Of a stretch of 64,000 nucleotides of DNA, positions 1 to 64,000 are shown piece after piece. The position numbers and the translations under genes were made by a program. How positions within the stretch are numbered: position 1 is the first letter of the stretch; each line of letters starts with the position of its first letter. The notes under the pieces are model-generated. The model saw nothing but the letters and a program-made list of their open reading frames with translations. It searched no databases and was not told where the DNA came from. Source of the stretch: Squalus acanthias (Eukaryota); contig CM059448.1 in NCBI GenBank assembly GCA_030390025.1, positions 10,788,001-10,852,000 of the forward strand, in the 5' to 3' direction.

Positions 1-1028
1 CGGTGTAACGGCACAGTGTCCTGGAGTGAAGAGTGTGGAGCCGTGCAATGCAGTCAAGTGATCTGCCCCACAATTAATCCTGATATGTTTACAACAACAA
101 CAACTTGTATTTATATAGCGCCTTTAACGTAGCACAGGAGTATTTTAAGACAAAACAATTTGACACCGATCCACATAAGGATAAATTAGGGCAGCTGACC
201 AAAAGCTTGGTCAAAGAGGTAGGTTTTAAGGAGCATCTTAAAGGAGGAAGGAGAGGTAGCGAGGCGGACAGGTTTAGGCAGGGAATTCCCCGTCCCAAAG
301 TTGTAGTTTAAAAAGGCAGTCGATGAATGAATGTCCAAAACCCATTTGGTGGGTTAAGCCCAGCCTCCCCCTCCCTCCCCCCCCCCCCCCCCCCCACTAT
401 TTGTAGTTCAAATAGGGACATCGGCCATCTCTGCGCAGCCCGAATATGGGGAACTGCAGCAACTTGCTAATGCTTCTTCGGCAGCACCTCCCAAACCTGC
501 AACCACTACCGCACAGAAGGACGAGGGCAGCTGGCGCATGGGAACACCATCACCTCCAAGTTCCCCTGCAAGTCACACGCCATCCTGACTTGGAAATATA
601 TTGCCGTTCCTTCATCGTCGCTGGGTCAAAATCCTGGAACTCCCTCCCTAACAGCACTGTGGGAGCACCTTCACCACACGGACTGCAGCGGTTCAAGAAG
701 GCAGCTCACCACCACCTTCTCAAGGGCAACTAGGGATGGGCAATAAATGCTGGCCTTGCCAGCGACGTCCAGATCCCTTGAAGGAATAAAAAAAAGTAGT
801 GAAACTCAGCCTTGTATTGTTTGCCTACATAACAAAGGCCATTGCACTTCAGGAAGGTAAGTCATTGTGTGAAGCATCTGGAGATAATATGATATGGCGC
901 AGGTATACTTGACGTCCACTCAAGGTCCGCATTGAAGTGTGAGCTAACCACCACATCTTAATTTATCTCGGCTTCTCTCCTACTCTTTCCAACCTTGAGG
1001 GTGTGTCCTGTCTTGGCCCCTTTGCCAG

Positions 1029-1107
1029 TGTTTCCCAATTGAAAAAGAAAGCTGAGGTCGCCAAAGTTCCACCAGCTATAGCCACGAGTGACTCCTCCCG
1101 TCGCTGA
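1029..1107 (+). CDS. Weak candidate exon (VSQLKKKAEVAKVPPAIATSDSSRR*) of the same unidentified gene
   Basis: Pyrimidine-rich acceptor cccctttgccag|; only one frame stays open; no homology recognised. Confidence 0.2.
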
Positions 1108-1894
1108 GCACGGGATTGTGTATGTATATTTTTTGAACTTCATTTCCTTTCCATCACAGACACAACAAAGTGTAAAACCTCTCCAAGAACTACTTTGAAA
1201 TTCAGATTTGAGAAACTTCATCACAGCTCAAACCCGGTAAGTATGGTGCTGCTCACTCCAGCCCTTGCTTTGGAATGATTCATTACCTTTGAATAACTCC
1301 TCGGTTAAAGCGCAGTAACATTTTCTCGTGCAATCCTCTGACAGGATCACAATAGTGCAGCAGCAATATCCCCTCCGTTTTCTCAGTGATTTCATCTTCA
1401 TATTATTACGAGCGATGAGAGCATGGGTAGAGGCAGAGAATATTGTATCTTTGAAGGGAAGAGGAGGGGTAAACATTTGAAGCAGAGGAGGATGGAGAGA
1501 GCTGGGACAGTGGGATTAGCTTTGGATTGCTCTAGCAAAGAGTCGGTGGGCGGAATGGCCTTGTTCCGTGCTGTAAACTCCTAAGATTCTATTTGCCCAG
1601 ATTTTTGCCATTTCTCCACAGCGGAAAGTTGTTCTAAGTTGGGTTCAGATTCATATACGAAGCATATATTGGCACTTTAAAAGTTTTTTTTGTGCGTGGT
1701 TGCAGTGTTCCCTCATTTTGGGGGGGGGGGGGGGACGTGGCCCCTTTAAGGGACTGCATGGCCCATTTGCAGTTTTGCGCGAAACTTAACATTCAAAAAG
1801 CTGGTCCCGGGCCGCGCGGGACCGGCAGAGAGCTGCGCAGCCGCGCTGCTTATAGGGAACGTTGCGTGGTTGTATTTATACTGGCAGTATGCAA

Positions 1895-2175
1895 AGAAAG
1901 ACTTTCACTTATATAGTGCCTTTCACGACCTCCAGACCTGCTTTACAGCCAATGAAGTACTTTTTGAAATGTAGTCACTGTTGTAGGAAACGCAGTAGCC
2001 AATTTGCGCACAGCAAGCACCCACAAATAGCAATGAGATCATGACCAGATAATCTGTTTTTTAGTGATGTTGATTGAGGGATAAATATTGGTGAGGACAC
2101 CAGGGAGAATTCCCTTACTCTTCTTTAAAATAGTGCCTTGAGATCTTTTACGTCCACCTGAGAGGGCAGACGGGG

Positions 2176-2206
<31 letters not shown>

Positions 2207-2282
2207 ACCTTCGACAGTGCAGCACTCCCTCAGCACTGGCACTGGAGTGTCAGCCTGGATTTTGTTCTCAAGTCTCTGGAAT
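1895..2282 (-). mobile_element. Deu-domain SINE; further copies at ~15530-16110, ~19930-20225, ~21921-22190, ~26648-27105, ~33100-33497, ~42215-42450, ~59800-60005
   Basis: Same core and tail, in reverse complement. Confidence 0.78.
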
Positions 2283-2926
2283 TACACTGAACTAAGGGTT
2301 GAAATAGTGTATTTGTTCTCGGTCCCTCGGGTTTAGGCAGGTGAGGGAACATGGTGACTCCTTGGGGTTGATTCCATAGCTTGTGCACCTATATGTGAAT
2401 GTGGAAATCAATGATGGAGATAAAGGAAGGAGGAGGAGAACATTGCGACGGTCCTACTGCCTTTTAGCTTTAACCAGCAATGCCAGGAATGGAATCAAAA
2501 CAGAAAATGCTGAAAACGCTCAGCAAGTCAGGCAACAGCAGTGGAGCGAGAAACAGAGTTAACGTTTCAGGTCGATGACCTGTCATCGGAGCTGGAAGAA
2601 GATACAGATTTACTATTTATAAGCAAGAACAGGGGTGGGGGGTGGAGGAGAGGAAAGAACAAAGGGGAAGGTCTGTAATATGGTGGCGGGCAGGAGGGAT
2701 TAAATGGCAAAAGGGATGATGGTGCGAGGCAAAAGGAGATGGTAATGGGACAAGTAAAGAAACAAAAGATGGGTCGAGAGGAGGTGTAAATGGTGACAGC
2801 AGAACCATTACCAGCACCTGCTGTCTGAGAAATTGGGAGCGGTGGTTCTGATCACTATTCTGTTGCTAGTAATCCTTTAAAACCTAATCAGCAGTTAAAT
2901 TGATTTTATTCTAATCTTTTAAGCAG

Positions 2927-2974
2927 GGTCACTAGCAGGAGTCAGTGCCCCACCTGGAAACACGCACTTGTAAG
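2927..2974 (+). CDS. Candidate 48-nt exon of an unidentified plus-strand gene (SLAGVSAPPGNTHL* or VTSRSQCPTWKHALV)
   Basis: Branch point ctaat plus cttttaagcag| acceptor and AAG|GTCAGT donor, in a unique island between repeats. Confidence 0.4.
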
Positions 2975-3049
2975 GTCAGTCCTTTTATTTGTTTAATCTC
3001 CATTACTTGCTTATGTGGGGTTTTTTTAAACAATGGTCACAATCAGCAT

Positions 3050-4645
3050 ATTCCCAATGACATCCCCATATCCCTTGATTCCTTTAGAGTCCAAAAATCT
3101 GTCAATCTCAGCATCCACAGCCCTCTGGGGTAGAGAGTTCCAAAGATTCACAACCCTCTGAGTGAAGAAATTTCTCCTCATCTCAGTCCTAAATGGCCGA
3201 CCCCTTATCCTGAGACTATGCCCTCTATTTTTAGACTCCCCAGCCAGGGGAAACAGCCTCTCAGCATCTACCCTGTCAATCCCTCTCAGAATCTTATACA
3301 TTTCAATGAGATCACCTCTCATTCTTGTAAACTCCAGAGAGTATAGGCCCATTCTACTCAATCTCCCCTCATAGGACAACCCTCTCATCCCAGGAATCAG
3401 TCTGGTGAACCTTCGTTGTACCCCTTCTAAGGCAATTATATCCTTCCTTAGGTACGGAGACCAAAACTGTGCACAGTACTCCAGGTGTAGTCACGCTCTG
3501 TACAATTGTAGCAAGACTTCCTTACTCTTTTTATACTCCAACCCCCTTGCAATAAAGGCCAACATACCATTTGCCTTCCTAATTGCTTGCTGTACCTGTA
3601 TGTTAACTTCCTGTGTTTCGTGTACAAGGACACCCAAATCCCTCAACATACCAACATTCATTTAAAAAATATTGTTTTTCTATTCTTCCTACCAAAGTGA
3701 ATAACCTCACATTTCCCCACATTATATTCCATCTGCCTCCTTCTTACCCACTCACTTAACCTGTCGATATCCCTTTCCCTGTCTCTCACAGCTTACTTTT
3801 CCACCTAGCTTTGTATCGTCAGCAAATTTGGATACAATGGCCCAGAAATTGATCTCGCTCTGTTCCCGCGGGGGTAAGCCTTCCCCGCGATGTCTCACCT
3901 CGCTTGTGCTTTTTCAGATCCAGCTCGCACGAACTTGATGTTCCAGACATCAGCTGTGCTGGGCTTGCGTATCCCAGCGGCGTAGTGAATTCGTGCGAGC
4001 TGTGGGATCACGTGACTCAGTTAGAGCCAATGGCAGCACACCATCTTCCATTCATAAGTCTCACAGACCTGCTGTGAAATCTATGAATCTTACACCCCCC
4101 CAAAATAACAGCTAAACCTCAATTAAATTTTTTTTAAAAACCATCACATTAATAAAATAAGTATAGTTAATTAAATTAACCATTTTAAATAAAAAATTAA
4201 ATTTTTGAAAAAATTTAAAATCTTTTAAAAAGTTATAAAAATAAACTTACCTGTCTTTAAAGTCTCTAAAAAAGATATACCTGTAAAAAAAAATTCAAAA
4301 AAATACTTAATTCACTACTTACCTTCTTAAAAGCGGGTCTTACTCCTCCTTTTTACATTTCCAAAATCTTCCCTACTTACCTGTGCGTTCAAAGCATGAA
4401 GTGCACAGCGTGCGCGCAGCCTGTAGCGCGCACGCGATGCACCCAGGACCCGCCCCCTTTTCAGAAGAGCAATTGCCGGTTTTCAGCGCATGCGCAGGGC
4501 ATGCAGAAAACCGGCAATTGGAGTGGGAATACGCGAGAGTACGCACTGCGTACTCTCGCGTCCCGGGATCAATTTTCAGCCCATTACACTCGGTCCCTTC
4601 ATGTACGTCATTAATATAGATTGTAAATAGCTGAGGCCCCAGCTA
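3050..4645 (-). mobile_element. CR1 LINE 3' fragment interrupted by MITE copy 1
   Basis: ORF 3026..3388 [28 protein letters not shown]. Confidence 0.88.
3839..4582. mobile_element. MITE copy 1 (~744 bp, PIF/Harbinger-like), inserted into a CR1 fragment
   Basis: TIRs GGCCCAGAAATTGATC / GATCAATTTTCAGCCC, flanks AAT/ATT; splits CR1 sequence gatac|attacact. Confidence 0.88.
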
Positions 4646-6703
4646 TTTACCTATTTCTAGGGTAACGAGGGAAAGGCGGGACATCTGTCTGGTATCTATT
4701 GACTCCTGTAGAAAACGTAGACATCGGGTTGAGGACAGGAACAGGCTGGACTACAATCCTGATGGTCAACTAGCCTGTTGATGACACTGTCTGGAATCAG
4801 TTGCAGATAAAGGCCATGTGGAGAGGCTATCTGAGCATGCCTGGCACCAATGGAGCTGTACTCCCAGCACGAGTCAGTGCCTTCAGGAGAGATGGGGAGA
4901 AAATTGAGGGGAGGGAATTTTTGCAGAATAAGATGCACTTCTCTCGCTAACCTGTTGGTTTCATCGAGTGGTGTTTACCAGCAACTAGTGTCCAGAACAT
5001 ATTTGGGCCTGGAAATCAGTGTTATTTATGGTACAGGATGGTATCTAATTGCTCTGTGTGCTAACATAATAGAGACTTTAAGCTATTTAAAGTGAATAGA
5101 TCAAGCTCCCTATTAAAATAGCAATTTCACACAAAGTCATTAAGGATTGTTATGTTAATATCGCACAGAATAATTTCTAGGCCCTAGTTTCTAAACTGCT
5201 TAAAAAAACTTATTTTGAAACAATTATTTTCATTAATCTTGAAATCTGTCTTCTGTACTCACCGTAAAGGAAGTAATTCATCAAAAATGTGTTATTTTTC
5301 AGTAAACACCATTTCAGGGATAATCCAGCTAACGGTAAAGGCGCCCTTCATTCCTCCAACAGCTAGTGGGAACCTGCATTCACCGCAAATGTAGCTACAG
5401 CTGGTTCAGGCATGCCCTTCGCACCTTGAGCTGCATCCGTCCTTCCTGCATCTGAAACGCACCTTCCTCTGTCCAGGGAGGAAGGAGATCACCAGGAAGT
5501 CCTGTTCTATATCTGCTGTTACAGGGGTTCAGGTAGCCCGCTCCACCTTCAGAGCAAATCTATTCAGGGTCCCCCTCGGAGATTTGTTACTTTAACAATT
5601 TAAGTACATCACAAGTAATGTAAGTATCAGGCAGCGTTGAATGTGGTATGGGTAACCTTAAAGATCCCTGTGCTCCTCGGCTTCCTTGCCTGGTGCTGAA
5701 AGGCTTCTGAAATTCAGGTTTCTTTGGACACTTGTACGGTGCAGATTTTGTTTGGAAGGCCGTAAGGTGGTTTCCATGTGCTGGCACCTCGCACCTTGCG
5801 ATGGGAAGTACCTGGGACAGATGTTGAAGGAGCATCTGTGTACCTTGAAACCAGAACAGCCAATGATCTCCTGAGCACACCAGGAAAAAAAAATCTGAGG
5901 TGAACTAATTGCCTCCCACCCAAAGACACAAGGCAGCAAAGCCAGGAATCACCGGGGCTTGTCAGTGTTCAAACACCTTGAGGTTGTCCATCCTCCCTTG
6001 TCTAGTTGTCCTGAGGCGGTGATGTGGCCACACCTGAGTCCCTGCCGATGTTGCTTCGCACAGTACTTGTACCAGAGCCTAAACTTTGTGTTGTAACCTG
6101 TTATCTGCCATGTTTACACTGCCAATTAACAAAGCTGCTCATTGTGCCCTGCTAGGTTTGTTGTCCGTATATCTGATATTACATTTTAACGTGATTGATG
6201 TGCAACAGAAAATCTGCCTTTTTAGTCTTGAGTGAATTAATCCTTTGGGGATTACGGTAAAATGTCTGCACCAGAACAAAATGTTCAACAGGACTACAAT
6301 TCATTTAGATTATTCCCAGAACAATGTGAATGAAATGCCTTTTGAGTGTCGAGAGGTTTTATCGGCGTTTCTTCTTATCCAATTTTCTGTCATTTTATCT
6401 CCTTTTCCTTGTCCATGTGGCCTGAGACTTTTGAACCTCAGAGGCCTGGCACAGGGCCTGTTCCCAGGCTGCTATCAGTGCCACCTACAGCTGGGCACTG
6501 GGTGCTGACAATGACTCCCCTCCCCTTGCTCGGATTAGGAACTGAGGTGAACTCATCCTTAGCCTTCATCCACTCCATCTCTGTAGCACCGTGTACGAGC
6601 GCGCTGCCACCCCCCCCCCCCACCATGTGTCCAATCGCCCCTCCGGGCTCCACCGTATACGCCCACCCCTCCGGCGACACCGTGTAATAGCTGGTCCCGT
6701 CCC

Positions 6704-8890
6704 CTGGCGCCACCGTGTACTAGCGCCCCCCCATGGCGCCACCGTGTACTAGCGCCCCCCCATGGCGCCACCGTGTACTAGCGCCCCCCATGGCGCCACC
6801 ATGTACTAGCGCCCCCCCCCATGGCGCCACCATGTACTAGCGCCCCCCCATGGCGCCACCGTGTACTAGCGCCCCCCCATGGCGCCACCGTGTACTAGCG
6901 CCCCCCATGGCGCCACCGTGTACTAGCGCCCCCCATGGCGCCACCGTGTACTAGCGCCCCCATGGCGCTACTGTGTTCTAGCGCCCCCCATGGCGCCTCC
7001 GTGTACTAGCGCCCCCATGGCGCTACTGTGTTCTAGCGCCCCCCATGGCGCCTCCGTGTACTAGCGCCCCCCATGGCGCCACCGTGTACTAGCGCCCCCA
7101 TGGCGCTACTGTGTTCTAGCGCCCCCCATGGCGCCTCCGTGTACTAGCGCCCCCCATGGCGCCACCGTGTACTAGCGCCCCCATGGCGCTACTGTGTTCT
7201 AGCGCCCCCCATGGCGCCTCCGTGTACTAGCGCCCCCATGGCGCTACTGTGTTCTAGCGCCCCCCATGGCGCCTCCGTGTACTAGCGCCCCCCATGGCGC
7301 CACCGTGTACTAGCGCCCCCATGGCGCTACTGTGTTCTAGCGCCCCCCATGGCGCCTCCGTGTACTAGCGCCCCCATGGCGCTACTGTGTTCTAGCGCCC
7401 CCCCATGGCGCCACCATGTACTAGCGCCCCCCATGGCGCCACCGTGTACTAGCGCCCCCATGGCACTACTGTGTTCTAGCGCCCCCCATGGCGCCTCCGT
7501 GTACTAGCGCCCCCATGGCGCTACTGTGTTCTAGCGCCCCCCATGGCGCCTCCGTGTACTAGCGCCCCCCATGGCGCCACCGTGTACTAGCGCCCCCATG
7601 GCGCTACTGTGTTCTAGCGCCCCCCATGGCGCCTCCGTGTACTAGCGCCCCCCATGGCGCCACCGTGTACTAGCGCCCCCATGGCGCTACTGTGTTCTAG
7701 CGCCCCCCATGGCGCCTCCGTGTACTAGCGCCCCCATGGCGCTACTGTGTTCTAGCGCCCCCCATGGCGCCTCCGTGTACTAGCGCCCCCCATGGCGCCA
7801 CCGTGTACTAGCGCCCCCATGGCGCTACTGTGTTCTAGCGCCCCCCATGGCGCCTCCGTGTACTAGCGCCCCCATGGCGCTACTGTGTTCTAGCGCCCCC
7901 CCATGGCGCCACCATGTACTAGCGCCCCCCATGGCGCCACCGTGTACTAGCGCCCCCATGGCGCTACTGTGTTCTAGCGCCCCCCATGGCGCCTCCGTGT
8001 ACTAGCGCCCCCATGGCGCTACTGTGTACTAGCGCCCCCCATGGCGCCACCGTGTACTAGCGCCCCCCATGGCGCCACCGTGTACTAGCGCCCCCATGGC
8101 GCTACTGTGTTCTAGCGCCCCCCATGGCGCCTCCGTGTACTAGCGCCCCCATGGCGCTACTGTGTTCTAGCGCCCCCCATGGCGCCTCCGTGTACTAGCG
8201 CCCCCATGGCGCCACCATGTACTAGCGCCCCCCATGGCGCCACCATGTACTAGCGCCCCCATGGCGCCACCATGTACTAGCGCCCCCCATGGCGCCACTG
8301 TGTACTAGCGCCCCCCATGGCGCCACTGTGTACTAGCGCCCCCCATGGCACCACCGTGTACTAGCGCCCCCCATGGCGCCACTGTGTACTAGCGCCCCCC
8401 CCCCCATGGCGCCACTGTGTACTAGCGCCCCCATGGCACCACTGTGTACTAGCACCCCCATGGCACCACTGTGTACTAGCACCCCCCCCCCCATGGCGCC
8501 ACTGTGTACTAGCACCCCTCCATGGCGCCACCATGTACTAGCGCCCCCCATGGCGCCACCGTGTACTAGCGCCCCCCCCCCCATGGCGCCACTGTGTACT
8601 AGCGCCCCCCCCCATGGCGCTACTGTGTTCTAGCGCCCCCCATGGCGCCACCATGTACTAGCACCCCCCCCCCCCATGGCGCCACTGTGTACTAGCACCC
8701 CCCCATGGTGCCACCATGTACTAGCACCCCCCCCCCCCCCCCCCCGGCAATACCATGTACTAGCGCCCCCCCCCCCCCCCCCCCGGCAATACCGTGTACT
8801 AGCGCCCCCCCCCCCCCCCCGGCAATACCGTGTACTAGCGCCCCCCCCCCCGGCAATACCGTGTACTAGCGCCCACCCCCCGGTGCCCCC
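6704..8890. repeat. GC-rich minisatellite, 27-28-bp unit ATGGCGCCACCGTGTACTAGCG(C)5-6, about 75 copies
   Basis: Directly visible tandem array with three main variants; degenerate units at both edges (from ~6585). Confidence 0.98.
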
Positions 8891-9984
8891 GTGTGCGAGA
8901 GCCCCAGGCTCCACCGCACTCCCCCACTTCATCGATTTTTTTCTCATACTGCACCCATTGTTTCATTCCAAGACGGTTCTGTAAACTCTTCCTGTGCCCC
9001 TTCCTGAAGGTGACCGTTACGCGATGGAGAGCGATGTACAGAAACAAGACGCGATTCTTAATTCAAAGCCTACTTGAGACACAAATAAATTGCAGCCGTG
9101 TCACAGTTTGGTGCAGACACTCTACCCCAGCCCTGGAAGCGCTGTCGGGCGTTCCATGGTCCTCTTTTGTTTTCCAGATCCTACTTTATAATAATCAGCA
9201 TCAGAAATTAGCAAAAAAAAAACAGAAATCCTATTTTTTGTAAAGGTGTTCTAAGTTTGGCACTGAATTGATGCTCTCCTTATGGAAAGGTGTTTGGTAA
9301 ACTCTCCGGCTTGTCGGGGGGACTGGTATCCCTCCGTGTTGTATCATTTCCGTAAAAATGACACCACTCGAGAGATGGCCCGATGAGTTTTGGTGGTTTG
9401 TATCTTCGTGTTGTACTTTTAATTAATTGGGGGGTGGGGCGGCGGGGAGAGAAATTGTCAAACACTTTTTCATGAAGACACTGCCCTTTTGTTTTAAAAC
9501 AAAGAAGCTAATTGAGCCTCGTTTGGCGCTTAAAACCAGCTCAGTGGTGACCGTCAGGAACCATCTGCAGCTGAGGGCCAGTAGATGAGAGTTCAACAAT
9601 AATTGTCATGAGCGGGGCTTCAGCACAAAACAGTCCATATGTTTGTATTTGTCGCAGTGAACGGCCAAAGCTTGTGGGCAAATATGTACGGTTCTCACTT
9701 GGCTAATTTAAAGTAGCTTATTGCTAGGATTAAAGTAATTCACAACCTTGGCCTATTGCCTAGACTGAGTATCGCTCAGCTAATTTAGACAATATCAAAA
9801 AAACATTATATGAGTCAAAATTTGCACCAAGGTCTGAAGACATGAAAAGCCCAATGCTCGAAGCAATAAAGAGCTGCCTTGGTGTCCTGCCATGATTAGA
9901 ATTTCAAACTCTTGGGGATTGGTTAGCACAAGGTGTTTAATCTCTCGGATCTGAATTTGAAGCAGTCTAGACAGAAGGAATAAA

Positions 9985-10390
9985 AATTCTCTCTCTCACC
10001 CCGTTCGCCTTCCACTCGCTCATTCTCCCTATTTTTCTCTCCACTTTCTCCTTTTCTTCGTTCCTCCTTTCTCTCTTTCTCTCTCCATCTCTCACTAATC
10101 CTTGGTTTCTCTTCTCCGCTTGACTTTCTATTTTCTGTCCTCTCACTAACTCTTCCGATTCCTGTTGGCATTCTCTTGCACTGCCTCCTCCCTAAATCTC
10201 TCTCCATGTTGATTCCTTGCTCACTCTATCCAATTCATTTTGACTTTCTCTCTCCTCCCGACCTCTCATTTGTACTGACTCTCTCCTCCCTACCTCTCAC
10301 ATTCATTTGGACTTTTATTTTCTCTGTCTCCTTCCTCCCCAACTCTTTTTCTTTTCCACTCTTTTTAACTCTGTACTTATCTCCCCCTCA
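9985..10390 (+). repeat. Pyrimidine-rich (TC) low-complexity tract
   Basis: About 400 bp dominated by T and C. Confidence 0.8.
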
Positions 10391-12489
10391 CCAACCTGTC
10401 ACCAGCTTGGCCAGTCATCTTCTAGTTTCTCACAAAAATAAGCCCACCTCATTCAATAGCCTCACACTAAGGGGAAAGGCAAGGAAAAAATCTGACATCT
10501 GTAAGACACAGTTTTCCAAACATTTCAGTATATGTTTTGTATCATTTAACTTTGGCCGTTTTCCAGAACTGAAATAGCATTTTGACACCACATCCATCAT
10601 TGGATAGTTTTGTTATGTTAACCCAATATAGGATACCTATCAATGAATTGACTATGGATGACATAAGATCTTAGTGGCAACAGATTAAGGAGCCGACATG
10701 ACCCCCAGAGACCGTCTAATCACTGGTTTAATGAAAGTTATCCTGTACAGTATTGTGTTTGGGCCCAAAATAAAATTCAAGTCTTCTGCATTCTTCTGTG
10801 TGCTCTAAGGTCACTAAGGTCTTGTGGGAATTTCTTGGTTATTTGCTCATTTAAAAGCCACCCTTCCCTTGTGTGGCAGGACTCCATTTTGTGCTCCTGG
10901 TTTGGAAAACTTTTCATCATGTCATGGAAAATTTGTCATCTTAGCTGGCTTATCGGGGAGGTGACGAGTAGGGTCCAGGTCCCCTTCCCTCCTCCCCCCA
11001 CCCCCCCACCCCAGTGCACTCTCGCTATCTGCAGGAAAATCTAAGGGAGATTCACCTGAGGCTGCCCTTGAATGCCTATCATCAGCCCAGTAACCTTCTG
11101 ACCTGGGCAGAGGCCTAACTGCATGTCCAGCCCTGTTGGCAAGGGACCGATGAACAGGGAAGTAGAAACCAAAAAAACAAATTACCCTACAAAATAAACA
11201 AGCAACACTTAGCCTTTTTATTATTACAACTATTATCCTAATCTAAAACGAGCTCTCTTTGTTTATCACGTGTCAGTTCTGCCACCTTAATTTTCTCAGT
11301 TTGAATTTCACTGTTGAAAAATAACGATTAAACAAAATGGCTGGCCGGTTTGTAGAAAGTATTTATTTGAATTCGCAAATATTACAAAAGTCTGAAATAA
11401 ATCCGAGTATGTGTAGGGAGTTCCCTTTTTGTTCGAAAGTTTTAAACTTCAGTTTAATTGGACAAATGGACACAAAATTCTGTTCCTTTAAAATGTTCAA
11501 AGGATAGAGAAGATCAGCTGGTGGGCTGCTGGTTAATTCCCCTTTGGGTACTTTCCCTGTGGTCGTGAATTTGAGACTGCACACAGACAGACACTGAAGT
11601 GTGACCGATCATGTTCCGATCATGGGGAGGTGACTCACTCGTGTTGGTCCTGTAGAGTGGTGAAAATCACGCAGGCTCTCTCTCGCGCAGAGTGGCATTA
11701 TTGCAGGAGGCCGAGGAGGGGGTCAGCCAGCCCTTTTCGTCCTCCCTCCTCACAAACCGAGCTTAGGTCATGGGTCAAAGTGAGACGGCCTCGACAGACG
11801 GCGCTCTGTGGGTGAAGTCTGTGCGCACAGACCTCACATACAAGCATGTCTCCTGTTGTCAGACTCTGGTGTCCTGCGCATCTCTCCCGCCCTTCCCTCC
11901 ACTCGTGCCAGAGCCTACAGCCGTCTCAGAACTACTCCCTGAAACATTTCTCCCTTAACTCCTCTACCTTGCCCCTTCAGTCCCCGCCGTTCAAAGCCTC
12001 CTCAAAGCCTAAGTTGTTGGCCATTTCTCCTAGCTCTTCGACTGCTGTTTAGTGATCTGCTTTTTACTTTGTGAAGCACCTTTGGGGTGCTTCCTATGTT
12101 AAAAGGTGCGATGCGATTAAAAATGTGGCTCTTGTTGCTCGCATTGTGGTCAATGGCATCATTTAACGTCAAAGGCACAATCTAACTCCAACTTGTCCAT
12201 TGTAATGTGATTTTTTTTTTCAGTCTCGCTCTCATACATACACACAAACGCACCCCAATAGGTATCATCTTCGAAACGCAAGAGGTTTTGGGGGGTTAGA
12301 ATCCAGCCAATGTGTATTAGTGATCAAGCACAGAATGCGGAAGACTTGACATTTGAGTCAATGGAACTGGGGCCTACGGTTGAGGCCTTTATGAGGTGAA
12401 CATGGCTGAACGGTTGCTGTGCAGAAGCGCGCACGCGCAGAACTGTTATTGAGATGCGGCAGAGCTTTACGAAGCTGCCTGATCCTATC

Positions 12490-12665
12490 CACAGATGTAA
12501 ATATTGTACAATTAATTTATTGCTACTTTGGCAAATTTCTTTTTGTTTGTGATGTAAAAAAAAAACTGTGGAGGATCTCAAATTCCTTGTTTGTATATTT
12601 TGTTCCCTGTTGGTGTGTTGCTATGTAACGCTACACAATAATAAATGTATTTTGTGTCAAAATGA
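12490..12665 (+). terminator. Probable 3' end and polyadenylation signal of a plus-strand gene
   Basis: AATAAA at 12640-12645 followed by a GU/U-rich tract; upstream Pumilio-type TGTAAATA at 12496 and AU-rich, 3'UTR-like sequence. Confidence 0.5.
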
Positions 12666-13166
12666 TTGGAGTCATAAGCTGTCTAATTTCAGCGAGGAGC
12701 TCATTAACATGGTGTAAGCTCAATGCATACAGGCCAAAGGGAATATGGTGAAGGAGGAAGCTCACTGGTGTGTGTGTGTGTATAGAATGTGAGATCAGGG
12801 GCCCGTGTGAGGACCACCCTGTTAAACATCAACACCCTCCCGAGACTACAGGTCCTGACGGCCGAGAGACCGTGTCAGTTACCCAAAGGGAAATTATGCT
12901 ATCGTTGCGGATAATAAGGGTCATATTAACTGTTAGCGCTGGGCGGAAAATGTCTGATAGCGAATCGGCAGACCCGCTTTGACCCTCGCCTTCCACAATG
13001 GAAAAGAAACGAAAATTATGCCAGGGGTGTAAAACGGGCTGCCGACTTGCAATCACATGCTTTTCGCCCAACGATAAATAAAAAGTTAAAATTACCCCCA
13101 TTTTTTCCTTCCTATACAGGAACAGAACTAATGTGCTGGTAAAGAACCAGCCTTTATTTAATACAA

Positions 13167-13800
13167 TAGCAAAATACTGCAGATGCTGGAATCGTGGAGA
13201 GAAACAGAGTTAACATTTCAGGTCGATGACCCAGCGTCAGAACTGGAAAAAGTTGGAGAAGTAACAGATATTTAAGCAAGTGCAGGGGCAGGGAAAGTGG
13301 GGGAGGGGAGGAAAGAACAAAGGGAAGGTCTGTGATAGGATGGAAGGCAGGAGAGATTAAGAGACAAAAAGGATGATGGTGCAAGGCAAAAGGAGATGGT
13401 AATGGGACAAGTTAAGAAACAAAGGATGACTCTAGATGAAGTGTAAATGGCAATGGCTGAATCATCAGCAGCTGCCATGTGAGAGAGAAAAGAAAACATG
13501 GGGGCCGAGGTTATGGTCTGAAATTGTTGAACTCAATGTTGAGTCCAGAAGGCTGTAAAGTGCCTAATCGAAAGATGAGGTGCTGTTCCTCGAGCTTACG
13601 TTGAGCTTCGTTGGAACAGTGTAAGAGGCCGAAGACGGAGAGGTCAGAGTGGGAGTGGAGCAGAGAATGAAAGTGACAGGCGACCGGAAGCTCGGTCAGA
13701 CTGAACGGAGGTGTTCCGCAAAGCGATCACCCAATCTGCGTTTGGTCTCCCCAATGTAGAGGAGACCGCATCGTGAGCGGCGAATACAGGATACTAAATT
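13167..13800 (-). mobile_element. Penelope-like element 3' fragment (GIY-YIG endonuclease)
   Basis: Minus strand reads RCGLLYIGETKRRLGDRFAEHLR; related piece at ~2497-2852. Confidence 0.8.
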
Positions 13801-13885
13801 GCAAGCAGTTACTGCAAGCATTTATTTAATTCATTTCATGGCCTCCAGACATCCCAACGCGCTTCACAGCCAATTAAGTACTTTT

Positions 13886-14596
13886 GGGGGGGGGGGGGGG
13901 AATTGGGTTGCGTTGTGCCTCCCGTTAGCACCCCCAGCGGGCGCTAACGGGGCGCAAAGCCGCTAGCGCCCGGGTGCAGCGCCGCTAACGCCTCCCGTGA
14001 AATTCAGCGGGAGGTTGGCGGCGGTGGTAGCTGGTAGCGCCCTGCGGCGCTGCGCCTCCGGCGATGATGTCATTGCCGTGTGCAGTGCCCCGGCTGCAAA
14101 CTTCGGCTGCGCCCCCTGACCTATCGCCGGACAATATGTCCGACAGGGTCAGGGTGGCGCTTGTGCAGCCGCGGCGGTGGTATTTGAAGGGGCAGGTGTC
14201 GGGTGGCCATTTATTTTCTGGCCGCCTGCCAGCAGTTGCTCCCTTCCCCTCTTTCATTTGGGGTGCTGGCCGCAATCGGTCAGCCCAGCACTCCTCGAGT
14301 GCCGGGCTCTTTTGCCGGCACCCCGCTCCCTGGTGGTCCAGCAGGGCCCTGGTGCGCGCAGCGCTAGGTCCCTCCCCTTTAATAAGGGGAGGGAGGCCTG
14401 CAATGACGTGGCGCTACATGCATGTGGCGCTGTTGCACATGGCGCCGCAATATTCAGTGGTAGCGCCCCAGGAAGGAGGGGGAGCGCTTCCAGTAGCGCC
14501 CTGCCTCCTGCTTGGAGCGCTACCACTGAATTTACGGCGCAGGGCGCTGAAAGTACCACCCCGGCGAAGTTAGCGCCCCACCGAATTTTTCCCCCT
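13886..14596. mobile_element. GC-rich MITE nested in a SINE
   Basis: Ends GGGGGAATTGGG... / ...CCGAATTTTTCCCCC with subterminal tagcgcc motifs; splits SINE sequence aagtactttt|ttgaag. Confidence 0.65.
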
Positions 14597-16149
14597 TGAA
14601 GTTTAGTCACTGTTGGAATGTAGGGAAATGCGGCAATCAATTTGCACAGACGGGGCCTCGGTTTAATGTAAGTCAACAAATGCAGAAATCTGGTGACCTC
14701 ATTATGTCTCTGGGGGTTCACTCAGGGGCCTCCAAAGTTCGAGGGAGCCGGGGTTGAAAACCTGTGACTGAGATGAGATAAATCCTGAATGGCTTTTAAA
14801 ATAAAACCGGATACTGGGGTCGGAGGTCGTAGGCCGGTGAAAAGTCAATGATGACCAGATGTCAGAAGGGACTTCTTCACACGAGGGATGATAAATCTGG
14901 GGAATAATCTGCCAAACGGGCAGTACAGACGCAGGCTTTAGACGCAGTTGGATCCGAGGTTGAATGAGTTAGGCTACTGGGCAAGCTTGGTGAGTTGAAT
15001 AGCCTTTTCCTTGACTTTCCCTATGGAGCCCTGTACAGCCAGCAACATTGAAAGAGGAAGTGTAACCGAACGAAAGATCACGAGCTCCCAAATGTCACAG
15101 CGACTGCCTGCTGAAAGCAGTTTGATTTTTGCTTCTCTCCTCTGGTGCTGTGATCGTTTCAGCTGGTGTCAGCCGCCCTCCAGTACCTTGCCCAGGAAGC
15201 AAGTGTACACGCTCGAGCTTAGGCAGCGGGCTATTCGACTGCAAAAGGCATCGCGGTCAAGTGCGCACAGCAGAAGATAAAATAAAATAAGAAACACTGC
15301 AGAAGAGGATTGTGACTGACATTTCACTAAATGCTTCTCAATAGTCAATTTAACAGGAGTGGGATATACAAGAACATACAGAATATATTTATAGGTTGAC
15401 AGGTATCACGTGGTAACTCAGAAATATCCTTTTTTAATAAGGGCAGGATCATTTTATCTGCGATATATGTAAAATTCTGCAAATCTGAAATAAAAACATT
15501 TATATACACAGGATAGGGACCCAAACGTGATAAAGGACCTGCATTTATATACCTGATCACCGCTTTAGGACTTAACATCCAATAAGTTGCTCTTGAAGCG
15601 TAGCCAGAGTTGCAGACTCATGCAGCACAGCAAGCTCCCACACACAGGAAATGAGATGACATCTGTTTTTTGGGTGGTGCTGGTAGAGAGGAATGTGGAT
15701 CAGGACACCGGGAGAACACTGCTCACTCTGTGAATAGAGTCGTTTCACATCCATCTGAACAGATAGACCGGGGCCTTCAGTTTAATGTCTGATCCAAAGG
15801 ACAGCGGGATAAACGTCCGTCTTTACTGCCAGGGTGTTGACCTGGTGGAGCACATCGTGCGCCTGTTGTATCAATGGAATGAAAACCGGGCGGGTTCATC
15901 AATGGGCGGGCGATCCACCCCACCAGATTACCGCCCAGGAGGTGAAGACGAACATTTACCCCAGTATCTTTGGCGATGTAGCACTCCTTCAACTTAATGC
16001 ACTGAAGTACCAGCCTGGGCTGTGTGCTCACTCCTGGAGGTGAGGTGGGGGCTTGAACCCTTACCTTTCAACTCAGAAGAAAGGTCTGCCTACTGAGCCA
16101 ACTTAACGCTTCAGAAATAGACCGATTAATCCTTTACAAAGAATTACTT

Positions 16150-16455
16150 TTCTCTGCGCTCCTCCAATTCTGGCCTCTTGAGCATCCCCGATTTTAATCG
16201 CTCCACCATTGGCGGCCGTGCCTTCAGCTGCCGAGGCCCTAATCTCTGGAATTCCCTCCCTAAACCTCTCCGCCCCACTACCTTTCCTCCTTGAAGACGC
16301 TCCTTAAAACCTACCTCTTTGACCAAGCTTTTGATCATCTGCCCTAAAATCTCTTTCCGTGGCTCGGTGTCAAAGTTTGTTTGATAATTGCTCCTGTGCA
16401 GCGCCTTGGGACGTTTTACTACGTTAAAGGCGCTATATAAATACAAGTTGTTTAT
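16150..16455 (+). mobile_element. L2-like LINE 3' end; other copies at ~89-290 (-), ~17430-17903 (+), and degraded at ~11820-12140, ~27410-27950, ~29400-30030
   Basis: Shared CTCTGGAATTCCCTCCC..CTTAAAACCTACCTCTTTGACCAAGC..GGCGCTATATAAATACAAGTTGTT tail. Confidence 0.7.
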
Positions 16456-16781
16456 TAGCATTTTTGAGTGCAAGATTTCCTGAGAAAGCAATAAGCCACA
16501 ATGCACGGTGTTACATTGATTAACTAAACTGCCTGAAAAAGCAGTGGGAGAGCCAGGACGAATTTCCAGATTTTATCTGGGCTTCCGTCAGAACACATTC
16601 TGCTGGAGGGAGTGGGTTTAGTGAACCAAGTAACTGCCTTCATTCCATGCAGCTTCAGATGCTTGACTTTTACCTGCAGTTTATGCAAATATGTTATGAA
16701 ACATCAAGGTAATTTAGGATTTCATACCACACATTACTTGGAAATGCACAGCAGAAAAGATATGTTAATGTTTTGGGTGGA

Positions 16782-17200
16782 GACTGGAGAAGCTGGGACT
16801 GTTCTCCTTGGGGGCAGAAAAGGTTTAAGGGGAGATTTAATAGAACTGTTCAAAATTATGGGGGGGGGTTTTGATACAGTAAATAAGAGGAAACTGTTTC
16901 CACTGGCAGGAGGGGCGGTAACCAGAGGACACAGATTTAAGATAATTGGTCAAAGAACCAGAGGGGGTGATGAGAATTTTTTTTTCGCAGCGAGTTGTGG
17001 TGATCTGGAATGCGCTGCCTGATAGGAAGCAGATTCAATAATAACTTTCAAAAGGGAATTGGATATATACTTGAAAAGGAGGAATTTGCAGGGCTGTGGG
17101 GAAAGGGCAGGGGAGTGGGACTAATTGGAGAGCTCTTTCAAAGAGCTGGCACAGGCACGATGGTACGACAGGCCTCCTTCTGTGCTGTGTGATTCTATGA
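16782..17200 (+). mobile_element. CR1 LINE 3' fragment
   Basis: LRGDLIELFKIM..TRGHRFK; gattctatg tail. Confidence 0.85.
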
Positions 17201-18402
17201 TCCTTTGTCAGAGCTGGTCTGAAGAAATGTGTTTATTAGAAATGTTAATCTCTCTTCGATTTTCAGATGCTGAGAGTCGAGCTGTGTAATTCCAGCATTT
17301 TCTGTTATATCTGATTGGCAGTATTTTTTTTTAACTCAATGAATCATTCACATTACAGCGCAGGAGGCCAGTCAGGCCTGTGCCAGTGGTTAGCTCTTCT
17401 ACTCTCATCTGATTTCTCGATCCTTTCCCCTTATCCCGTTCGCCCATCACCCCTGGGCTCGCTGACCTACATTGGATCCCGGTTAAGCAGCGCCTCGATT
17501 TCAAAATTCTCATCCTTGTTTTCAAATCCCTCCATGGCCTCGCCCCTCCCTATCTCTATAATCTCCTTCAGCCCCACAACCCCCCGAGATATCTGCGCTC
17601 CTCTAATTCTGCCCTCTTGATCATCCCTGATTATAATCGCTCAACCTTTGGTGGCCGTGCCTTCTGTTGCCTAGGCCCTAAGCTCTGGAATTCCCTGCCT
17701 AAACCTGTCCGCCTCGCTACCTCTCTTTCCTCCTTTAAGACGCTCCTTAAAACCTACCTCTTTGACCAAGCTTTTGATCATCTGACCTAATTTCTCGTTA
17801 TGTGGCTCGGTGTCAAATTTTTTTGTCTTATAACACTCCTGTGCAGCGCCTTGGGATGCTTTACTACATTACAGGCGCTATATAAAAACAAGTTGTTGTT
17901 GTTATCCTTTGCTGTCTTTCATTTTCAATTACTTATGCACCTGATCACAGTCATGCAATAAGATAGAGGCAAGAAAGGCTACAACAAAGACCCCATTCTA
18001 TCTATGCACTGCAGCAACTCACCAAGGCTTCTTTGACAGCACCTCCCAAACCCACGACCTCTTCCACCGAGAAGGACAAGGGCAGCAGACACAAGGGAAC
18101 ACTATTAACTCCAAGTTCCCCTCCAAGTCACACACCATCCTGACTTGGAAGTATATCGGCCGTTCCTTCATCGTCGCTGGGTCAAAATCCTGGAACTCCC
18201 TCCATAACAGCACTGTGGGAGTACCTTCACCACACTGACTGCAGCGGTTCAAGAAGGCGGCTCACCACCACCTTCTCGAGGGCAACTAGGGATGGGCAAT
18301 AAATGCTGGCCTTGCCAGCGACGCCCAGATCCCAGGACCGAATTTAAAAAAAATCTAAAATATGCTTGCAAGTTTTGAGGGCGTGTCACACTATAGACAA
18401 AA

Positions 18403-19226
18403 TGGCCGGAATTTTGAGTAGGAAGGCGGGTAGGGCCAGGGGGGGGTCTCCGAGGCGGTTGGGAAATCCGGGAGGCCGGGTTTCCCAGAGGCCCTGCTGA
18501 CTTTGACGGCAGGGCCTGATTTGCATGCGAGGTTTCCCGACCGCAGCCAGCCAGATTGAGAGGCTGGTTGGCTGCACGCGGGTAGGCCTACAGCTGCACA
18601 GAGGAGGGAGGGAGGGTTTGCGTGGTGCCCGAGCCGTTAAATAGATTGGGTGGGGGGTCAGGCAGAGGATCGGTGGGGGGGAGAGAGAGGATCAGAACCA
18701 GATGATTGGAGGGGGTGGGGTAGGCGTTGGGGCAAAGGGGGGGCGCCACTGGAGGATCGGTGGGGGAAGAGAAGATTGTTGCTGGCCACTGGAGGATCTT
18801 GGCCGGCCTCAGCATCATCGCTGGGGTGGGGGGAGAATGCCTGGTGGGGATGATCTGAGGCCTCATGAGGGGGTCTCTGATCGCGGGTGGTGGGTGAGGC
18901 AGGGACCCTGGATCCAGGAGGTAGGTATAAAGGCACTTACCTCCTGGATCCAGCAGTCCCCGCCTTGCTGTAACTGCCGTGTTTCACGAACTGTGTGAAA
19001 CCCATCCACATGCAGTTAAAAACAAAATGGAGGTTAAAAAAAAAAGAGGCTGCCAGCCTCATTCTAAAATTCACATTGACGTTCCTGGGAGCGTGTTGGC
19101 TGCCCCCCCCCCCCCGTCCCGTCTCCTTAAAATCGGAAGTGGGCGGGTTGGAGGCGGGATCTGGTCGGGAATCCCATTTTAAACAAATTAACAACCCGGT
19201 TTTTTTAAGGTTGAAATTCCCCCCCC
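18403..19226. mobile_element. GC-rich non-autonomous DNA transposon (Harbinger-like ends)
   Basis: GGCCGGAATTTT ... GAAATTCCCCC termini, similar to the element at 45571. Confidence 0.5.
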
Positions 19227-19326
19227 TACACTTTTTTAACATATGCAAAACCATCTTAAAGCGAACAGGATTACGGGCTGAGTTACTGCAGAAAACCATG
19301 TATAACACCTGCCAATACATTACAGT

Positions 19327-19598
19327 TAGGGTTACCAACTCTGGTTGGACGTATTCCTGGAGCATGCATCACATGACCTCCCATTGCCAACCGTCCCATC
19401 CAGTAAAACATTCTCCTCCCCCCGCCCCCATAACTAATAAATGAAAGTGTTAAAAGTAATTCAATAAAAGTCTCGCCATTTTTTTTTAAAGTCCCTATGG
19501 TTTTTCTCCTGGGTTATTGCTGGCAGCAGCGAGTGTCCAGGAGAATAATCTTCAATTCCTGGAGGCTCCAGGGCAATCCTGGAGGGTTGGCAACCCTA
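19327..19598. mobile_element. hAT-like MITE (a second, degraded copy at ~23318-23590)
   Basis: TIR TAGGGTTACCAAC / GTTGGCAACCCTA, degenerate 8-bp TSD attacagt/gttatagt. Confidence 0.7.
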
Positions 19599-20235
19599 GT
19601 TATAGTGTAGCTAAAGATACCTAACAAGCACATGATCACATGAGCGTCTATATTATAAGTACTATGAATACTTATTTATATACACGCACACTGACATCAA
19701 TAACCGTAACCAAAATGCCTCAAATGTAACAGAATCTCAATTTTATCACGAAAATAGATATTTTTTTTTACACTGGGCTTTCTCCAGCTTGCCACTAATA
19801 TTTGAAATGGCAGACATCATACACAAGACATGGTTCAATGTCTTACAACTAAAAACCTGTTTCACCAAGCGTGAGAAACTAGTTTCTGATTTGTTTTCAT
19901 TTCACCTTTAATATGTATTTTATTTTCTCAGAAGGTTGTGGGTTGAAGTCCCACTCCAGAGCCTTGAGCACATAATGTAGGCTGACACTTCACTGCAGTG
20001 CTGAGGCTCGGAGCGCTGCACTGTCGGAGGTGCCGTCCTTCGGATGAGACGTTAAATCGAGGCCCAATCTGCTCTCTCAGGTGGGCGTAAAAAATCCCAT
20101 TGCACTATTTCGAAGAAGTCAGGCCAATATTTATCCCTCAATCAACATAACAAAAACTCATTATCACATTGCTGTTTGTGGGAGCTTGCTGTGTGCACAT
20201 TGGCTGCTGTGTTTCCCAGATTACTCATGCAAGGC

Positions 20236-20375
20236 ATTTATTTATTTATTTAGTTCCTTATTTATTTATTTACTTCCTTATTTATTTATTTACTTCCTTA
20301 TTTATTTACTTCCTTATTTATTTATTTACTTCCTTATTTATTTATTTATTTACTTCCTTCCTTCCTTCCTCCCTC
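20236..20375. repeat. AT-rich micro/minisatellite (TTTA)n-CTTCC compound repeat
   Basis: Visible tandem ttatttatttacttcc units. Confidence 0.9.
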
Positions 20376-20377
20376 CC

Positions 20378-21168
20378 AGTGCAACGAAGGTTCACCAGAC
20401 TGATTCCTGGGATGGGGGGATTGGCCTATGAGGACAGATTGAGTAGACTAGGCCTATATTCTCTGGCGTTTAGAAGAATGAGAGGTGATCTCATTGAAAC
20501 ATACAAAATTCTTACAGGGCTTGACAGGGTAGATGCAGGGAGGATGTTTCCCCTGGCTGGGGAGTCTAGAGCCAGGGGTCACAGTCTCACAGAATCACAG
20601 AATCCCCACAGTGCAGATAGAGGCCATTTCGGCCCATCGAGCCTGCACCGACACATATCCCACCCTATCCCCGTAACCCCACCTAACACTAAGGGTCAAT
20701 TTAACTTAGCCAAATCAACCTAACCCGCACATCTTTGGACTGTGGGAGGAAACCGGAGCACCCGGAGGAAACCCACGCAGACACGGGGAGAATGTGCAAA
20801 CTCCACACAGACAGTCACCCGAGGCCGGATTCGAACCCGGGTCCCTGACGCTGTGAGGCAACAGTGCTAACCACTATGCCACCGTGTTGCCCTCAGAATA
20901 AGGGGTCGGCCATTTAGGACTGAGATGAGGAGAAATTTCTTCACTCAGGAGGGTGGTGAATCTTTGGAATTCTCTACCCCAGAGGGCTCAGTCGTTGAGT
21001 ATATTCAAGACCGAGATCGATAGATTTTTGAATATTAAGGAATCAAGGGATATGGGGATAGTGCAGGAAAGTGGAGATGAGGTAGAAGATCGCCCATGAT
21101 CTTATTGAATGGCGGAGCAGGCTCGAGGGGCCGTGTGGCCTGCTCCTGCTCCTATTTCTTATGTTCTT
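20378..21168 (+). mobile_element. CR1 LINE 3' fragment hosting an HE1-like SINE
   Basis: [21 protein letters not shown]; resumes after ~20892; ttcttatgttctta tail. Confidence 0.88.
20590..20892 (-). mobile_element. HE1-like V-SINE (tRNA-derived)
   Basis: A box TGGCATAGTGG, B box GGTTCGAATCC, V-domain core GTGGAGTTTGCACATTCTCCCCGTGTCTGCGTGGGTTTCCTCCGGG. Confidence 0.85.
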
Positions 21169-24100
21169 ATATAAATGCAAGTCTTTCTTTTATCTCTGCC
21201 TCACACGGCGTCTCCCTGTACGACTACTTCAGCAGGCTGGGTGAGCAGGCTGCTGCTGAAGTCACTTTCTACATGGCCACTAGGGGGTACGGGCCAGTGG
21301 CTCTGGGTGGTGTTTAGGAATGATGTGCACTTCGAAAACTAAAGTGGACATTAATGATTCCACCAGTCATCCCTTTTTTTTAAAGGAGTCAAACTATTAC
21401 AAAAAATCAGCTTTAACTACAACATCTGTTTGTTTCTATGTTTTCCCTTTAAGTCGTGAATCTCGAGAGCTTCATCAGGTGCTGGATTGGTGAGTTGTTG
21501 TCGATTTACTGACCCTTGGCAGTGTGTATCAGTATTAATCCAGGGGTGAACCAATTTCAGCATCAAAACAGAATCCCCCAACAGTAACGGCAGCACATGG
21601 AATATGAACATTAAAAAAAATATAGGCATAAAAGCAAATATTAATTCTTTGCAACAATTAGATTTTTTCTGACCATTTCTTTGTGCGACTCAGGGTGAAG
21701 CAGATTAGGGCTGGGGAATGGACACTTTCCATCTCAGGCACCCACTGTCAGCGCCAAACACCGCGGTTCAGGTACAGGCCCCCTACCAGATGCAGAGTTA
21801 CGCTCCCTCTGTTCTGCCCCCAAAAACATAGCTCAGCTCCCACCTCAGAAGCACGCCGCCGACTGCACCAGCGTGGGATCTTCCCATTTACTTCCCATCC
21901 TTGTGGGAGCTCCTAATAAAGAAAGACTTGCATTTATATATCGCCTTTCATGACCTCAGGGCGATTACAGCCAATTAATTACTTTCTTTTTTGAAATGCA
22001 GTCACTATTATAATGTCGGCAAACGCGACCAGCCAACTGGTGCACAGTAAGATCCCACAAACATTAATGAGAGGAAAAGACCACTTCATCTGTTTTAGTC
22101 GGTGTTGGTTGAGGGATAAATGCTGGCCGGGACGCCGAAAGACGGCACCTCCGACAGTGCTGCACTCCCTCAGCGCTGCACCGGAGTGATAGCCGAGTAA
22201 GATTGCCAGTAAGTATTTACTTAAAAAATAATGATATTGATGGTCAACAACTGCTCATTGAAAAATTAAAGGATTAGAGACCTGATCGTTCTGTCTGCTT
22301 TTTGCTTTTATTTCCGTACCACAGCTAAACATGAGGTGTCACCGTGCCAGTGCATTCATTCCAGTGGAACCAGTAAATACAGAATAATGAGGTTACACAC
22401 AGCCGAGGACACAAACTCAATAAAAAATCTTTCATTCAACCCATTAAATCAGAGAATGTGTGCAGCTCTCTATTACACTGACCTTCCCTTTGAAAAGAGC
22501 TGTAACTGTGCCATAACGAGCAGTGTACACATGTAAGCAAATGGCTTGCATTAAGGAGATCGCAAAAACAGCAAGAAGTAGTAGTATGTCTTTCCTAAAT
22601 GTTGCTGTAGCGGTAAAAGCAACGAGTGCAGGCCAGGCCAGGCACGCCCCCTGGTGTATCTTGCTGTATTTAAGCCGGATTCCTGTCCCGCAACCTGCTG
22701 CCTCTGAGACAGGTTCAAAGTACAACCACTTTACAGTAAGATGGCTGTCATCAGTGACCTGGGTTCAGAAACTCGATGCAAAGTGGTCAGATTCCCAGGT
22801 GATACCAAACTCGGAAGGCCAATGGAATCTGAGCAGGCTGCTCACACATGACAAAAGTGGGTTGGACAAAAAGTGCATAAACACTGCACGTAGCAAGGAA
22901 AAAAATAAGCAACACGCTTAGCCCATGAAAGGAGCTGAAATAGCTAAAGATGAAGTTTAACGAGAGCTAGGAGTCTTGGTAGATTCGAAACTCAACATGT
23001 CCAATCAACAAAGCCAATAGAATGTTGGACCTCCATAGCCAAAACAGTCAGAGGAAGTGGTGATCAAACACTGAGGGACTGAGGTGGTAAAAGCTTAAAG
23101 ACGACATGTTCCGGGTATTTATTTTTGTTTTCGGAATGTGGGCGACCCTGGCAAGGCTGCATATACTGCCCATTCCTAGTTGCCCTGAGAAGGTGGTGGT
23201 GGACCTTCTCCATGAACCACTGCAGTCCTTGTGGTGATGGTGCTCCTACAATGGCGTTAGGCAGGGAATTCACTATTGGGGGCTGGGGGTGGGGGGGGGT
23301 CGTTCAGACCTAGATCTCGGGTTGCCAACTCTGCTTGGACATATTCCTGGAGGTTTTATCACGTGACCCTCCCCAACTCCAACTGTCCCGCCCAGTCAAA
23401 CTGCCTTTTTATCCCATCGCCTCTATTCTTAGAACGAATGAACGAAAGCGTTCAAAGAAAATGAGGAAAAAAAGCACGATTTGTTTGAACGCACCTGTGA
23501 TTTTTCTTCCGATTTGCCCGGAGCAGCGCCCAGGAGATTAATCTTTAATTCCTGGAGGCTCCAGGACAATACTCAGAAGGTTGGCAACGGCAGGGAGATG
23601 CCAACTTTTCCAAATATTTGGTTACAGGATCGCACATAATCTGAGCGCACACCTCTCAAACTGTCCCGTTTTAATCATCAAGTCATCCAAACAGTAACCA
23701 GGAGCGCTGGGAAATCTAGCAGCAAGACTCCCGAGTCAGAAAAATCAGCTTAAAAAAAAACCAGAACAACCTAAACGCCAACAAAATTCCGCCCTTTCAA
23801 CACCCTGTAGGTTGGGAGGCATGTCCGGCTGGGAAATGTCAGACTGCAGCAGACTCCGTAGGCCAAGTTTTGCGAGACCCCGGGGTCGATTAATGTCAGT
23901 ATCGCTTGTGCGTAAAGCACCCGCCTGGGAGGCGCACGAAACGGAAAAAAAAATCAGGCGGAGAGGATCGCAGGCCCGGAACGGATCCCGCGGGATTTTC
24001 CCTCCGTTGATACGAATGGAAGGTAAATCAGGCGGGGCTGGGGCTGTGTGCCAGTTTCCTGCCTGATCCTGTGCAGTCAACACGCCCAGGCAGTACAGAC

Positions 24101-24244
24101 AGAAATCACCCCCCACCCCGGGGATATATATCTAAATATAGATTTTTATCTATTCTAATCAAAAATAACATTCATTGAAACTTTTTTTTGAGTGGGGAGG
24201 GTGCGGGTGGCAGGAGGAGAGAGACGTACACGATAACATCAGGT

Positions 24245-24535
24245 TGATAACCAGAGGGCACAGATTTAAGGTGATTGGCAAAAGAACCGAGGCGACATGA
24301 GGAAAAACCTTTTTACGCAACGAGTGGTTAGGATTTGGAATGCGCTACCTGATAGGGTGGTGGAGGCAGATTCAATAGTAGCTTCAAAAGGGAATTGGAT
24401 AAATACTTGGGAGGAGAAAAAATTGCAGGAATATGGGGAAAGAGCGGGGAGTGGGACTGACTGGATTGCTCTTCGAAAGAGCCGGCGCAGACTCGATGGT
24501 CCGAATGGCCTCCTTCTGTGCTGTACTATTCCATG
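24245..24535 (+). mobile_element. CR1 LINE 3' end
   Basis: FTQRVVRIWNALP. Confidence 0.8.
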
Positions 24536-26665
24536 ATTTTTCTTTTCCTTTGGACTTCCATATGTCTCCTGTATGCTCTGACGCTGGAAATCCAGCTTTT
24601 GTATTATTTTTTCAGAGAGGGAACGAGATGGACAATCGCTTGGTTGTTTGGGGGTGGAGTGGAGAATGACCCACAGGCCCCTCTCCAAACACCTCTGGGT
24701 GGATGTAATGTAATGGAGGCGGCAGAGGGGGAAGAGGAGATTTGGCTGGGTTGTGGTCAATGGGATTGGGGGCATAATCCATGCAGTTCACCCAAGAGAG
24801 GGAGGGAAAATAAGGTAGATGACTCATACTGGACCTACCTCATACACGTAGAGGCACTACAGAACAAGTTGCGGAACAGTGAAGAGATGGCGGTGGGAGG
24901 GCAAGAAAGCCCGGCACAGGGGACCTAAAGGAACATAAGAACAAGAGTAGGCCCCTCAAGCCTGTTCTGCCATTCAATAAGATCACGGCTGATCTGTAGC
25001 TTAACTCCATCTACCCGCCTTGGTTCCGTAACCCTTAATACCCTTGCCTAACAAAATTCTATCCATTTCAGTTTTGAAATTTTCAATTGACCCCCGATCC
25101 TCAATAACTTTTTGGGGGAGAGAATTCCAGATTTCCACTACCTTTTGTGTGAAGAAGTTCTACCTGACATCACCCTTGAATGGCCTGGCTCTAATTTTAA
25201 GGTTATGACCCCCCTTGTTCTGGAAGCGGACATAACCTTAAGGAGATGGAAGTATTTTTTTTTTTATTATTTGAAGGGAGGGGAAAGAAATTAAGATGTA
25301 CAATGTAGCAAGCTGGCCATGCTGTAGAAAGTTGGTTTAACACTGGTATTCAAGACAATCTGGACACACTCACCACAAGAAATGCCTTGACAGTACCTGT
25401 AGGCAGACACAATTCGACCCTGAGAAGCTCTACTTTCTGTAGGAAGCCAAAAGCCAGCCGCTTCTGCATCGTACTCAACTCAAAGTCCCAAACTTACTGG
25501 CGCTCATCAACCTAACCTGCCCTTGAAGAAGAGCAGCATCCTTCAGGGTCAGGTCTTGGTTTTGTGAATGGAGTCAGGATTTAACGTCTTTAAGGGGAGA
25601 CCAACTAAGCAATAAGTAGTGTCTTGTCAGCTGGGTCAAGGTGGTTCAGCCCACTTCCAGAGGACAATGTGGTCACTCCTAGTAGAAGAAAAAGGAGAAT
25701 TAGTCATGTTGGTCCAATTCACATCCAGTCAATAATGTCAGTGTCAATGATGACTCACTCGAATTCATGTGACACCATATGAATGACCTTTATTGTATTC
25801 TTTTTACATCTAGTCGGAGTCCTCACAACAAATAACGGCCAAATCTGGAATATCTGCAAGTGTCAGTCGTGACTCAGTGGTAGCATTCTCGCCACTGAGT
25901 GAGAAGATCCCGCTCCAGTGACTTGAGCACATAATCTAGGCTGACACTTACATGCAGCACTCCTTCAGTACTGCACTAAGAGATGACATCTTTCAGAGGA
26001 GACCTTAAAACTATATTTCTCTAATACACACACGCTGCGTGGCTCACAGTACGTCTGTAATATAGCTACTGCTGTCTTTGACTAAATTACTGAAGGCAAT
26101 TGACTGAAGAGCTGTCAATTGTGCCTGGTCTTGCTATTAGTCTTGTCTGATGAATGGCATTAATGGGCAGTAGTCTTCACAGAGCAGTACCAGCGGAAAA
26201 CTGAATAGAAATTTAGTGCACTATAGGTACTGGTTTCAAACTAGCCACCGTTTACAACATGTGGCCAGCAGACCGGAGTTATACTGCAGGCTCTCTATTA
26301 CATTTTTTGGTCAGGAAGAATCGAGCTCTGGCATCTGGGTGGCATCTAACTTTTAATGTTAGCAGGAGCTGACTGCCCCTTTAGTTCTCTGCTACCGTAG
26401 AAAATTGCAGGGACAGAAGGGGAAGAGAACAATCTAGGTGTGGACTTGTCAACAGCTGTCCTGTGCTCAGTTGACAGCATCAACCTGCTCTATATCAGTA
26501 CAGAAGATAGAGCCACCTGGACCAGGGCTGGACGAGCCTTACGCTAGACCTTGTCTTGTGACCAGTCGCAGGTCCGACATAAGCTCTGTCACTTATCAGT
26601 GACCTTGAGTTTCAAGAGGAGTACAGATGAGTAAAACATTAATGCTTAGTCAGCTTGGCTCAGTC

Positions 26666-26696
<31 letters not shown>

Positions 26697-27154
26697 GTAG
26701 GTTAAGCCTCATTCTAGGACTTGAGCTTGACTTGTAGGCTGACACTTCAACAGAGTACTGAGGAAGAGCTGTATTGTTAGAGGTGCCATCTTTCAGATGA
26801 GACATTACATCGAGGCCCTGCCCTCCGTTTCCAGTGGTTCAAGTGGATGCAAAACATCTGTTTGAAGAAGTACAACGAGTTGTTCCGGTGACCTGGTAAA
26901 CATTCCTCCCTCAACCAACACCATCAAAAATAGATTAATAGTCATGCAACCTCATTTGCTCTTTGTGGGATGCTGCTGTGCACAAGTTTCCTGCTGCATT
27001 TGCCTACAGTCACTGCACTTCAAAGTAATTTGTTGGTTGTGAAGCACTTTGGGATGCTCCAAGGACATGATAAGGGTCTATATAAACGCAAGTTCTTTCT
27101 TTCTTTCCTTATTAGTACTTCCACATACTTACACGGAATCCTCTTTTCCAATTT

Positions 27155-27169
27155 TCAGTATGGCTTCTT
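27155..27169 (-). CDS. TAPBPL: Tapasin-like exon 8, coding part KKPY* (KKxx ER-retrieval signal); exon continues to a donor after 27133
   Basis: ctcttcaacag|AAG AAG CCA TAC TGA, then 22 nt of UTR and |gtaagt. Confidence 0.75.
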   Translation of the reverse strand, partial: KKPY

Positions 27170-30100
27170 CTGTTGAAGAGATAAAAGAAGATTGGAAAAT
27201 ACTATAACATAACCTACAGAACATGTTGGCTTTAATGACCTTTAAGCTGTTCATAAACACATAGCTAAAAGATAAGGGAATAAAAAAAACCTTTATTAAA
27301 TCATACGATAGCAAAATACTGCGGATGCTGGAAATCAGATGAGACATTACATCGAGGCCCTGCCTTAAATGAATTTTATTAAATCATATTCATTTTGACT
27401 ACTTGGTTTAAATTGTTGATTCAACCTGAGCTGAACTTCAAACTCCACATCCTATCTATCAATAAAATCACCTACTTCCGCCCCCACATCATCACCTGTC
27501 TCTACCCCTACCTCACCCCCACTGCTGCGGAAGGATCTTAACCACTCCTGACTCAATTCTCAAGAGTCCTCCTCACTGGCCGCCTGCGTTTCATCTACAA
27601 CTCATTCAAAGTTCCACCACCCACATGCTGACCAGCACTAAGTTCCTCTCACCCATTAGCTCCATCTTCACGAACCTCCATTGATTTCCTGTCTCCCAAA
27701 GCATTGATTTCACATCCTCCTCATCGAATGATGCTTCTATGGACTCACCACACCCTCATCTCTGCAATCAACTCCAGTCCTACGCCCCCAGCACGTTCCC
27801 CTCAGGCCTCCTGTGCATCTTACCCTTCCCTTCGCCCCACCAACAGCAGCAGACCCATCAGCCAGCTTGGTCCTACTCCCTGAAACTCCCTCCCTAAATC
27901 TCTCTGCCTTCCTACTTTTTCCTAGCCATTATAGGCCTTCTCAAAACCCACCATGCTTTCAAAACCCACCATGCAAAACTGTGGCGGAGGGATTTCAACG
28001 CAGGCAAGTGTGAGGTCATCCATTTTGGACCAAAAAAGGATACATCCAAGTATTATTTAAATGGTGAAAAGCTAGGAACAGTGGAGGTCCAAAGAGATTT
28101 AGGAGTCCATGTACACCGATCACTAAAATGTAGTGGTCAGTTACAAAAAATAATCAAGTAGGCTAACGGAATGTTAGCCTTTATAACTAGAGGACCGGAA
28201 TATAAAGGGGAGGACGTTTTGCTACAGCTCTACAAAGTCCTGGTTAGACCACATCTGGAGTACTGTGTACAGTTCTGGGCACCGCACCTTAGAAATGATA
28301 TATTGGCCTTGGAAGGAGTGCAGCGCAGATTCATCAAAATATTACCAGGGCTCTAAGGGTTAGATTATGAGGAGAGATTACATAAACTAGGCTTGTATTC
28401 CCTGAAATATAGAAGGTTAAGGAGTGATTTGATTGAGGTTTTTAGGATTTTGAAAGGAAGCGATAGGGTAGATAGAGAGAAACTTTTTCCGTTGGTGGAG
28501 GCGTCTAGGACAAGGGGACATAACATTATAATCAGAGCCAGGCCATGCAGGAGAGAAGTTAGGAAACACTTCTTCACGCAAAAGGTGGTAGAAGTGTGGA
28601 ACTCTCTCCCACAAAAAGCGGTAGATGCTAGCTCAATTAATAATTTTAAAACTGAGATTGATAGATTTTTGCTAGCCAAGGGTATGAAGGGATATGGAGC
28701 CAAGGCAGGTAAAGGAGGTTAGGATACAAATCAGCCGTGATCTCATTGAATAGCTGAATGGCCTACTCCTGTTCCAATGGTCCCTCCTAACTCCACTACT
28801 GCTGCTTGGCACCTGTTTCCCACTCTGTGAGCACCCTTGGGATGTTTACTACCTTGATCCCTTTAGCCTTTGCTAGTCCAGGAATGCTGGGACCGACCAC
28901 AGAACCCTACTGGTGCCCCAGCTCAGGTTAGCCAATCAGCACTGAATGACCAGTTGGATATTGGAGGCTGACCAATGCTCGTGGAACCATGCAACAGCAA
29001 GAGTCTGTCAGGGGAAAAAACACAACTACACTGCCCAATATATTAAGTGATCCCCACACGTTATATCGGACTAAAATTACCTTTATCATTTTCTTACAGG
29101 TTTTCTGTGTGAGGCTTTGTGGCACTAATAAAACTCAAATTATATTGCTCTTACCTTGTTTTTTTCCATGACTGCAAAGAAAAGGATAGAGAGTCATTAG
29201 GAACTCACATCAGCACAACCATGTCATGGAGTGAACAGATAGAATATCAGTGCGAATATCACTCACAGCGCCTTTCCATTCTTTTTTTAGTGGATAAGCT
29301 AAAGAACTGGCTTCACGAGTCTTTGAGCACAAACCTTTGTTTAACTGCTGCGCTCCCACTGAGGCTTTAGACTTGAAAATAAATTGGACATTATTAGACG
29401 TCTGATGGAGGCATCTTGAGGTGAGCTTCAAACCCCAAATCATATCCATCAACAAGGCTGCCTATTTCCACCTTTGCAACAATGTCTACCTCCGTCACTA
29501 CCTCGCCTCCGATGGTGCCGAAACTCTTACCCATATCTTCGTCACCTCCAGGTTTCCCTTCTCTGTGCTGGCCACCCAAGCTCCATTCCAGTCAAGTCCA
29601 ACTTGTCCAAAATTTCAGTGCACAGATCCTTTCTGGTACGAAGCCCCTGTCCTTGCCAACATCTCCTGATTTCAAAATCCTCATCCTTGTTTACAGAATC
29701 CTCCCTGCCGCTGTCCGGTTCTGCCTCTGCAAACTCCTCCAGCCCTATGTCCCATCTCGCATCCTGCACTCTTCCAACACTGGTCTACTATGTGGCCCCC
29801 AACTCCCTCCACCCCAGCATCAGTGGCAGAGCCTTCAACCGTCTTCCTGCCCTCTTCCTAAACTCCTCTGTCCTGCTGTATCTCCCACACCTTAAAAAGT
29901 CTCCTGAAAACGTATCTCTTCACCCACATCTTCAGTCACCGTCCCTGTTTTCCAAACTCCTGCGCAGTGTCCCTTCCATCCTTAGCTGTGAAGTGCCTCC
30001 AGATATTTCACTATGTTAAAGTTTGTTGCTGATGATACCGGCTTTTTAACTCGCTGGGTTCGCTGCACCTACGTCCACCTGGTAAGCAATGTTAAAAGAA

Positions 30101-33100
30101 CCTCCTGGTCATACCATCCATGAAGCCGCTACTACTGTCGTTCTATAGGGAGAAGACCAGTTAAAGCTGCTGTAGCATAATCACATCACCACCAGCCCCT
30201 TTCACACATTCTGTTGGACCCCCACCACAACCACCTCTTAGGCAATCAGCCCAAACTATCTTCAGCAACCACAAGTGGGCTCAACGAAAGCCAACCACCG
30301 ACAGAGCATGCCAATAAAACTTGATATTATGATCTCAAACATATCATCCAATGTTCTGATGGGTCTGTGTTTTTTGCAAATAGCAAATTTCTTTGAAAAC
30401 TAATCTTGACACAGCAGCCCAACTAGATCTGTAAATCCTGTGAAACTCATAACTTCATAACATGCCTCCCGATATCTTGTTCAAAGTTACAAGCTATGAC
30501 ACATTTATAATTCTGCATTGATTTCGCTCATGGCTATTTGCTCTATCCAGTTGGGGCCTGTAGTGACATCTGTATCCCTAAAATAAAATAGCTGAGATGC
30601 TTTTAAAAGGAAACTAGATGAGTACATGAGAGAAAAGGGAATAGAAAGATATGCTGAAAGGCTGAGATGAGGCAGATGGAATGGGAGGAGACTCTTATGG
30701 AGTATAAACACCGGCACAGACGAATTGGGCCGAATGGCCTGTTTCTGTGCTGTATATTCTATGTAATTCTATGAAAGTTCTTCGCTGGTCTGATTTTCCA
30801 AATTAAACATTCGCTGGTACTGTGCTTTGCTGCGATTCTAATGATATTGAAAAGTGTTTTTACAGAGGCTAATCAACAGTGAAGGTGAATATTGTGAAGG
30901 CTGCAAAAGGAACCATCAACAGACTGTGTCACCCAATGCTGATTAACAGCACAGAACTCAGAACAGCAAATACTCACCTTTTTTCAAGTGAATCAGTAGG
31001 ATGATCACAACAGCACAGAAAAATAGGGTTATAATAGTAATTAAGATACCCAAAAGTATCTGAGGTCGTGCTGCGGGATTAAAAGAAAAAAAATCATCAG
31101 CGTCAGTGTTTTGAGACCTCTGTCACATGTAACTGCGTACATTGGAAACGGGAACTCCCCTAAAAGGAGAATGAGGAGAGCAGGAGGTTCTCCTGGTGTC
31201 CTGGCCAACACTTATCCTTCAAACCAACACCACCAAAAACTAGACAGTTTATCAATCATTTTTCACCCAATATGTTATGTGCTACATTTGTCGATATTAA
31301 ATTTGATTTGTTTACTCAGTTGCATAGCTGATCGAAATATTTAGAGTTGTCTGAACATTGAAGAAGCTTACAGTGGGTTTCTGCCTCCAAGGTCATTTAT
31401 GTTGATACAAAGCAAGGGTCCAAGCACAGACCCCTGGGATACTCCACTCGTCATCCCCTCCCCCACACCAACACTATACGTCTTACAAACACTCTTTATT
31501 TCCTACTATTTATTCATCGTCGTGTCCAGTCCCCATGTTCTACCCTGGATTCCCATGGCTTGAGTTTTGTTACAACTCTTTCTTGTTGAATCTTGCCAAC
31601 AATTTTTTAGAAAGTCCCGTTAAACTATATCATAAGGAATTCCATTGCTTTGCTTGTAATGTCCTCAAAGGAAATGTGTCAAGCAGGATCTCTCCCTTCT
31701 AAATCCATGCTAGCTGACTCTTCAGATATTACTATATAGGCCGTCCTCCAGCCTAATCCTTACAAGAGTTTCTATTATTTTATCCAGGACCTGCCATCAT
31801 CTCAGTCAGAGTTCTCTCCCTTTCCAAATGTAGGCTCATATCTTTTTTTGCTTCCAACCCTGCGGAAGAGCACAGATAGTCAATGATTTGTTCGCTAGCA
31901 TAGCAGATTGCTCAGACTTCTCAGTTCCTTGGTCCTTTTCCTGTGAGAGACGCCTTGTGTAAAGCAGCAGCTGAAACCTATCCGATAATGATATTTCCTG
32001 TTTTACTCCTATACTCTTTCTGGGTTGCTTGCCAGCTTTCCTCAGGGCATCAAGAGATATGGGGATAGGGCGGGAAAGTGGAATTGATGTAGAAGTTCAG
32101 CCATGATCTTACTGAATGGCGGAGCAGGCTCGAGGGGCCGTATGGCCGACTCCTGCTCCTAATTCTTATGTTCTCACTGTAACCCATTTCCTATATCCCT
32201 GTCAGCTCCTTTAATTACTACCGGTGTCAGCCTTGGCTCAGTGGTGGCACTGTTGCCTCTGAATCAGAAGGTCATGGATTCACTCCAGAGATCTGAGCAC
32301 GCAATCTAGGCTGACACTCCAGTGCAGTGCTGAGGGAGTGCTGAACTGTCGGAGGTGCCGTCTTTCAGATGAGACGTTAAACCGAGGGGCCCCGTCTGCC
32401 CTCTCAGGTGGATATAAAAGATCCCACGGCTGTATTCAAAGACGAAGGAGCAGAGCTCCGAAAGCTCGTAATTTCAAATAAAGCTGTTGGACTATAACCT
32501 GGTGTTGTGCGACTTCTCATTTTTGTCCACCCCAGTCCAACACCGGCATCTCCGCATCAAAGAAGAGCAGGGGAGTTCTCCCCGGTGTCCTGGCCAACAT
32601 TTATCCCTCAACCAACATCACTAAAACAGATTATTTGGTCATTATCACATTGCTGTTAGTAGGACCTTCCTGCGCACAAATTGGCTGCCGTGTTTCCTAC
32701 ATTACAACAGCAATTACAGTTCAAAGGTACTTCATTGGCTGTGAAGTGCTTTGGGATGATCTGAGGTGGTGAAAGGTGCTATATAAATGCAAATTCTTTC
32801 TTTCTTCTTTACTGAATTGCATTCATCCAAACTACCACATAAAGGTTGATATTTGTATTGTTTAAATGTTAATGTGAGAGGAAGACAGGAATCGGTCTCT
32901 CAGAAATGGCTGGGCAAGCTCATGGAGAGGAGTAGGAGACTGGCAGCAGGAGCGACCCGAGACTTGGAGGTGATTCTCACGTAGAATAAGTGTATGGTAG
33001 TGGAAGAGACCCAGGGCTTGGAGGAAACTCAAGACTCTTGTGGGGAAGAGCAGGAGATTAGAAGGGGGACACACCAGTCAAGGGAGGGAGGAGAAACAAA

Positions 33101-36100
33101 GAAAGACTTGCATTTATACAGCGCCTTTCACAACTACCGGACGTCTCAAAGTGCTTTACAGCCAATGAAGTACTTTTTGAAGTGGAGTCACTGTTGTAAT
33201 GTAGGAAACTCGGCAGAAAATTTGCGCACAGCAAGCTCCCACAAACAGCAATGTGATAATGACCAGATAATCTGTTTTAGTGATGTGAATTGAGGGATAC
33301 ATATTGGCCCCAGGACACCAGGGATAACGCCCCTGCTCTTCTTCGAAATAGTGTCATGGGATCTTTTACATCTACCTTAGAAAGCAGACGGGGCCTCGGT
33401 TTTAACGTCTCATCCGAAAGACGGCACCTCCGACAGTGCAGCACCCCCTCAGTACTGCACGAGTGTGTCAGCCTAGATTTCTGTGCTCAAGTCTCGGAGA
33501 GGTTGTCTCCGAGCCGGAATACTAACGCGGAGCCCAGTTTAACCATTGAATAGGGCTGAAAAACTGTGTCTAGGTTGCTCTTTACCAGCAGCTTTAAACA
33601 TACACGCAGGGAGGACAGAGAGTGTGGAGATCTCCCTTTATAATATTTAGGGTAATATGGAGCACTAAGAACCAGTTTGAACAAAATCAACATTGTGATG
33701 GGTCGCACTGGTTGAGCTGTAGATTCCCACTGACGGGTTGTAACCTCAAGCCCTGGCATTGCATGGCACTGGCTCTCATCCAGGGTGGTTCTCAGGAGCA
33801 CTTGGCACAACAGCTCAGTTCTCCTCGCAATGGCGCAGTGCCCCATTGTGGGGAGAAGGGAGAAAGACTGACCCATCCTCTCCTGTCAGAAGATCTTGCA
33901 GTGACATTGACAACACCCACGTGAGAATGTAGAGCCCCGAACACCACACCTAAGCAGGCGAAAGGAGAGGCTGCTGATGGAGATGGGAATTGAACTGTGA
34001 AATGGAGATACCATAGAGAGTGTAAAACTGATAGTAACAAGAGTTCCTGTAATACTTGTGTTACTAACACTTCTACACTCTCAATGGTATTTGCAAAGGA
34101 TACTGAGTATTACAAGAACTATTGGCCCAGAAATTGATCCCGGGACGCGAGAGTACGCACTGCGTACTCTCGCGTATTCCCACTCCAATTGCCGGTTTTC
34201 TGCATGCCCTGCGCATGCGCTGAAAACCGGCAATTGCTCTTTTGAAAAGGGGGCGGTTCCTCGGTGCATCGCGTGCGCGCTACAGGCTGCGCGCACGCTG
34301 TGCACTTCATGCTTTGGACGCGCAGGTAAGTACGGAAGATTTTAGAAATGTAAAAAGGAGGAGTAAGACCCACTTTTAAGAAGGTAAGTAGTGAATTAAG
34401 TATTTTTTTGAATTTTTTTTAACAGGTATATCTTTTTTAGAGACTTTAAAGACAGGTAAGTTTATTTTTATAACTTTTTAAAAGATTTTAAATTTTTTCA
34501 AAAATTTAATTTTTTATTTAAAATGGTTAATTTAATTAACTATACTTATTTTATTAATGTGATGGGTTTTTTTTTAATTTAATTGAGGTTTAGCTGTTAT
34601 TTTGGGGGGGTGTAAGATTCATAGATTTCACAGCAGGTATGTGAAACTTATGAATGGAAGATGGTGTGCTGCCATTGGCTCTAACTGAGTCACGTGATCC
34701 CACAGCTCGCACGAATTCACTACGCCGCTGGGATACGCAAGCACTGCCCAGCTGATGTCTGGAACATCAAGTTCGTGCGAGCTGGATCTGAAAAAGCACA
34801 AGCGAGGTGAGAGATCGCGGGGAAGCCTTACCCCCGCGGGAACAGAGCGAGATCAATTTCTGGGCCATTGTTTTTATTCATTCCTGGGATGTGGGAGCTC
34901 CCCCAGTGTCCTGGCCAATATTAACCCCTCAACCTAGCATCCTTTGTAAATTTTCTGAGTTGGAAATTCAGGAGAGTAACTGACACGGCCATCTCGATTC
35001 GCCCGAGGTTGGAGTGAGACGTGTCAAATTTGTGCAGCACTCAGTTTTCTCAGCTCTATCCTCCGACTGAAGGAGATTATGAGGAAACAAGGGCCTTTGA
35101 CAGGCAGAAAACTTGTACAAAAGGTGGAGCTTTGGGCCAGCGCAGGAACCAGGTTGCTTCCAAAAACTGCTCCAACATTAAGTGAATTTAGATGTTTACA
35201 CTGTATTGGAGCTGTTTCAATATTAATCCATGAGGGGAAATAAAAGACACGAACATCCTTAGGTATCCAATATTAGAAACATAGGAACAGGAGCAGGCCA
35301 TTCAGCCCCTCGAGCCTGTCCCACCATTCAATGAGATCATGGCTGATCTGCGACCTAACTCCGTATACCCGCCCAAGCCCCACATCCCTTAACACCTTTG
35401 GTTAACAAAAATCTATCAATCTCTGATTTAAAATGAACAATTGATCTAGCATCAATTGCCGTTTGTGCAAGAGTTCCAAACTTCTACCACCCTTTGTGTG
35501 TAGAAGTGTTTCCTAATTTCACTCCTGAAAGGTCTGGCTCTAATTTTTAGACTATGCCAATTAGACCTAGAATCCCCAACCAGTGGAAATAGTTTCTCTC
35601 TTATCTACCCTATCCGTTCCCCTTAATATCTTGAAAACTTCGATCAGATCACTCCTTAACCTTCTAAATTCTAGGGAATACAACCCTAATTTGTGTAATC
35701 GCTCCTCATAATTTAACCCTTGAAGTCCGGGTATCATTCTGGTAAACCTACGCTGCACTCCCTCCAAGGCCAATATATCCTTCTTAAGGTGTGGTGCCCA
35801 GAACTGCTCTCAGTGCTCCAGGTGTGGTCTAACCAGGGCTTTGGTTAATCCATATTGACTCTGTGAAACACCTTGGAACTATTTTAAGTGAACAGTATCA
35901 TAGGATTCTCACCATTGCTTACCTTCTACATTTACTTGGACGTAACGTTTGATCGGTTTCTCCAAGCTGGCATGCTCCACTCGACAGGTGTACGTAACGC
36001 CGTTGTCCCTGAGGGAGGCCGTGAACCGGAAGTAACTGGTCAAGTTGTAGGTGCCGTCCGTGTTCTGCTTGTGGGGCGAGAAGACAACGTTGGTCATGTA

Positions 36101-39100
36101 GACGGGCAGCAGGTGCCCCTCGCCCTGCTGCCGCAGCCACTTCATCGTTACGTCAAGTGGGTAATACCGCCTCGCCTCACATGCCAGCTTCTGCTCGTCC
36201 CCTTCCTTCAGGGAAAGTGAATCGGGGTGCATTAAGACAACGGGAGACTCTACAAAGAAAGCAACAAATGACTTTGTCAAAACAGGTCACGACAACTGGA
36301 CGTACATTCATGATTTACAGGCCTGCCGACGCTTGGGCTTTGCTGCTGTCAATCCCTTTAATTGTAATTAAATTGGAATAATGCAGTCTTCCACACGGGA
36401 CCCGAGTGTGAACATGTCGCTGTAGCAACCAATAACCAACATGGGAACTGCCAATCTAAAAAAAAAATCCCCTTTAAATAATTTTTCCTGCACAAATCTT
36501 TTTTTTTATAGTAATATTTTCCCATACAATCACATGCTAAATACATATACTCTTAAAAATGCTGGTGAGAAGAGCATGTGTTTAATGTACTGGGGGGAAC
36601 GTGGTGCTCTGGAGTATCAGGACTCAGACTGTAGCGCACATCTGTGAAGCTTCAAATGTATTTTATTGGCTGTGAAAGTGCTTTGGGAGGTCATGAAAGG
36701 TGCTAATAATAACATAAGAAATAGGAGCAGGAGTCGGCCAATCGGCCCCTCGAGCCTGCTCCGCCATTCAATAAAATCATGGCTGATCTGATCTTGGCCT
36801 CAACTCCACTTTCCTGCCCGCTCCCCATAACCCTTGACTCCCTTATCGTTCAAAAATCTGTCTATCTCCACCTTAAATATATTCAATGACTCAGCCTCCA
36901 CAGCTCTCTGGGGTAGAGAATTCCAAAAATTCACGACCCTCTGAGAGAAGAAATTCCTCCTCATCTCCATTTTAAAAGGGCGCCCCCTTATTCTGAAACT
37001 ATGCCCCCTAGTTCTAGATTCCCCCACTAGGGGAAACATCCTCTCTGCATCTACCCTGTCCAACCCCCCTCAGAATCTTATATGTTTCAATAAGATCACC
37101 TCTCATTCTTCTAAACCCCAGTGAGTATAGGCCCAACCTGCTCAACCTCTCCTCGTAAGACAACCCTTTCATCTCCGGAATCAACCTAGTGAACCTTCTC
37201 TGAACTGCCTCCAATGCAAGTATATCTTTCCTTAAATAAGGAGACCAAAACTGCACGCAGTACTCCAGGTGTGGTCTCACCAACGCCCTGTACAGTTGTA
37301 GCAAGGCTTCCCTACTTTTATACTCCATCCCTAAATAAATGCAAGTTCTTTCTTCTGCCAACCTTTTGCTGAATCCTCTGTCTCTACTGTTCTCCTTGTT
37401 TTAGTGTGGTCAGCAAATCCGATGTTTGGTTTCCAAGTAATTTATGTAGATGTGAAAAAAAACAGGGAACCATCCCTCAGGGATTTAACTTCACACCTAC
37501 CCTCAGATCTGACATTACACCTCTCATAAGGACTAGCTCAGCTATAGCTGTAAAACACCCTGCTACAATAAATGGGAGTAACCTTGTCCTCAGCTGAGCT
37601 GGATTCCAACCATGCTGATTGCTGATATTCAGGGTGAAGATTTTGCCAGGTACTAATTGTAACTACCTGCACTGTACACTGTTAAAATGCACATATTCAG
37701 CGGGATTTTTTTTTAAATTCGTCCATGGGATGTGGGCGTCGCTGGCAAGGCCAGCATTTATTGCCCATCCCTAGTCGCCCTTGGGAAGGTGGTGGTGGGC
37801 CGCCTTCTTGAACCTGCTGCAGTCCGTGTGGTGAAGGTACTCCCCACAGTGCTGTTAGGGAGGGAGTTCCAGGATTTTGACCCAGCGACGATGAAGGATC
37901 GGCGATATACTTCTAAGTCAGGATGGTGTGTGACTTGGAGGGGAACTGGAGGTGGTGGTGTTCCCATGCGCCTGCTGCCCTTGTCCTTCTAGGTGGAAGA
38001 GGTCGCGGGTTTGGGAGGTGCTGCCGAAGAAGCCTTGGCGAGTTGCTGCAGTGCATCTTGTAGATGGTACACACTGCAGCCACGGTACCACCTGGTGGTG
38101 GAGGGAGTGAATGTTTAAGGTGGTGGATGGGGTGCCAATCAAGCGGGCTGCTTTGTCCTGGATGGTGTCGAGCTTCTTGAGTGTAGACTGAAATAATCAA
38201 TCCAGGTACTACCTCTGGAGCAGAGACCCTGGTTTATTTCTGGAGACAGCAAGATCCGAACTGTCCTTTCAATTTTCTGCTAATTTCCACACTGTTCCGT
38301 TACTCAAATAAATTCGAATCGTCATTTCCCCTGACCCGTTTGTTTTCAGTACCGGTTAATTCATCAGCATCAGTATCTTACCCAAAATCTCCAAGTTGAT
38401 GGTGTGCGTTCCGAAGAGTGGAGGGACATATACGGAACAGGTGTAGGATCCCTCATCTTTCATGCCAACATTTCTTATGCGGATGGAAGCGTTCCCATTC
38501 TTGATCTGGTCCATGAACACTTCAATCCCTTTCTCGATGTGTTCAACCTGCTGATGTCGCCCATTGTAGGAGAACAATTTCTTCTTGGTCCCTTTGTGCT
38601 GATATCGCCAGTCAATGTTGAAGTCCGTGCTGTGATCAATTTTGTAGCCACAGTCCAGAATCAGGTCTTGCTTCAGTTTGGTTCTGATCATTGGGGTGCT
38701 GGTGCGGACAATGTAGCTCACTAACAAGGACAAAGGAACAGCCATTATCTTGCATTTCACACCAGTTATTTACTGTTAATAACTCAGGTAAAAACACAAA
38801 TTGTATTTTCTTCATAAGCTCACCATTTCAAATATCTAGTCATACGCTGTTTATGCCACATAGTTTTTGGTTCTTTTGCTTTATTATTGGAATAGAGGGT
38901 TTATGACACTCAATCTAAGTATTAATAAACAAATTAGTAACTGCATGCATATATGTATAAAGAAAATAAGTGTTAATAGACAAGGTAATTGGCCCAGAAA
39001 TTGATCTCGCTCTGTTCCCGCGGGGGTAAGGAGCAGGCGCGATCTCTCACTCCGCGTTGGCTTTTTCAGATCCAGCTCGCACGAACTTGATGTTCCAGAC

Positions 39101-42100
39101 ATCAGCTGGGCAGTGCTTGCGTATCCCACCGGCGTAGTGAATTCGTGCGAGCTGTGGGATCACGTGACTCAGTTAGAGCCAATGGCAGCACACCATCTTC
39201 CATTCATAAGTTTCACATACGTGCTGTGAAAGCTATGAATCTTACACCCCCCCAAAATAACAGCTAAACCTCAATTAAATTTTTTTAAAAAACCATCACA
39301 TTAATAAAATAAGTATAGTTAAATAAATTAACCATTTTAAATAAAAAATTAAATTTTTGAAAAAATTTAAAATCTTTTAAAAAGTTATAAAAATAAACTT
39401 ACCTGTCTTTAAAGTCTCTAAAAAAGATATACCTGTTAAAAAAAATTCAAAAAAATACTTAATTCACTACTTACCTTGTTAAAAGTGGGTCTTACTCCTC
39501 CTTTTTCCATTTCTAAAATCTTCCGTCCTTAGCTGCGCGTCCAAAGCATGAAGTGCACAGCGTGCGCGCAGCCTGTAGCGCGCACGCGATGCACCGAGGA
39601 ACCGCCCCCTTTTCCAAAGACCAAGTGCCGGTTTTCAGCGCATGCGCAGGGCATGCAGAAAACCGGCAATTGGAGAGAGAATACGCGAGAGTACGCAGTG
39701 CGTACTCTTGCGCAGCGGGATCAATTTTTGGCCCAATAAGTAAATTGACTATAATCTTAGAGTGCTGAAAAAATATGTATTATGGACAATATTTGCCTTT
39801 CATGGAACCAGACTTATAAGGGAGGTTCACTAGACAGATAAGGGACCCGTGCACCACAATATCATCTCTTGAAATGGACAGTAACAGAAGGGGAGGGATG
39901 GCATGAGATTTGAGGAGATAGAGGACCTATCAGGGGAGAAAGGGGAGCTCCACAGGCTTGAATTGAAAGAAATGGTATAAGAAAGGGACACCAGCAGGGA
40001 TTAAGTGTAGAAGTTAACAAAGGAGGATTCAAGTAATTCTAGGGGACACTCAGAGGCTAAACAGGCCAGGAAGCACGGCTGGAGAGGTTGCAGATAACTC
40101 TTACCGTGACTTTTGCCCAAGGCATAAACGGGGTAGTATGACTCTTAATTATACCTTGTAAAGTGCTGCTCAAGATATAGTAATTGTGTTGATCCTTGCT
40201 TGTGCTGAATAAACATTTAATCACTGCCGCCAATACAGGTCAATGTCGAATCATTTGGAATCAAAGATCTCACAGAGAGATTCTTACACGATAGCAAAAT
40301 ACTGCAGATGCTGGAAATCCGAAATAACAACAGAAAACGCTGGAAAAACTCAGCAGGCCAGGCAGCATCCGTGGAGAGAGAAACAGAGTTGACGTTTCAG
40401 GTCGATGACCTTTCATCAGAACTGGGAAGAGCTGGAAATCAAATAGATTTAAGGCCAGGGTAAAGCTGGGAAAAGGGGGAGGGGATAAAGGAACAAAGGA
40501 GGAGATGAAGAGACATTAAGAGACATTAAGAGATATGCAAGGCTAGAGGTGGTGTTAATGTGACAGATTAAGGCTGAATGAAGTGTGAAATCTACTGGCA
40601 GAATGAAGGACAGCTGCCAGCTTCTAGGAGGAAAAAAAAGGTGGGGGGGACAAATAAAAGGGTGGATAAAATAAAATATAAATGTGATTGGAGCTGAGGT
40701 TATGATCTAAAATTGTTGAACTCGATATTGAGTCCAGAGGGCTGTAGCGTGCCTAAACGAAAGATGAGGTGCTGTTCTTACAAGAGATTCTTACACTCTG
40801 TCCGAACTTATACTGGGCTGGTTAGCTTCCTACTGGCATTAGAACGTTACCTTGAACTAACAGAGTGTCTGTACTGCCAATGGATGAATCTTCATCGTCA
40901 GTTTTTGTTTTACTGTTCTCAGCCTTCGGGCTATCGGGTGCTTCTATCTTCCTCATGAAGCTGGTTACGGTGAATCTGCCATTTCTGTGCTTTACAGACA
41001 CTGTGAACCATATGTCCTCACTGGACTCCTCACCCTGATGTGGCCAGGGCACGTGGATGCCAAAGGTAGAATGCCTGCTAATTTCACAATCCAATTCGTC
41101 AGGTTCCCCATCCACATACTGGAAAATGTCTAATGAAGACTCTGTAAATAAAAGGAAAGATTCACACACTAATTAGACAGCAAGTTAACAGAAGATGGTG
41201 CAGATGTCTTACATAAAGAAGGGTTCCAATACTAAACATGCAATCTCTCTGAGCCTCCTAAGTAGTAAGATTCTGCAAATTCTTCTGTTGTACCTTGTGA
41301 TTTAAAGAAAAACAACTCGGGCATTCATATATTGAAATATCACTCTTACAACCTGAGGTGTAACCTTTTAAACTGAAAATCTACCTCTCCCAATCAACTG
41401 CATCAACCATTACCAATTCCATTTGACCAGCTATTTTTAAAAGACTGACTTCGAACCAGTGCATTCTGACTCTCCCAAAAGACTTCTTCAAACTAATCAC
41501 TGGCAATTAAGTCCAATTTTTGACTGAAACAAGTTGCCCTTACTGAGCAATCCTCAGGCATGGAGGCGTGCATATAAATCTCTGTTACAATTTCAGATGT
41601 TGCACAGAACTGTTTTCTCTCTCAATGGATTCTTAGCCATACCTTGTCCTCTATGATCCAGAAAGAACTTGCATTTCTGTAGCGTCTTTCACGACCTCAG
41701 GACGTCTCAAAGCGCTTTGCAGCCAATGAAGTACTTTTGAAGTGGAATCACTGTTGTAATGTGGGAAACGCAACAGCCAATTTCTGTACAGCCAGGTCCC
41801 ATGAACAGCAATGTGAAAATGACCAGATAATCTGTTTTTGTTATGTTGGTTGCAGGAGAAATATCGGCCAAGACACCAGGGATAACTCCCCTGCTCTTCT
41901 TCAAAATAGTGCCATGGCATCTTTTACGTCCACCTGAGAGCGGACGGGGCCTCGGTTTAACTTATCAACTGAAAGACGGCACCTCCGACAGTGCAGCACT
42001 CCCTCAGCACTGCACTGGAGCGTCAGCCTGGATTTTGTGCTTAAGTCTCTGGAGTGGGACTTGAACCCACAACCTTCTGACTCAGAGGCGAGTGTGCGAC

Positions 42101-45100
42101 CCACTGAGAGCCACGCCTGACACACATACAGCTGACAGAAGCTGCACTCTTATTGATAATCTGTCCTTCACGTGACTTGAGAACAAACAACTACCCTTAC
42201 TTGCAGGATTTACTGGAGTTCTCCCCGGTGTCCTGGCCAATATTTATCCCTCAACCAAACATAACAAAAACAAACAGATTATCTGGTCATTATCACATTG
42301 CTGTTTGTGGGAGCTTGCTGTGCGCAAATTGGCTGCCACGATTCCCACATTACAACAGTGACTGCACTTCAAAAAGTACTTCATTGGCTGTAAAGTGCTT
42401 TGAGACGTCCGGTGGTCATGAAAGGCGCTATATAAATGCAAGTCTGTCTTTACCTGGAATGATAGCATTCTCTTTGGATTGGCAGAATATTAAAATACGG
42501 AGCAGAGCTTTAGCAGGCTAAGTAAAGCAACTCAGAATTTTTATTTATAATCAAATGGAAAGTGAAGCACAAATAGAATTTGGTAAATACTACTGAGTAT
42601 CAATATTAAACATAAATGTAATGAGCAAACTCCATAATGGGTTAATTATCCTCTTTTGGGAAATGTCTTTGGGGAAACAATAACCTCTGATTGATGAATT
42701 CTGCACCTTTCAGTCTCGGTCAGTTGCACTTGAATCACGATGAATACAGTGTAAGCCTCACATTACAGAGACACCACCATCTGACCAACTCTCAGAACTA
42801 AGAACAATTGGACGATAAAACCAATGCAGTATTTTAAACCCATTGGGGCACTGGAGCATCCATCCTCAGAAATCTCCACTGCTTCCTTCCCTGGCAAGAG
42901 CAAATAAAAGGACTTCCCAAACCATTTTGAACGATTACCCTGAGTATAGGAGGTGCTCGCCCCCGAGAATTAATTTACTGATGTGCTTGATCTGTTCACA
43001 CTACCTTTAACTTTAAAAGTAATGGCCTCCTCATTTGTATTGACATCACCAAAGAGCAGTAATGCCTTCCTCTTGATGGTTGTGGGCCCAAACACGTGAG
43101 TCTCTTCACTTTGTTTCTCTTCCAGAAACATGCAGTCCAACCTTCTGTATGGGACCACGTGTCCATTCTGTGCCCGCACAATTCCTTTAAAAAAAAAGGA
43201 AAAGAGGAGTCGAAAATAAAGCTTTTAACGCAGAATGCATACCATCACTCTGCACATTACAGTGAAGAAATTTCTCCTCATCTCAGGCTTAAATGGCCAA
43301 CCCCTTTATTCTGTGAATGTGACTCCGTGTACTAGATTCCCCAGCCAGGGGAAACATTTTCCCAGCATTAACCTTGTCAAGCCCCTTAAGAATTTTATAT
43401 GTTTCAATTAGATCACCTCTCATTCTTCTAAACTCTAAGGAATATAGGCCTAGTCTACTCAATCTCTCCTCATAAGGCAATCCCCTCAGGAACCAGTCCA
43501 GTGAACCTTCGCTGCACTCCCTCTAAGGCAAGTATGTCTTTCCTTAGGTAAGGAGACCAGAACTGTGCATAATACTCCAGGTGTGGCCTCACCAATGCCC
43601 TGTATAATTGTAGTAAGACTTCTTTACTCTTATACTCTAATCCCTTTGTAACAAAAGCTAACATACCATTTGCTTTCCTAATTGCTTGCTGAAAAATCTA
43701 GTAACTGTCATGGTCATTTTCCTAGTGCCAGCCCACAAATTACCCAATTTATTGAATTCCATTATCACAACTTGCTACAGTGGGATTGAACTCACAACCT
43801 CACGGTTACCAGTCTGGTACCATGTCCGTTAAGCTACTGTACCCACTGATAGTCCAAAACTAGGGGCCATGAGTATCAGACAGTCACCAATAAATCCAGC
43901 AGGGAATTCAGGAGGAATTTCTTTACCCAGAGAGAGTGGTGAGAATGTGGAACTCCCTACCACAGGGAGTGGTTGAAGTGAATAGTATAGATGCATTTAA
44001 GGGGAGGCTAGATAAGATTATGAGGGAGAAGGGAATAGAGGGTTACGCTGATAGATTTAGATGAGGAAAGACGGGAGGAGGCTGGAGTGGAGCATAAACG
44101 CCGGCATAGACCAGTTGGGGCAAATGGCCTGTTTCGGTGCTGTACCTTCTATTTAATTCTATGTAACACTAACTAATGTCAAGACCAATAGAAATACAAA
44201 GGAGAGCTCCCTCCAGTGGCTGACTGGTTAAATGCTCCCTTGTTATCATACTAAACCCAAGACCATAAAGTGCCTGGGCAGTAATTGGGATGATAAAACT
44301 ACCCTCAGAGTCTCTAAGATAGTGAGGAGAAAAATCAACAAGAGTTTCTGCTAATGATTGCTATCTATTGCTCCCGGGTGGACAGCAACAGGCTCAGCTG
44401 CACTGGTTAAATAGCCATCAATACTCTCTGTCTAGGCTCACATATAAAGAATGGGCATTTGGCAGATACCAGGAGGTTGCTGATGTCCATAGATCAATCC
44501 CCAGAAAGGAAGTCACCACCTTCAGGAGATTCAAGAAGAATTTGTAAAACTAAATAAGAAGGAATTGTTATTGGTAAACGTTGCATTTCCCACATTACAA
44601 CCAGGGACTTCACTTCAAAAGTATTTCATTGGCTGTAAAGCGCTTTGAGACGTCCGGTGGTCGTGAAAGGCGCTATAGAAATGCAAGTCTTTCTGTCTTT
44701 CTATCCATCATGCTGGAGTACGTTAGTACTGATGAATGGAGCATTTTCCTTTTTTTCAACCCATGGCTTCAACAAACACCCCCAGATGGGAAATGGAAGG
44801 CAAATGGTACGCTGGCCTTCATTACAAGAGGATTTGAGTACAGGAGTAAAGAAGTCTTACTCCAATTATATAGGACCTTGGTGAGACCATACCTGGAGTA
44901 CTGTGTACAATTTTGATCTCCTTACCTAAGGAAGGATATACTTGCCATAGAGGGAGTGCAACGAAGGTTCACGAGATTGATTCCTGGGATGGTGGGACTG
45001 CCGTACGAGAAGAGATTGAGTAAACTAGGCCTGTATTCTCTTGAATTCAAAAGAATGAGAGGGGATCTCAGTGAAGCATACAAAATTATTACAGGGCTTG

Positions 45101-46902
45101 ATAGGATGGATGCTGGGAGAATGTTTCCCTTGGCTGGGAAGTCTAGAGCCAGGGGCCACAGCCTCAGGATAAAGGGTAGGCCATTCAGGACTGAGATGAG
45201 AAGAAATTTCTTCACACAGAGGGTGGTGAATCTTTGGAATTCTCTACCCCAGAGGGCTGTGGAGGCTCAGTCATTGGGTATATTCAAAACAGAAGTCGAT
45301 AGATTTCTGACTAGTAAAGGCATCAAGGGATATGGCGATAGGGTCGGTGAATGGAATTGAGGCAGATCAGCCATGATCTCATTGAATGGCGGAGCAGGCT
45401 CGACGGGCCGAATGGCCTACTCCTGCTATTTCTTATGTTCTTATTAGATATAGCAATGAGTCAGAGGGAGATTAAAGCTCCCACGACATCGACCCAATAA
45501 AAAGGTTTATTCATAACCTCAGAAAAGCACAAGTGTAAAATTTCCATTCCCCACAGCAGCCAATCTCATGGGCCGCGATTTCGGCAACTGAGGCGGATCT
45601 GGGGCGGCCGGGGTCGGGAGCTCCTGACCCGCTGTCAATCTTTTCTATTTTGACAACTGACCCGCCTCCGATCCCGCCCTCTCAGCACCGGCAAAATTCC
45701 GGCCATGGATTCTCTGAGTGAAATTCCCAATTTAATCCTAAATTATGGTGAGTGCTCATGGCCAAATACATTTGCTCTAGGACCTTTATAGAAAGGAAAA
45801 AACTTTATCCCATCAATCTTCATTAGATTGGAACTCATTCTCTTAGAAAGTGTTTATGATTTTAATAGACAAAAGAACCTGCCTTGATATAACACCTCAT
45901 CACATTGCTCAGAAACACCCCCACTTTACCTCCTATGCAATGAACGGCTTCGAACCAATGTCATTATGTAGTCGCATGTTGCAGCAATTTTGCGCACAGC
46001 AAGATCTCACAAACAGCAATGAGGTGAATGACCAGATAATGACCAGTTTTTGGTGATGCTGGTTAAGGGATAAATGTTGGCTATGACATCAGGGAGAACT
46101 CTCTGTTCTTCTTTAAATAATACTGTGGGATCTTTAACATCTAGCTGAATCTCTGGAAGGGGGATAGTACATGAAAGTGAAGTTGAGGTTGAAGATCAGC
46201 CATGATCTTATTGAATGGCAGAGCAGGCTCGAGGGGTACTCCTACTCCCAATTTATGTTCTTATGATCTAAAGGAGTTTAGTTTTATTTCTCATGTAAAG
46301 CACAGCGCCTGTGACAGTGCAGCACTCCTGCAGCACTGCACTCTGGTGCCCCAGAGGGGATAGTACAACGCCACTGTGCCAAGCTGATCTAAAAATACCA
46401 AGGGAAATCTTTACAAACACGTTTACAAGGTCATAACACATAACAACCAGAAGATTTCTTACCCCATTGCCCCTTTTCTAATGCATTTTACGGGGAACAT
46501 TGTATGCGGGTTTCTAATCTCACCTCACCCGTGGAAAGGGGTGGGTCCCAAAGACCGTGTTATTCTCCCATCATTGACACCCGTGGGCCAATGGTGTTCT
46601 GACTTGCCCTTGATGAAGTGTTTTTATATTCAGTGTGGTTCTTTTGGAGGCTATCACTAGGAGCCTAATGGTGCACTTGTACTGCCCAAATCAACGCTTC
46701 ATTTTATCCTGTGCTTGCTCTATCTAGAAGGATCCCATGAGCATTTTTAGTTTCATTTTCAAAACATCCCTTCGGCGGCCGATTTCAAACACAAATACAA
46801 TCATTAAATAAATGTCAGTTCTGCTCCTTTAGCCTGGAAGCGTCTGATCGTCTTACCGGCAGCAAGAATCCAAAAATGCAAAAGGAATATCTTCAAAAAC
46901 AT
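27155..46902 (-). CDS. TAPBPL: Tapasin-family protein (tapasin-related/tapasin-like), complete spliced CDS of 8 exons, 1308 nt, 435 aa
   Basis: Exons 46902-46857, 43184-43005, 41141-40851, 38720-38382, 36249-35923, 31070-30978, 29171-29155 and 27169-27155 all have GT-AG boundaries and join in frame. Architecture is signal peptide/N domain/IgV/IgC1/TM/KKPY*. The motif DWRYQHKG matches tapasin EWRRQHLG and TAPBPR EWRLQHKG. The exact paralogue is not resolved, so the symbol is family-level. Confidence 0.9.
27978..28780 (+). mobile_element. CR1 LINE 3' fragment
   Basis: [25 protein letters not shown]. Confidence 0.88.
29155..29171 (-). CDS. TAPBPL: Tapasin-like exon 7, 17-nt cytoplasmic micro-exon (V)MEKNK
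   Basis: ccttttctttgcag|TCATGGAAAAAAACAAG|gtaaga; phase 1->0 bridges the TM exon to the last coding exon. Confidence 0.72.
30978..31070 (-). CDS. TAPBPL: Tapasin-like exon 6, transmembrane segment ([30 protein letters not shown])
   Basis: Strong acceptor tttttcttttaatcccgcag|, donor AAG|GTGAGT, 93 nt, phase 1-1, ~23-aa hydrophobic run. Confidence 0.9.
32223..32810 (+). mobile_element. tRNA-derived Deu-domain SINE (SacSINE1/AmnSINE1-like)
   Basis: A box TGGCTCAGTGG, core GAGGTGCCGTCTTTCAGATGAGACGTTAAACCGAGG, tail TATAAATGCAA-TCTTTCTT. Confidence 0.8.
34124..34866. mobile_element. MITE copy 2 (inverted relative to copies 1 and 3), in intron 5 of the tapasin-like gene
   Basis: Perfect 16-bp TIRs GGCCCAGAAATTGATC...GATCAATTTCTGGGCC, ATT/ATT TSD. 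Confidence 0.9.
35277..35842 (-). mobile_element. CR1 LINE 3' fragment
   Basis: ORF 35567..35773 [14 protein letters not shown]. Confidence 0.88.
35923..36249 (-). CDS. TAPBPL: Tapasin-like exon 5, IgC1 domain
   Basis: [17 protein letters not shown]...[10 protein letters not shown]...[10 protein letters not shown]; 327 nt, phase 1-1, ctttgtag|AG and AAG|GTAAGC. Confidence 0.95.
36711..37331 (-). mobile_element. CR1 LINE 3' fragment
   Basis: ORFs 37014..37361 and 36800..37063. Confidence 0.88.
38382..38720 (-). CDS. TAPBPL: Tapasin-like exon 4, IgV-like domain
   Basis: [25 protein letters not shown]; 339 nt, phase 1-1, ttgttag|TG and G|GTAAGA. Confidence 0.95.
38991..39734. mobile_element. 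MITE copy 3, in intron 3 of the tapasin-like gene
   Basis: Same TIRs, near-identical to copy 1, flanks ATT/AAT. Confidence 0.9.
40290..40782 (-). mobile_element. Penelope-like fragment with a 14-bp TSD
   Basis: Homologous to 13167-13600; AGAGATTCTTACAC duplicated at 40276-40289 and 40783-40796. Confidence 0.75.
40851..41141 (-). CDS. TAPBPL: Tapasin-like exon 3, N domain part 2 (LDCEISRH...VPWP...WFTVSV)
   Basis: Acceptor tatttacag|AG, donor AAG|GTAACG, 291 nt, phase 1-1; CEIS motif of the tapasin family. Confidence 0.9.
41661..42123 (-). mobile_element. Deu-domain SINE, full length
   Basis: B box GGTTCAAGTCC and the same core and tail. Confidence 0.82.
43005..43184 (-). CDS. TAPBPL: Tapasin-like exon 2, N domain part 1 (RLDCMFLEE...RKALLLF...ITFKVK)
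   Basis: Acceptor ttttttaaag|GA, donor AAG|GTAGTG, 180 nt, phase 1-1; resembles tapasin IECWFVED..RPGALLL. Confidence 0.88.
43262..43690 (-). mobile_element. CR1 LINE fragment
   Basis: ORFs 43470..43664 and 43289..43480. Confidence 0.85.
44795..45443 (+). mobile_element. CR1 LINE 3' fragment
   Basis: ORF 44956..45360; ttcttatgttctta tail. Confidence 0.88.
45571..45704. mobile_element. Short MITE
   Basis: TIR GGCCGCGATTT / AAATTCCGGCC, ATG/ATG flanks. Confidence 0.6.
46857..46902 (-). CDS. TAPBPL: Tapasin-like exon 1, signal peptide [15 protein letters not shown](G)
   Basis: ATG at 46902, hydrophobic 15-mer, donor G|GTAAGA in phase 1 matching exon 2; ISRE about 65 nt upstream. Confidence 0.88.
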
Positions 46903-46967
46903 TTTGTGTTTTCTTACTCTGCGCGCCGCTGCCCTGGATCCCTGCTGCTCGCAGGCTGGTCAGATAC

Positions 46968-47037
46968 ACTTTCGGTTTCGTGAATCCGATGCGGAAGTTT
47001 CTGGTAATTTTCAGTTTGAAGGAGCATCAGTTTCGGG
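46968..47037 (-). promoter_or_regulatory. Interferon-responsive proximal promoter of the tapasin-like gene: ISRE, Ets, GAS-like and IRF half-sites
   Basis: CGAAACCGAAAGT (46968-46980, minus) fits GAAANNGAAA; GCGGAAGT 46991-46998; TTCTGGTAA 46999-47007; AAACTGAAAA 47008-47017 (minus). Confidence 0.7.
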
Positions 47038-47239
47038 ATTGTCATTGTAGAGGGGAATGAAAGGCCGCTGGCAACTGGCCGCATCAGGGGGAGGGTTGGT
47101 GGGGGGATGGGGAAAGGTGAGGAGCTGGTGGCTAGGAGGAGAGGCGAGGGTTGGTGGAGAGTGGTGGTGGGAGATTGGAGGGAGATGGTGGGGGGAGAAA
47201 CTGAGGGGAGAGGAATGGGGGAACAATGAGGGGGGAAGA

Positions 47240-49780
47240 GGAGAGAGGAGGGCATGCTGGAGAGAGGGTGTCCTGGAGGGGTCAAGGATAGAATCTATAT
47301 GGCTAGAGTTAAGAAATAATAGAGGTGCCATTACACTACTAGGTGTATTCTATAGGCCACCAATTAGTGGGAAAAATATGGAGGAGCAAATTTGCAGAGA
47401 AATGCAAGAACTATAGAGTAGTGATAACAGGGGACTTCAACTATCCTAATACAGACTGGGATAGTAATAGTGTAAAGGTCAGAGAGGGGGAAGAATTTCT
47501 GGAGTGTGTTCAGGAGAACTTTCTTGATCAGTATGTTTCCGGCCCAACAAGGAAGGAGGCATTGCTGGATCTGGTTCTGGGGAATGAGGTGGGTCAAGTG
47601 GAGCAAGTGTCAGTAGGTGAACATTTAGGGAACAGTGATCATAGTACCATAAGGTTTAGATTAGCTGTGGAAAAGGACAGGGAGCAATCTAGAGTAAAAA
47701 TACTTAATTGGAGGAAGGCCAATTTCAGTGGGATGAGAACGGATCTGGCCCGGGTACAATGGGCTGCCTTTAAAGAGGAAATAGTTCGGGTACAGTCGAG
47801 GTACATTCCCACTAGGGGGAAAGGTAGGGCAACTAAAGTCAGAGCTCCCTGGATGATGATAGAGAGTAAGATGAAGCAGAAAAAGAGCATGTATGACAGA
47901 TGTCAGGTCGAGAATACATCTGAGAATCAGGCTAAATACAGAAAGTTCAGAGGAGAAGTGAAAAAGAAAAGAGGGGCAAAGAGAGGGTATGAGAATAGAA
48001 TGGCAGCTAACATAACAGGTAATCCAAAGGTCTTCTATACGCATATAAATAGTAAACGGGTAGTAAGAGGAGGAATGGGGCCTATTAGGGACCAAAAAGG
48101 AGACCCATGCATGGAGGCAGAGGGTATGGCTGAGGTGCTAAATGAGTACTTTGCATCTGTCTTCACCAAGGAAGAAGATGCTGCCATAGACATAGTGAAG
48201 GAGGAGGTAGAGGAGATACTGGATGGGATAAAAATTGATAAAGAGGGGGTACTAGAAAAGCTGTACTTAAAGTAGATAAGTCACCAGGACCAGATGGGAT
48301 GCATCCTAGGACGCTGAGGGAAGTGAAGGAAGAAATCACGGAGGCACTGGCCATAATCTTCCAATCCTCCTTAATGGGGGTGGTGCCAGAGGACTGGAGA
48401 ATTGCAAATGTTACACTCTTATTCAAAAAAGGGTGTAAAGATAAACCCAGTAACCACAGGCCAGCCAGTTTAACCTCGGTAGTGGGAAGCTTTTAGAAAC
48501 AATAATCAGGGACAAAATTAACAGTCACTTGGACAAGTGTGGAATAATTAAGGAAAGCCAGCACGGATCTGTTAAAGGCAAATCGTGTTTAACCAACTTG
48601 ATCGAGTTTTTTGATGAGGTATACATGGATTTCCAAAAGGCGTTCAACAAAGTGCCACATAATAGGCTTGCCAGCAAAGTTGAAGCCCATGGAATAAAAG
48701 GGACAGTGGCAGCATGGATATGAAATTGGCTAAGTGACAGGAAACAGAGAGTAGTGGTGAATGGTTGTTTTTCGGACTGGAGGAAGGTATACGGTGGTGT
48801 TCCCAGGGATTGGTTCTAGGACCACTGCTTTTCTTGATATATATTAATGACTTGGATGTGGGTGTACAGGGCACAATTTCAAAATTTGCAGATGACACAA
48901 AACTTGGAAGTATAGTGAACAGTGATGAGGATAGTGATAGAATTCAAGAGGACATAGATAGACAGGCTGGTGGAATGGGCGGACACGTGGCAGATGAAAT
49001 TTAACGCAGAAAAGTACGAAGTGATACATTTTGGTAGAAAGAATGATGAGAGGAAATATAAACTAAAGTGGGTGCATGAACAGAGAGACCTAGGGACATA
49101 TGTGCACAAATCGTTGAAGGTGGCAGGGCAGGTTGAGAAAGTGGTTAAAAAAGCATATGAGATCCTGGGCTTCATGAATAGAGGTATAGAGTACAAAAAG
49201 GTGGAAATTATGATGAACCTCTATAAAACACTGGTTCGGCCTCAACTGGAGTATTGTGTCCAATTCTGGGCACCGCACTTCAGGAAGGATGTGAAGGCCT
49301 TAGAGAGGGTGCAGAAAAGACTTACAAGAATGATTCCAGGAATGAGGGACTTCAGTTACGTGGATAGACTGGAGAAGCTGGGGTTGTTCTCCTTAGAGCA
49401 GAGAAGATTGAGGGAAGATTTGATAGAGATGTTTAAAATCATGAGGGGTCTGGACAGAATAGATAGAAACTGTTCCCATTGGCGGAAGGGTCGAGAACCA
49501 GAGGACACAGATTTAGGGTGATTGGCAGAAGAACCAAAGGCGACATGAGGAAAAATATTTTTACTTAGCGAGTGGTTAGGATCTGGAATGCAATGCCTGA
49601 GAGGGTGGTGGAGGCAGACTCAATCACGGCTTTCAAAAGGGAGTTGGATAAGTACCTGAAGGGAAAAAAATTTGCAGGGCTACGGGGGAGTGGGACTAGC
49701 TGAAGTGCTCTTGCGGAGAGCCGGCACAGGCTCGACGGGCCGAATGGCCTTCTTCCGTCCTGTAACCATTCTATGATTCT
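47240..49780 (+). mobile_element. 5'-truncated CR1 LINE (part of the APE endonuclease plus RT), frameshifted
   Basis: [40 protein letters not shown] motifs across broken ORFs 47343-49521; attctatg-type tail. Confidence 0.93.
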
Positions 49781-51260
49781 GAGGGGAAAGGGAGAACAGG
49801 TTTCAGCAAACCAGGGAAGTTGCTTACCTGTGACGTGCAGGTTAAGAATTCTTAGGGGGCCTGTGCACCAAAAACATTTGGGGGCCCCTCCGCAGCCATC
49901 CCTCCACCCCACCCCCTAACCAGTGGTTGTGTTCATTTTTCTGCATTATGGTGAGCTTTACCGAGAGCCCCATATTTGGCTGGGGCCCCTGGGCACAGGC
50001 CCTGTGGGCCCATGAATTAATCTATCCCTGGTAACATGAGCACTAAGATAGTAGAATTCAATCCAAATCAAATTAACTTTGTAAAATAAAAAGTATAAAA
50101 GTACTAAATTATGATGTGAACTTTTCGCCATTCATAAAAAAGTGGTTTATTCCTGGGCTCAATTATAGTACTGCTATGATTACAGGGCAAGTTCTTGCTT
50201 TTAGATGTAGATTCTCTGCATAACATATTTTAGAATCACATTTTGAACGTAGTCAATGATACAATAACCTTAAATTTGTCAAAGCAACAGCTAGGCAATA
50301 TTATGTTTAATACTGTGCTGTGGACTATTTATCAAACATACCCTTTTGATTTCAGTGTAATAAGCATCCTCAGGATCTTGACATTTTATTGAGTGGCGAG
50401 CTGTATATGTCTCTTTAGCAGCTGCCCGCATTACAAAGAAGCTGCCACGAGCTCCACTTGTATGCAATAACTAACCTTAGACTTAAAAGGGGTCAGACTG
50501 TGCCGTACAGTATTAGCACATCACTGCGTTGTTGCAATTGTATTAAGTTCCTCTGTCTGCCAGTGCGTGTATTTAGAAGGAGTTAACTCCTCAGTAAAAA
50601 TAGTGGACAAAGGAATTTCGCAAATGCTGGAGGTTCCTCTATGCGTTACATTTATCCCAACAGATCAGAATGCACAGATGACTTTGCCCATCCCGTTAAT
50701 GTAAGTGGAGTTAGTGAGGCAAATAATGTATGTAACAAACAAATGTCTTCCATGCTAATGCTGCTAAAACTGCAAAATTTTGCAGTTGGGTCAGGAGAAT
50801 CCTCACAAAAATGCAACATGCAATGTTCGACAGTGGAAACTTTGCCAACACATTTATCAGTCAGCACTTTCGACAGGGAAAACAACATTCCATTTTCAAA
50901 TAAAGCACAAGAGACACAAAGTGTTTATTATTTTTGATTATTAAAAAAGACCAGTGCAGATTCTACCTGAAGAATATGCTTTCCATTATACTTTTAAAAT
51001 GCTCCAAACTACAGAAACAAGGTAGAGTGGATACGAAATATTACCACAATATTAGCAGAGATTGTTTAGGGCATAAAAACGTAAAGGAAATTATCAGTGC
51101 AATGTGTATGTAGTGCATTGAGCTTCAAAGCTAGGACCATAAACCCTATCTTACCAAAGAACTGGCCCTGCACAATTCATGCATTTTTGGAACTTTAAAT
51201 AAATATTGGTGCAATATCTAGCTTATTAATAAGTGTAGCTTAATTTTTTTTACAAGTCAA

Positions 51261-51443
51261 AGGCCCTGAAATTACACTATGGGATACTGGCATGCAAATG
51301 CTTAATATTTTCATATGAAATTCCTTTTCCTGCCATTTAAAATAAACAGGTTTATTATTCCTTTGGGATACTGAGCAGGGGAATTTCGTATGAACATATT
51401 TCGCATTCAGATGCTAATATCCTACAGTGTAACTGCAAGGCCT
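51261..51443. mobile_element. Old palindromic MITE downstream of the EXO5 stop codon
   Basis: ~33-bp imperfect TIRs plus an internal inverted arm. Confidence 0.65.
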
Positions 51444-53125
51444 CAGTCTTTCATTCACCCTCTTGTTTCACTATAGCAGTCGTCCCCTAGTTTTATCCCC
51501 ATTCATATTTCCGCAGGCTGCATATCTCCTGCAACCGAAAGGGTGGGCCGGTGACCTACTCCGAGAGCTGCCTTTGCTGGTCTTGCGCCATTTTCTGTAA
51601 GACGTGCAACAGCAGCCGAGGGACAACTCTCTTTCAACTTTCCCTTCCCTCTTGTGACGGCTGGGATTGGAAACGCAGCAACACCGTGGAAATTGAAATG
51701 CAATCCCCGCTGTATGGCACCACATGCTGGTGCCCCAACACACGGTGGCAGAGCACTGCTTGAAACAATTCACAGTGCAAACCCTCTGAACAGAGCTCCA
51801 TAACTATCTAGCATTGATTGTTAGATTAAATGGGACCAATGGATAATCCTGAGGCATTTTCCCTTTAAGATCATTTCCCCGGATTCTCTGATGGCTCAGT
51901 GAGTTTATCCGGCCACGCCAGAAAAATCCCATGTTCAATTCCCAGTGTGTGCTCAGTTAATTCACTGACCTCAGCCAGTAGGGAAGCTATGATTGGATGT
52001 GGATGAGTTCGAAAGGGCTGAATTTACTGGGGTTCCCGCTATCTATTGACCCCAGCTGGGTGTATGTGGATGTTGGGTGACAACAAGAATAGTGTGCATG
52101 TGATGCCCCTGCTCCAACTGCTGCTATCCAGTGGCACAATTCACATATGATAATGGCTACTTGGATGAGGTGCTTCGAACCATCCCCTACCAAGGCGTCA
52201 GTTCTTTCAAAAGAGGGAGGGGAAGGGAGATGGCGGAAAGGACGAAGGACTGGAAAGTTACAAAATTATCACTTTCCCTCCAAACTCCCTCCTTGTAGGT
52301 TAGAATGACAGTTTCTTGATTATCGAGGGATATCCTGAACACTATCAGTAAGAACGCTTGGGTTGTAGTGCATAAAGCTCTAGTTCCGCCAAACAGGACA
52401 GCAAAGAGCTCTGAAATGAGGAATTTGATAAACTCTAAATACGCATGGTGGATCACTACTTACATCGGTTAGTATAATCTGTACATTACAACATAATTAT
52501 AATCCCACTTTACACCAGTGACTACACTTCACAAGTACTTCATTGGCTGTAAAGCGCTTTGGGACGACCTGTGGTTGTGAAAGGCGTTCTAGAAATGCAA
52601 GTCTTTTTTCTTTTACATCAACTAATTAAGGTCAGGAGACTTACATACAAAAATATTAAGGGCAAGGTTTTCTTTTTAAAAGCAAAAAATGGTCAAATTT
52701 CATCAGATGCTTCAAGAAATGCTAGCTCGTGGCAAACCTAGTCCACTGGCAGTCACATCTGTCCAAAATACCATAAAGTTAACAGATAGCTGTTAACAGT
52801 ACCATGAGCCATTTCACATCCAAAAAATACATTCAATTCAGTATAGCTGGAAACTGCTTTACATGACAGCACATACTGTGAGGCAGCAGAAAAGCATTAA
52901 TGGAAATCCTCTCTGCAGCAAGCAAGGTTTTTCGTGACCATATTTGTCAAGCTGTGTGTTCTGGGCAGTCAAGTGATACACTGGCATTGGCGTGCTGGCA
53001 TTATCGAGAGGCATTCGGATATTAGTGTGCTCACATGCTAGTGTGGCACCCTGGCTTTAGCATGCTTACAGTCAAGAGGAGAAATCTGATGGTCCCGGTT
53101 TAAAACGACAAGTTGATTACAATCC

Positions 53126-53593
53126 TCATTTGCTTTGATTTGCTCGATTCTTCTGGGTAGCTTCTTCAGCTTTTCTCTTTCGCCACTCACAAATGTCTGC
53201 AAAGTCACAAGTCCGACATTTCCACGCCTCCTCAATATCCACCCCCTTGGCCTCCCTCTGGCCCTTCCAGAAGGAGCAATAATGCTTCAGCTCACTTTTA
53301 ACCCACTCCTCTTCAAAGCGCACCACTTCTGTTCCGATCACAGAGGCATCTGCTTGGTAACAGTATTCTATCTTCATGGTGTCGACGGTGGGGAGCTCCG
53401 CGTACGTCAGGTTCAACAACATTAAATCCAGAAGGTCACCGAATGTGTTTATGGTAAACCCCGCCTTCTGGGCATGCACCATAACCTCTAACCCAAAGGT
53501 CTGCTCTGTCCGTAAGTGAAGCTGGTGAGTGATGGTGTCCTTGTTCAGTTGGCCTTTGATCATAGCCTCAAAGAGGAGTTTGTATATACTGAC
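53126..53593 (-). CDS. EXO5: EXO5 exon 6 with the C-terminal CxxCxxxxxC Fe-S motif and stop codon
   Basis: ttttattatcag|GTC; 468 nt to TGA; within ORF 53126..53650. Confidence 0.95.
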   Translation of the reverse strand, partial: VSIYKLLFEAMIKGQLNKDTITHQLHLRTEQTFGLEVMVHAQKAGFTINTFGDLLDLMLLNLTYAELPTVDTMKIEYCYQADASVIGTEVVRFEEEWVKSELKHYCSFWKGQREAKGVDIEEAWKCRTCDFADICEWRKRKAEEATQKNRANQSK

Positions 53594-56500
53594 CTGATAA
53601 TAAAAGGGATCTAGTTTTACTAGATGATAGCTATCCAATCTGTGTAACACAGAGACAACATCACTCCAACATCTGCTTGTTATTCATTGCAGATACTAGA
53701 GCTCATTACAGGTTCCCTGGTTTTGCTGCATAGATTGCTCATGGGCTATAAAGCACGAAACAAAGTGACGTAACAGCAACCCGCAACTTCTTCCCAATTG
53801 GACAGTAGCAAGATCACGTCCCAAAGTGTTTTGTCACTCAATTTGCTGGACATGTGATTTATACAGAACACAACAGCACCAAGAAATAAATACTTGCATT
53901 TAAATAGCAGCTTACGTTGTTGAAACATCTCAGAGGATTTCACTTATTTTTTTTTTTTAAAGAGTGCAAGGACTATTAGGCAGGCAAATACGACAGCCAT
54001 TCTGCAGCAGTAACATCCCACAAACAGTAATGAGAAATTGGTGGAGGGAGGAATATTGGACAGTGTGACAAAAATGAAGCAGTATTTGAATCAGGTAGCT
54101 GCCTAATTCAGTAACGATACTGAAGTGTTTAAAAGCCAGCAAATGATACAAATGTTAGGAGTTTTTTCTATTGGTTTCCAAGGTTACGGGCTTGAGAGAG
54201 AAACTGAGCCACATATTTCAAATACATACACAGTGTAAATGGTTCAGTTATGTGTATAACAGCCAATTATTTTTGAATCCAAGTGTCAAGTCATTTAAAT
54301 CCAACAAGTCCTAGCAACCGATCGATGGATATCAAACCCTGTAAATACCGTGTGGAGCTTTATCAAACCAATTGGAATCTTCACAGAAAGATACGGTAGA
54401 GTACCTAGCTCTTGCTAGAAAAGATTACAAGAAAGAAAAGAACTGCATACATAAAAGTTATCTATAAAAGAACGTCTTACGGTATAGATTGTTTCCTTTT
54501 ACTGCTTTCCTTTCAAGAATCTAAATAATAACATTTCAACTGTGTATATTATACTATTATTATAGAATAGCTTGTTCATAGTTTGATTAATAAATTCTTT
54601 TAATAAACCTAAAACGAGGTCTGAGGTGATGCTCTGGCGCTTTTGAAGAACCATCTTGCGGAGACAATAAGATCATTTCTAGTAGCTAAACAATTAACAG
54701 GGAGTTTGTTCTGTTTGTTATCTTGGGAATATTACTGAACACTTATTTAGATAAGTGAAGATACTCTCAAAGGCATGGGGAGTTGGGAATCACCTTTGAG
54801 ATTGATCTAAAACCATAGAATCCAAAAGATCCAGAGCAAGAAGGGGAGAATGGACCCCAAAAACATAATAAAGATAAGAGATTTTTTTTGAAGATAGCCA
54901 TAAGATTTTTAATGTCCAACTGAACCATTGGTCCAAGCAGCTGGTGCCTCAGTTTGACATCTCATCTGAAAGATGGCACCTCCAACAATGCAGTACCTCC
55001 ACATTACTGCACTGGACTTGTTTGTGCGTTCAAGTCCTGATGGGAGGCTTGAACCCAAACATCTTCTGACCCAGAGGTAAGAGAGCTGCCAAATAAGCCA
55101 GACAGAAAAGTCCATGAAAATACTCCCACAACGTGAACTTCGAATTCGCTCTTAAGTACAAAGGCTCCATGGACATTGTTGCACTGTAGAGTTAGTGCTG
55201 TGTAGATATGACCCTACTATAGAGCGGTACAAAACGTAACCAGTGATATGCACTTTACCAATGCAACAGGGGATGGCCGTCCAATGAGGTCTAGGAATGA
55301 CCAAGTCATTTTTGTTCCGAACATTAAGAAACATTATACAAAAGCATGATGCCAATATTTTAATAACCAATTTAAGTGAGTCAGTACAAAATTGATTCAT
55401 TCCAAATGATTCTTGCCCCACGCACTTACTTGTAAGTGATGACTCTTTCTTTGGGCTGCACTGGGAAATGTTCGGTGACCACGTGTTTTCAGTTCACGCA
55501 ATTCCAGTTCGCCCTTGGAATTATAGCACAGCTCGTCAATAACACCAACCAGGAAAATCCCCTCCAGCTCTCCAAACACCGGCAGCTCTCGTACACGCTC
55601 TCCTATACAACCACAGCAATTCATTAGATATACCAAATTCCGCTGCTTCATCAATGACCTTCCCTCCAACATAAGGTCAGAAATGGGGATGTTCACTGAT
55701 GACTGCACAGTGTTCAGTGCCATTCACAACTCCTCAGATAATGAAGCAGTCCATGCCCGCATGCAACAAGACCTGGACGACATTCAGTCTTGGGCTGCTA
55801 AGTGGCAGGTAATATTCGCACCATACAAGTGCCAGGCAATGACTATCTCCAACAAGCGAGCGTCTAACCACCGCCCCTTAACATTCAATGGCATTACCAT
55901 CGCCGAATCCCCCACTATCAACATCCTGGGGGTCACTATTGACCAGAAACTTAACTGGACCAGCCACATAAATACTGTGGCAACAAGAGCAGGTTAGGGG
56001 CTAGGTATACTGTGTCTCATCTCCTGACTCCCCAAAGCCTTTCCGCCATCTACAAGACAGAAGTAAGGAGTGTGATGGAATACTCTCCACTTGCCTGGAT
56101 GAGTGCAGCTCCAACAACACTCAAGAAGCTCGACACCATCCAGGACAAAGCAGCCCGCTTGATTGGCACCCCATCCACCACTTTAAACATTCATTCCCTC
56201 CACCACCGGCGTACCGTGGCAGCAGTGTGCACCATCTACAAGATGCACTGCAGCAACTCGCCAAGGCTTCTGCGGCAGCACCTCCCAAACCCGCGGCCTC
56301 TTCCACCTAGAAGGACAAGGGTAGCAGGCGCATGGGAACACCACCACCTCCAAATTCCGCTCCAAGTCACACACCATCCTGACTTAGAAGTATATCACCG
56401 TTCCTTCATCGTCGCTGGGTCAAAATCCTGGAACTCCCTCCCTAACAGCACTGTGGGAGTACCTTCACCACACGGACTGCAGTGGTTCAAGTCAGCAGCT

Positions 56501-59500
56501 CACCACCACCTTCTCAGGGGCAATTAGGGATGGGCAATAAATGCTGGCTTTGCCAACGACGCCCACATCCCATGAAAGAATTTTTTTTAAATACTATATA
56601 GTGGACTGGTAAGCCACTATGGCATACACTACTAAAGCAGATGGTTAGAGATTTGGAGTCCTACGTGACCCATCACTCAAATCCGACTGCCTTTCAGCTA
56701 GATTTTGTCAGTTCTCAGCTGAATGTATAAGTGGACAGCAAGGCAACTTAAAAAAAAAAATCAGACTCCATCCAGCAAGTCAGGCAAACTGGGTGGCGCT
56801 GTGGAAAAGGCTACAAAGCAAACTTCCCAGCTGAAGGAGTCTGAGATGCTTTGTGGAGAAAAGAAGCAACATGTTGAACGCGTTATAATATTTTGGGCTG
56901 AAATACAAATTACCTGCCTTTAAGTGCCTTTTATGTAACTACCTGCCGGTGTCTTTTACATACCTGCCTGCAAGAACTGGATCATTGAGAGAAGATTAAG
57001 CAGCTTAACAGCCCAGCTATCTTCCCGGCTCTCTACATTTATTGGGACAATGTCCTGGACCTCCAACTCTAAAACAGAAGACAGAAATACACTTTATCAA
57101 CGCAGGAGCATTGTGATATACAGTACACAGCAGAATAGCAGTACACATGTGAATTAAACTGGATAGACATGGGAGATCCATGGCTTTAAGCTTGTCACTA
57201 GGAGGTTGAAAAGGATCTACAGTATTTTAAAGGCAGGGATTTCAATCCTAACCCACCTCATTCAGCAATGAAGCGACGCTAGATCTTAAACTATTGTCGG
57301 GAGTACTGGTTCAATCAAACGGTCGTTCCCTCAACAGCAGCTTTGTGTCTTCCAAGACATCAGTTAAAAGATCAGAAAATAAATGGGTAAATGGTGACTC
57401 ATTATGATGTGGAAGATCCAGCTTTTGATTCCTCCTCCATTCTGAGTTAAATTATCTCAGCCAAAATAGGCAGAGGAGAAAAGGAACACGAGCCAGGGTC
57501 CTCACACCTAATTAGTGTCCCTGCCGGAAAATGCACACGTGTTGGAGAGGATTGGACTTGGCTGTGATACACCTCACAATCAAGTAACAAACCAATGCTA
57601 ACTATCTAGGCTCGCAAGCGAACCATGGGCACTTGGAGGAGGTACTGGACCGTCAGCCTTCAGAAGGGGAGCAGAGAGGAGAGAAAAACAAAAACACTAA
57701 AAACTGATACCCTACAAGTATGAGCTGCATATCTAGGGAAACCGCTGGGAGGGGAAGAGAGCAGATTACTCAAACTATTATTTGGAAGCCTGGCTACAAT
57801 TTTCTTGTCTTTACTGTAGGTTCAGTGAGGCTATTCAGTCAAGGCTTCAGTCGCACTGGCACTTGGTGGTAACACTGATTGGTACAAGCTTACAAGATTA
57901 ACAAATTTTTGTTGATCGCATATCACAAAACTTTTTAAACTTAGGAAATGGAAATGAAAAAAGTGAGACTTGCAACTGCGGAGAGCGCATTTGTGGAGCT
58001 AGATTTTTTTTTAAAAGTCAACCGCCATCAATTTAATGACGCGAGTGACAGCCGACATTTTAATTACTAGGAAGTGCAGGAACATTTTATTTCTCTTCCC
58101 CATCCCTATTTTTAAAGCTATTTACACCCCTTTTGATTATCCCAGTGACACCAGCCAACCCGTGTCTGGCGGGGCAGGGAAGGAAAAATACAGACAACGT
58201 GCCCCGTGAGCTGGCTTTTAGGAAGTGTGCATGATTAACACTTGCCCTTAGTAGCTTTTTTTTCCCTCCCTGAGGGAAGCACTTTATTCCTGCTTACTGG
58301 TTTTCCCAAAGAGGCTGAGATCTGCAAAGCACTGTGTGTGGAATCGTGGCTACAGATCTGCACCTTAGCACCCTGTGGTATGTGGCTATTGCACCGTGAC
58401 GCTGGGCCACAAGCAACATTTCATTCAAGTCGAATAAGTTACCTCTTGCCAGGTGTATACTGCTACCAGCTTTCACAACTGGCACCTCGTCTCGTAGTTG
58501 TTGAATGTGTGGCAGTTCCATCCCATAAAGCACCTGCTGCTCACACCAGGCCTGCCGGCTCAGGTCAGTGACACTCAGGTGCTTGCGGCCGAACCGCTCC
58601 AGCGGGATCCTTCCGTCCCGCTTTTTCCTTTTGGGGCCGCTGCCCTCAGAGAACGGGTCAGTTTCCTTCTCCGACCCAGATGGCTGATTGGAGGATTGCT
58701 CATGTCCCCTGGGAATATAAGATTGTTTGCAAAATTTACTTTTCAATCCCAGAGGCAGAACAAAGTTAAGCAAAGGACACCTCGGCATCAATTTTCTCCT
58801 TTTAACGGTAAAACAGGAAATGGCTGTAATTAACAACCTGCTTTCAAAATCAAGGGCAACCTGTGGCTTTCACCACAGCAATCACTGGGAATGGATTTTA
58901 ATTAGTACTGTAGATTGTTAAATCTGAAGAAAAACAGGCTTTCGTCTATTTTTCACCAAAAGAGTAATTTCACCCCTAAAGTAGTAAAGGATTTCACAAA
59001 CCCTGCAAAACCAGCCACAGTGCTAAGTGAGGGCACCATTATCAAGAATGCTTTAAAAGAAAAACGCTGGAATAGCTCTGCTGTTAAATGCATTGCACGA
59101 TGAGACATTCAGCCATATAAACCACAAAAGTGCAATCTAACCCACACCTCCAAGCCAAGAGACTTTGTTATTACAATGTGCTGCAAGGATTAACCACAAT
59201 AATATCTATAAATTAAATTAAATACTTAAAATTACCTGCAGGTAGCTTCTGCTGTTCCTTGGCCAGTACAGCAAGACTCAGTGGATCTGCTTGAGGTTTG
59301 ATCATTGTGTCCTCCAGATGGCTCAGGCCCTTCTATGAATTCAGCAATTAGGCAACAGGTCATTAGATATATTTCTGTAAACCTAACTCTACATTTTTTT
59401 TTCCCAAATTAATTTAAAATTGCAGTCGTTCTAAAATTGACAATCTGCAATTCCCACCCACATGGCGGTCTATAAAACAATAAACTGCACATCTGCATCA

Positions 59501-62500
59501 CACCTCGGGAAATACATATCTGAAGTTTCCAACATTATAACCTTATACAGACAACTAAATAAGAGCGTTTAGCTTGTTGCACGTCAATGCCAGACACTCT
59601 CTCACTTATAGGCACTTGCCCACCTTTAGGCAATTTTTTTGAAGGAGGCCAAAAGAGTAGAGGTGGCATGATGCACAAAGTTTACTAACAATAGATAATG
59701 CTGTGCAACAATAATCTGAGAACCTCGAATGCATTCCTGTGCTGCCAATTTTTCTCACAAAAATTTATTCCAGTACAAATATCTTCCCACTTGGCTGACA
59801 TTTATCGCGCAACCAACACCACAAAAACAGATCGTCAATGAATTTGTCTCATGGCTGTTTGTGGGAGCATGCTGTGCACAAATCGGCTGCCATGTTTCCC
59901 TACATTACAACAGTGACAACATTTCAAAAGTGCATCATTGGCTGTGAAGTGCTTTGAGACCTCCTGAGGTCATGAACGGTGCTATATAAATGCAAGTTCT
60001 TTCTTTTTCTTTGCCTGCAAGTTATGGCTATTTCTAATTCTAGGCATCTCTGGCTACATCAAGGTACAGCAACTACCAGAGTATTCTTCTATCGTGCAAG
60101 CCTACATGGAATGGCTGCATCTTGAGTTAGCTGATCTCATATGGGGCAGTGTTAAAGCACCTTGCATAAGGAAGTGGGGAAGAAAATCAACAGGGTGAAA
60201 GGGTACGTTGGTGGATAGAATCATAGAATCGTTACAGCACAGAAGGAGGCCACAAGGCCCGTTGAGCCCATGCCAGCTCTCTGCAAGAGCACTTCAGCTA
60301 GTCCCAATCCCCCGCCCTTTCCCCGTAGTCCTGAAAATGTTTTTCCTTCAGGTACTTATCTAATTCCCTTTTGAAAGCCATGATTGAATCTGCCTCCACC
60401 ACCCTTTCAGGCAGTGCATTCCAGATCATAATCACTCACTGCCTCATGTCGACTTTGATCTTCTGCCAATCACCTTAAATCTGTGTCCTCTGATTCTCGA
60501 CCCTTCCGCCAATGGGAACAGTTTCTCTCTATCTACTCTGTCTGGACCCCTCATGATTTTGAACACCTCATGTTGTCAGATGAGGCTAAGATTACGCTTG
60601 GCTGTGATGTCCCCACACAGTCAGACAGCCTTCACCCACGAACCACTAAGGCTCTAATATGGGCAAGGTACTGAAGGGCAACAGTTGTCTGGTATAACCA
60701 TACCCATTAAGGCAGTGAATACCTTCAGAAGAGGAGCGGAGAGGAGAAAACTGGAGAAGAAAACAAATTCAATGGATTGAATAAACAGGATATACTCTAG
60801 GGTTTAATGGGTTAGAGAGAAAAAAAAGCTGAGCAAGATCCGAAGTTATGTATATAAAATCCAAATATGTTGCCAAATGATAAACCATCAATATTCAGTC
60901 ACGACCATTCAGAAAAGGTCACAGAGTCCTGACTTCTAACAAGAAAATCTATGACGGTTTACTGCTCAACATGGCAATGCCATCACCAGGCAGCAATGTT
61001 ACAACTATATGGGCTTTCTTATCCTACTGCACATGAATCAAAATACATCTTTTATACTGTTTAACCACTATAGGTTTAAACATGTAGAATGGCCCACAGG
61101 AAGATTTTTTTTTCAGGTGGGGGGGGGGGGGGGAAGGAAAGTATCTTCAAATTAATTATATTACATCTTTTTTCCACAACTATACTCCTGAAACCACCAC
61201 CTTCAAATGAACCTTCTGCATGTCATCAATTTGTTTCCCATAGGTCACTATTTTGGTTTGAAATGTAAATCGTTCAATTACACCCAAACTCCTTAAATGA
61301 AACACATCCTGTCACACAGACCAGAAAATCCAAATTGGATCCCTGGTCGATGCAAAGAAGTCAGTGTTCCTGCTCCTGATCACAAACCAATGACCTCTGC
61401 TGGAAGTGTATATGTGGACATCAGGGAGGACAGATTGGGCTTGACAGTGGGGATCCCTGTGACTGAACACCCTGAATTACTTTTTTTCCCCTCCTTCTCC
61501 CTAGGCCAAGGATGTCAAGGTAAATAGCAGCACTCAACTGCTGCTGACACACTGCCTGAATTCAATCATGAAGAAAGGCTAATTTGCCAAGGTACTAGGG
61601 GGCAACCAGTACCCAGGGGACCACAGCTCAGCAAGGTGACAACACATTCAGGAAAAAAAATGACTTGTTGATTACAAGTCATTATTTTTTTTGATTACAT
61701 CTAGCCTTTATATAGCATCTTTCATGTAAACAAAAATCTCAAGCCATTTCACAACTTGAAAATAGAACAGCTGGGAACAGATGCTGAGTTAAGGAGCTAG
61801 CTTATCAGCTGTGACCAAAAGCTTAGTCAAAAAGATGGGTTTTAAAAAAGAACTTGCATTTATATAGCAGTTTACCATGTCCTCAGGATCTCTTAAAACA
61901 CTGACTCTGAATTACTTTTTGAATTGTAGTTACTGTTATTAAGTAGGTAAATGTGGCAGCCAATTTGCACACAAAAAATCCCCACAAACAGCAAATCAGA
62001 TAAACGACCAGTTAAAATGAAAACAGAAAATGCTGGAAATATAGGAAAAATGAACAGTTAATCTGTTTTGGTGACGTCAGTGTCAGCTGTGGCTCAGTGG
62101 GTAGCACTCTCGCCTGAGTCAGAAGGTTGTGGGTTCAAGTCCCACTCGACACCCGAGCAGAAAAATCCAGGCTGACACTCCAGTGCAGTGCTGAGGGAGT
62201 GCTGCACTGTCAGAGGAGCTGTCTTTCGGATGAGACGTTAAACCGAGGCCCCGTCTGCTCTCTCAGGTGGACGTAAAAGATCCCGCGGCACTATTTCAAA
62301 GAAGAGCAGGGGAGTTATCCCCGGTGTCCTGACCAATATTTAATCCCTCAATCAACATAACAAAAACAGATTAATCTGATCATTATCAAATTGCTGTTTG
62401 TCAGACTGGCTGTCGTCTTTCCTGTATTACAACAGTGACCGACACGGCAAGAGAGCCCCAGGTGGGCAGAGGAAACGCTTCAAGGACACCCTCAAAGCCT

Positions 62501-63138
62501 CCTTAAAAAAGTGCAACATCCCCACTGACACCTGGGAATCCCTGGCCCAAGACCGCACAAAGTGGAGGAGAAGCATCCGGGAAGGCGCCGAACACCTCCA
62601 GTCTCTTTGCCGGGAGCAAGCGCAAGCACCCCACCCACCCGTTCAACCACCGTCTGCCCCACCTGTGACAGAGACTGTAGGTCCCGCATTGGACTCATCA
62701 GTCACCTGAGAACTTATTTTTAATGTGGAAGCAAGTCATCCTCAGTTCCGAGGGACTGCCTAAGAAGAAGAAAACAGTGACTACACTTCAAAAAGTACTT
62801 AATTGGCTGTAAAGCGCTTTGGGACGTCCTGAGGTCGCTATATAAATGCAAGTCTTTCTTGTTCCAAAAATCTGATGCTAAAGTGCGGATTAAGAGAGGC
62901 CAATACAGGTCAGGACACTGCGAGAACTCCCCTGCTCTTCTTCCACAAGTGCCGTGGGGGATCTTTTAACATCCACCTGGACAGGCAGGCAGACTAGGCC
63001 TCGGTGTGATGTCTTATCCGAAAGAGTCACTGAGTGATGTGCTTATATACCGCGCTCGGCCGCGGTGTCAGCGCCAAACTGATCGACGTCCAGCGCCAGC
63101 AGCTCGGCATCGCTGATCTCAAACTCATCCCGCGACAT
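53126..63138 (-). CDS. EXO5: Exonuclease V, complete spliced CDS of 6 exons, 1197 nt, 398 aa
   Basis: Exons 63138-63051, 59332-59236, 58708-58443, 57068-56964, 55602-55430 and 53593-53126 join in frame with GT-AG. Motifs: [58 protein letters not shown] (Fe-S cysteines); NLS-like PKRKKR. Confidence 0.95.
55430..55602 (-). CDS. EXO5: EXO5 exon 5, catalytic core (GVIDEL...ELKTR)
   Basis: gtatag|GA ... CAA|GTAAGT, 173 nt, phase 1->0. Confidence 0.93.
55641..56585 (+). mobile_element. CR1/L2-group non-LTR retrotransposon 3' part (RT), a second LINE family; other copies at ~452-795 (+), ~18008-18350 (+), ~23115-23272 (-), ~37710-38185 (-)
   Basis: [33 protein letters not shown]; shared 3' tail GGGCAATAAATGCTGGC. 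Confidence 0.85.
56964..57068 (-). CDS. EXO5: EXO5 exon 4 ([36 protein letters not shown])
   Basis: ttctgttttag|AG ... CAG|GTATGT, 105 nt; matches human ELELHD...EDAWAIKFLN. Confidence 0.92.
58443..58708 (-). CDS. EXO5: EXO5 exon 3 (NLS-like motif, WCEQQ Fe-S Cys, GSSIHLAR)
   Basis: ttcccag|G ... GAG|GTAACT, 266 nt; within ORF 58294..58836. Confidence 0.92.
59236..59332 (-). CDS. EXO5: EXO5 exon 2, low-complexity linker
   Basis: catag|AA ... CAG|GTAATT, 97 nt, phase 1->2, needed to link exons 1 and 3 in frame. Confidence 0.72.
60217..60570 (-). mobile_element. CR1 LINE 3' end
   Basis: Reverse-complement similarity to 49450-49780. Confidence 0.8.
62100..62840 (+). mobile_element. Deu-domain SINE (contains the RTE insertion)
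   Basis: TGGCTCAGTGG / GGTTCAAGTCC boxes, core and tail. Confidence 0.82.
62440..62772 (+). mobile_element. RTE-clade LINE 3' end nested in a SINE
   Basis: [28 protein letters not shown]; (AAG)n tail; TSD AACAGTGAC. Confidence 0.8.
63051..63138 (-). CDS. EXO5: EXO5 exon 1 ([29 protein letters not shown])
   Basis: ATG in a CpG island; acidic ISDAELL resembles human LSDSEFL; donor G|GTATAT in phase 1. Confidence 0.8.
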
Positions 63139-63139
63139 C

Positions 63140-63240
63140 GCCCCATTCAACTTCCGGCCGCGGGCCCCCGGTCCGCCCCCATCAACCGTCCCTCCGCCGA
63201 CTTCCGGCTCCGCGCCGAAGATCAGTTCCGCATTAAAGTT
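63140..63240 (-). promoter_or_regulatory. EXO5 CpG-island promoter with two Ets (CCGGAAGT) sites and a GC box
   Basis: acttccgg at ~63150 and ~63200, ccgccccc at ~63173; CpG-dense 63050-63240. Confidence 0.65.
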
Positions 63241-63656
63241 TATCCCCTCCCCCCCCTAAAGAGTCGAGCATAAAATCCATCCACAGATCTAACTGGTTGT
63301 GTCGATGCTCCCTGCGGATCGCCGGGGGGGAGTGCTAAAACCTTTGAATGGAAACCAGCAGGTTTGTTGAATTCACAGCCGGAACTCAAACGCAAAAGCA
63401 CAAGCTGGCGTGCGGGCGCGGAATGATATATAGATAAAGCTGAATGGTGAGCTGAAAATGAAATGAGAAAGAGAGCCAGCCAGCGATAAAATATGTTGGA
63501 ACGTCGGTGAACTAAAAATCCTTGGAGAGTCAATTAATTTTTTTTGTTGTTGTTGTTGTTGAGCCCAGTGCTTTTCATTCTTCTGTGTTGTTGCTTTTTT
63601 ACGGAACTTTCTTTCGAGGCGGATGTGTGACGGTCGCGAAGGGGAGGCGAAAGGGC

Positions 63657-63670
63657 GTCGCCATGGTAAC
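63657..63670. promoter_or_regulatory. RFX X-box GTCGCCATGGTAAC in a second CpG-rich patch
   Basis: 12/14 match to the palindrome GTTGCCATGGCAAC, embedded in CpG-rich 63600-63700. Confidence 0.6.
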
Positions 63671-64000
63671 GCGTCACTGGCAGGCGGCGCTGCCGACACA
63701 CAACAGCCTGGGGCTAAAGGGCCTGTGTCAGGAAACACAGAGAGAGAGAAAGAGAGAAATAACTTGATTCATAAACCAGGCTGGCAGAAGAAGAAAAAAA
63801 GAGAGAGAAAAAAAAAAGAAATAAATTAAACAGGAGACAGGCATGAGTTACAGGCTGGTCTGCCTGCTGTAGGTGGAGAGCAACTGTTTCAAAGAATACA
63901 GCAAGCTATATAAAAAAAATAAACAAGGATTATATCATATATTTAAAAAATCTAAAGCCCCTAAAGAAATTTGGGGAAAAGACTAAAGATCCAAATCCAA

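Follow-up and report, generated by a model that had tools for sequence, protein, structure and literature searches.

The window analysed here, a stretch of 64,000 nucleotides of Squalus acanthias DNA, carries on its minus strand a tapasin-family gene that runs from an ATG at 46902 to a TGA at 27155, with EXO5 lying about 6.2 kb upstream on the same strand. Joining of eight exons yields a 1308-nt open frame that codes for 435 residues plus the stop, and all seven introns are of the GT-AG type. We refer to the gene as shark TAPBPL, after the third lineage of the tapasin family; the human gene symbol TAPBPL encodes TAPBPR and differs from third-lineage TAPBPL. The features are:

53126..58700 (start boundary approximate), minus strand: EXO5, at least four coding exons, three with Pfam PF09810 (Exo5) and a fourth near 57075
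46968..46979, minus strand: match to the IRF-E/ISRE consensus within CpG-rich sequence, 66-77 nt before the ATG
46857..46902, minus strand: exon 1, signal peptide (aa 1-16), with ATG, GT donor and hydrophobic N-terminus
43005..43184, minus strand: exon 2, N-domain; holds Cys33 and a putative editing loop spanning aa 34-55, with V46-F47 at its tip
40851..41141, minus strand: exon 3, remaining N-domain with Cys94, without a free Cys of the C95, C94 or WFTC type
38382..38720, minus strand: exon 4, IgV domain (Pfam V-set, E 7.7e-14), with the TN6 hairpin D209/R211/Q213, K215, sequon N249, T266 (TN5 site) and T277 (Q261/Q272 site)
35923..36249, minus strand: exon 5, IgC1 domain (Pfam C1-set, E 6.4e-13), with K346 (R333/R335 site), D350 (D337 site) and sequon N354
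30978..31070, minus strand: exon 6, transmembrane (TM) helix without Lys or Arg and with Cys413 (hydropathy and motif count)
29155..29171, minus strand: exon 7, 17-nt micro-exon of the cytosolic tail that sets the frame for the last exon (AG/GT sites)
27155..27169, minus strand: coding part of exon 8, 15 nt, KKPY-stop, at once KKxx and KxKxx

An earlier note on this DNA had described a 435-aa product with a DWRYQHKG motif, an NAS glycan site, a KKPY end, six luminal Cys and a Lys-free TM segment with a single Cys. All of these were recovered on the minus strand, and the eight-exon model and its joined translation confirm them: DWRYQHKG occupies residues 209-216, the NAS sequon lies at 249, the C-terminus reads KKKPY, the luminal Cys are at 33, 94, 196, 267, 309 and 374, and Cys413 lies in the membrane. 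Exon 3 likewise holds no free Cys of the C95, C94 or WFTC type. A second sequon that had been overlooked (N354, NLT) is present in 13/15 chondrichthyan rows, and the TM Cys, found in 12/14 covered chondrichthyan rows only, is not a family-wide trait. The hydrophobic span is Lys-free and extends by hydropathy over residues ∼398-423, while the TM helix predicted in the structure model of the Heterodontus orthologue covers 398-429. The signal-peptide cleavage site and the disulfide pairing of the six luminal Cys are presumptive assignments of ours.

A query with exon 4 returned 16 proteins, of which 14 were named, every one from cartilaginous fish, and the window protein is colinear with these 14 at 59-82% identity. 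Twelve of the 14 end in KKKPY; of the other two, one stops before the TM segment and the second is predicted with another tail. As the matching tails come from independent gene models, they back the 17-nt and 15-nt last exons, and judged by this comparison the gene model is sound, both tiny exons included. Alternative tails (skipping of exon 7, retained introns, an upstream acceptor) were rejected, because each loses the dilysine, unlike 12/14 orthologue models. Skipping of exon 7 (29155-29171) would shift the frame and yield a 13-residue tail without dilysine, a possible route to a non-retrieved form. Separately, exon 3 contains an in-frame internal GT donor (41034-41032, minus strand) whose use would delete 61 N-domain residues, and an annotated Hemiscyllium isoform X2 (row P0009) has exactly that junction.

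The earlier note had also named EXO5 as the neighbour, and the Pfam PF09810 matches on three exons upstream on the same strand bear this out. The coding region of human EXO5 is a single exon. A reverse-transcriptase-like fragment lies immediately before one EXO5 acceptor. On the downstream side, the 150 longest of 218 low-repeat frames between 1 and 27200 were scanned against Pfam, with two sub-threshold matches and no gene above the cut-off, and no MHC gene appeared among the Pfam-scanned frames of the window. In 5/5 species compared, the TAPBPL orthologue and tapasin sit on apparently separate contigs, an indirect sign of a location outside the MHC. A literature search outside most subscription journals found no paper treating exo5 together with tapasin. 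By self-comparison, about 33% of the window consists of repeats, among them a ∼700-bp element with near-identical copies in opposite orientation at ∼34120-34870 (intron 5) and 38990-39740 (intron 3), part of which is also found near 4270-4620. Decayed LINE-like frames (endonuclease- or reverse-transcriptase-like by eye) occupy 47343-49521, directly upstream of the promoter.

The promoter stretch is rich in CpG (observed/expected 1.16 at 46750-47000), and its IRF-E match, scored with the consensus pattern of the literature, is the sole one in the window. When the 200 nt upstream were shuffled, 18 of 20000 local shuffles contained a match, and 21 of 100 shuffles of the whole window contained one somewhere, figures to be read with the fact that the pattern was chosen after looking. 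GAS-like 9-mers were discarded, as their 73 matches in the window are too common to carry meaning. In salmon, TAPBPL genes are reported to be induced by IFN-gamma and by virus (PMC7573153, PMC12234341), the rise under IFN-gamma amounting to 1.5-3 log2 (PMC7573153).

The third tapasin lineage was named TAPBPL by Grimholt (2018; PMC5824609), who described it from bony fish, frogs, turtles, birds and opossum and its loss in placentals; the TAPBPL alignment given there contains no cartilaginous fish. In the profile set out in that paper, TAPBPL retains the MHC-I contacts and the glycan site, often carries an ER motif, and has neither C95 nor the TM Lys; the hybrid feature set put forward in the earlier note is mostly this published profile. 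To place the shark gene we retained, from a profile search with at least 150 listed matches (mostly multi-Ig proteins), only those of tapasin-like shape. In the resulting 43-row tree the window protein falls inside a 29-row TAPBPL clade (100/100), separate from TAPBP (six rows) and TAPBPR (eight rows), and among the members of this clade are rows P0036 and P0065, which correspond by eye to the TAPBPL sequences of Xenopus and chicken in Text S4 of PMC5824609. A second tree on the IgV and IgC domains (40 rows, with 10 redundant named rows left out) again resolved three clades, each with chondrichthyan members, TAPBPL being supported by an SH-aLRT value of 97. When four distant Ig-family rows served as the root, the three clades could not be put in order, and long-branch warnings arose. 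An ESM Atlas search returned just one tapasin-related cluster besides generic Ig clusters.

The gene is thus the shark orthologue of TAPBPL, a placement we hold to be practically certain and one that upholds the suggestion of a third tapasin-like lineage distinct from both tapasin and TAPBPR. That it is instead a misread classical shark tapasin or TAPBPR has next to no probability: the names that databases give to such proteins ('tapasin-like', 'tapasin-related protein(-like)') lend themselves to it, but the window protein shares no more than 26-31% identity with nine chondrichthyan tapasins, against 59-82% with the TAPBPL orthologues, and 24-26% with TAPBPR (26% for Heterodontus TAPBPR), and the separate clades of the 43-row and 40-row trees refute either identity. 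Moreover, sharks possess the other two genes. A query with the nearest tapasin retrieved a named Callorhinchus tapasin, further chondrichthyan tapasins and the Heterodontus TAPBPR, and according to the supplement of PMC10751288, tapbp lies within the MHC of white shark and sawfish (it was not found in catshark), while both species have a separate TAPBPR gene on another chromosome than the MHC. Since sharks hold all three lineages, shark TAPBPL is no stand-in for a missing tapasin. Compared over one set of six chondrichthyan taxa, TAPBPL and tapasin are conserved to about the same degree, with TAPBPL showing the higher identity in 12 of 15 pairs.

The window protein has the whole family architecture of N-domain, IgV, IgC1 and TM segment with the six core Cys. 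The extra N-domain Cys that Grimholt put forward to mark the lineage corresponds to Val123 and occurs in 0/14 chondrichthyan, 6/8 ray-finned and 1/8 tetrapod TAPBPL rows. It is also absent from the frog, turtle and opossum rows of the alignment in PMC5824609, and as it is not universal there we do not treat it as lineage-defining.

The Cys, TM and tail features differ in how well they separate the three lineages. Although the missing C95 had been taken to indicate independence from ERp57, this argument is weak, because C95 is absent from 23/23 named non-mammalian tapasins as well (one unnamed tapasin row carries a Cys at this position) and is thus no family separator outside mammals; five of nine chondrichthyan tapasins have the same six core Cys and no more. 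Nor does the IgV glycan site serve as a distinguishing mark, since several TAPBPR rows also have an IgV sequon. C94, found in 9/9 named TAPBPR rows and not in the window protein, is a real difference. In the membrane, the G-x-x-K/R motif occurs in 21/23 tapasins (newt tapasins P0191 and P0192 being without the Lys/Arg), in 0/9 TAPBPR rows and in 0/14 TAPBPL rows, the window protein included. Because this tapasin motif is absent, shark TAPBPL can fairly be supposed to act independently of TAP, as does TAPBPR, which has no charged TM residue and does not bind TAP (PMC5296336); the proposal of TAP independence made in the earlier note is accordingly a reasonable one.

The same note had proposed retrieval to the ER, which the tails make a reasonable expectation. 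A PY end is found in 30 of 38 TAPBPL rows, the other eight being truncated or different gene models. All 30 have Lys at -3, 29 of them conform to KKxx or KxKxx, and of the 12 without Lys at -4, 11 have it at -5; a dilysine tail occurs in one of nine TAPBPR rows. With the -3 Lys and the C-terminus as the determinants of COPI binding (PMC3521961), the TAPBPL tail appears to fit the COPI rules. We consider it quite unlikely that the protein belongs to an alternative peptide-loading complex in which it would contact TAP and an ERp57 paralogue non-covalently or in some other way. Grimholt speculated on such a complex for teleosts (PMC5824609), and a missing C95 is compatible with ERp57 contact given that none of the 23 named non-mammalian tapasins has it. 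Against it stand the missing tapasin TM signature, a TM segment that varies freely among TAPBPL rows, and the failure of TAPBPR, likewise without a charged TM residue, to bind TAP (PMC5296336).

We then compared the MHC-I-contact surface, taking the roles of contact residues from PMC6307860, PMC10040737 and PMC9956121 and mapping them by alignment to the tapasin and TAPBPR chains; for many rows, several tetrapod TAPBPL rows among them, the taxon was read from tree position. The TN6 core (tapasin E185/R187/Q189), in the form acidic-x-R-x-Q/E, is present in 15/15 chondrichthyan and 2/2 lobe-finned fish TAPBPL rows, its Arg in 5/9 ray-finned rows, and it is lost in tetrapod TAPBPL (acidic 0/11, basic 1/12). 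Chondrichthyan TAPBPL further keeps the E72 site (14/14), the D337 site (15/15) and a basic residue at the R333 site (14/15). Two other sites have changed. The Q261/Q272 site is Gln in 32/32 named tapasin and TAPBPR rows and in 0/15 chondrichthyan TAPBPL rows, and the TN5 site, I/L/V in the same 32/32, is aliphatic in 5/15; the window protein has Thr at both. Of five editor patch positions it therefore keeps three (D209, R211, Q213), whereas T266 and T277 differ, so that the MHC-I contact set is retained in part. In tapasin, Q261A and L250K impair function (PMC10040737).

The loop after Cys33 has 22 residues, compared to 20 in TAPBPR, 16 in human tapasin and 18-21 in most non-mammalian tapasins, length differences that make its alignment unsure. 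Residue 47 sits nine before the strand anchor, the same register as TAPBPR L30, and is hydrophobic in 14/14 covered chondrichthyan, 2/7 ray-finned and 1/7 tetrapod TAPBPL rows. Tapasin, TAPBPR and chondrichthyan TAPBPL share residue class in 57 columns, of which 48 stay at ≥75% in tetrapod TAPBPL and only two, both of TN6, fall to ≤10%; as most of the 57 are core residues, the tetrapod TN6 contrast is suggestive and amounts to no formal test. Since tetrapod TAPBPLs are conserved despite this loss, the function of the lineage as a whole may not need the TN6 surface. Nine residues (T101, D201, H202, V271, L274, E301, K306, P434, Y435) are fixed in TAPBPL from sharks to marsupials and not in tapasin or TAPBPR, and may mark a partner surface peculiar to TAPBPL.

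These data bear on whether shark TAPBPL edits peptides at all. It could be a chaperone without real catalytic editing, or one whose clients are non-classical class I or other MHC-like molecules, a reading we judge rather unlikely. The change of the TN5 and Q261/Q272 sites across the fish TAPBPL lineage, the TAPBPL-only invariant residues (T101, D201, H202, V271 and L274), which point to a surface of its own, the apparent lack of linkage to the MHC in 5/5 species and the known action of TAPBPR on MR1 (PMC9956121) all speak for it; the loop tip and the core hairpin, however, are kept in all cartilaginous-fish rows.

Structure prediction was carried out on the Heterodontus orthologue (row P0003, 82% identical), standing in for the window protein, with a 52-row alignment; a 10-row alignment had given a pLDDT of 35.3 and was discarded. 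The model (pLDDT 88.5, pTM 0.78) matched tapasin best (Z 26.9, rmsd 6.4 over 342 aligned residues; Z 26.1, rmsd 3.1 over 312), followed by TAPBPR (Z 23.4, rmsd 3.6 over 311) and B7-H6 (Z 16.8), so that the window product, a type I membrane protein, is predicted to adopt the tapasin fold. In a PDB sequence search with the shark TAPBPL profile, the V-C1 part scored about equally against B7-H6 (E 5.5e-30) and TAPBPR (E 1.4e-28), with human tapasin a long way behind (E 3e-11). This match, together with the persistence of tetrapod TAPBPL copies without TN6, could point to a conserved role unrelated to MHC loading, as a B7-H6-like ligand or a chaperone of another Ig-family client. We regard such a role as very unlikely: TAPBPL has the full tapasin N-domain and, in the model, the tapasin fold, its constrained dilysine tail speaks against a surface ligand, and B7-H6 groups close to the tapasin family as a whole (PMC13262535), which makes the likeness a family trait.

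Taken together, the features read from the gene and its relatives suggest that shark TAPBPL is probably an interferon-inducible, ER-retrieved, TAP-free class I chaperone and editor. Interferon would switch on the gene via the IRF element, and the dilysine tail would engage COPI and keep the protein in the ER/ERGIC. For want of the tapasin TM motif it would not dock on TAP, and for want of C94 it would form no UGT1 bridge of the TAPBPR type. The IgV hairpin and the IgC1 contacts would cradle peptide-receptive MHC-I/b2m, and the N-terminal loop, placing Phe47 at the F pocket, would stabilise empty molecules and favour peptide exchange. The protein would in this way act alongside the peptide-loading complex as a second checkpoint, resident in the ER and free of TAP, with a class I clientele that is probably narrower than that of tapasin, or different, because two interface positions have changed. 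Stand-alone editors from other species serve as peptide-exchange reagents (PMC9956121). We add, as a tentative and somewhat doubtful extension, that early jawed vertebrates may have had three class I editors (TAP-bound tapasin, Golgi-going TAPBPR and ER-retrieved, TAP-free TAPBPL), of which sharks would keep the third functional, whereas tetrapod TAPBPL, naturally mutated at TN6, would have given up class I editing in favour of another client prior to the placental loss. Shark TAPBPL would on this view be a stand-alone editor with an allele range of its own.

The TAPBPL lineage and most of its feature list are already published, and orthologues are in RefSeq under loose names; new here are the retention of the TN6 core in cartilaginous-fish TAPBPL and its loss in tetrapods, the hydrophobic loop tip, and the IRF element. 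In a literature search outside most subscription journals and theses, no paper turned up that deals with chondrichthyan TAPBPL, with TAPBPL function or with the tetrapod TN6 loss. As the gene is already in databases, the gain is its placement and a testable prediction, not the discovery of a new system. The question of what TAPBPL does, raised as open in PMC9586880, is thereby sharpened into a direct test, for which the cartilaginous-fish orthologue is the one to use, since it keeps the MHC-I hairpin and the loop tip, unlike tetrapods. Because tetrapod TAPBPLs lack both, studies confined to chicken or opossum could overlook the ancestral activity.

Compared with known systems, shark TAPBPL shares with tapasin the fold, the dilysine tail, the TN6 core, the IgC contacts and a layout of eight coding exons, three of them for TM and tail (PMC4008236), but tapasin has the TM G-x-x-K/R, whereas shark TAPBPL has Thr at the L250 and Q261 sites and apparently lies outside the MHC. 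With TAPBPR it has in common the fold, the absence of a TM Lys, the long N-terminal loop, a hydrophobic residue at the L30 register and the EWRLQHKG-like hairpin; it differs from TAPBPR in having no C94 and in its dilysine tail, which one of nine TAPBPR rows also has. B7-H6 (NCR3LG1) resembles it in the V-C1 pair (27-28% identity, Z 16.8) but is a surface ligand without the tapasin N-domain. Closest is the TAPBPL of Grimholt, with which it shares the clade, the KPY tail, the lack of a TM Lys and of C95 or C94, the VPPL(F/Y)G stretch, the IgV sequon and a location outside the MHC, and from which it differs in its second sequon, in the missing extra N-domain Cys and in the TN6 core that the tetrapod members have lost.

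Follow-up and report, generated by a model that had tools for sequence, protein, structure and literature searches.

Gene Structure and Assignment

The window, by which we mean the whole 64,000-nt stretch of Squalus acanthias DNA analyzed here (contig CM059448.1, positions 10,788,001 to 10,852,000), contains a gene whose 435-aa reading frame matches three named shark tapasin-related proteins at 80–82%, and which has the tapasin-family layout of IgV, IgC1, transmembrane segment, and dilysine tail. Coordinates are collected in Table 1. Outside the sharks, the best matches were from coelacanth, lungfish, turtles, and frogs. Two paralogs occur in the same genome: C1758, which is nearest to lungfish tapasin (60% in the IgV domain), and C617, whose N-terminal domain is common with teleost tapasin-related proteins. 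TAPBPL has been described as a third tapasin-family gene, present in fish, frogs, reptiles, birds, and marsupials (PMC5824609). The shark gene resembles it in its N-terminal domain, IgV, IgC1, transmembrane core without lysine, and ER-retrieval-type tail, as well as in being a third paralog beside two others (PMC5824609). BLAST scores and features suggest that the gene is TAPBPL-type, and they set it apart from this shark's TAPBP and TAPBPR.

An earlier note on this DNA had called the gene probably interferon-inducible, with which the consensus ISRE 66 nt 5' of the start codon is consistent; the window holds two matches to the ISRE consensus (0.32 expected), and both flank exon 1.

Table 1. 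Features of the TAPBPL-type gene and copies of the MITE family in the window.
Feature	Position	Strand	Details
Consensus ISRE	46968..46979	-	66 nt upstream of start codon
Exon 1 coding part (start codon, signal peptide)	46857..46902	-	match to N-termini
Exon 2	43005..43184	-	180 nt, phase 1-1
Exon 3 (N-terminal domain)	40851..41141	-	291 nt, phase 1-1; homology to P0001–P0016; donor of predicted skip
MITE copy, intron 3	38991..39734	-	744 bp, sense to gene, subfamily 2, flanks ATT/AAT
Exon 4 (IgV)	38382..38720	-	339 nt, phase 1-1; Pfam V-set 4e-14; RNA contigs
Exon 5 (IgC1)	35923..36249	-	327 nt, phase 1-1; Pfam C1-set 4e-13; RNA contigs
MITE copy, intron 5	34124..34866	+	743 bp, antisense to gene, subfamily 1, 16-bp terminal inverted repeats
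Exon 6 (transmembrane)	30978..31070	-	93 nt, phase 1-1; acceptor of predicted skip
Exon 7 (cytoplasmic tail)	29155..29171	-	17 nt; predicted, splice signals and homology
Exon 8 (KKPY end, stop)	27133..27169	-	predicted, splice signals and homology
Third copy, same MITE family	3839..4582	-	beyond gene 3' end; 96% to intron 5 copy, inverted to it

An Inverted MITE Pair Around the Ig Exons

Exons 4 and 5 (IgV and IgC1; 666 nt) are enclosed by two MITE copies in opposite orientation that are 94.9–95.2% identical to each other, one lying 270 nt before the exon 4 acceptor and the other 1056 nt past the exon 5 donor. These values bear out the earlier description of two near-identical copies of about 744 bp, inverted to each other and spaced 270 nt and about 1.05 kb from the exons. 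The target duplication at the intron 5 copy is ATT/ATT. Missing from that description were the third MITE copy, the two small tail exons, and 14 weaker inverted pairs.

Folding predicts a duplex of 713 bp between the two copies, with a longest perfect run of 154 and an energy of −1312 kcal/mol when paired vs. −513 when folded separately (about 800 in favor of the duplex); the long dsRNA stem proposed earlier could thus form, as far as folding predictions go. An Rfam search of positions 25000–48000 gave no matches. Within the gene the pair is the strongest inverted one (1186 bits vs. 459 for the next), the 14 weaker pairs also bracket exons, and no rival copy of the MITE was found inside either flanking intron. 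One of 20 sampled 10-kb stretches held a pair of similar score, and none held a pair at 95% over >200 nt. Such a pair is rare for a single gene, yet tens are expected genome-wide.

In the intron 3 copy, which lies in the sense direction, 39474 and 39402 look like donors and 39433, with a polypyrimidine tract, like an acceptor; the antisense intron 5 copy has a single donor-like site.

RNA Contigs Across the Exon Junctions

Positions 34835–39030 were compared with assembled contigs from four of 24 listed sequencing runs, X1 and X5 being taken as RNA and X19 and X21 as DNA; none of the 24 is recorded as RNA, and 18 were guessed to be so. Contigs of X1 and X5 have a mean depth of 9.5–15, with library type unrecorded and rare variants dropped. 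In X1, a single 2448-nt contig includes exons 5 and 4 without mismatch and extends past the exon 5 donor for 647 nt and past the exon 4 acceptor for about 1133 nt, into sequence outside the compared stretch. X5 contigs of 500 and 899 nt also cross both ends of the exon block. By its length, the sequence beyond the two exons presumably consists of exons 3 and 6. The contigs support exons 4 and 5 and the junction between them, and the canonical AG and GT at 38720 and 35923 are both used.

As such contigs are built, a common alternative joint is expected to break them. The contigs are unbroken across the exon 4 acceptor and the exon 5 donor in both RNA runs, which argues against an efficient stem that diverts >5% of transcripts into a 666-nt circle and/or a 213-aa skipped form, leaving less full-length chaperone, as an unselected recent accident. 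Also against it, if weakly, none of 297 candidate proteins of 30–239 aa matched P0001 at E<=1e-8, in a clustered collection where the species may lack annotation. We consider this reading unlikely, although 713 predicted base pairs (154 in the longest perfect run), two introns free of competing copies, and an arm just 270 nt from the acceptor all speak for it, as do the enrichment of inverted non-autonomous MITE pairs around newt circRNAs (PMC11872487) and the occurrence of the same skip in human TAPBPR, as the epsilon form (PMC4008236). The normal mRNA is dominant in the X1 and X5 samples; neither a back-splice nor a skip nor editing came to light, but contigs of depth 10–15 are blind to minor forms.

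The same contigs bear on a second alternative, that any effect of the insertions comes from splice signals of the sense intron 3 copy instead of from pairing, with a 30-nt cassette between acceptor 39433 and donor 39402 as well as donor 39474 giving occasional exonization. The two consensus donors and the acceptor in the sense copy, compared with a lone donor-like site in the antisense one, would allow this. However, beyond the exon 4 acceptor the RNA contigs continue for 375 and about 1133 nt, a length at which an intervening high-copy repeat would probably have interrupted them, and these splice sites would be hidden once the two copies paired; exonization is, in our estimate, decidedly improbable.

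Other readouts of the runs are dominated by the rest of the repeat family. The 15 joints listed of 1,364 include neither the back-splice nor the normal exon 4–5 joint, and both this table and that of loose ends (24 of 5,240 listed) are swamped by other repeats, so that absence from them carries no weight. Contigs of MITE bodies are not assignable to this locus, given thousands of near-identical copies. Changes of A>G were seen at 29 and 23 places and of T>C at 33 and 32 places in the RNA runs, which were no richer than the DNA runs (50 and 57, and 55 and 53, respectively); these counts stem from other repeat copies and are uninformative for this stem.

Class, Abundance, and Age of the MITE Family

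The MITE has a 16-bp terminal inverted repeat starting with GG and no coding capacity, its longest stop-free stretch being 98 codons. A 3-bp target duplication, mostly ATT or AAT, flanks the copies: its two sides agree fully in 22 of 40, the first base is A and the third base matches in 33 of 40, and the middle base often differs. Among the top 30 of 150 scored DDE_Tnp_4 transposase loci, the first 112 bp of the MITE match 20 at 88–94%, and both MITE ends are found in four. PIF/Harbinger elements in the narrow sense have a TWA duplication, in contrast to the A-W-T targeted here, and an A-N-T pattern is given for Pangu (PMC4482050). In its terminal inverted repeats, A-N-T 3-bp duplication, absence of coding capacity, and ends in common with DDE_Tnp_4 loci, the shark MITE is like non-autonomous PHIS elements, among which its target site resembles that of Pangu (PMC4482050). 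It is a non-autonomous Harbinger-type (PHIS) element, Pangu-like in this one respect.

Exact matches to one 31-mer of the family number 7,223 across the genome (control, 0). On a Poisson expectation, 42 inverted pairs within 6 kb and 70 within 10 kb would arise by chance genome-wide. The first 100 matches listed contained one pair at the shorter distance and two at the longer, and pairs L070 and L071 were both verified as full-length inverted pairs. Because the family exceeds 7,000 copies and tens of pairs are expected, the pair around exons 4 and 5 is explicable by chance.

The two copies belong to different subfamilies. The intron 5 copy is 99.0% identical to 19 group 1 copies and 95.0% to nine group 2 copies, and for the intron 3 copy the values are 99.1% (group 2) and 95.4% (group 1). 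Of 36 columns that differ between them, 30 are subfamily differences; the copies have five and four private changes, and convergence between them involves no more than three columns. As each is about 99% identical to dispersed members of its own subfamily, the insertions were most likely independent. An origin by local inverted duplication or gene conversion was ruled out on the same subfamily grounds, and a composite transposon capturing exons 4 and 5 was rejected, with only one high-identity locus for these exons among those listed for the genome.

DNA run X19 comes from a relative about 95–98% identical. Its 896-nt contig tracks the unique flank to 34869, and the remaining 635 nt are no match for the MITE end; the intron 5 insertion is apparently absent there. 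At the intron 3 site, contigs of relatives stop at 38978 and 38886, short of scoring the insertion. Depth at the MITE end is low in X19 and X21 relative to X1 and X5, a weak hint that the subfamily of the intron 3 copy is rare in these relatives.

Reading Frames of the Predicted Circle and Skipped Form

Exons 4 and 5 joined give 666 nt (339 + 327, phase 1-1) or 222 codons, with six in-frame Met per lap and no stop around the circle, in keeping with the earlier note. Their removal would keep a 213-aa frame ending in KKPY, so the proposed N-domain–transmembrane–KKPY reading frame is also confirmed as a prediction. The special meaning attached to the endless frame did not survive comparison: all 15 contiguous blocks of exons 2–6 give stop-free circles, as do the IgV and IgC1 exon pairs of both paralogs (705 and 666 nt), near neither of which a young copy of this MITE was found. 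Because the exons are phase-1, the endless frame is a by-product; the stop-free, in-frame property is not above chance and is uninformative.

A further proposal is that the locus has been co-opted, with an interferon-induced, translated tandem-Ig circle or a dominant-negative N-domain–transmembrane–KKPY isoform tuning MHC class I loading. The ISRE upstream of exon 1, the six Met per lap, the ER-retrieval-type tail kept in the skipped form, and reports of rolling-circle translation for some circles (PMC11724312) are compatible with it. Against it, both copies remain about 99% identical to dispersed subfamily members with convergence in at most three columns, one of them seems to be absent from a close relative (X19), and the stop-free frame is common to every block of exons 2–6. 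Loss of the IgC domain abolishes the binding of human TAPBPR to MHC class I, and its epsilon form was found in one cell line only, THP-1 (PMC4008236). A circle product, if translated, would lack a signal peptide and be unlikely to give a folded Ig protein. We judge co-option extremely improbable. Also very improbable is the reading of the recent pair as an interferon-inducible stem, acquired by one shark lineage, that acts as a switch in the third tapasin gene, with the full chaperone as one output and, as the other, an ER-retained isoform lacking the Ig domains together with a circle whose endless frame could be translated.

Comparison With Known Systems and Interpretation

Inverted Alu pairs promote back-splicing in human (PMC11263572, PMC11872487, PMC8516420), and in the newt Pleurodeles waltl circRNAs are flanked by inverted pairs of hAT, LTR, and nMITE elements, non-autonomous MITEs being enriched (PMC11872487). 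Near-identical young pairs are the sort most linked to circRNA formation (PMC11872487, PMC8516420), and circRNAs tied to young, species-specific transposons have been argued to be splicing by-products (PMC8516420). The shark locus is like these in having young inverted copies in both flanking introns, a strong predicted duplex, and a lineage-specific origin; unlike them, it is a candidate predicted from DNA geometry. Its 744-bp Harbinger-type arms are longer than Alu, and they differ from the newt case, where abundant Harbingers are outside the main circRNA-flanking classes (PMC11872487). For the skip, TAPBPR epsilon offers the same exon arrangement (exon 4 IgV, 5 IgC, 6 transmembrane), with exons 4 and 5 skipped and the N-terminal domain joined in frame to the transmembrane segment and tail (PMC4008236). 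However, epsilon comes from a paralog, no flanking repeat is named as its cause in the available part of that report, and the shark isoform, which is predicted only, would keep a KKxx tail (PMC4008236). The main text and 294-character supplement of a bamboo shark liver circRNA paper, whose circRNA table lies outside them, contain no occurrence of tapasin or TAPBP (PMC7759564), and searching by title or abstract start found no literature on this locus or on a shark tapasin circRNA.

We consider it probable that the pair consists of two young copies of an abundant Harbinger-type MITE, inserted independently and without selection, that would yield at most traces of circular, skipped, or edited RNA beside the normal mRNA. 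Should the polymerase get past the second copy while intron 3 is still in the transcript, the copies would pair to form a stem some 710 bp long, a likely ADAR substrate, with exons 4 and 5 looped out; the exon 5 donor might then occasionally attack the exon 4 acceptor to give a circle, or exon 3 might occasionally be joined to exon 6 to give the skip. The majority of transcripts probably avoid this, because intron 3 may be spliced before the partner copy, transcribed 3.5 kb past the end of exon 4, has been made, and because such stems are melted by editing and helicases. The earlier note's expectation of stem-driven circles, skipping, and editing keeps its physical premise (a predicted 713-bp duplex, the ISRE) but loses its frame argument, and chance insertion probably accounts for the pair itself; the meaning given to the pair was overstated. 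The bracketing of exons 4 and 5 is ordinary, and trace by-products are possible.

That exons flanked by young inverted repeats give rise to circRNA, mostly at low levels, is well described, and with tens of such pairs expected in this genome the locus carries limited weight as matters stand. Its merit is that it would make a clean test: one strong pair of young insertions with no competing copy, a relative apparently lacking one of them, and an immune gene bearing an ISRE. If the circle or the skipped form were abundant and inducible, a DNA-transposon MITE would have added a new isoform to TAPBPL, a chaperone that has been little studied, and if the switch reading were true, the locus would offer a natural presence/absence experiment on a DNA transposon making both a circRNA and an isoform in the antigen-loading pathway.

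The Inverted MITE Pair and Its Host Gene

Exons 4 and 5 of the tapasin-like gene, which encode its V-set and C1-set domains, are bracketed by two MITE copies in opposite orientation (94.9–95.2% identical; Table below). The coordinates and geometry described in the earlier note hold up on measurement. Both copies are about 744 bp long; 270 nt separate the end of the upstream one from the exon 4 acceptor, and 1056 nt (previously ~1.05 kb) separate the exon 5 donor from the start of the downstream one. The two exons sum to 666 nt, a stop-free frame of 222 codons with six Met, and an in-frame skip would, as claimed, keep the KKPY end (computed frame, 213 aa).

Features of the locus, in window coordinates.
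Feature	Position	Strand	Remarks
MITE copy, intron 5	34124–34866	+	downstream of exon 5
MITE copy, intron 3	38991–39734	-	upstream of exon 4
MITE splice sites	39402–39474	-	intron 3 sense copy: two consensus donors, one acceptor
Third MITE copy	3839–4582
Exon 5	35923–36249	-	327 nt; C1-set domain
Exon 4	38382–38720	-	339 nt; V-set domain
Second ISRE-like match	46749–46760	-	intron 1; with 46968–46979 flanks exon 1
Consensus ISRE	46968–46979	-	66 nt 5' of start codon
EXO5 (exonuclease V), last exon	53129–53683	-	Pfam Exo5, 3e-25
EXO5, likely upstream exons	near 55400–55723 and 58297–58869	-
GC-rich minisatellite	6587–8916		~28-bp units; higher-order period near 498 bp

The host gene lies on the minus strand and has eight coding exons, whose joined frame of 435 aa shares 80–82% identity with proteins from three sharks that are annotated as tapasin-like or tapasin-related. 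Two further tapasin-family loci occur in the genome: one, on contig C1758, has its nearest match in lungfish tapasin (60% across the IgV exon); the other, on contig C617, has an N-domain that resembles teleost tapasin-related proteins. Outside cartilaginous fishes, the Heptranchias ortholog (P0001) finds its best matches in coelacanth, lungfish, turtles, and frogs. TAPBPL, described as a third family member without the transmembrane lysine and able to bear an ER retention signal (Grimholt, 2018; PMC5824609), fits the host gene, judged by match pattern and features. No publication on this locus was found in the literature covered, which excludes subscription papers. EXO5, likewise on the minus strand, is found ~6 kb upstream of the gene.

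A consensus splice donor is found 22 nt past the stop codon (27133), so the 3' UTR is probably in a further exon, with an acceptor-like site near 25678. Annotated orthologs (P0005, P0009) include a whale shark form that stops right after exon 5 and an epaulette shark form with a shortened exon 3; none of the homologous proteins P0001–P0016 lacks both Ig domains. The ISRE consensus matches twice in the window, where 0.32 matches would be expected; 4 of 100 shuffles reached two. The gene had been called probably interferon-inducible; the ISRE near the start codon makes inducibility plausible.

Origin and Frequency of the Insertions

The MITE ends in terminal inverted repeats of 16 bp, flanked by 3 bp that mostly read ATT or AAT; in 22 of 40 copies the two flanks are identical, and in 33 they share the first and third base. 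The middle base often differs between the flanks, with AAT/ATT in 10 of the 40 (L002–L030, L035, L070–L073, and the window), which hints at a base brought in with the element's end. Among the best 30 of 150 DDE_Tnp_4 transposase loci, 20 have element ends that match the first 112 bp of the MITE at 88–94%, and four have both MITE ends, ~3 kb apart. The MITE is a non-autonomous PHIS (Harbinger-type) element and has the A-N-T target given for the Pangu group, in contrast to the TWA of PIF/Harbinger proper (PMC4482050). Many transposase copies (L074–L103) with ~390-aa open frames have ends in common with the MITE, and the 63,886 transposase candidates from a first look at the genome suggest that this family is very large and has been active recently.

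Compared with two groups of copies (19 and 9 members), the intron 5 copy shows 99.0% identity to the first and 95.0% to the second, and the intron 3 copy shows the reverse (95.4% and 99.1%); the groups are the best matches of each copy, a choice that biases toward high within-group identity. Thirty of the 36 differences between the two are subfamily differences, with five (intron 5) and four (intron 3) private changes; at three columns the copies agree while the group majorities differ. Derivation of one copy from the other is ruled out, as each is ~99% like its own separate subfamily group. In X19, a DNA run of a relative with 95–98% identity in the flanks, a contig of 896 nt tracks the unique flank to 34869 and its other 635 nt mismatch the MITE end, so we read the intron 5 site there as apparently empty.

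One MITE 31-mer has 7,223 exact matches in the 3.71-Gb genome (control, 0), and older relatives of at least 600 bp occur in 4 of 20 sampled 10-kb stretches, chosen at round coordinates on large contigs. The pair tops the 20 inverted pairs of at least 100 nt in 25.6–47 kb (1186 bits; runner-up 459), 15 of which bracket exons; in the sampled stretches, 8 of 20 hold some inverted pair and 1 of 20 one of similar score. Such a MITE pair is rare in any one named gene but expected in a genome-wide scan, since the Poisson expectation is 42 inverted pairs whose copies lie no more than 6 kb apart and 70 at up to 10 kb. Assuming the usual vertebrate exon density, roughly 5–20 would enclose exons. The first 100 matches listed contain one inverted pair within 6 kb, two within 10 kb, and two same-orientation pairs within 10 kb, all four of the 10-kb pairs confirmed full-length; among these matches (first 49 Mb of G000 C1) there is no sign that inverted pairs are depleted. 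Copies there appear clustered, with 11 inverted pairs within 50 kb vs. 4.9 expected.

The Stop-Free Frame

Because introns 1–6 are all phase 1 (the intron after exon 7 differs), each of the 15 contiguous blocks within exons 2–6 yields a stop-free circle and an in-frame skip; the sole new codon opens with the donor exon's last G, so a stop is impossible. The IgV + IgC1 exon pairs of the paralogs, at script-predicted boundaries, likewise give stop-free circles (705 and 666 nt), and near them we found no young MITE copy, only 74–77% fragments on C617. The open circular frame is gene architecture and no sign of selection. Co-option of the pair for a function seems very improbable. Some circles are reported to undergo rolling-circle translation (PMC11724312); a product here would have no signal peptide, which would make disulfide formation in its Ig domains unlikely.

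Pairing and Splicing

Co-folding the two copies predicts 713 base pairs, with a longest perfect run of 154 bp; the energy is -1312 kcal/mol, compared with -513 when each copy folds alone and -553 in a same-orientation control. The long dsRNA stem proposed earlier is thus predicted on condition that both arms coexist in nascent RNA, where they should pair. According to reviews, inverted-repeat stems promote back-splicing, which competes with normal splicing, trails it in efficiency, and is restrained by ADAR1 and DHX9 (PMC11263572). In newt, the surroundings of 9,799 circRNAs are enriched in inverted pairs of nMITE, hAT, and LTR elements (PMC11872487); mammalian circRNAs follow transposons that are young and species-specific, and the case has been made that they are largely by-products of splicing (PMC8516420). 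Bamboo shark liver yielded 4,558 circRNAs, with no mention of tapasin in the text of that paper (PMC7759564). A precedent for the skip predicted here is human TAPBPR epsilon, a form with the same skip that was found in one cell line; MHC class I binding is lost when the IgC exon is missing (PMC4008236).

All 24 sequencing runs found are contigs, of unrecorded library type and none recorded as RNA; four (X1, X5, X19, X21) were compared over 34835–39030. X1, taken as RNA, has a 2448-nt contig (depth 9.5) that joins exon 5 to exon 4 with no mismatches and extends 647 nt beyond the exon 5 donor and ~1133 nt beyond the exon 4 acceptor, outside that interval. In X5, also taken as RNA, a 500-nt contig (depth 13.5) runs 341 nt past the exon 5 donor and an 899-nt contig (depth 15.4) runs 375 nt past the exon 4 acceptor; both break within exon 5. 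The contigs of the two runs are linear products of splicing, whose extensions fit exons 6–8 plus 3' UTR and exons 3–2 by length; the 5' arm of X1 is ~600 nt longer than the coding exons account for.

In graph contigs a common alternative joint is expected to break the contig. Sizeable, if accidental, diversion of transcripts to the back-splice (35923->38720) or the skip (40851->31070) is what the predicted stem might favor, yet a common form of either would be expected to break the X1 and X5 contigs at the exon 5 donor or exon 4 acceptor, and we consider it unlikely; minor forms escape contigs of this depth (9.5–15.4), from which rare variants are dropped. The normal exon 4–5 joint is itself absent among the 15 of 1,364 joints listed, and the absence of a short-isoform protein (30–239 aa) matching P0001 among 297 candidates is a weak negative. 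An acceptor and a donor in the sense-oriented intron 3 copy frame a possible 30-nt cassette exon; exonisation out of this copy is, in our judgment, a still more doubtful account of any effect on the gene.

The claim of a circle or skip isoform is thus partly supported, as a possibility, on an observation that is confirmed. We consider it probable that the copies are two independent, recent, and unselected insertions that may pair transiently in nascent RNA, where a trace of circle, skip, or editing would be possible, with the normal mRNA remaining the dominant product of this tapasin-family gene.
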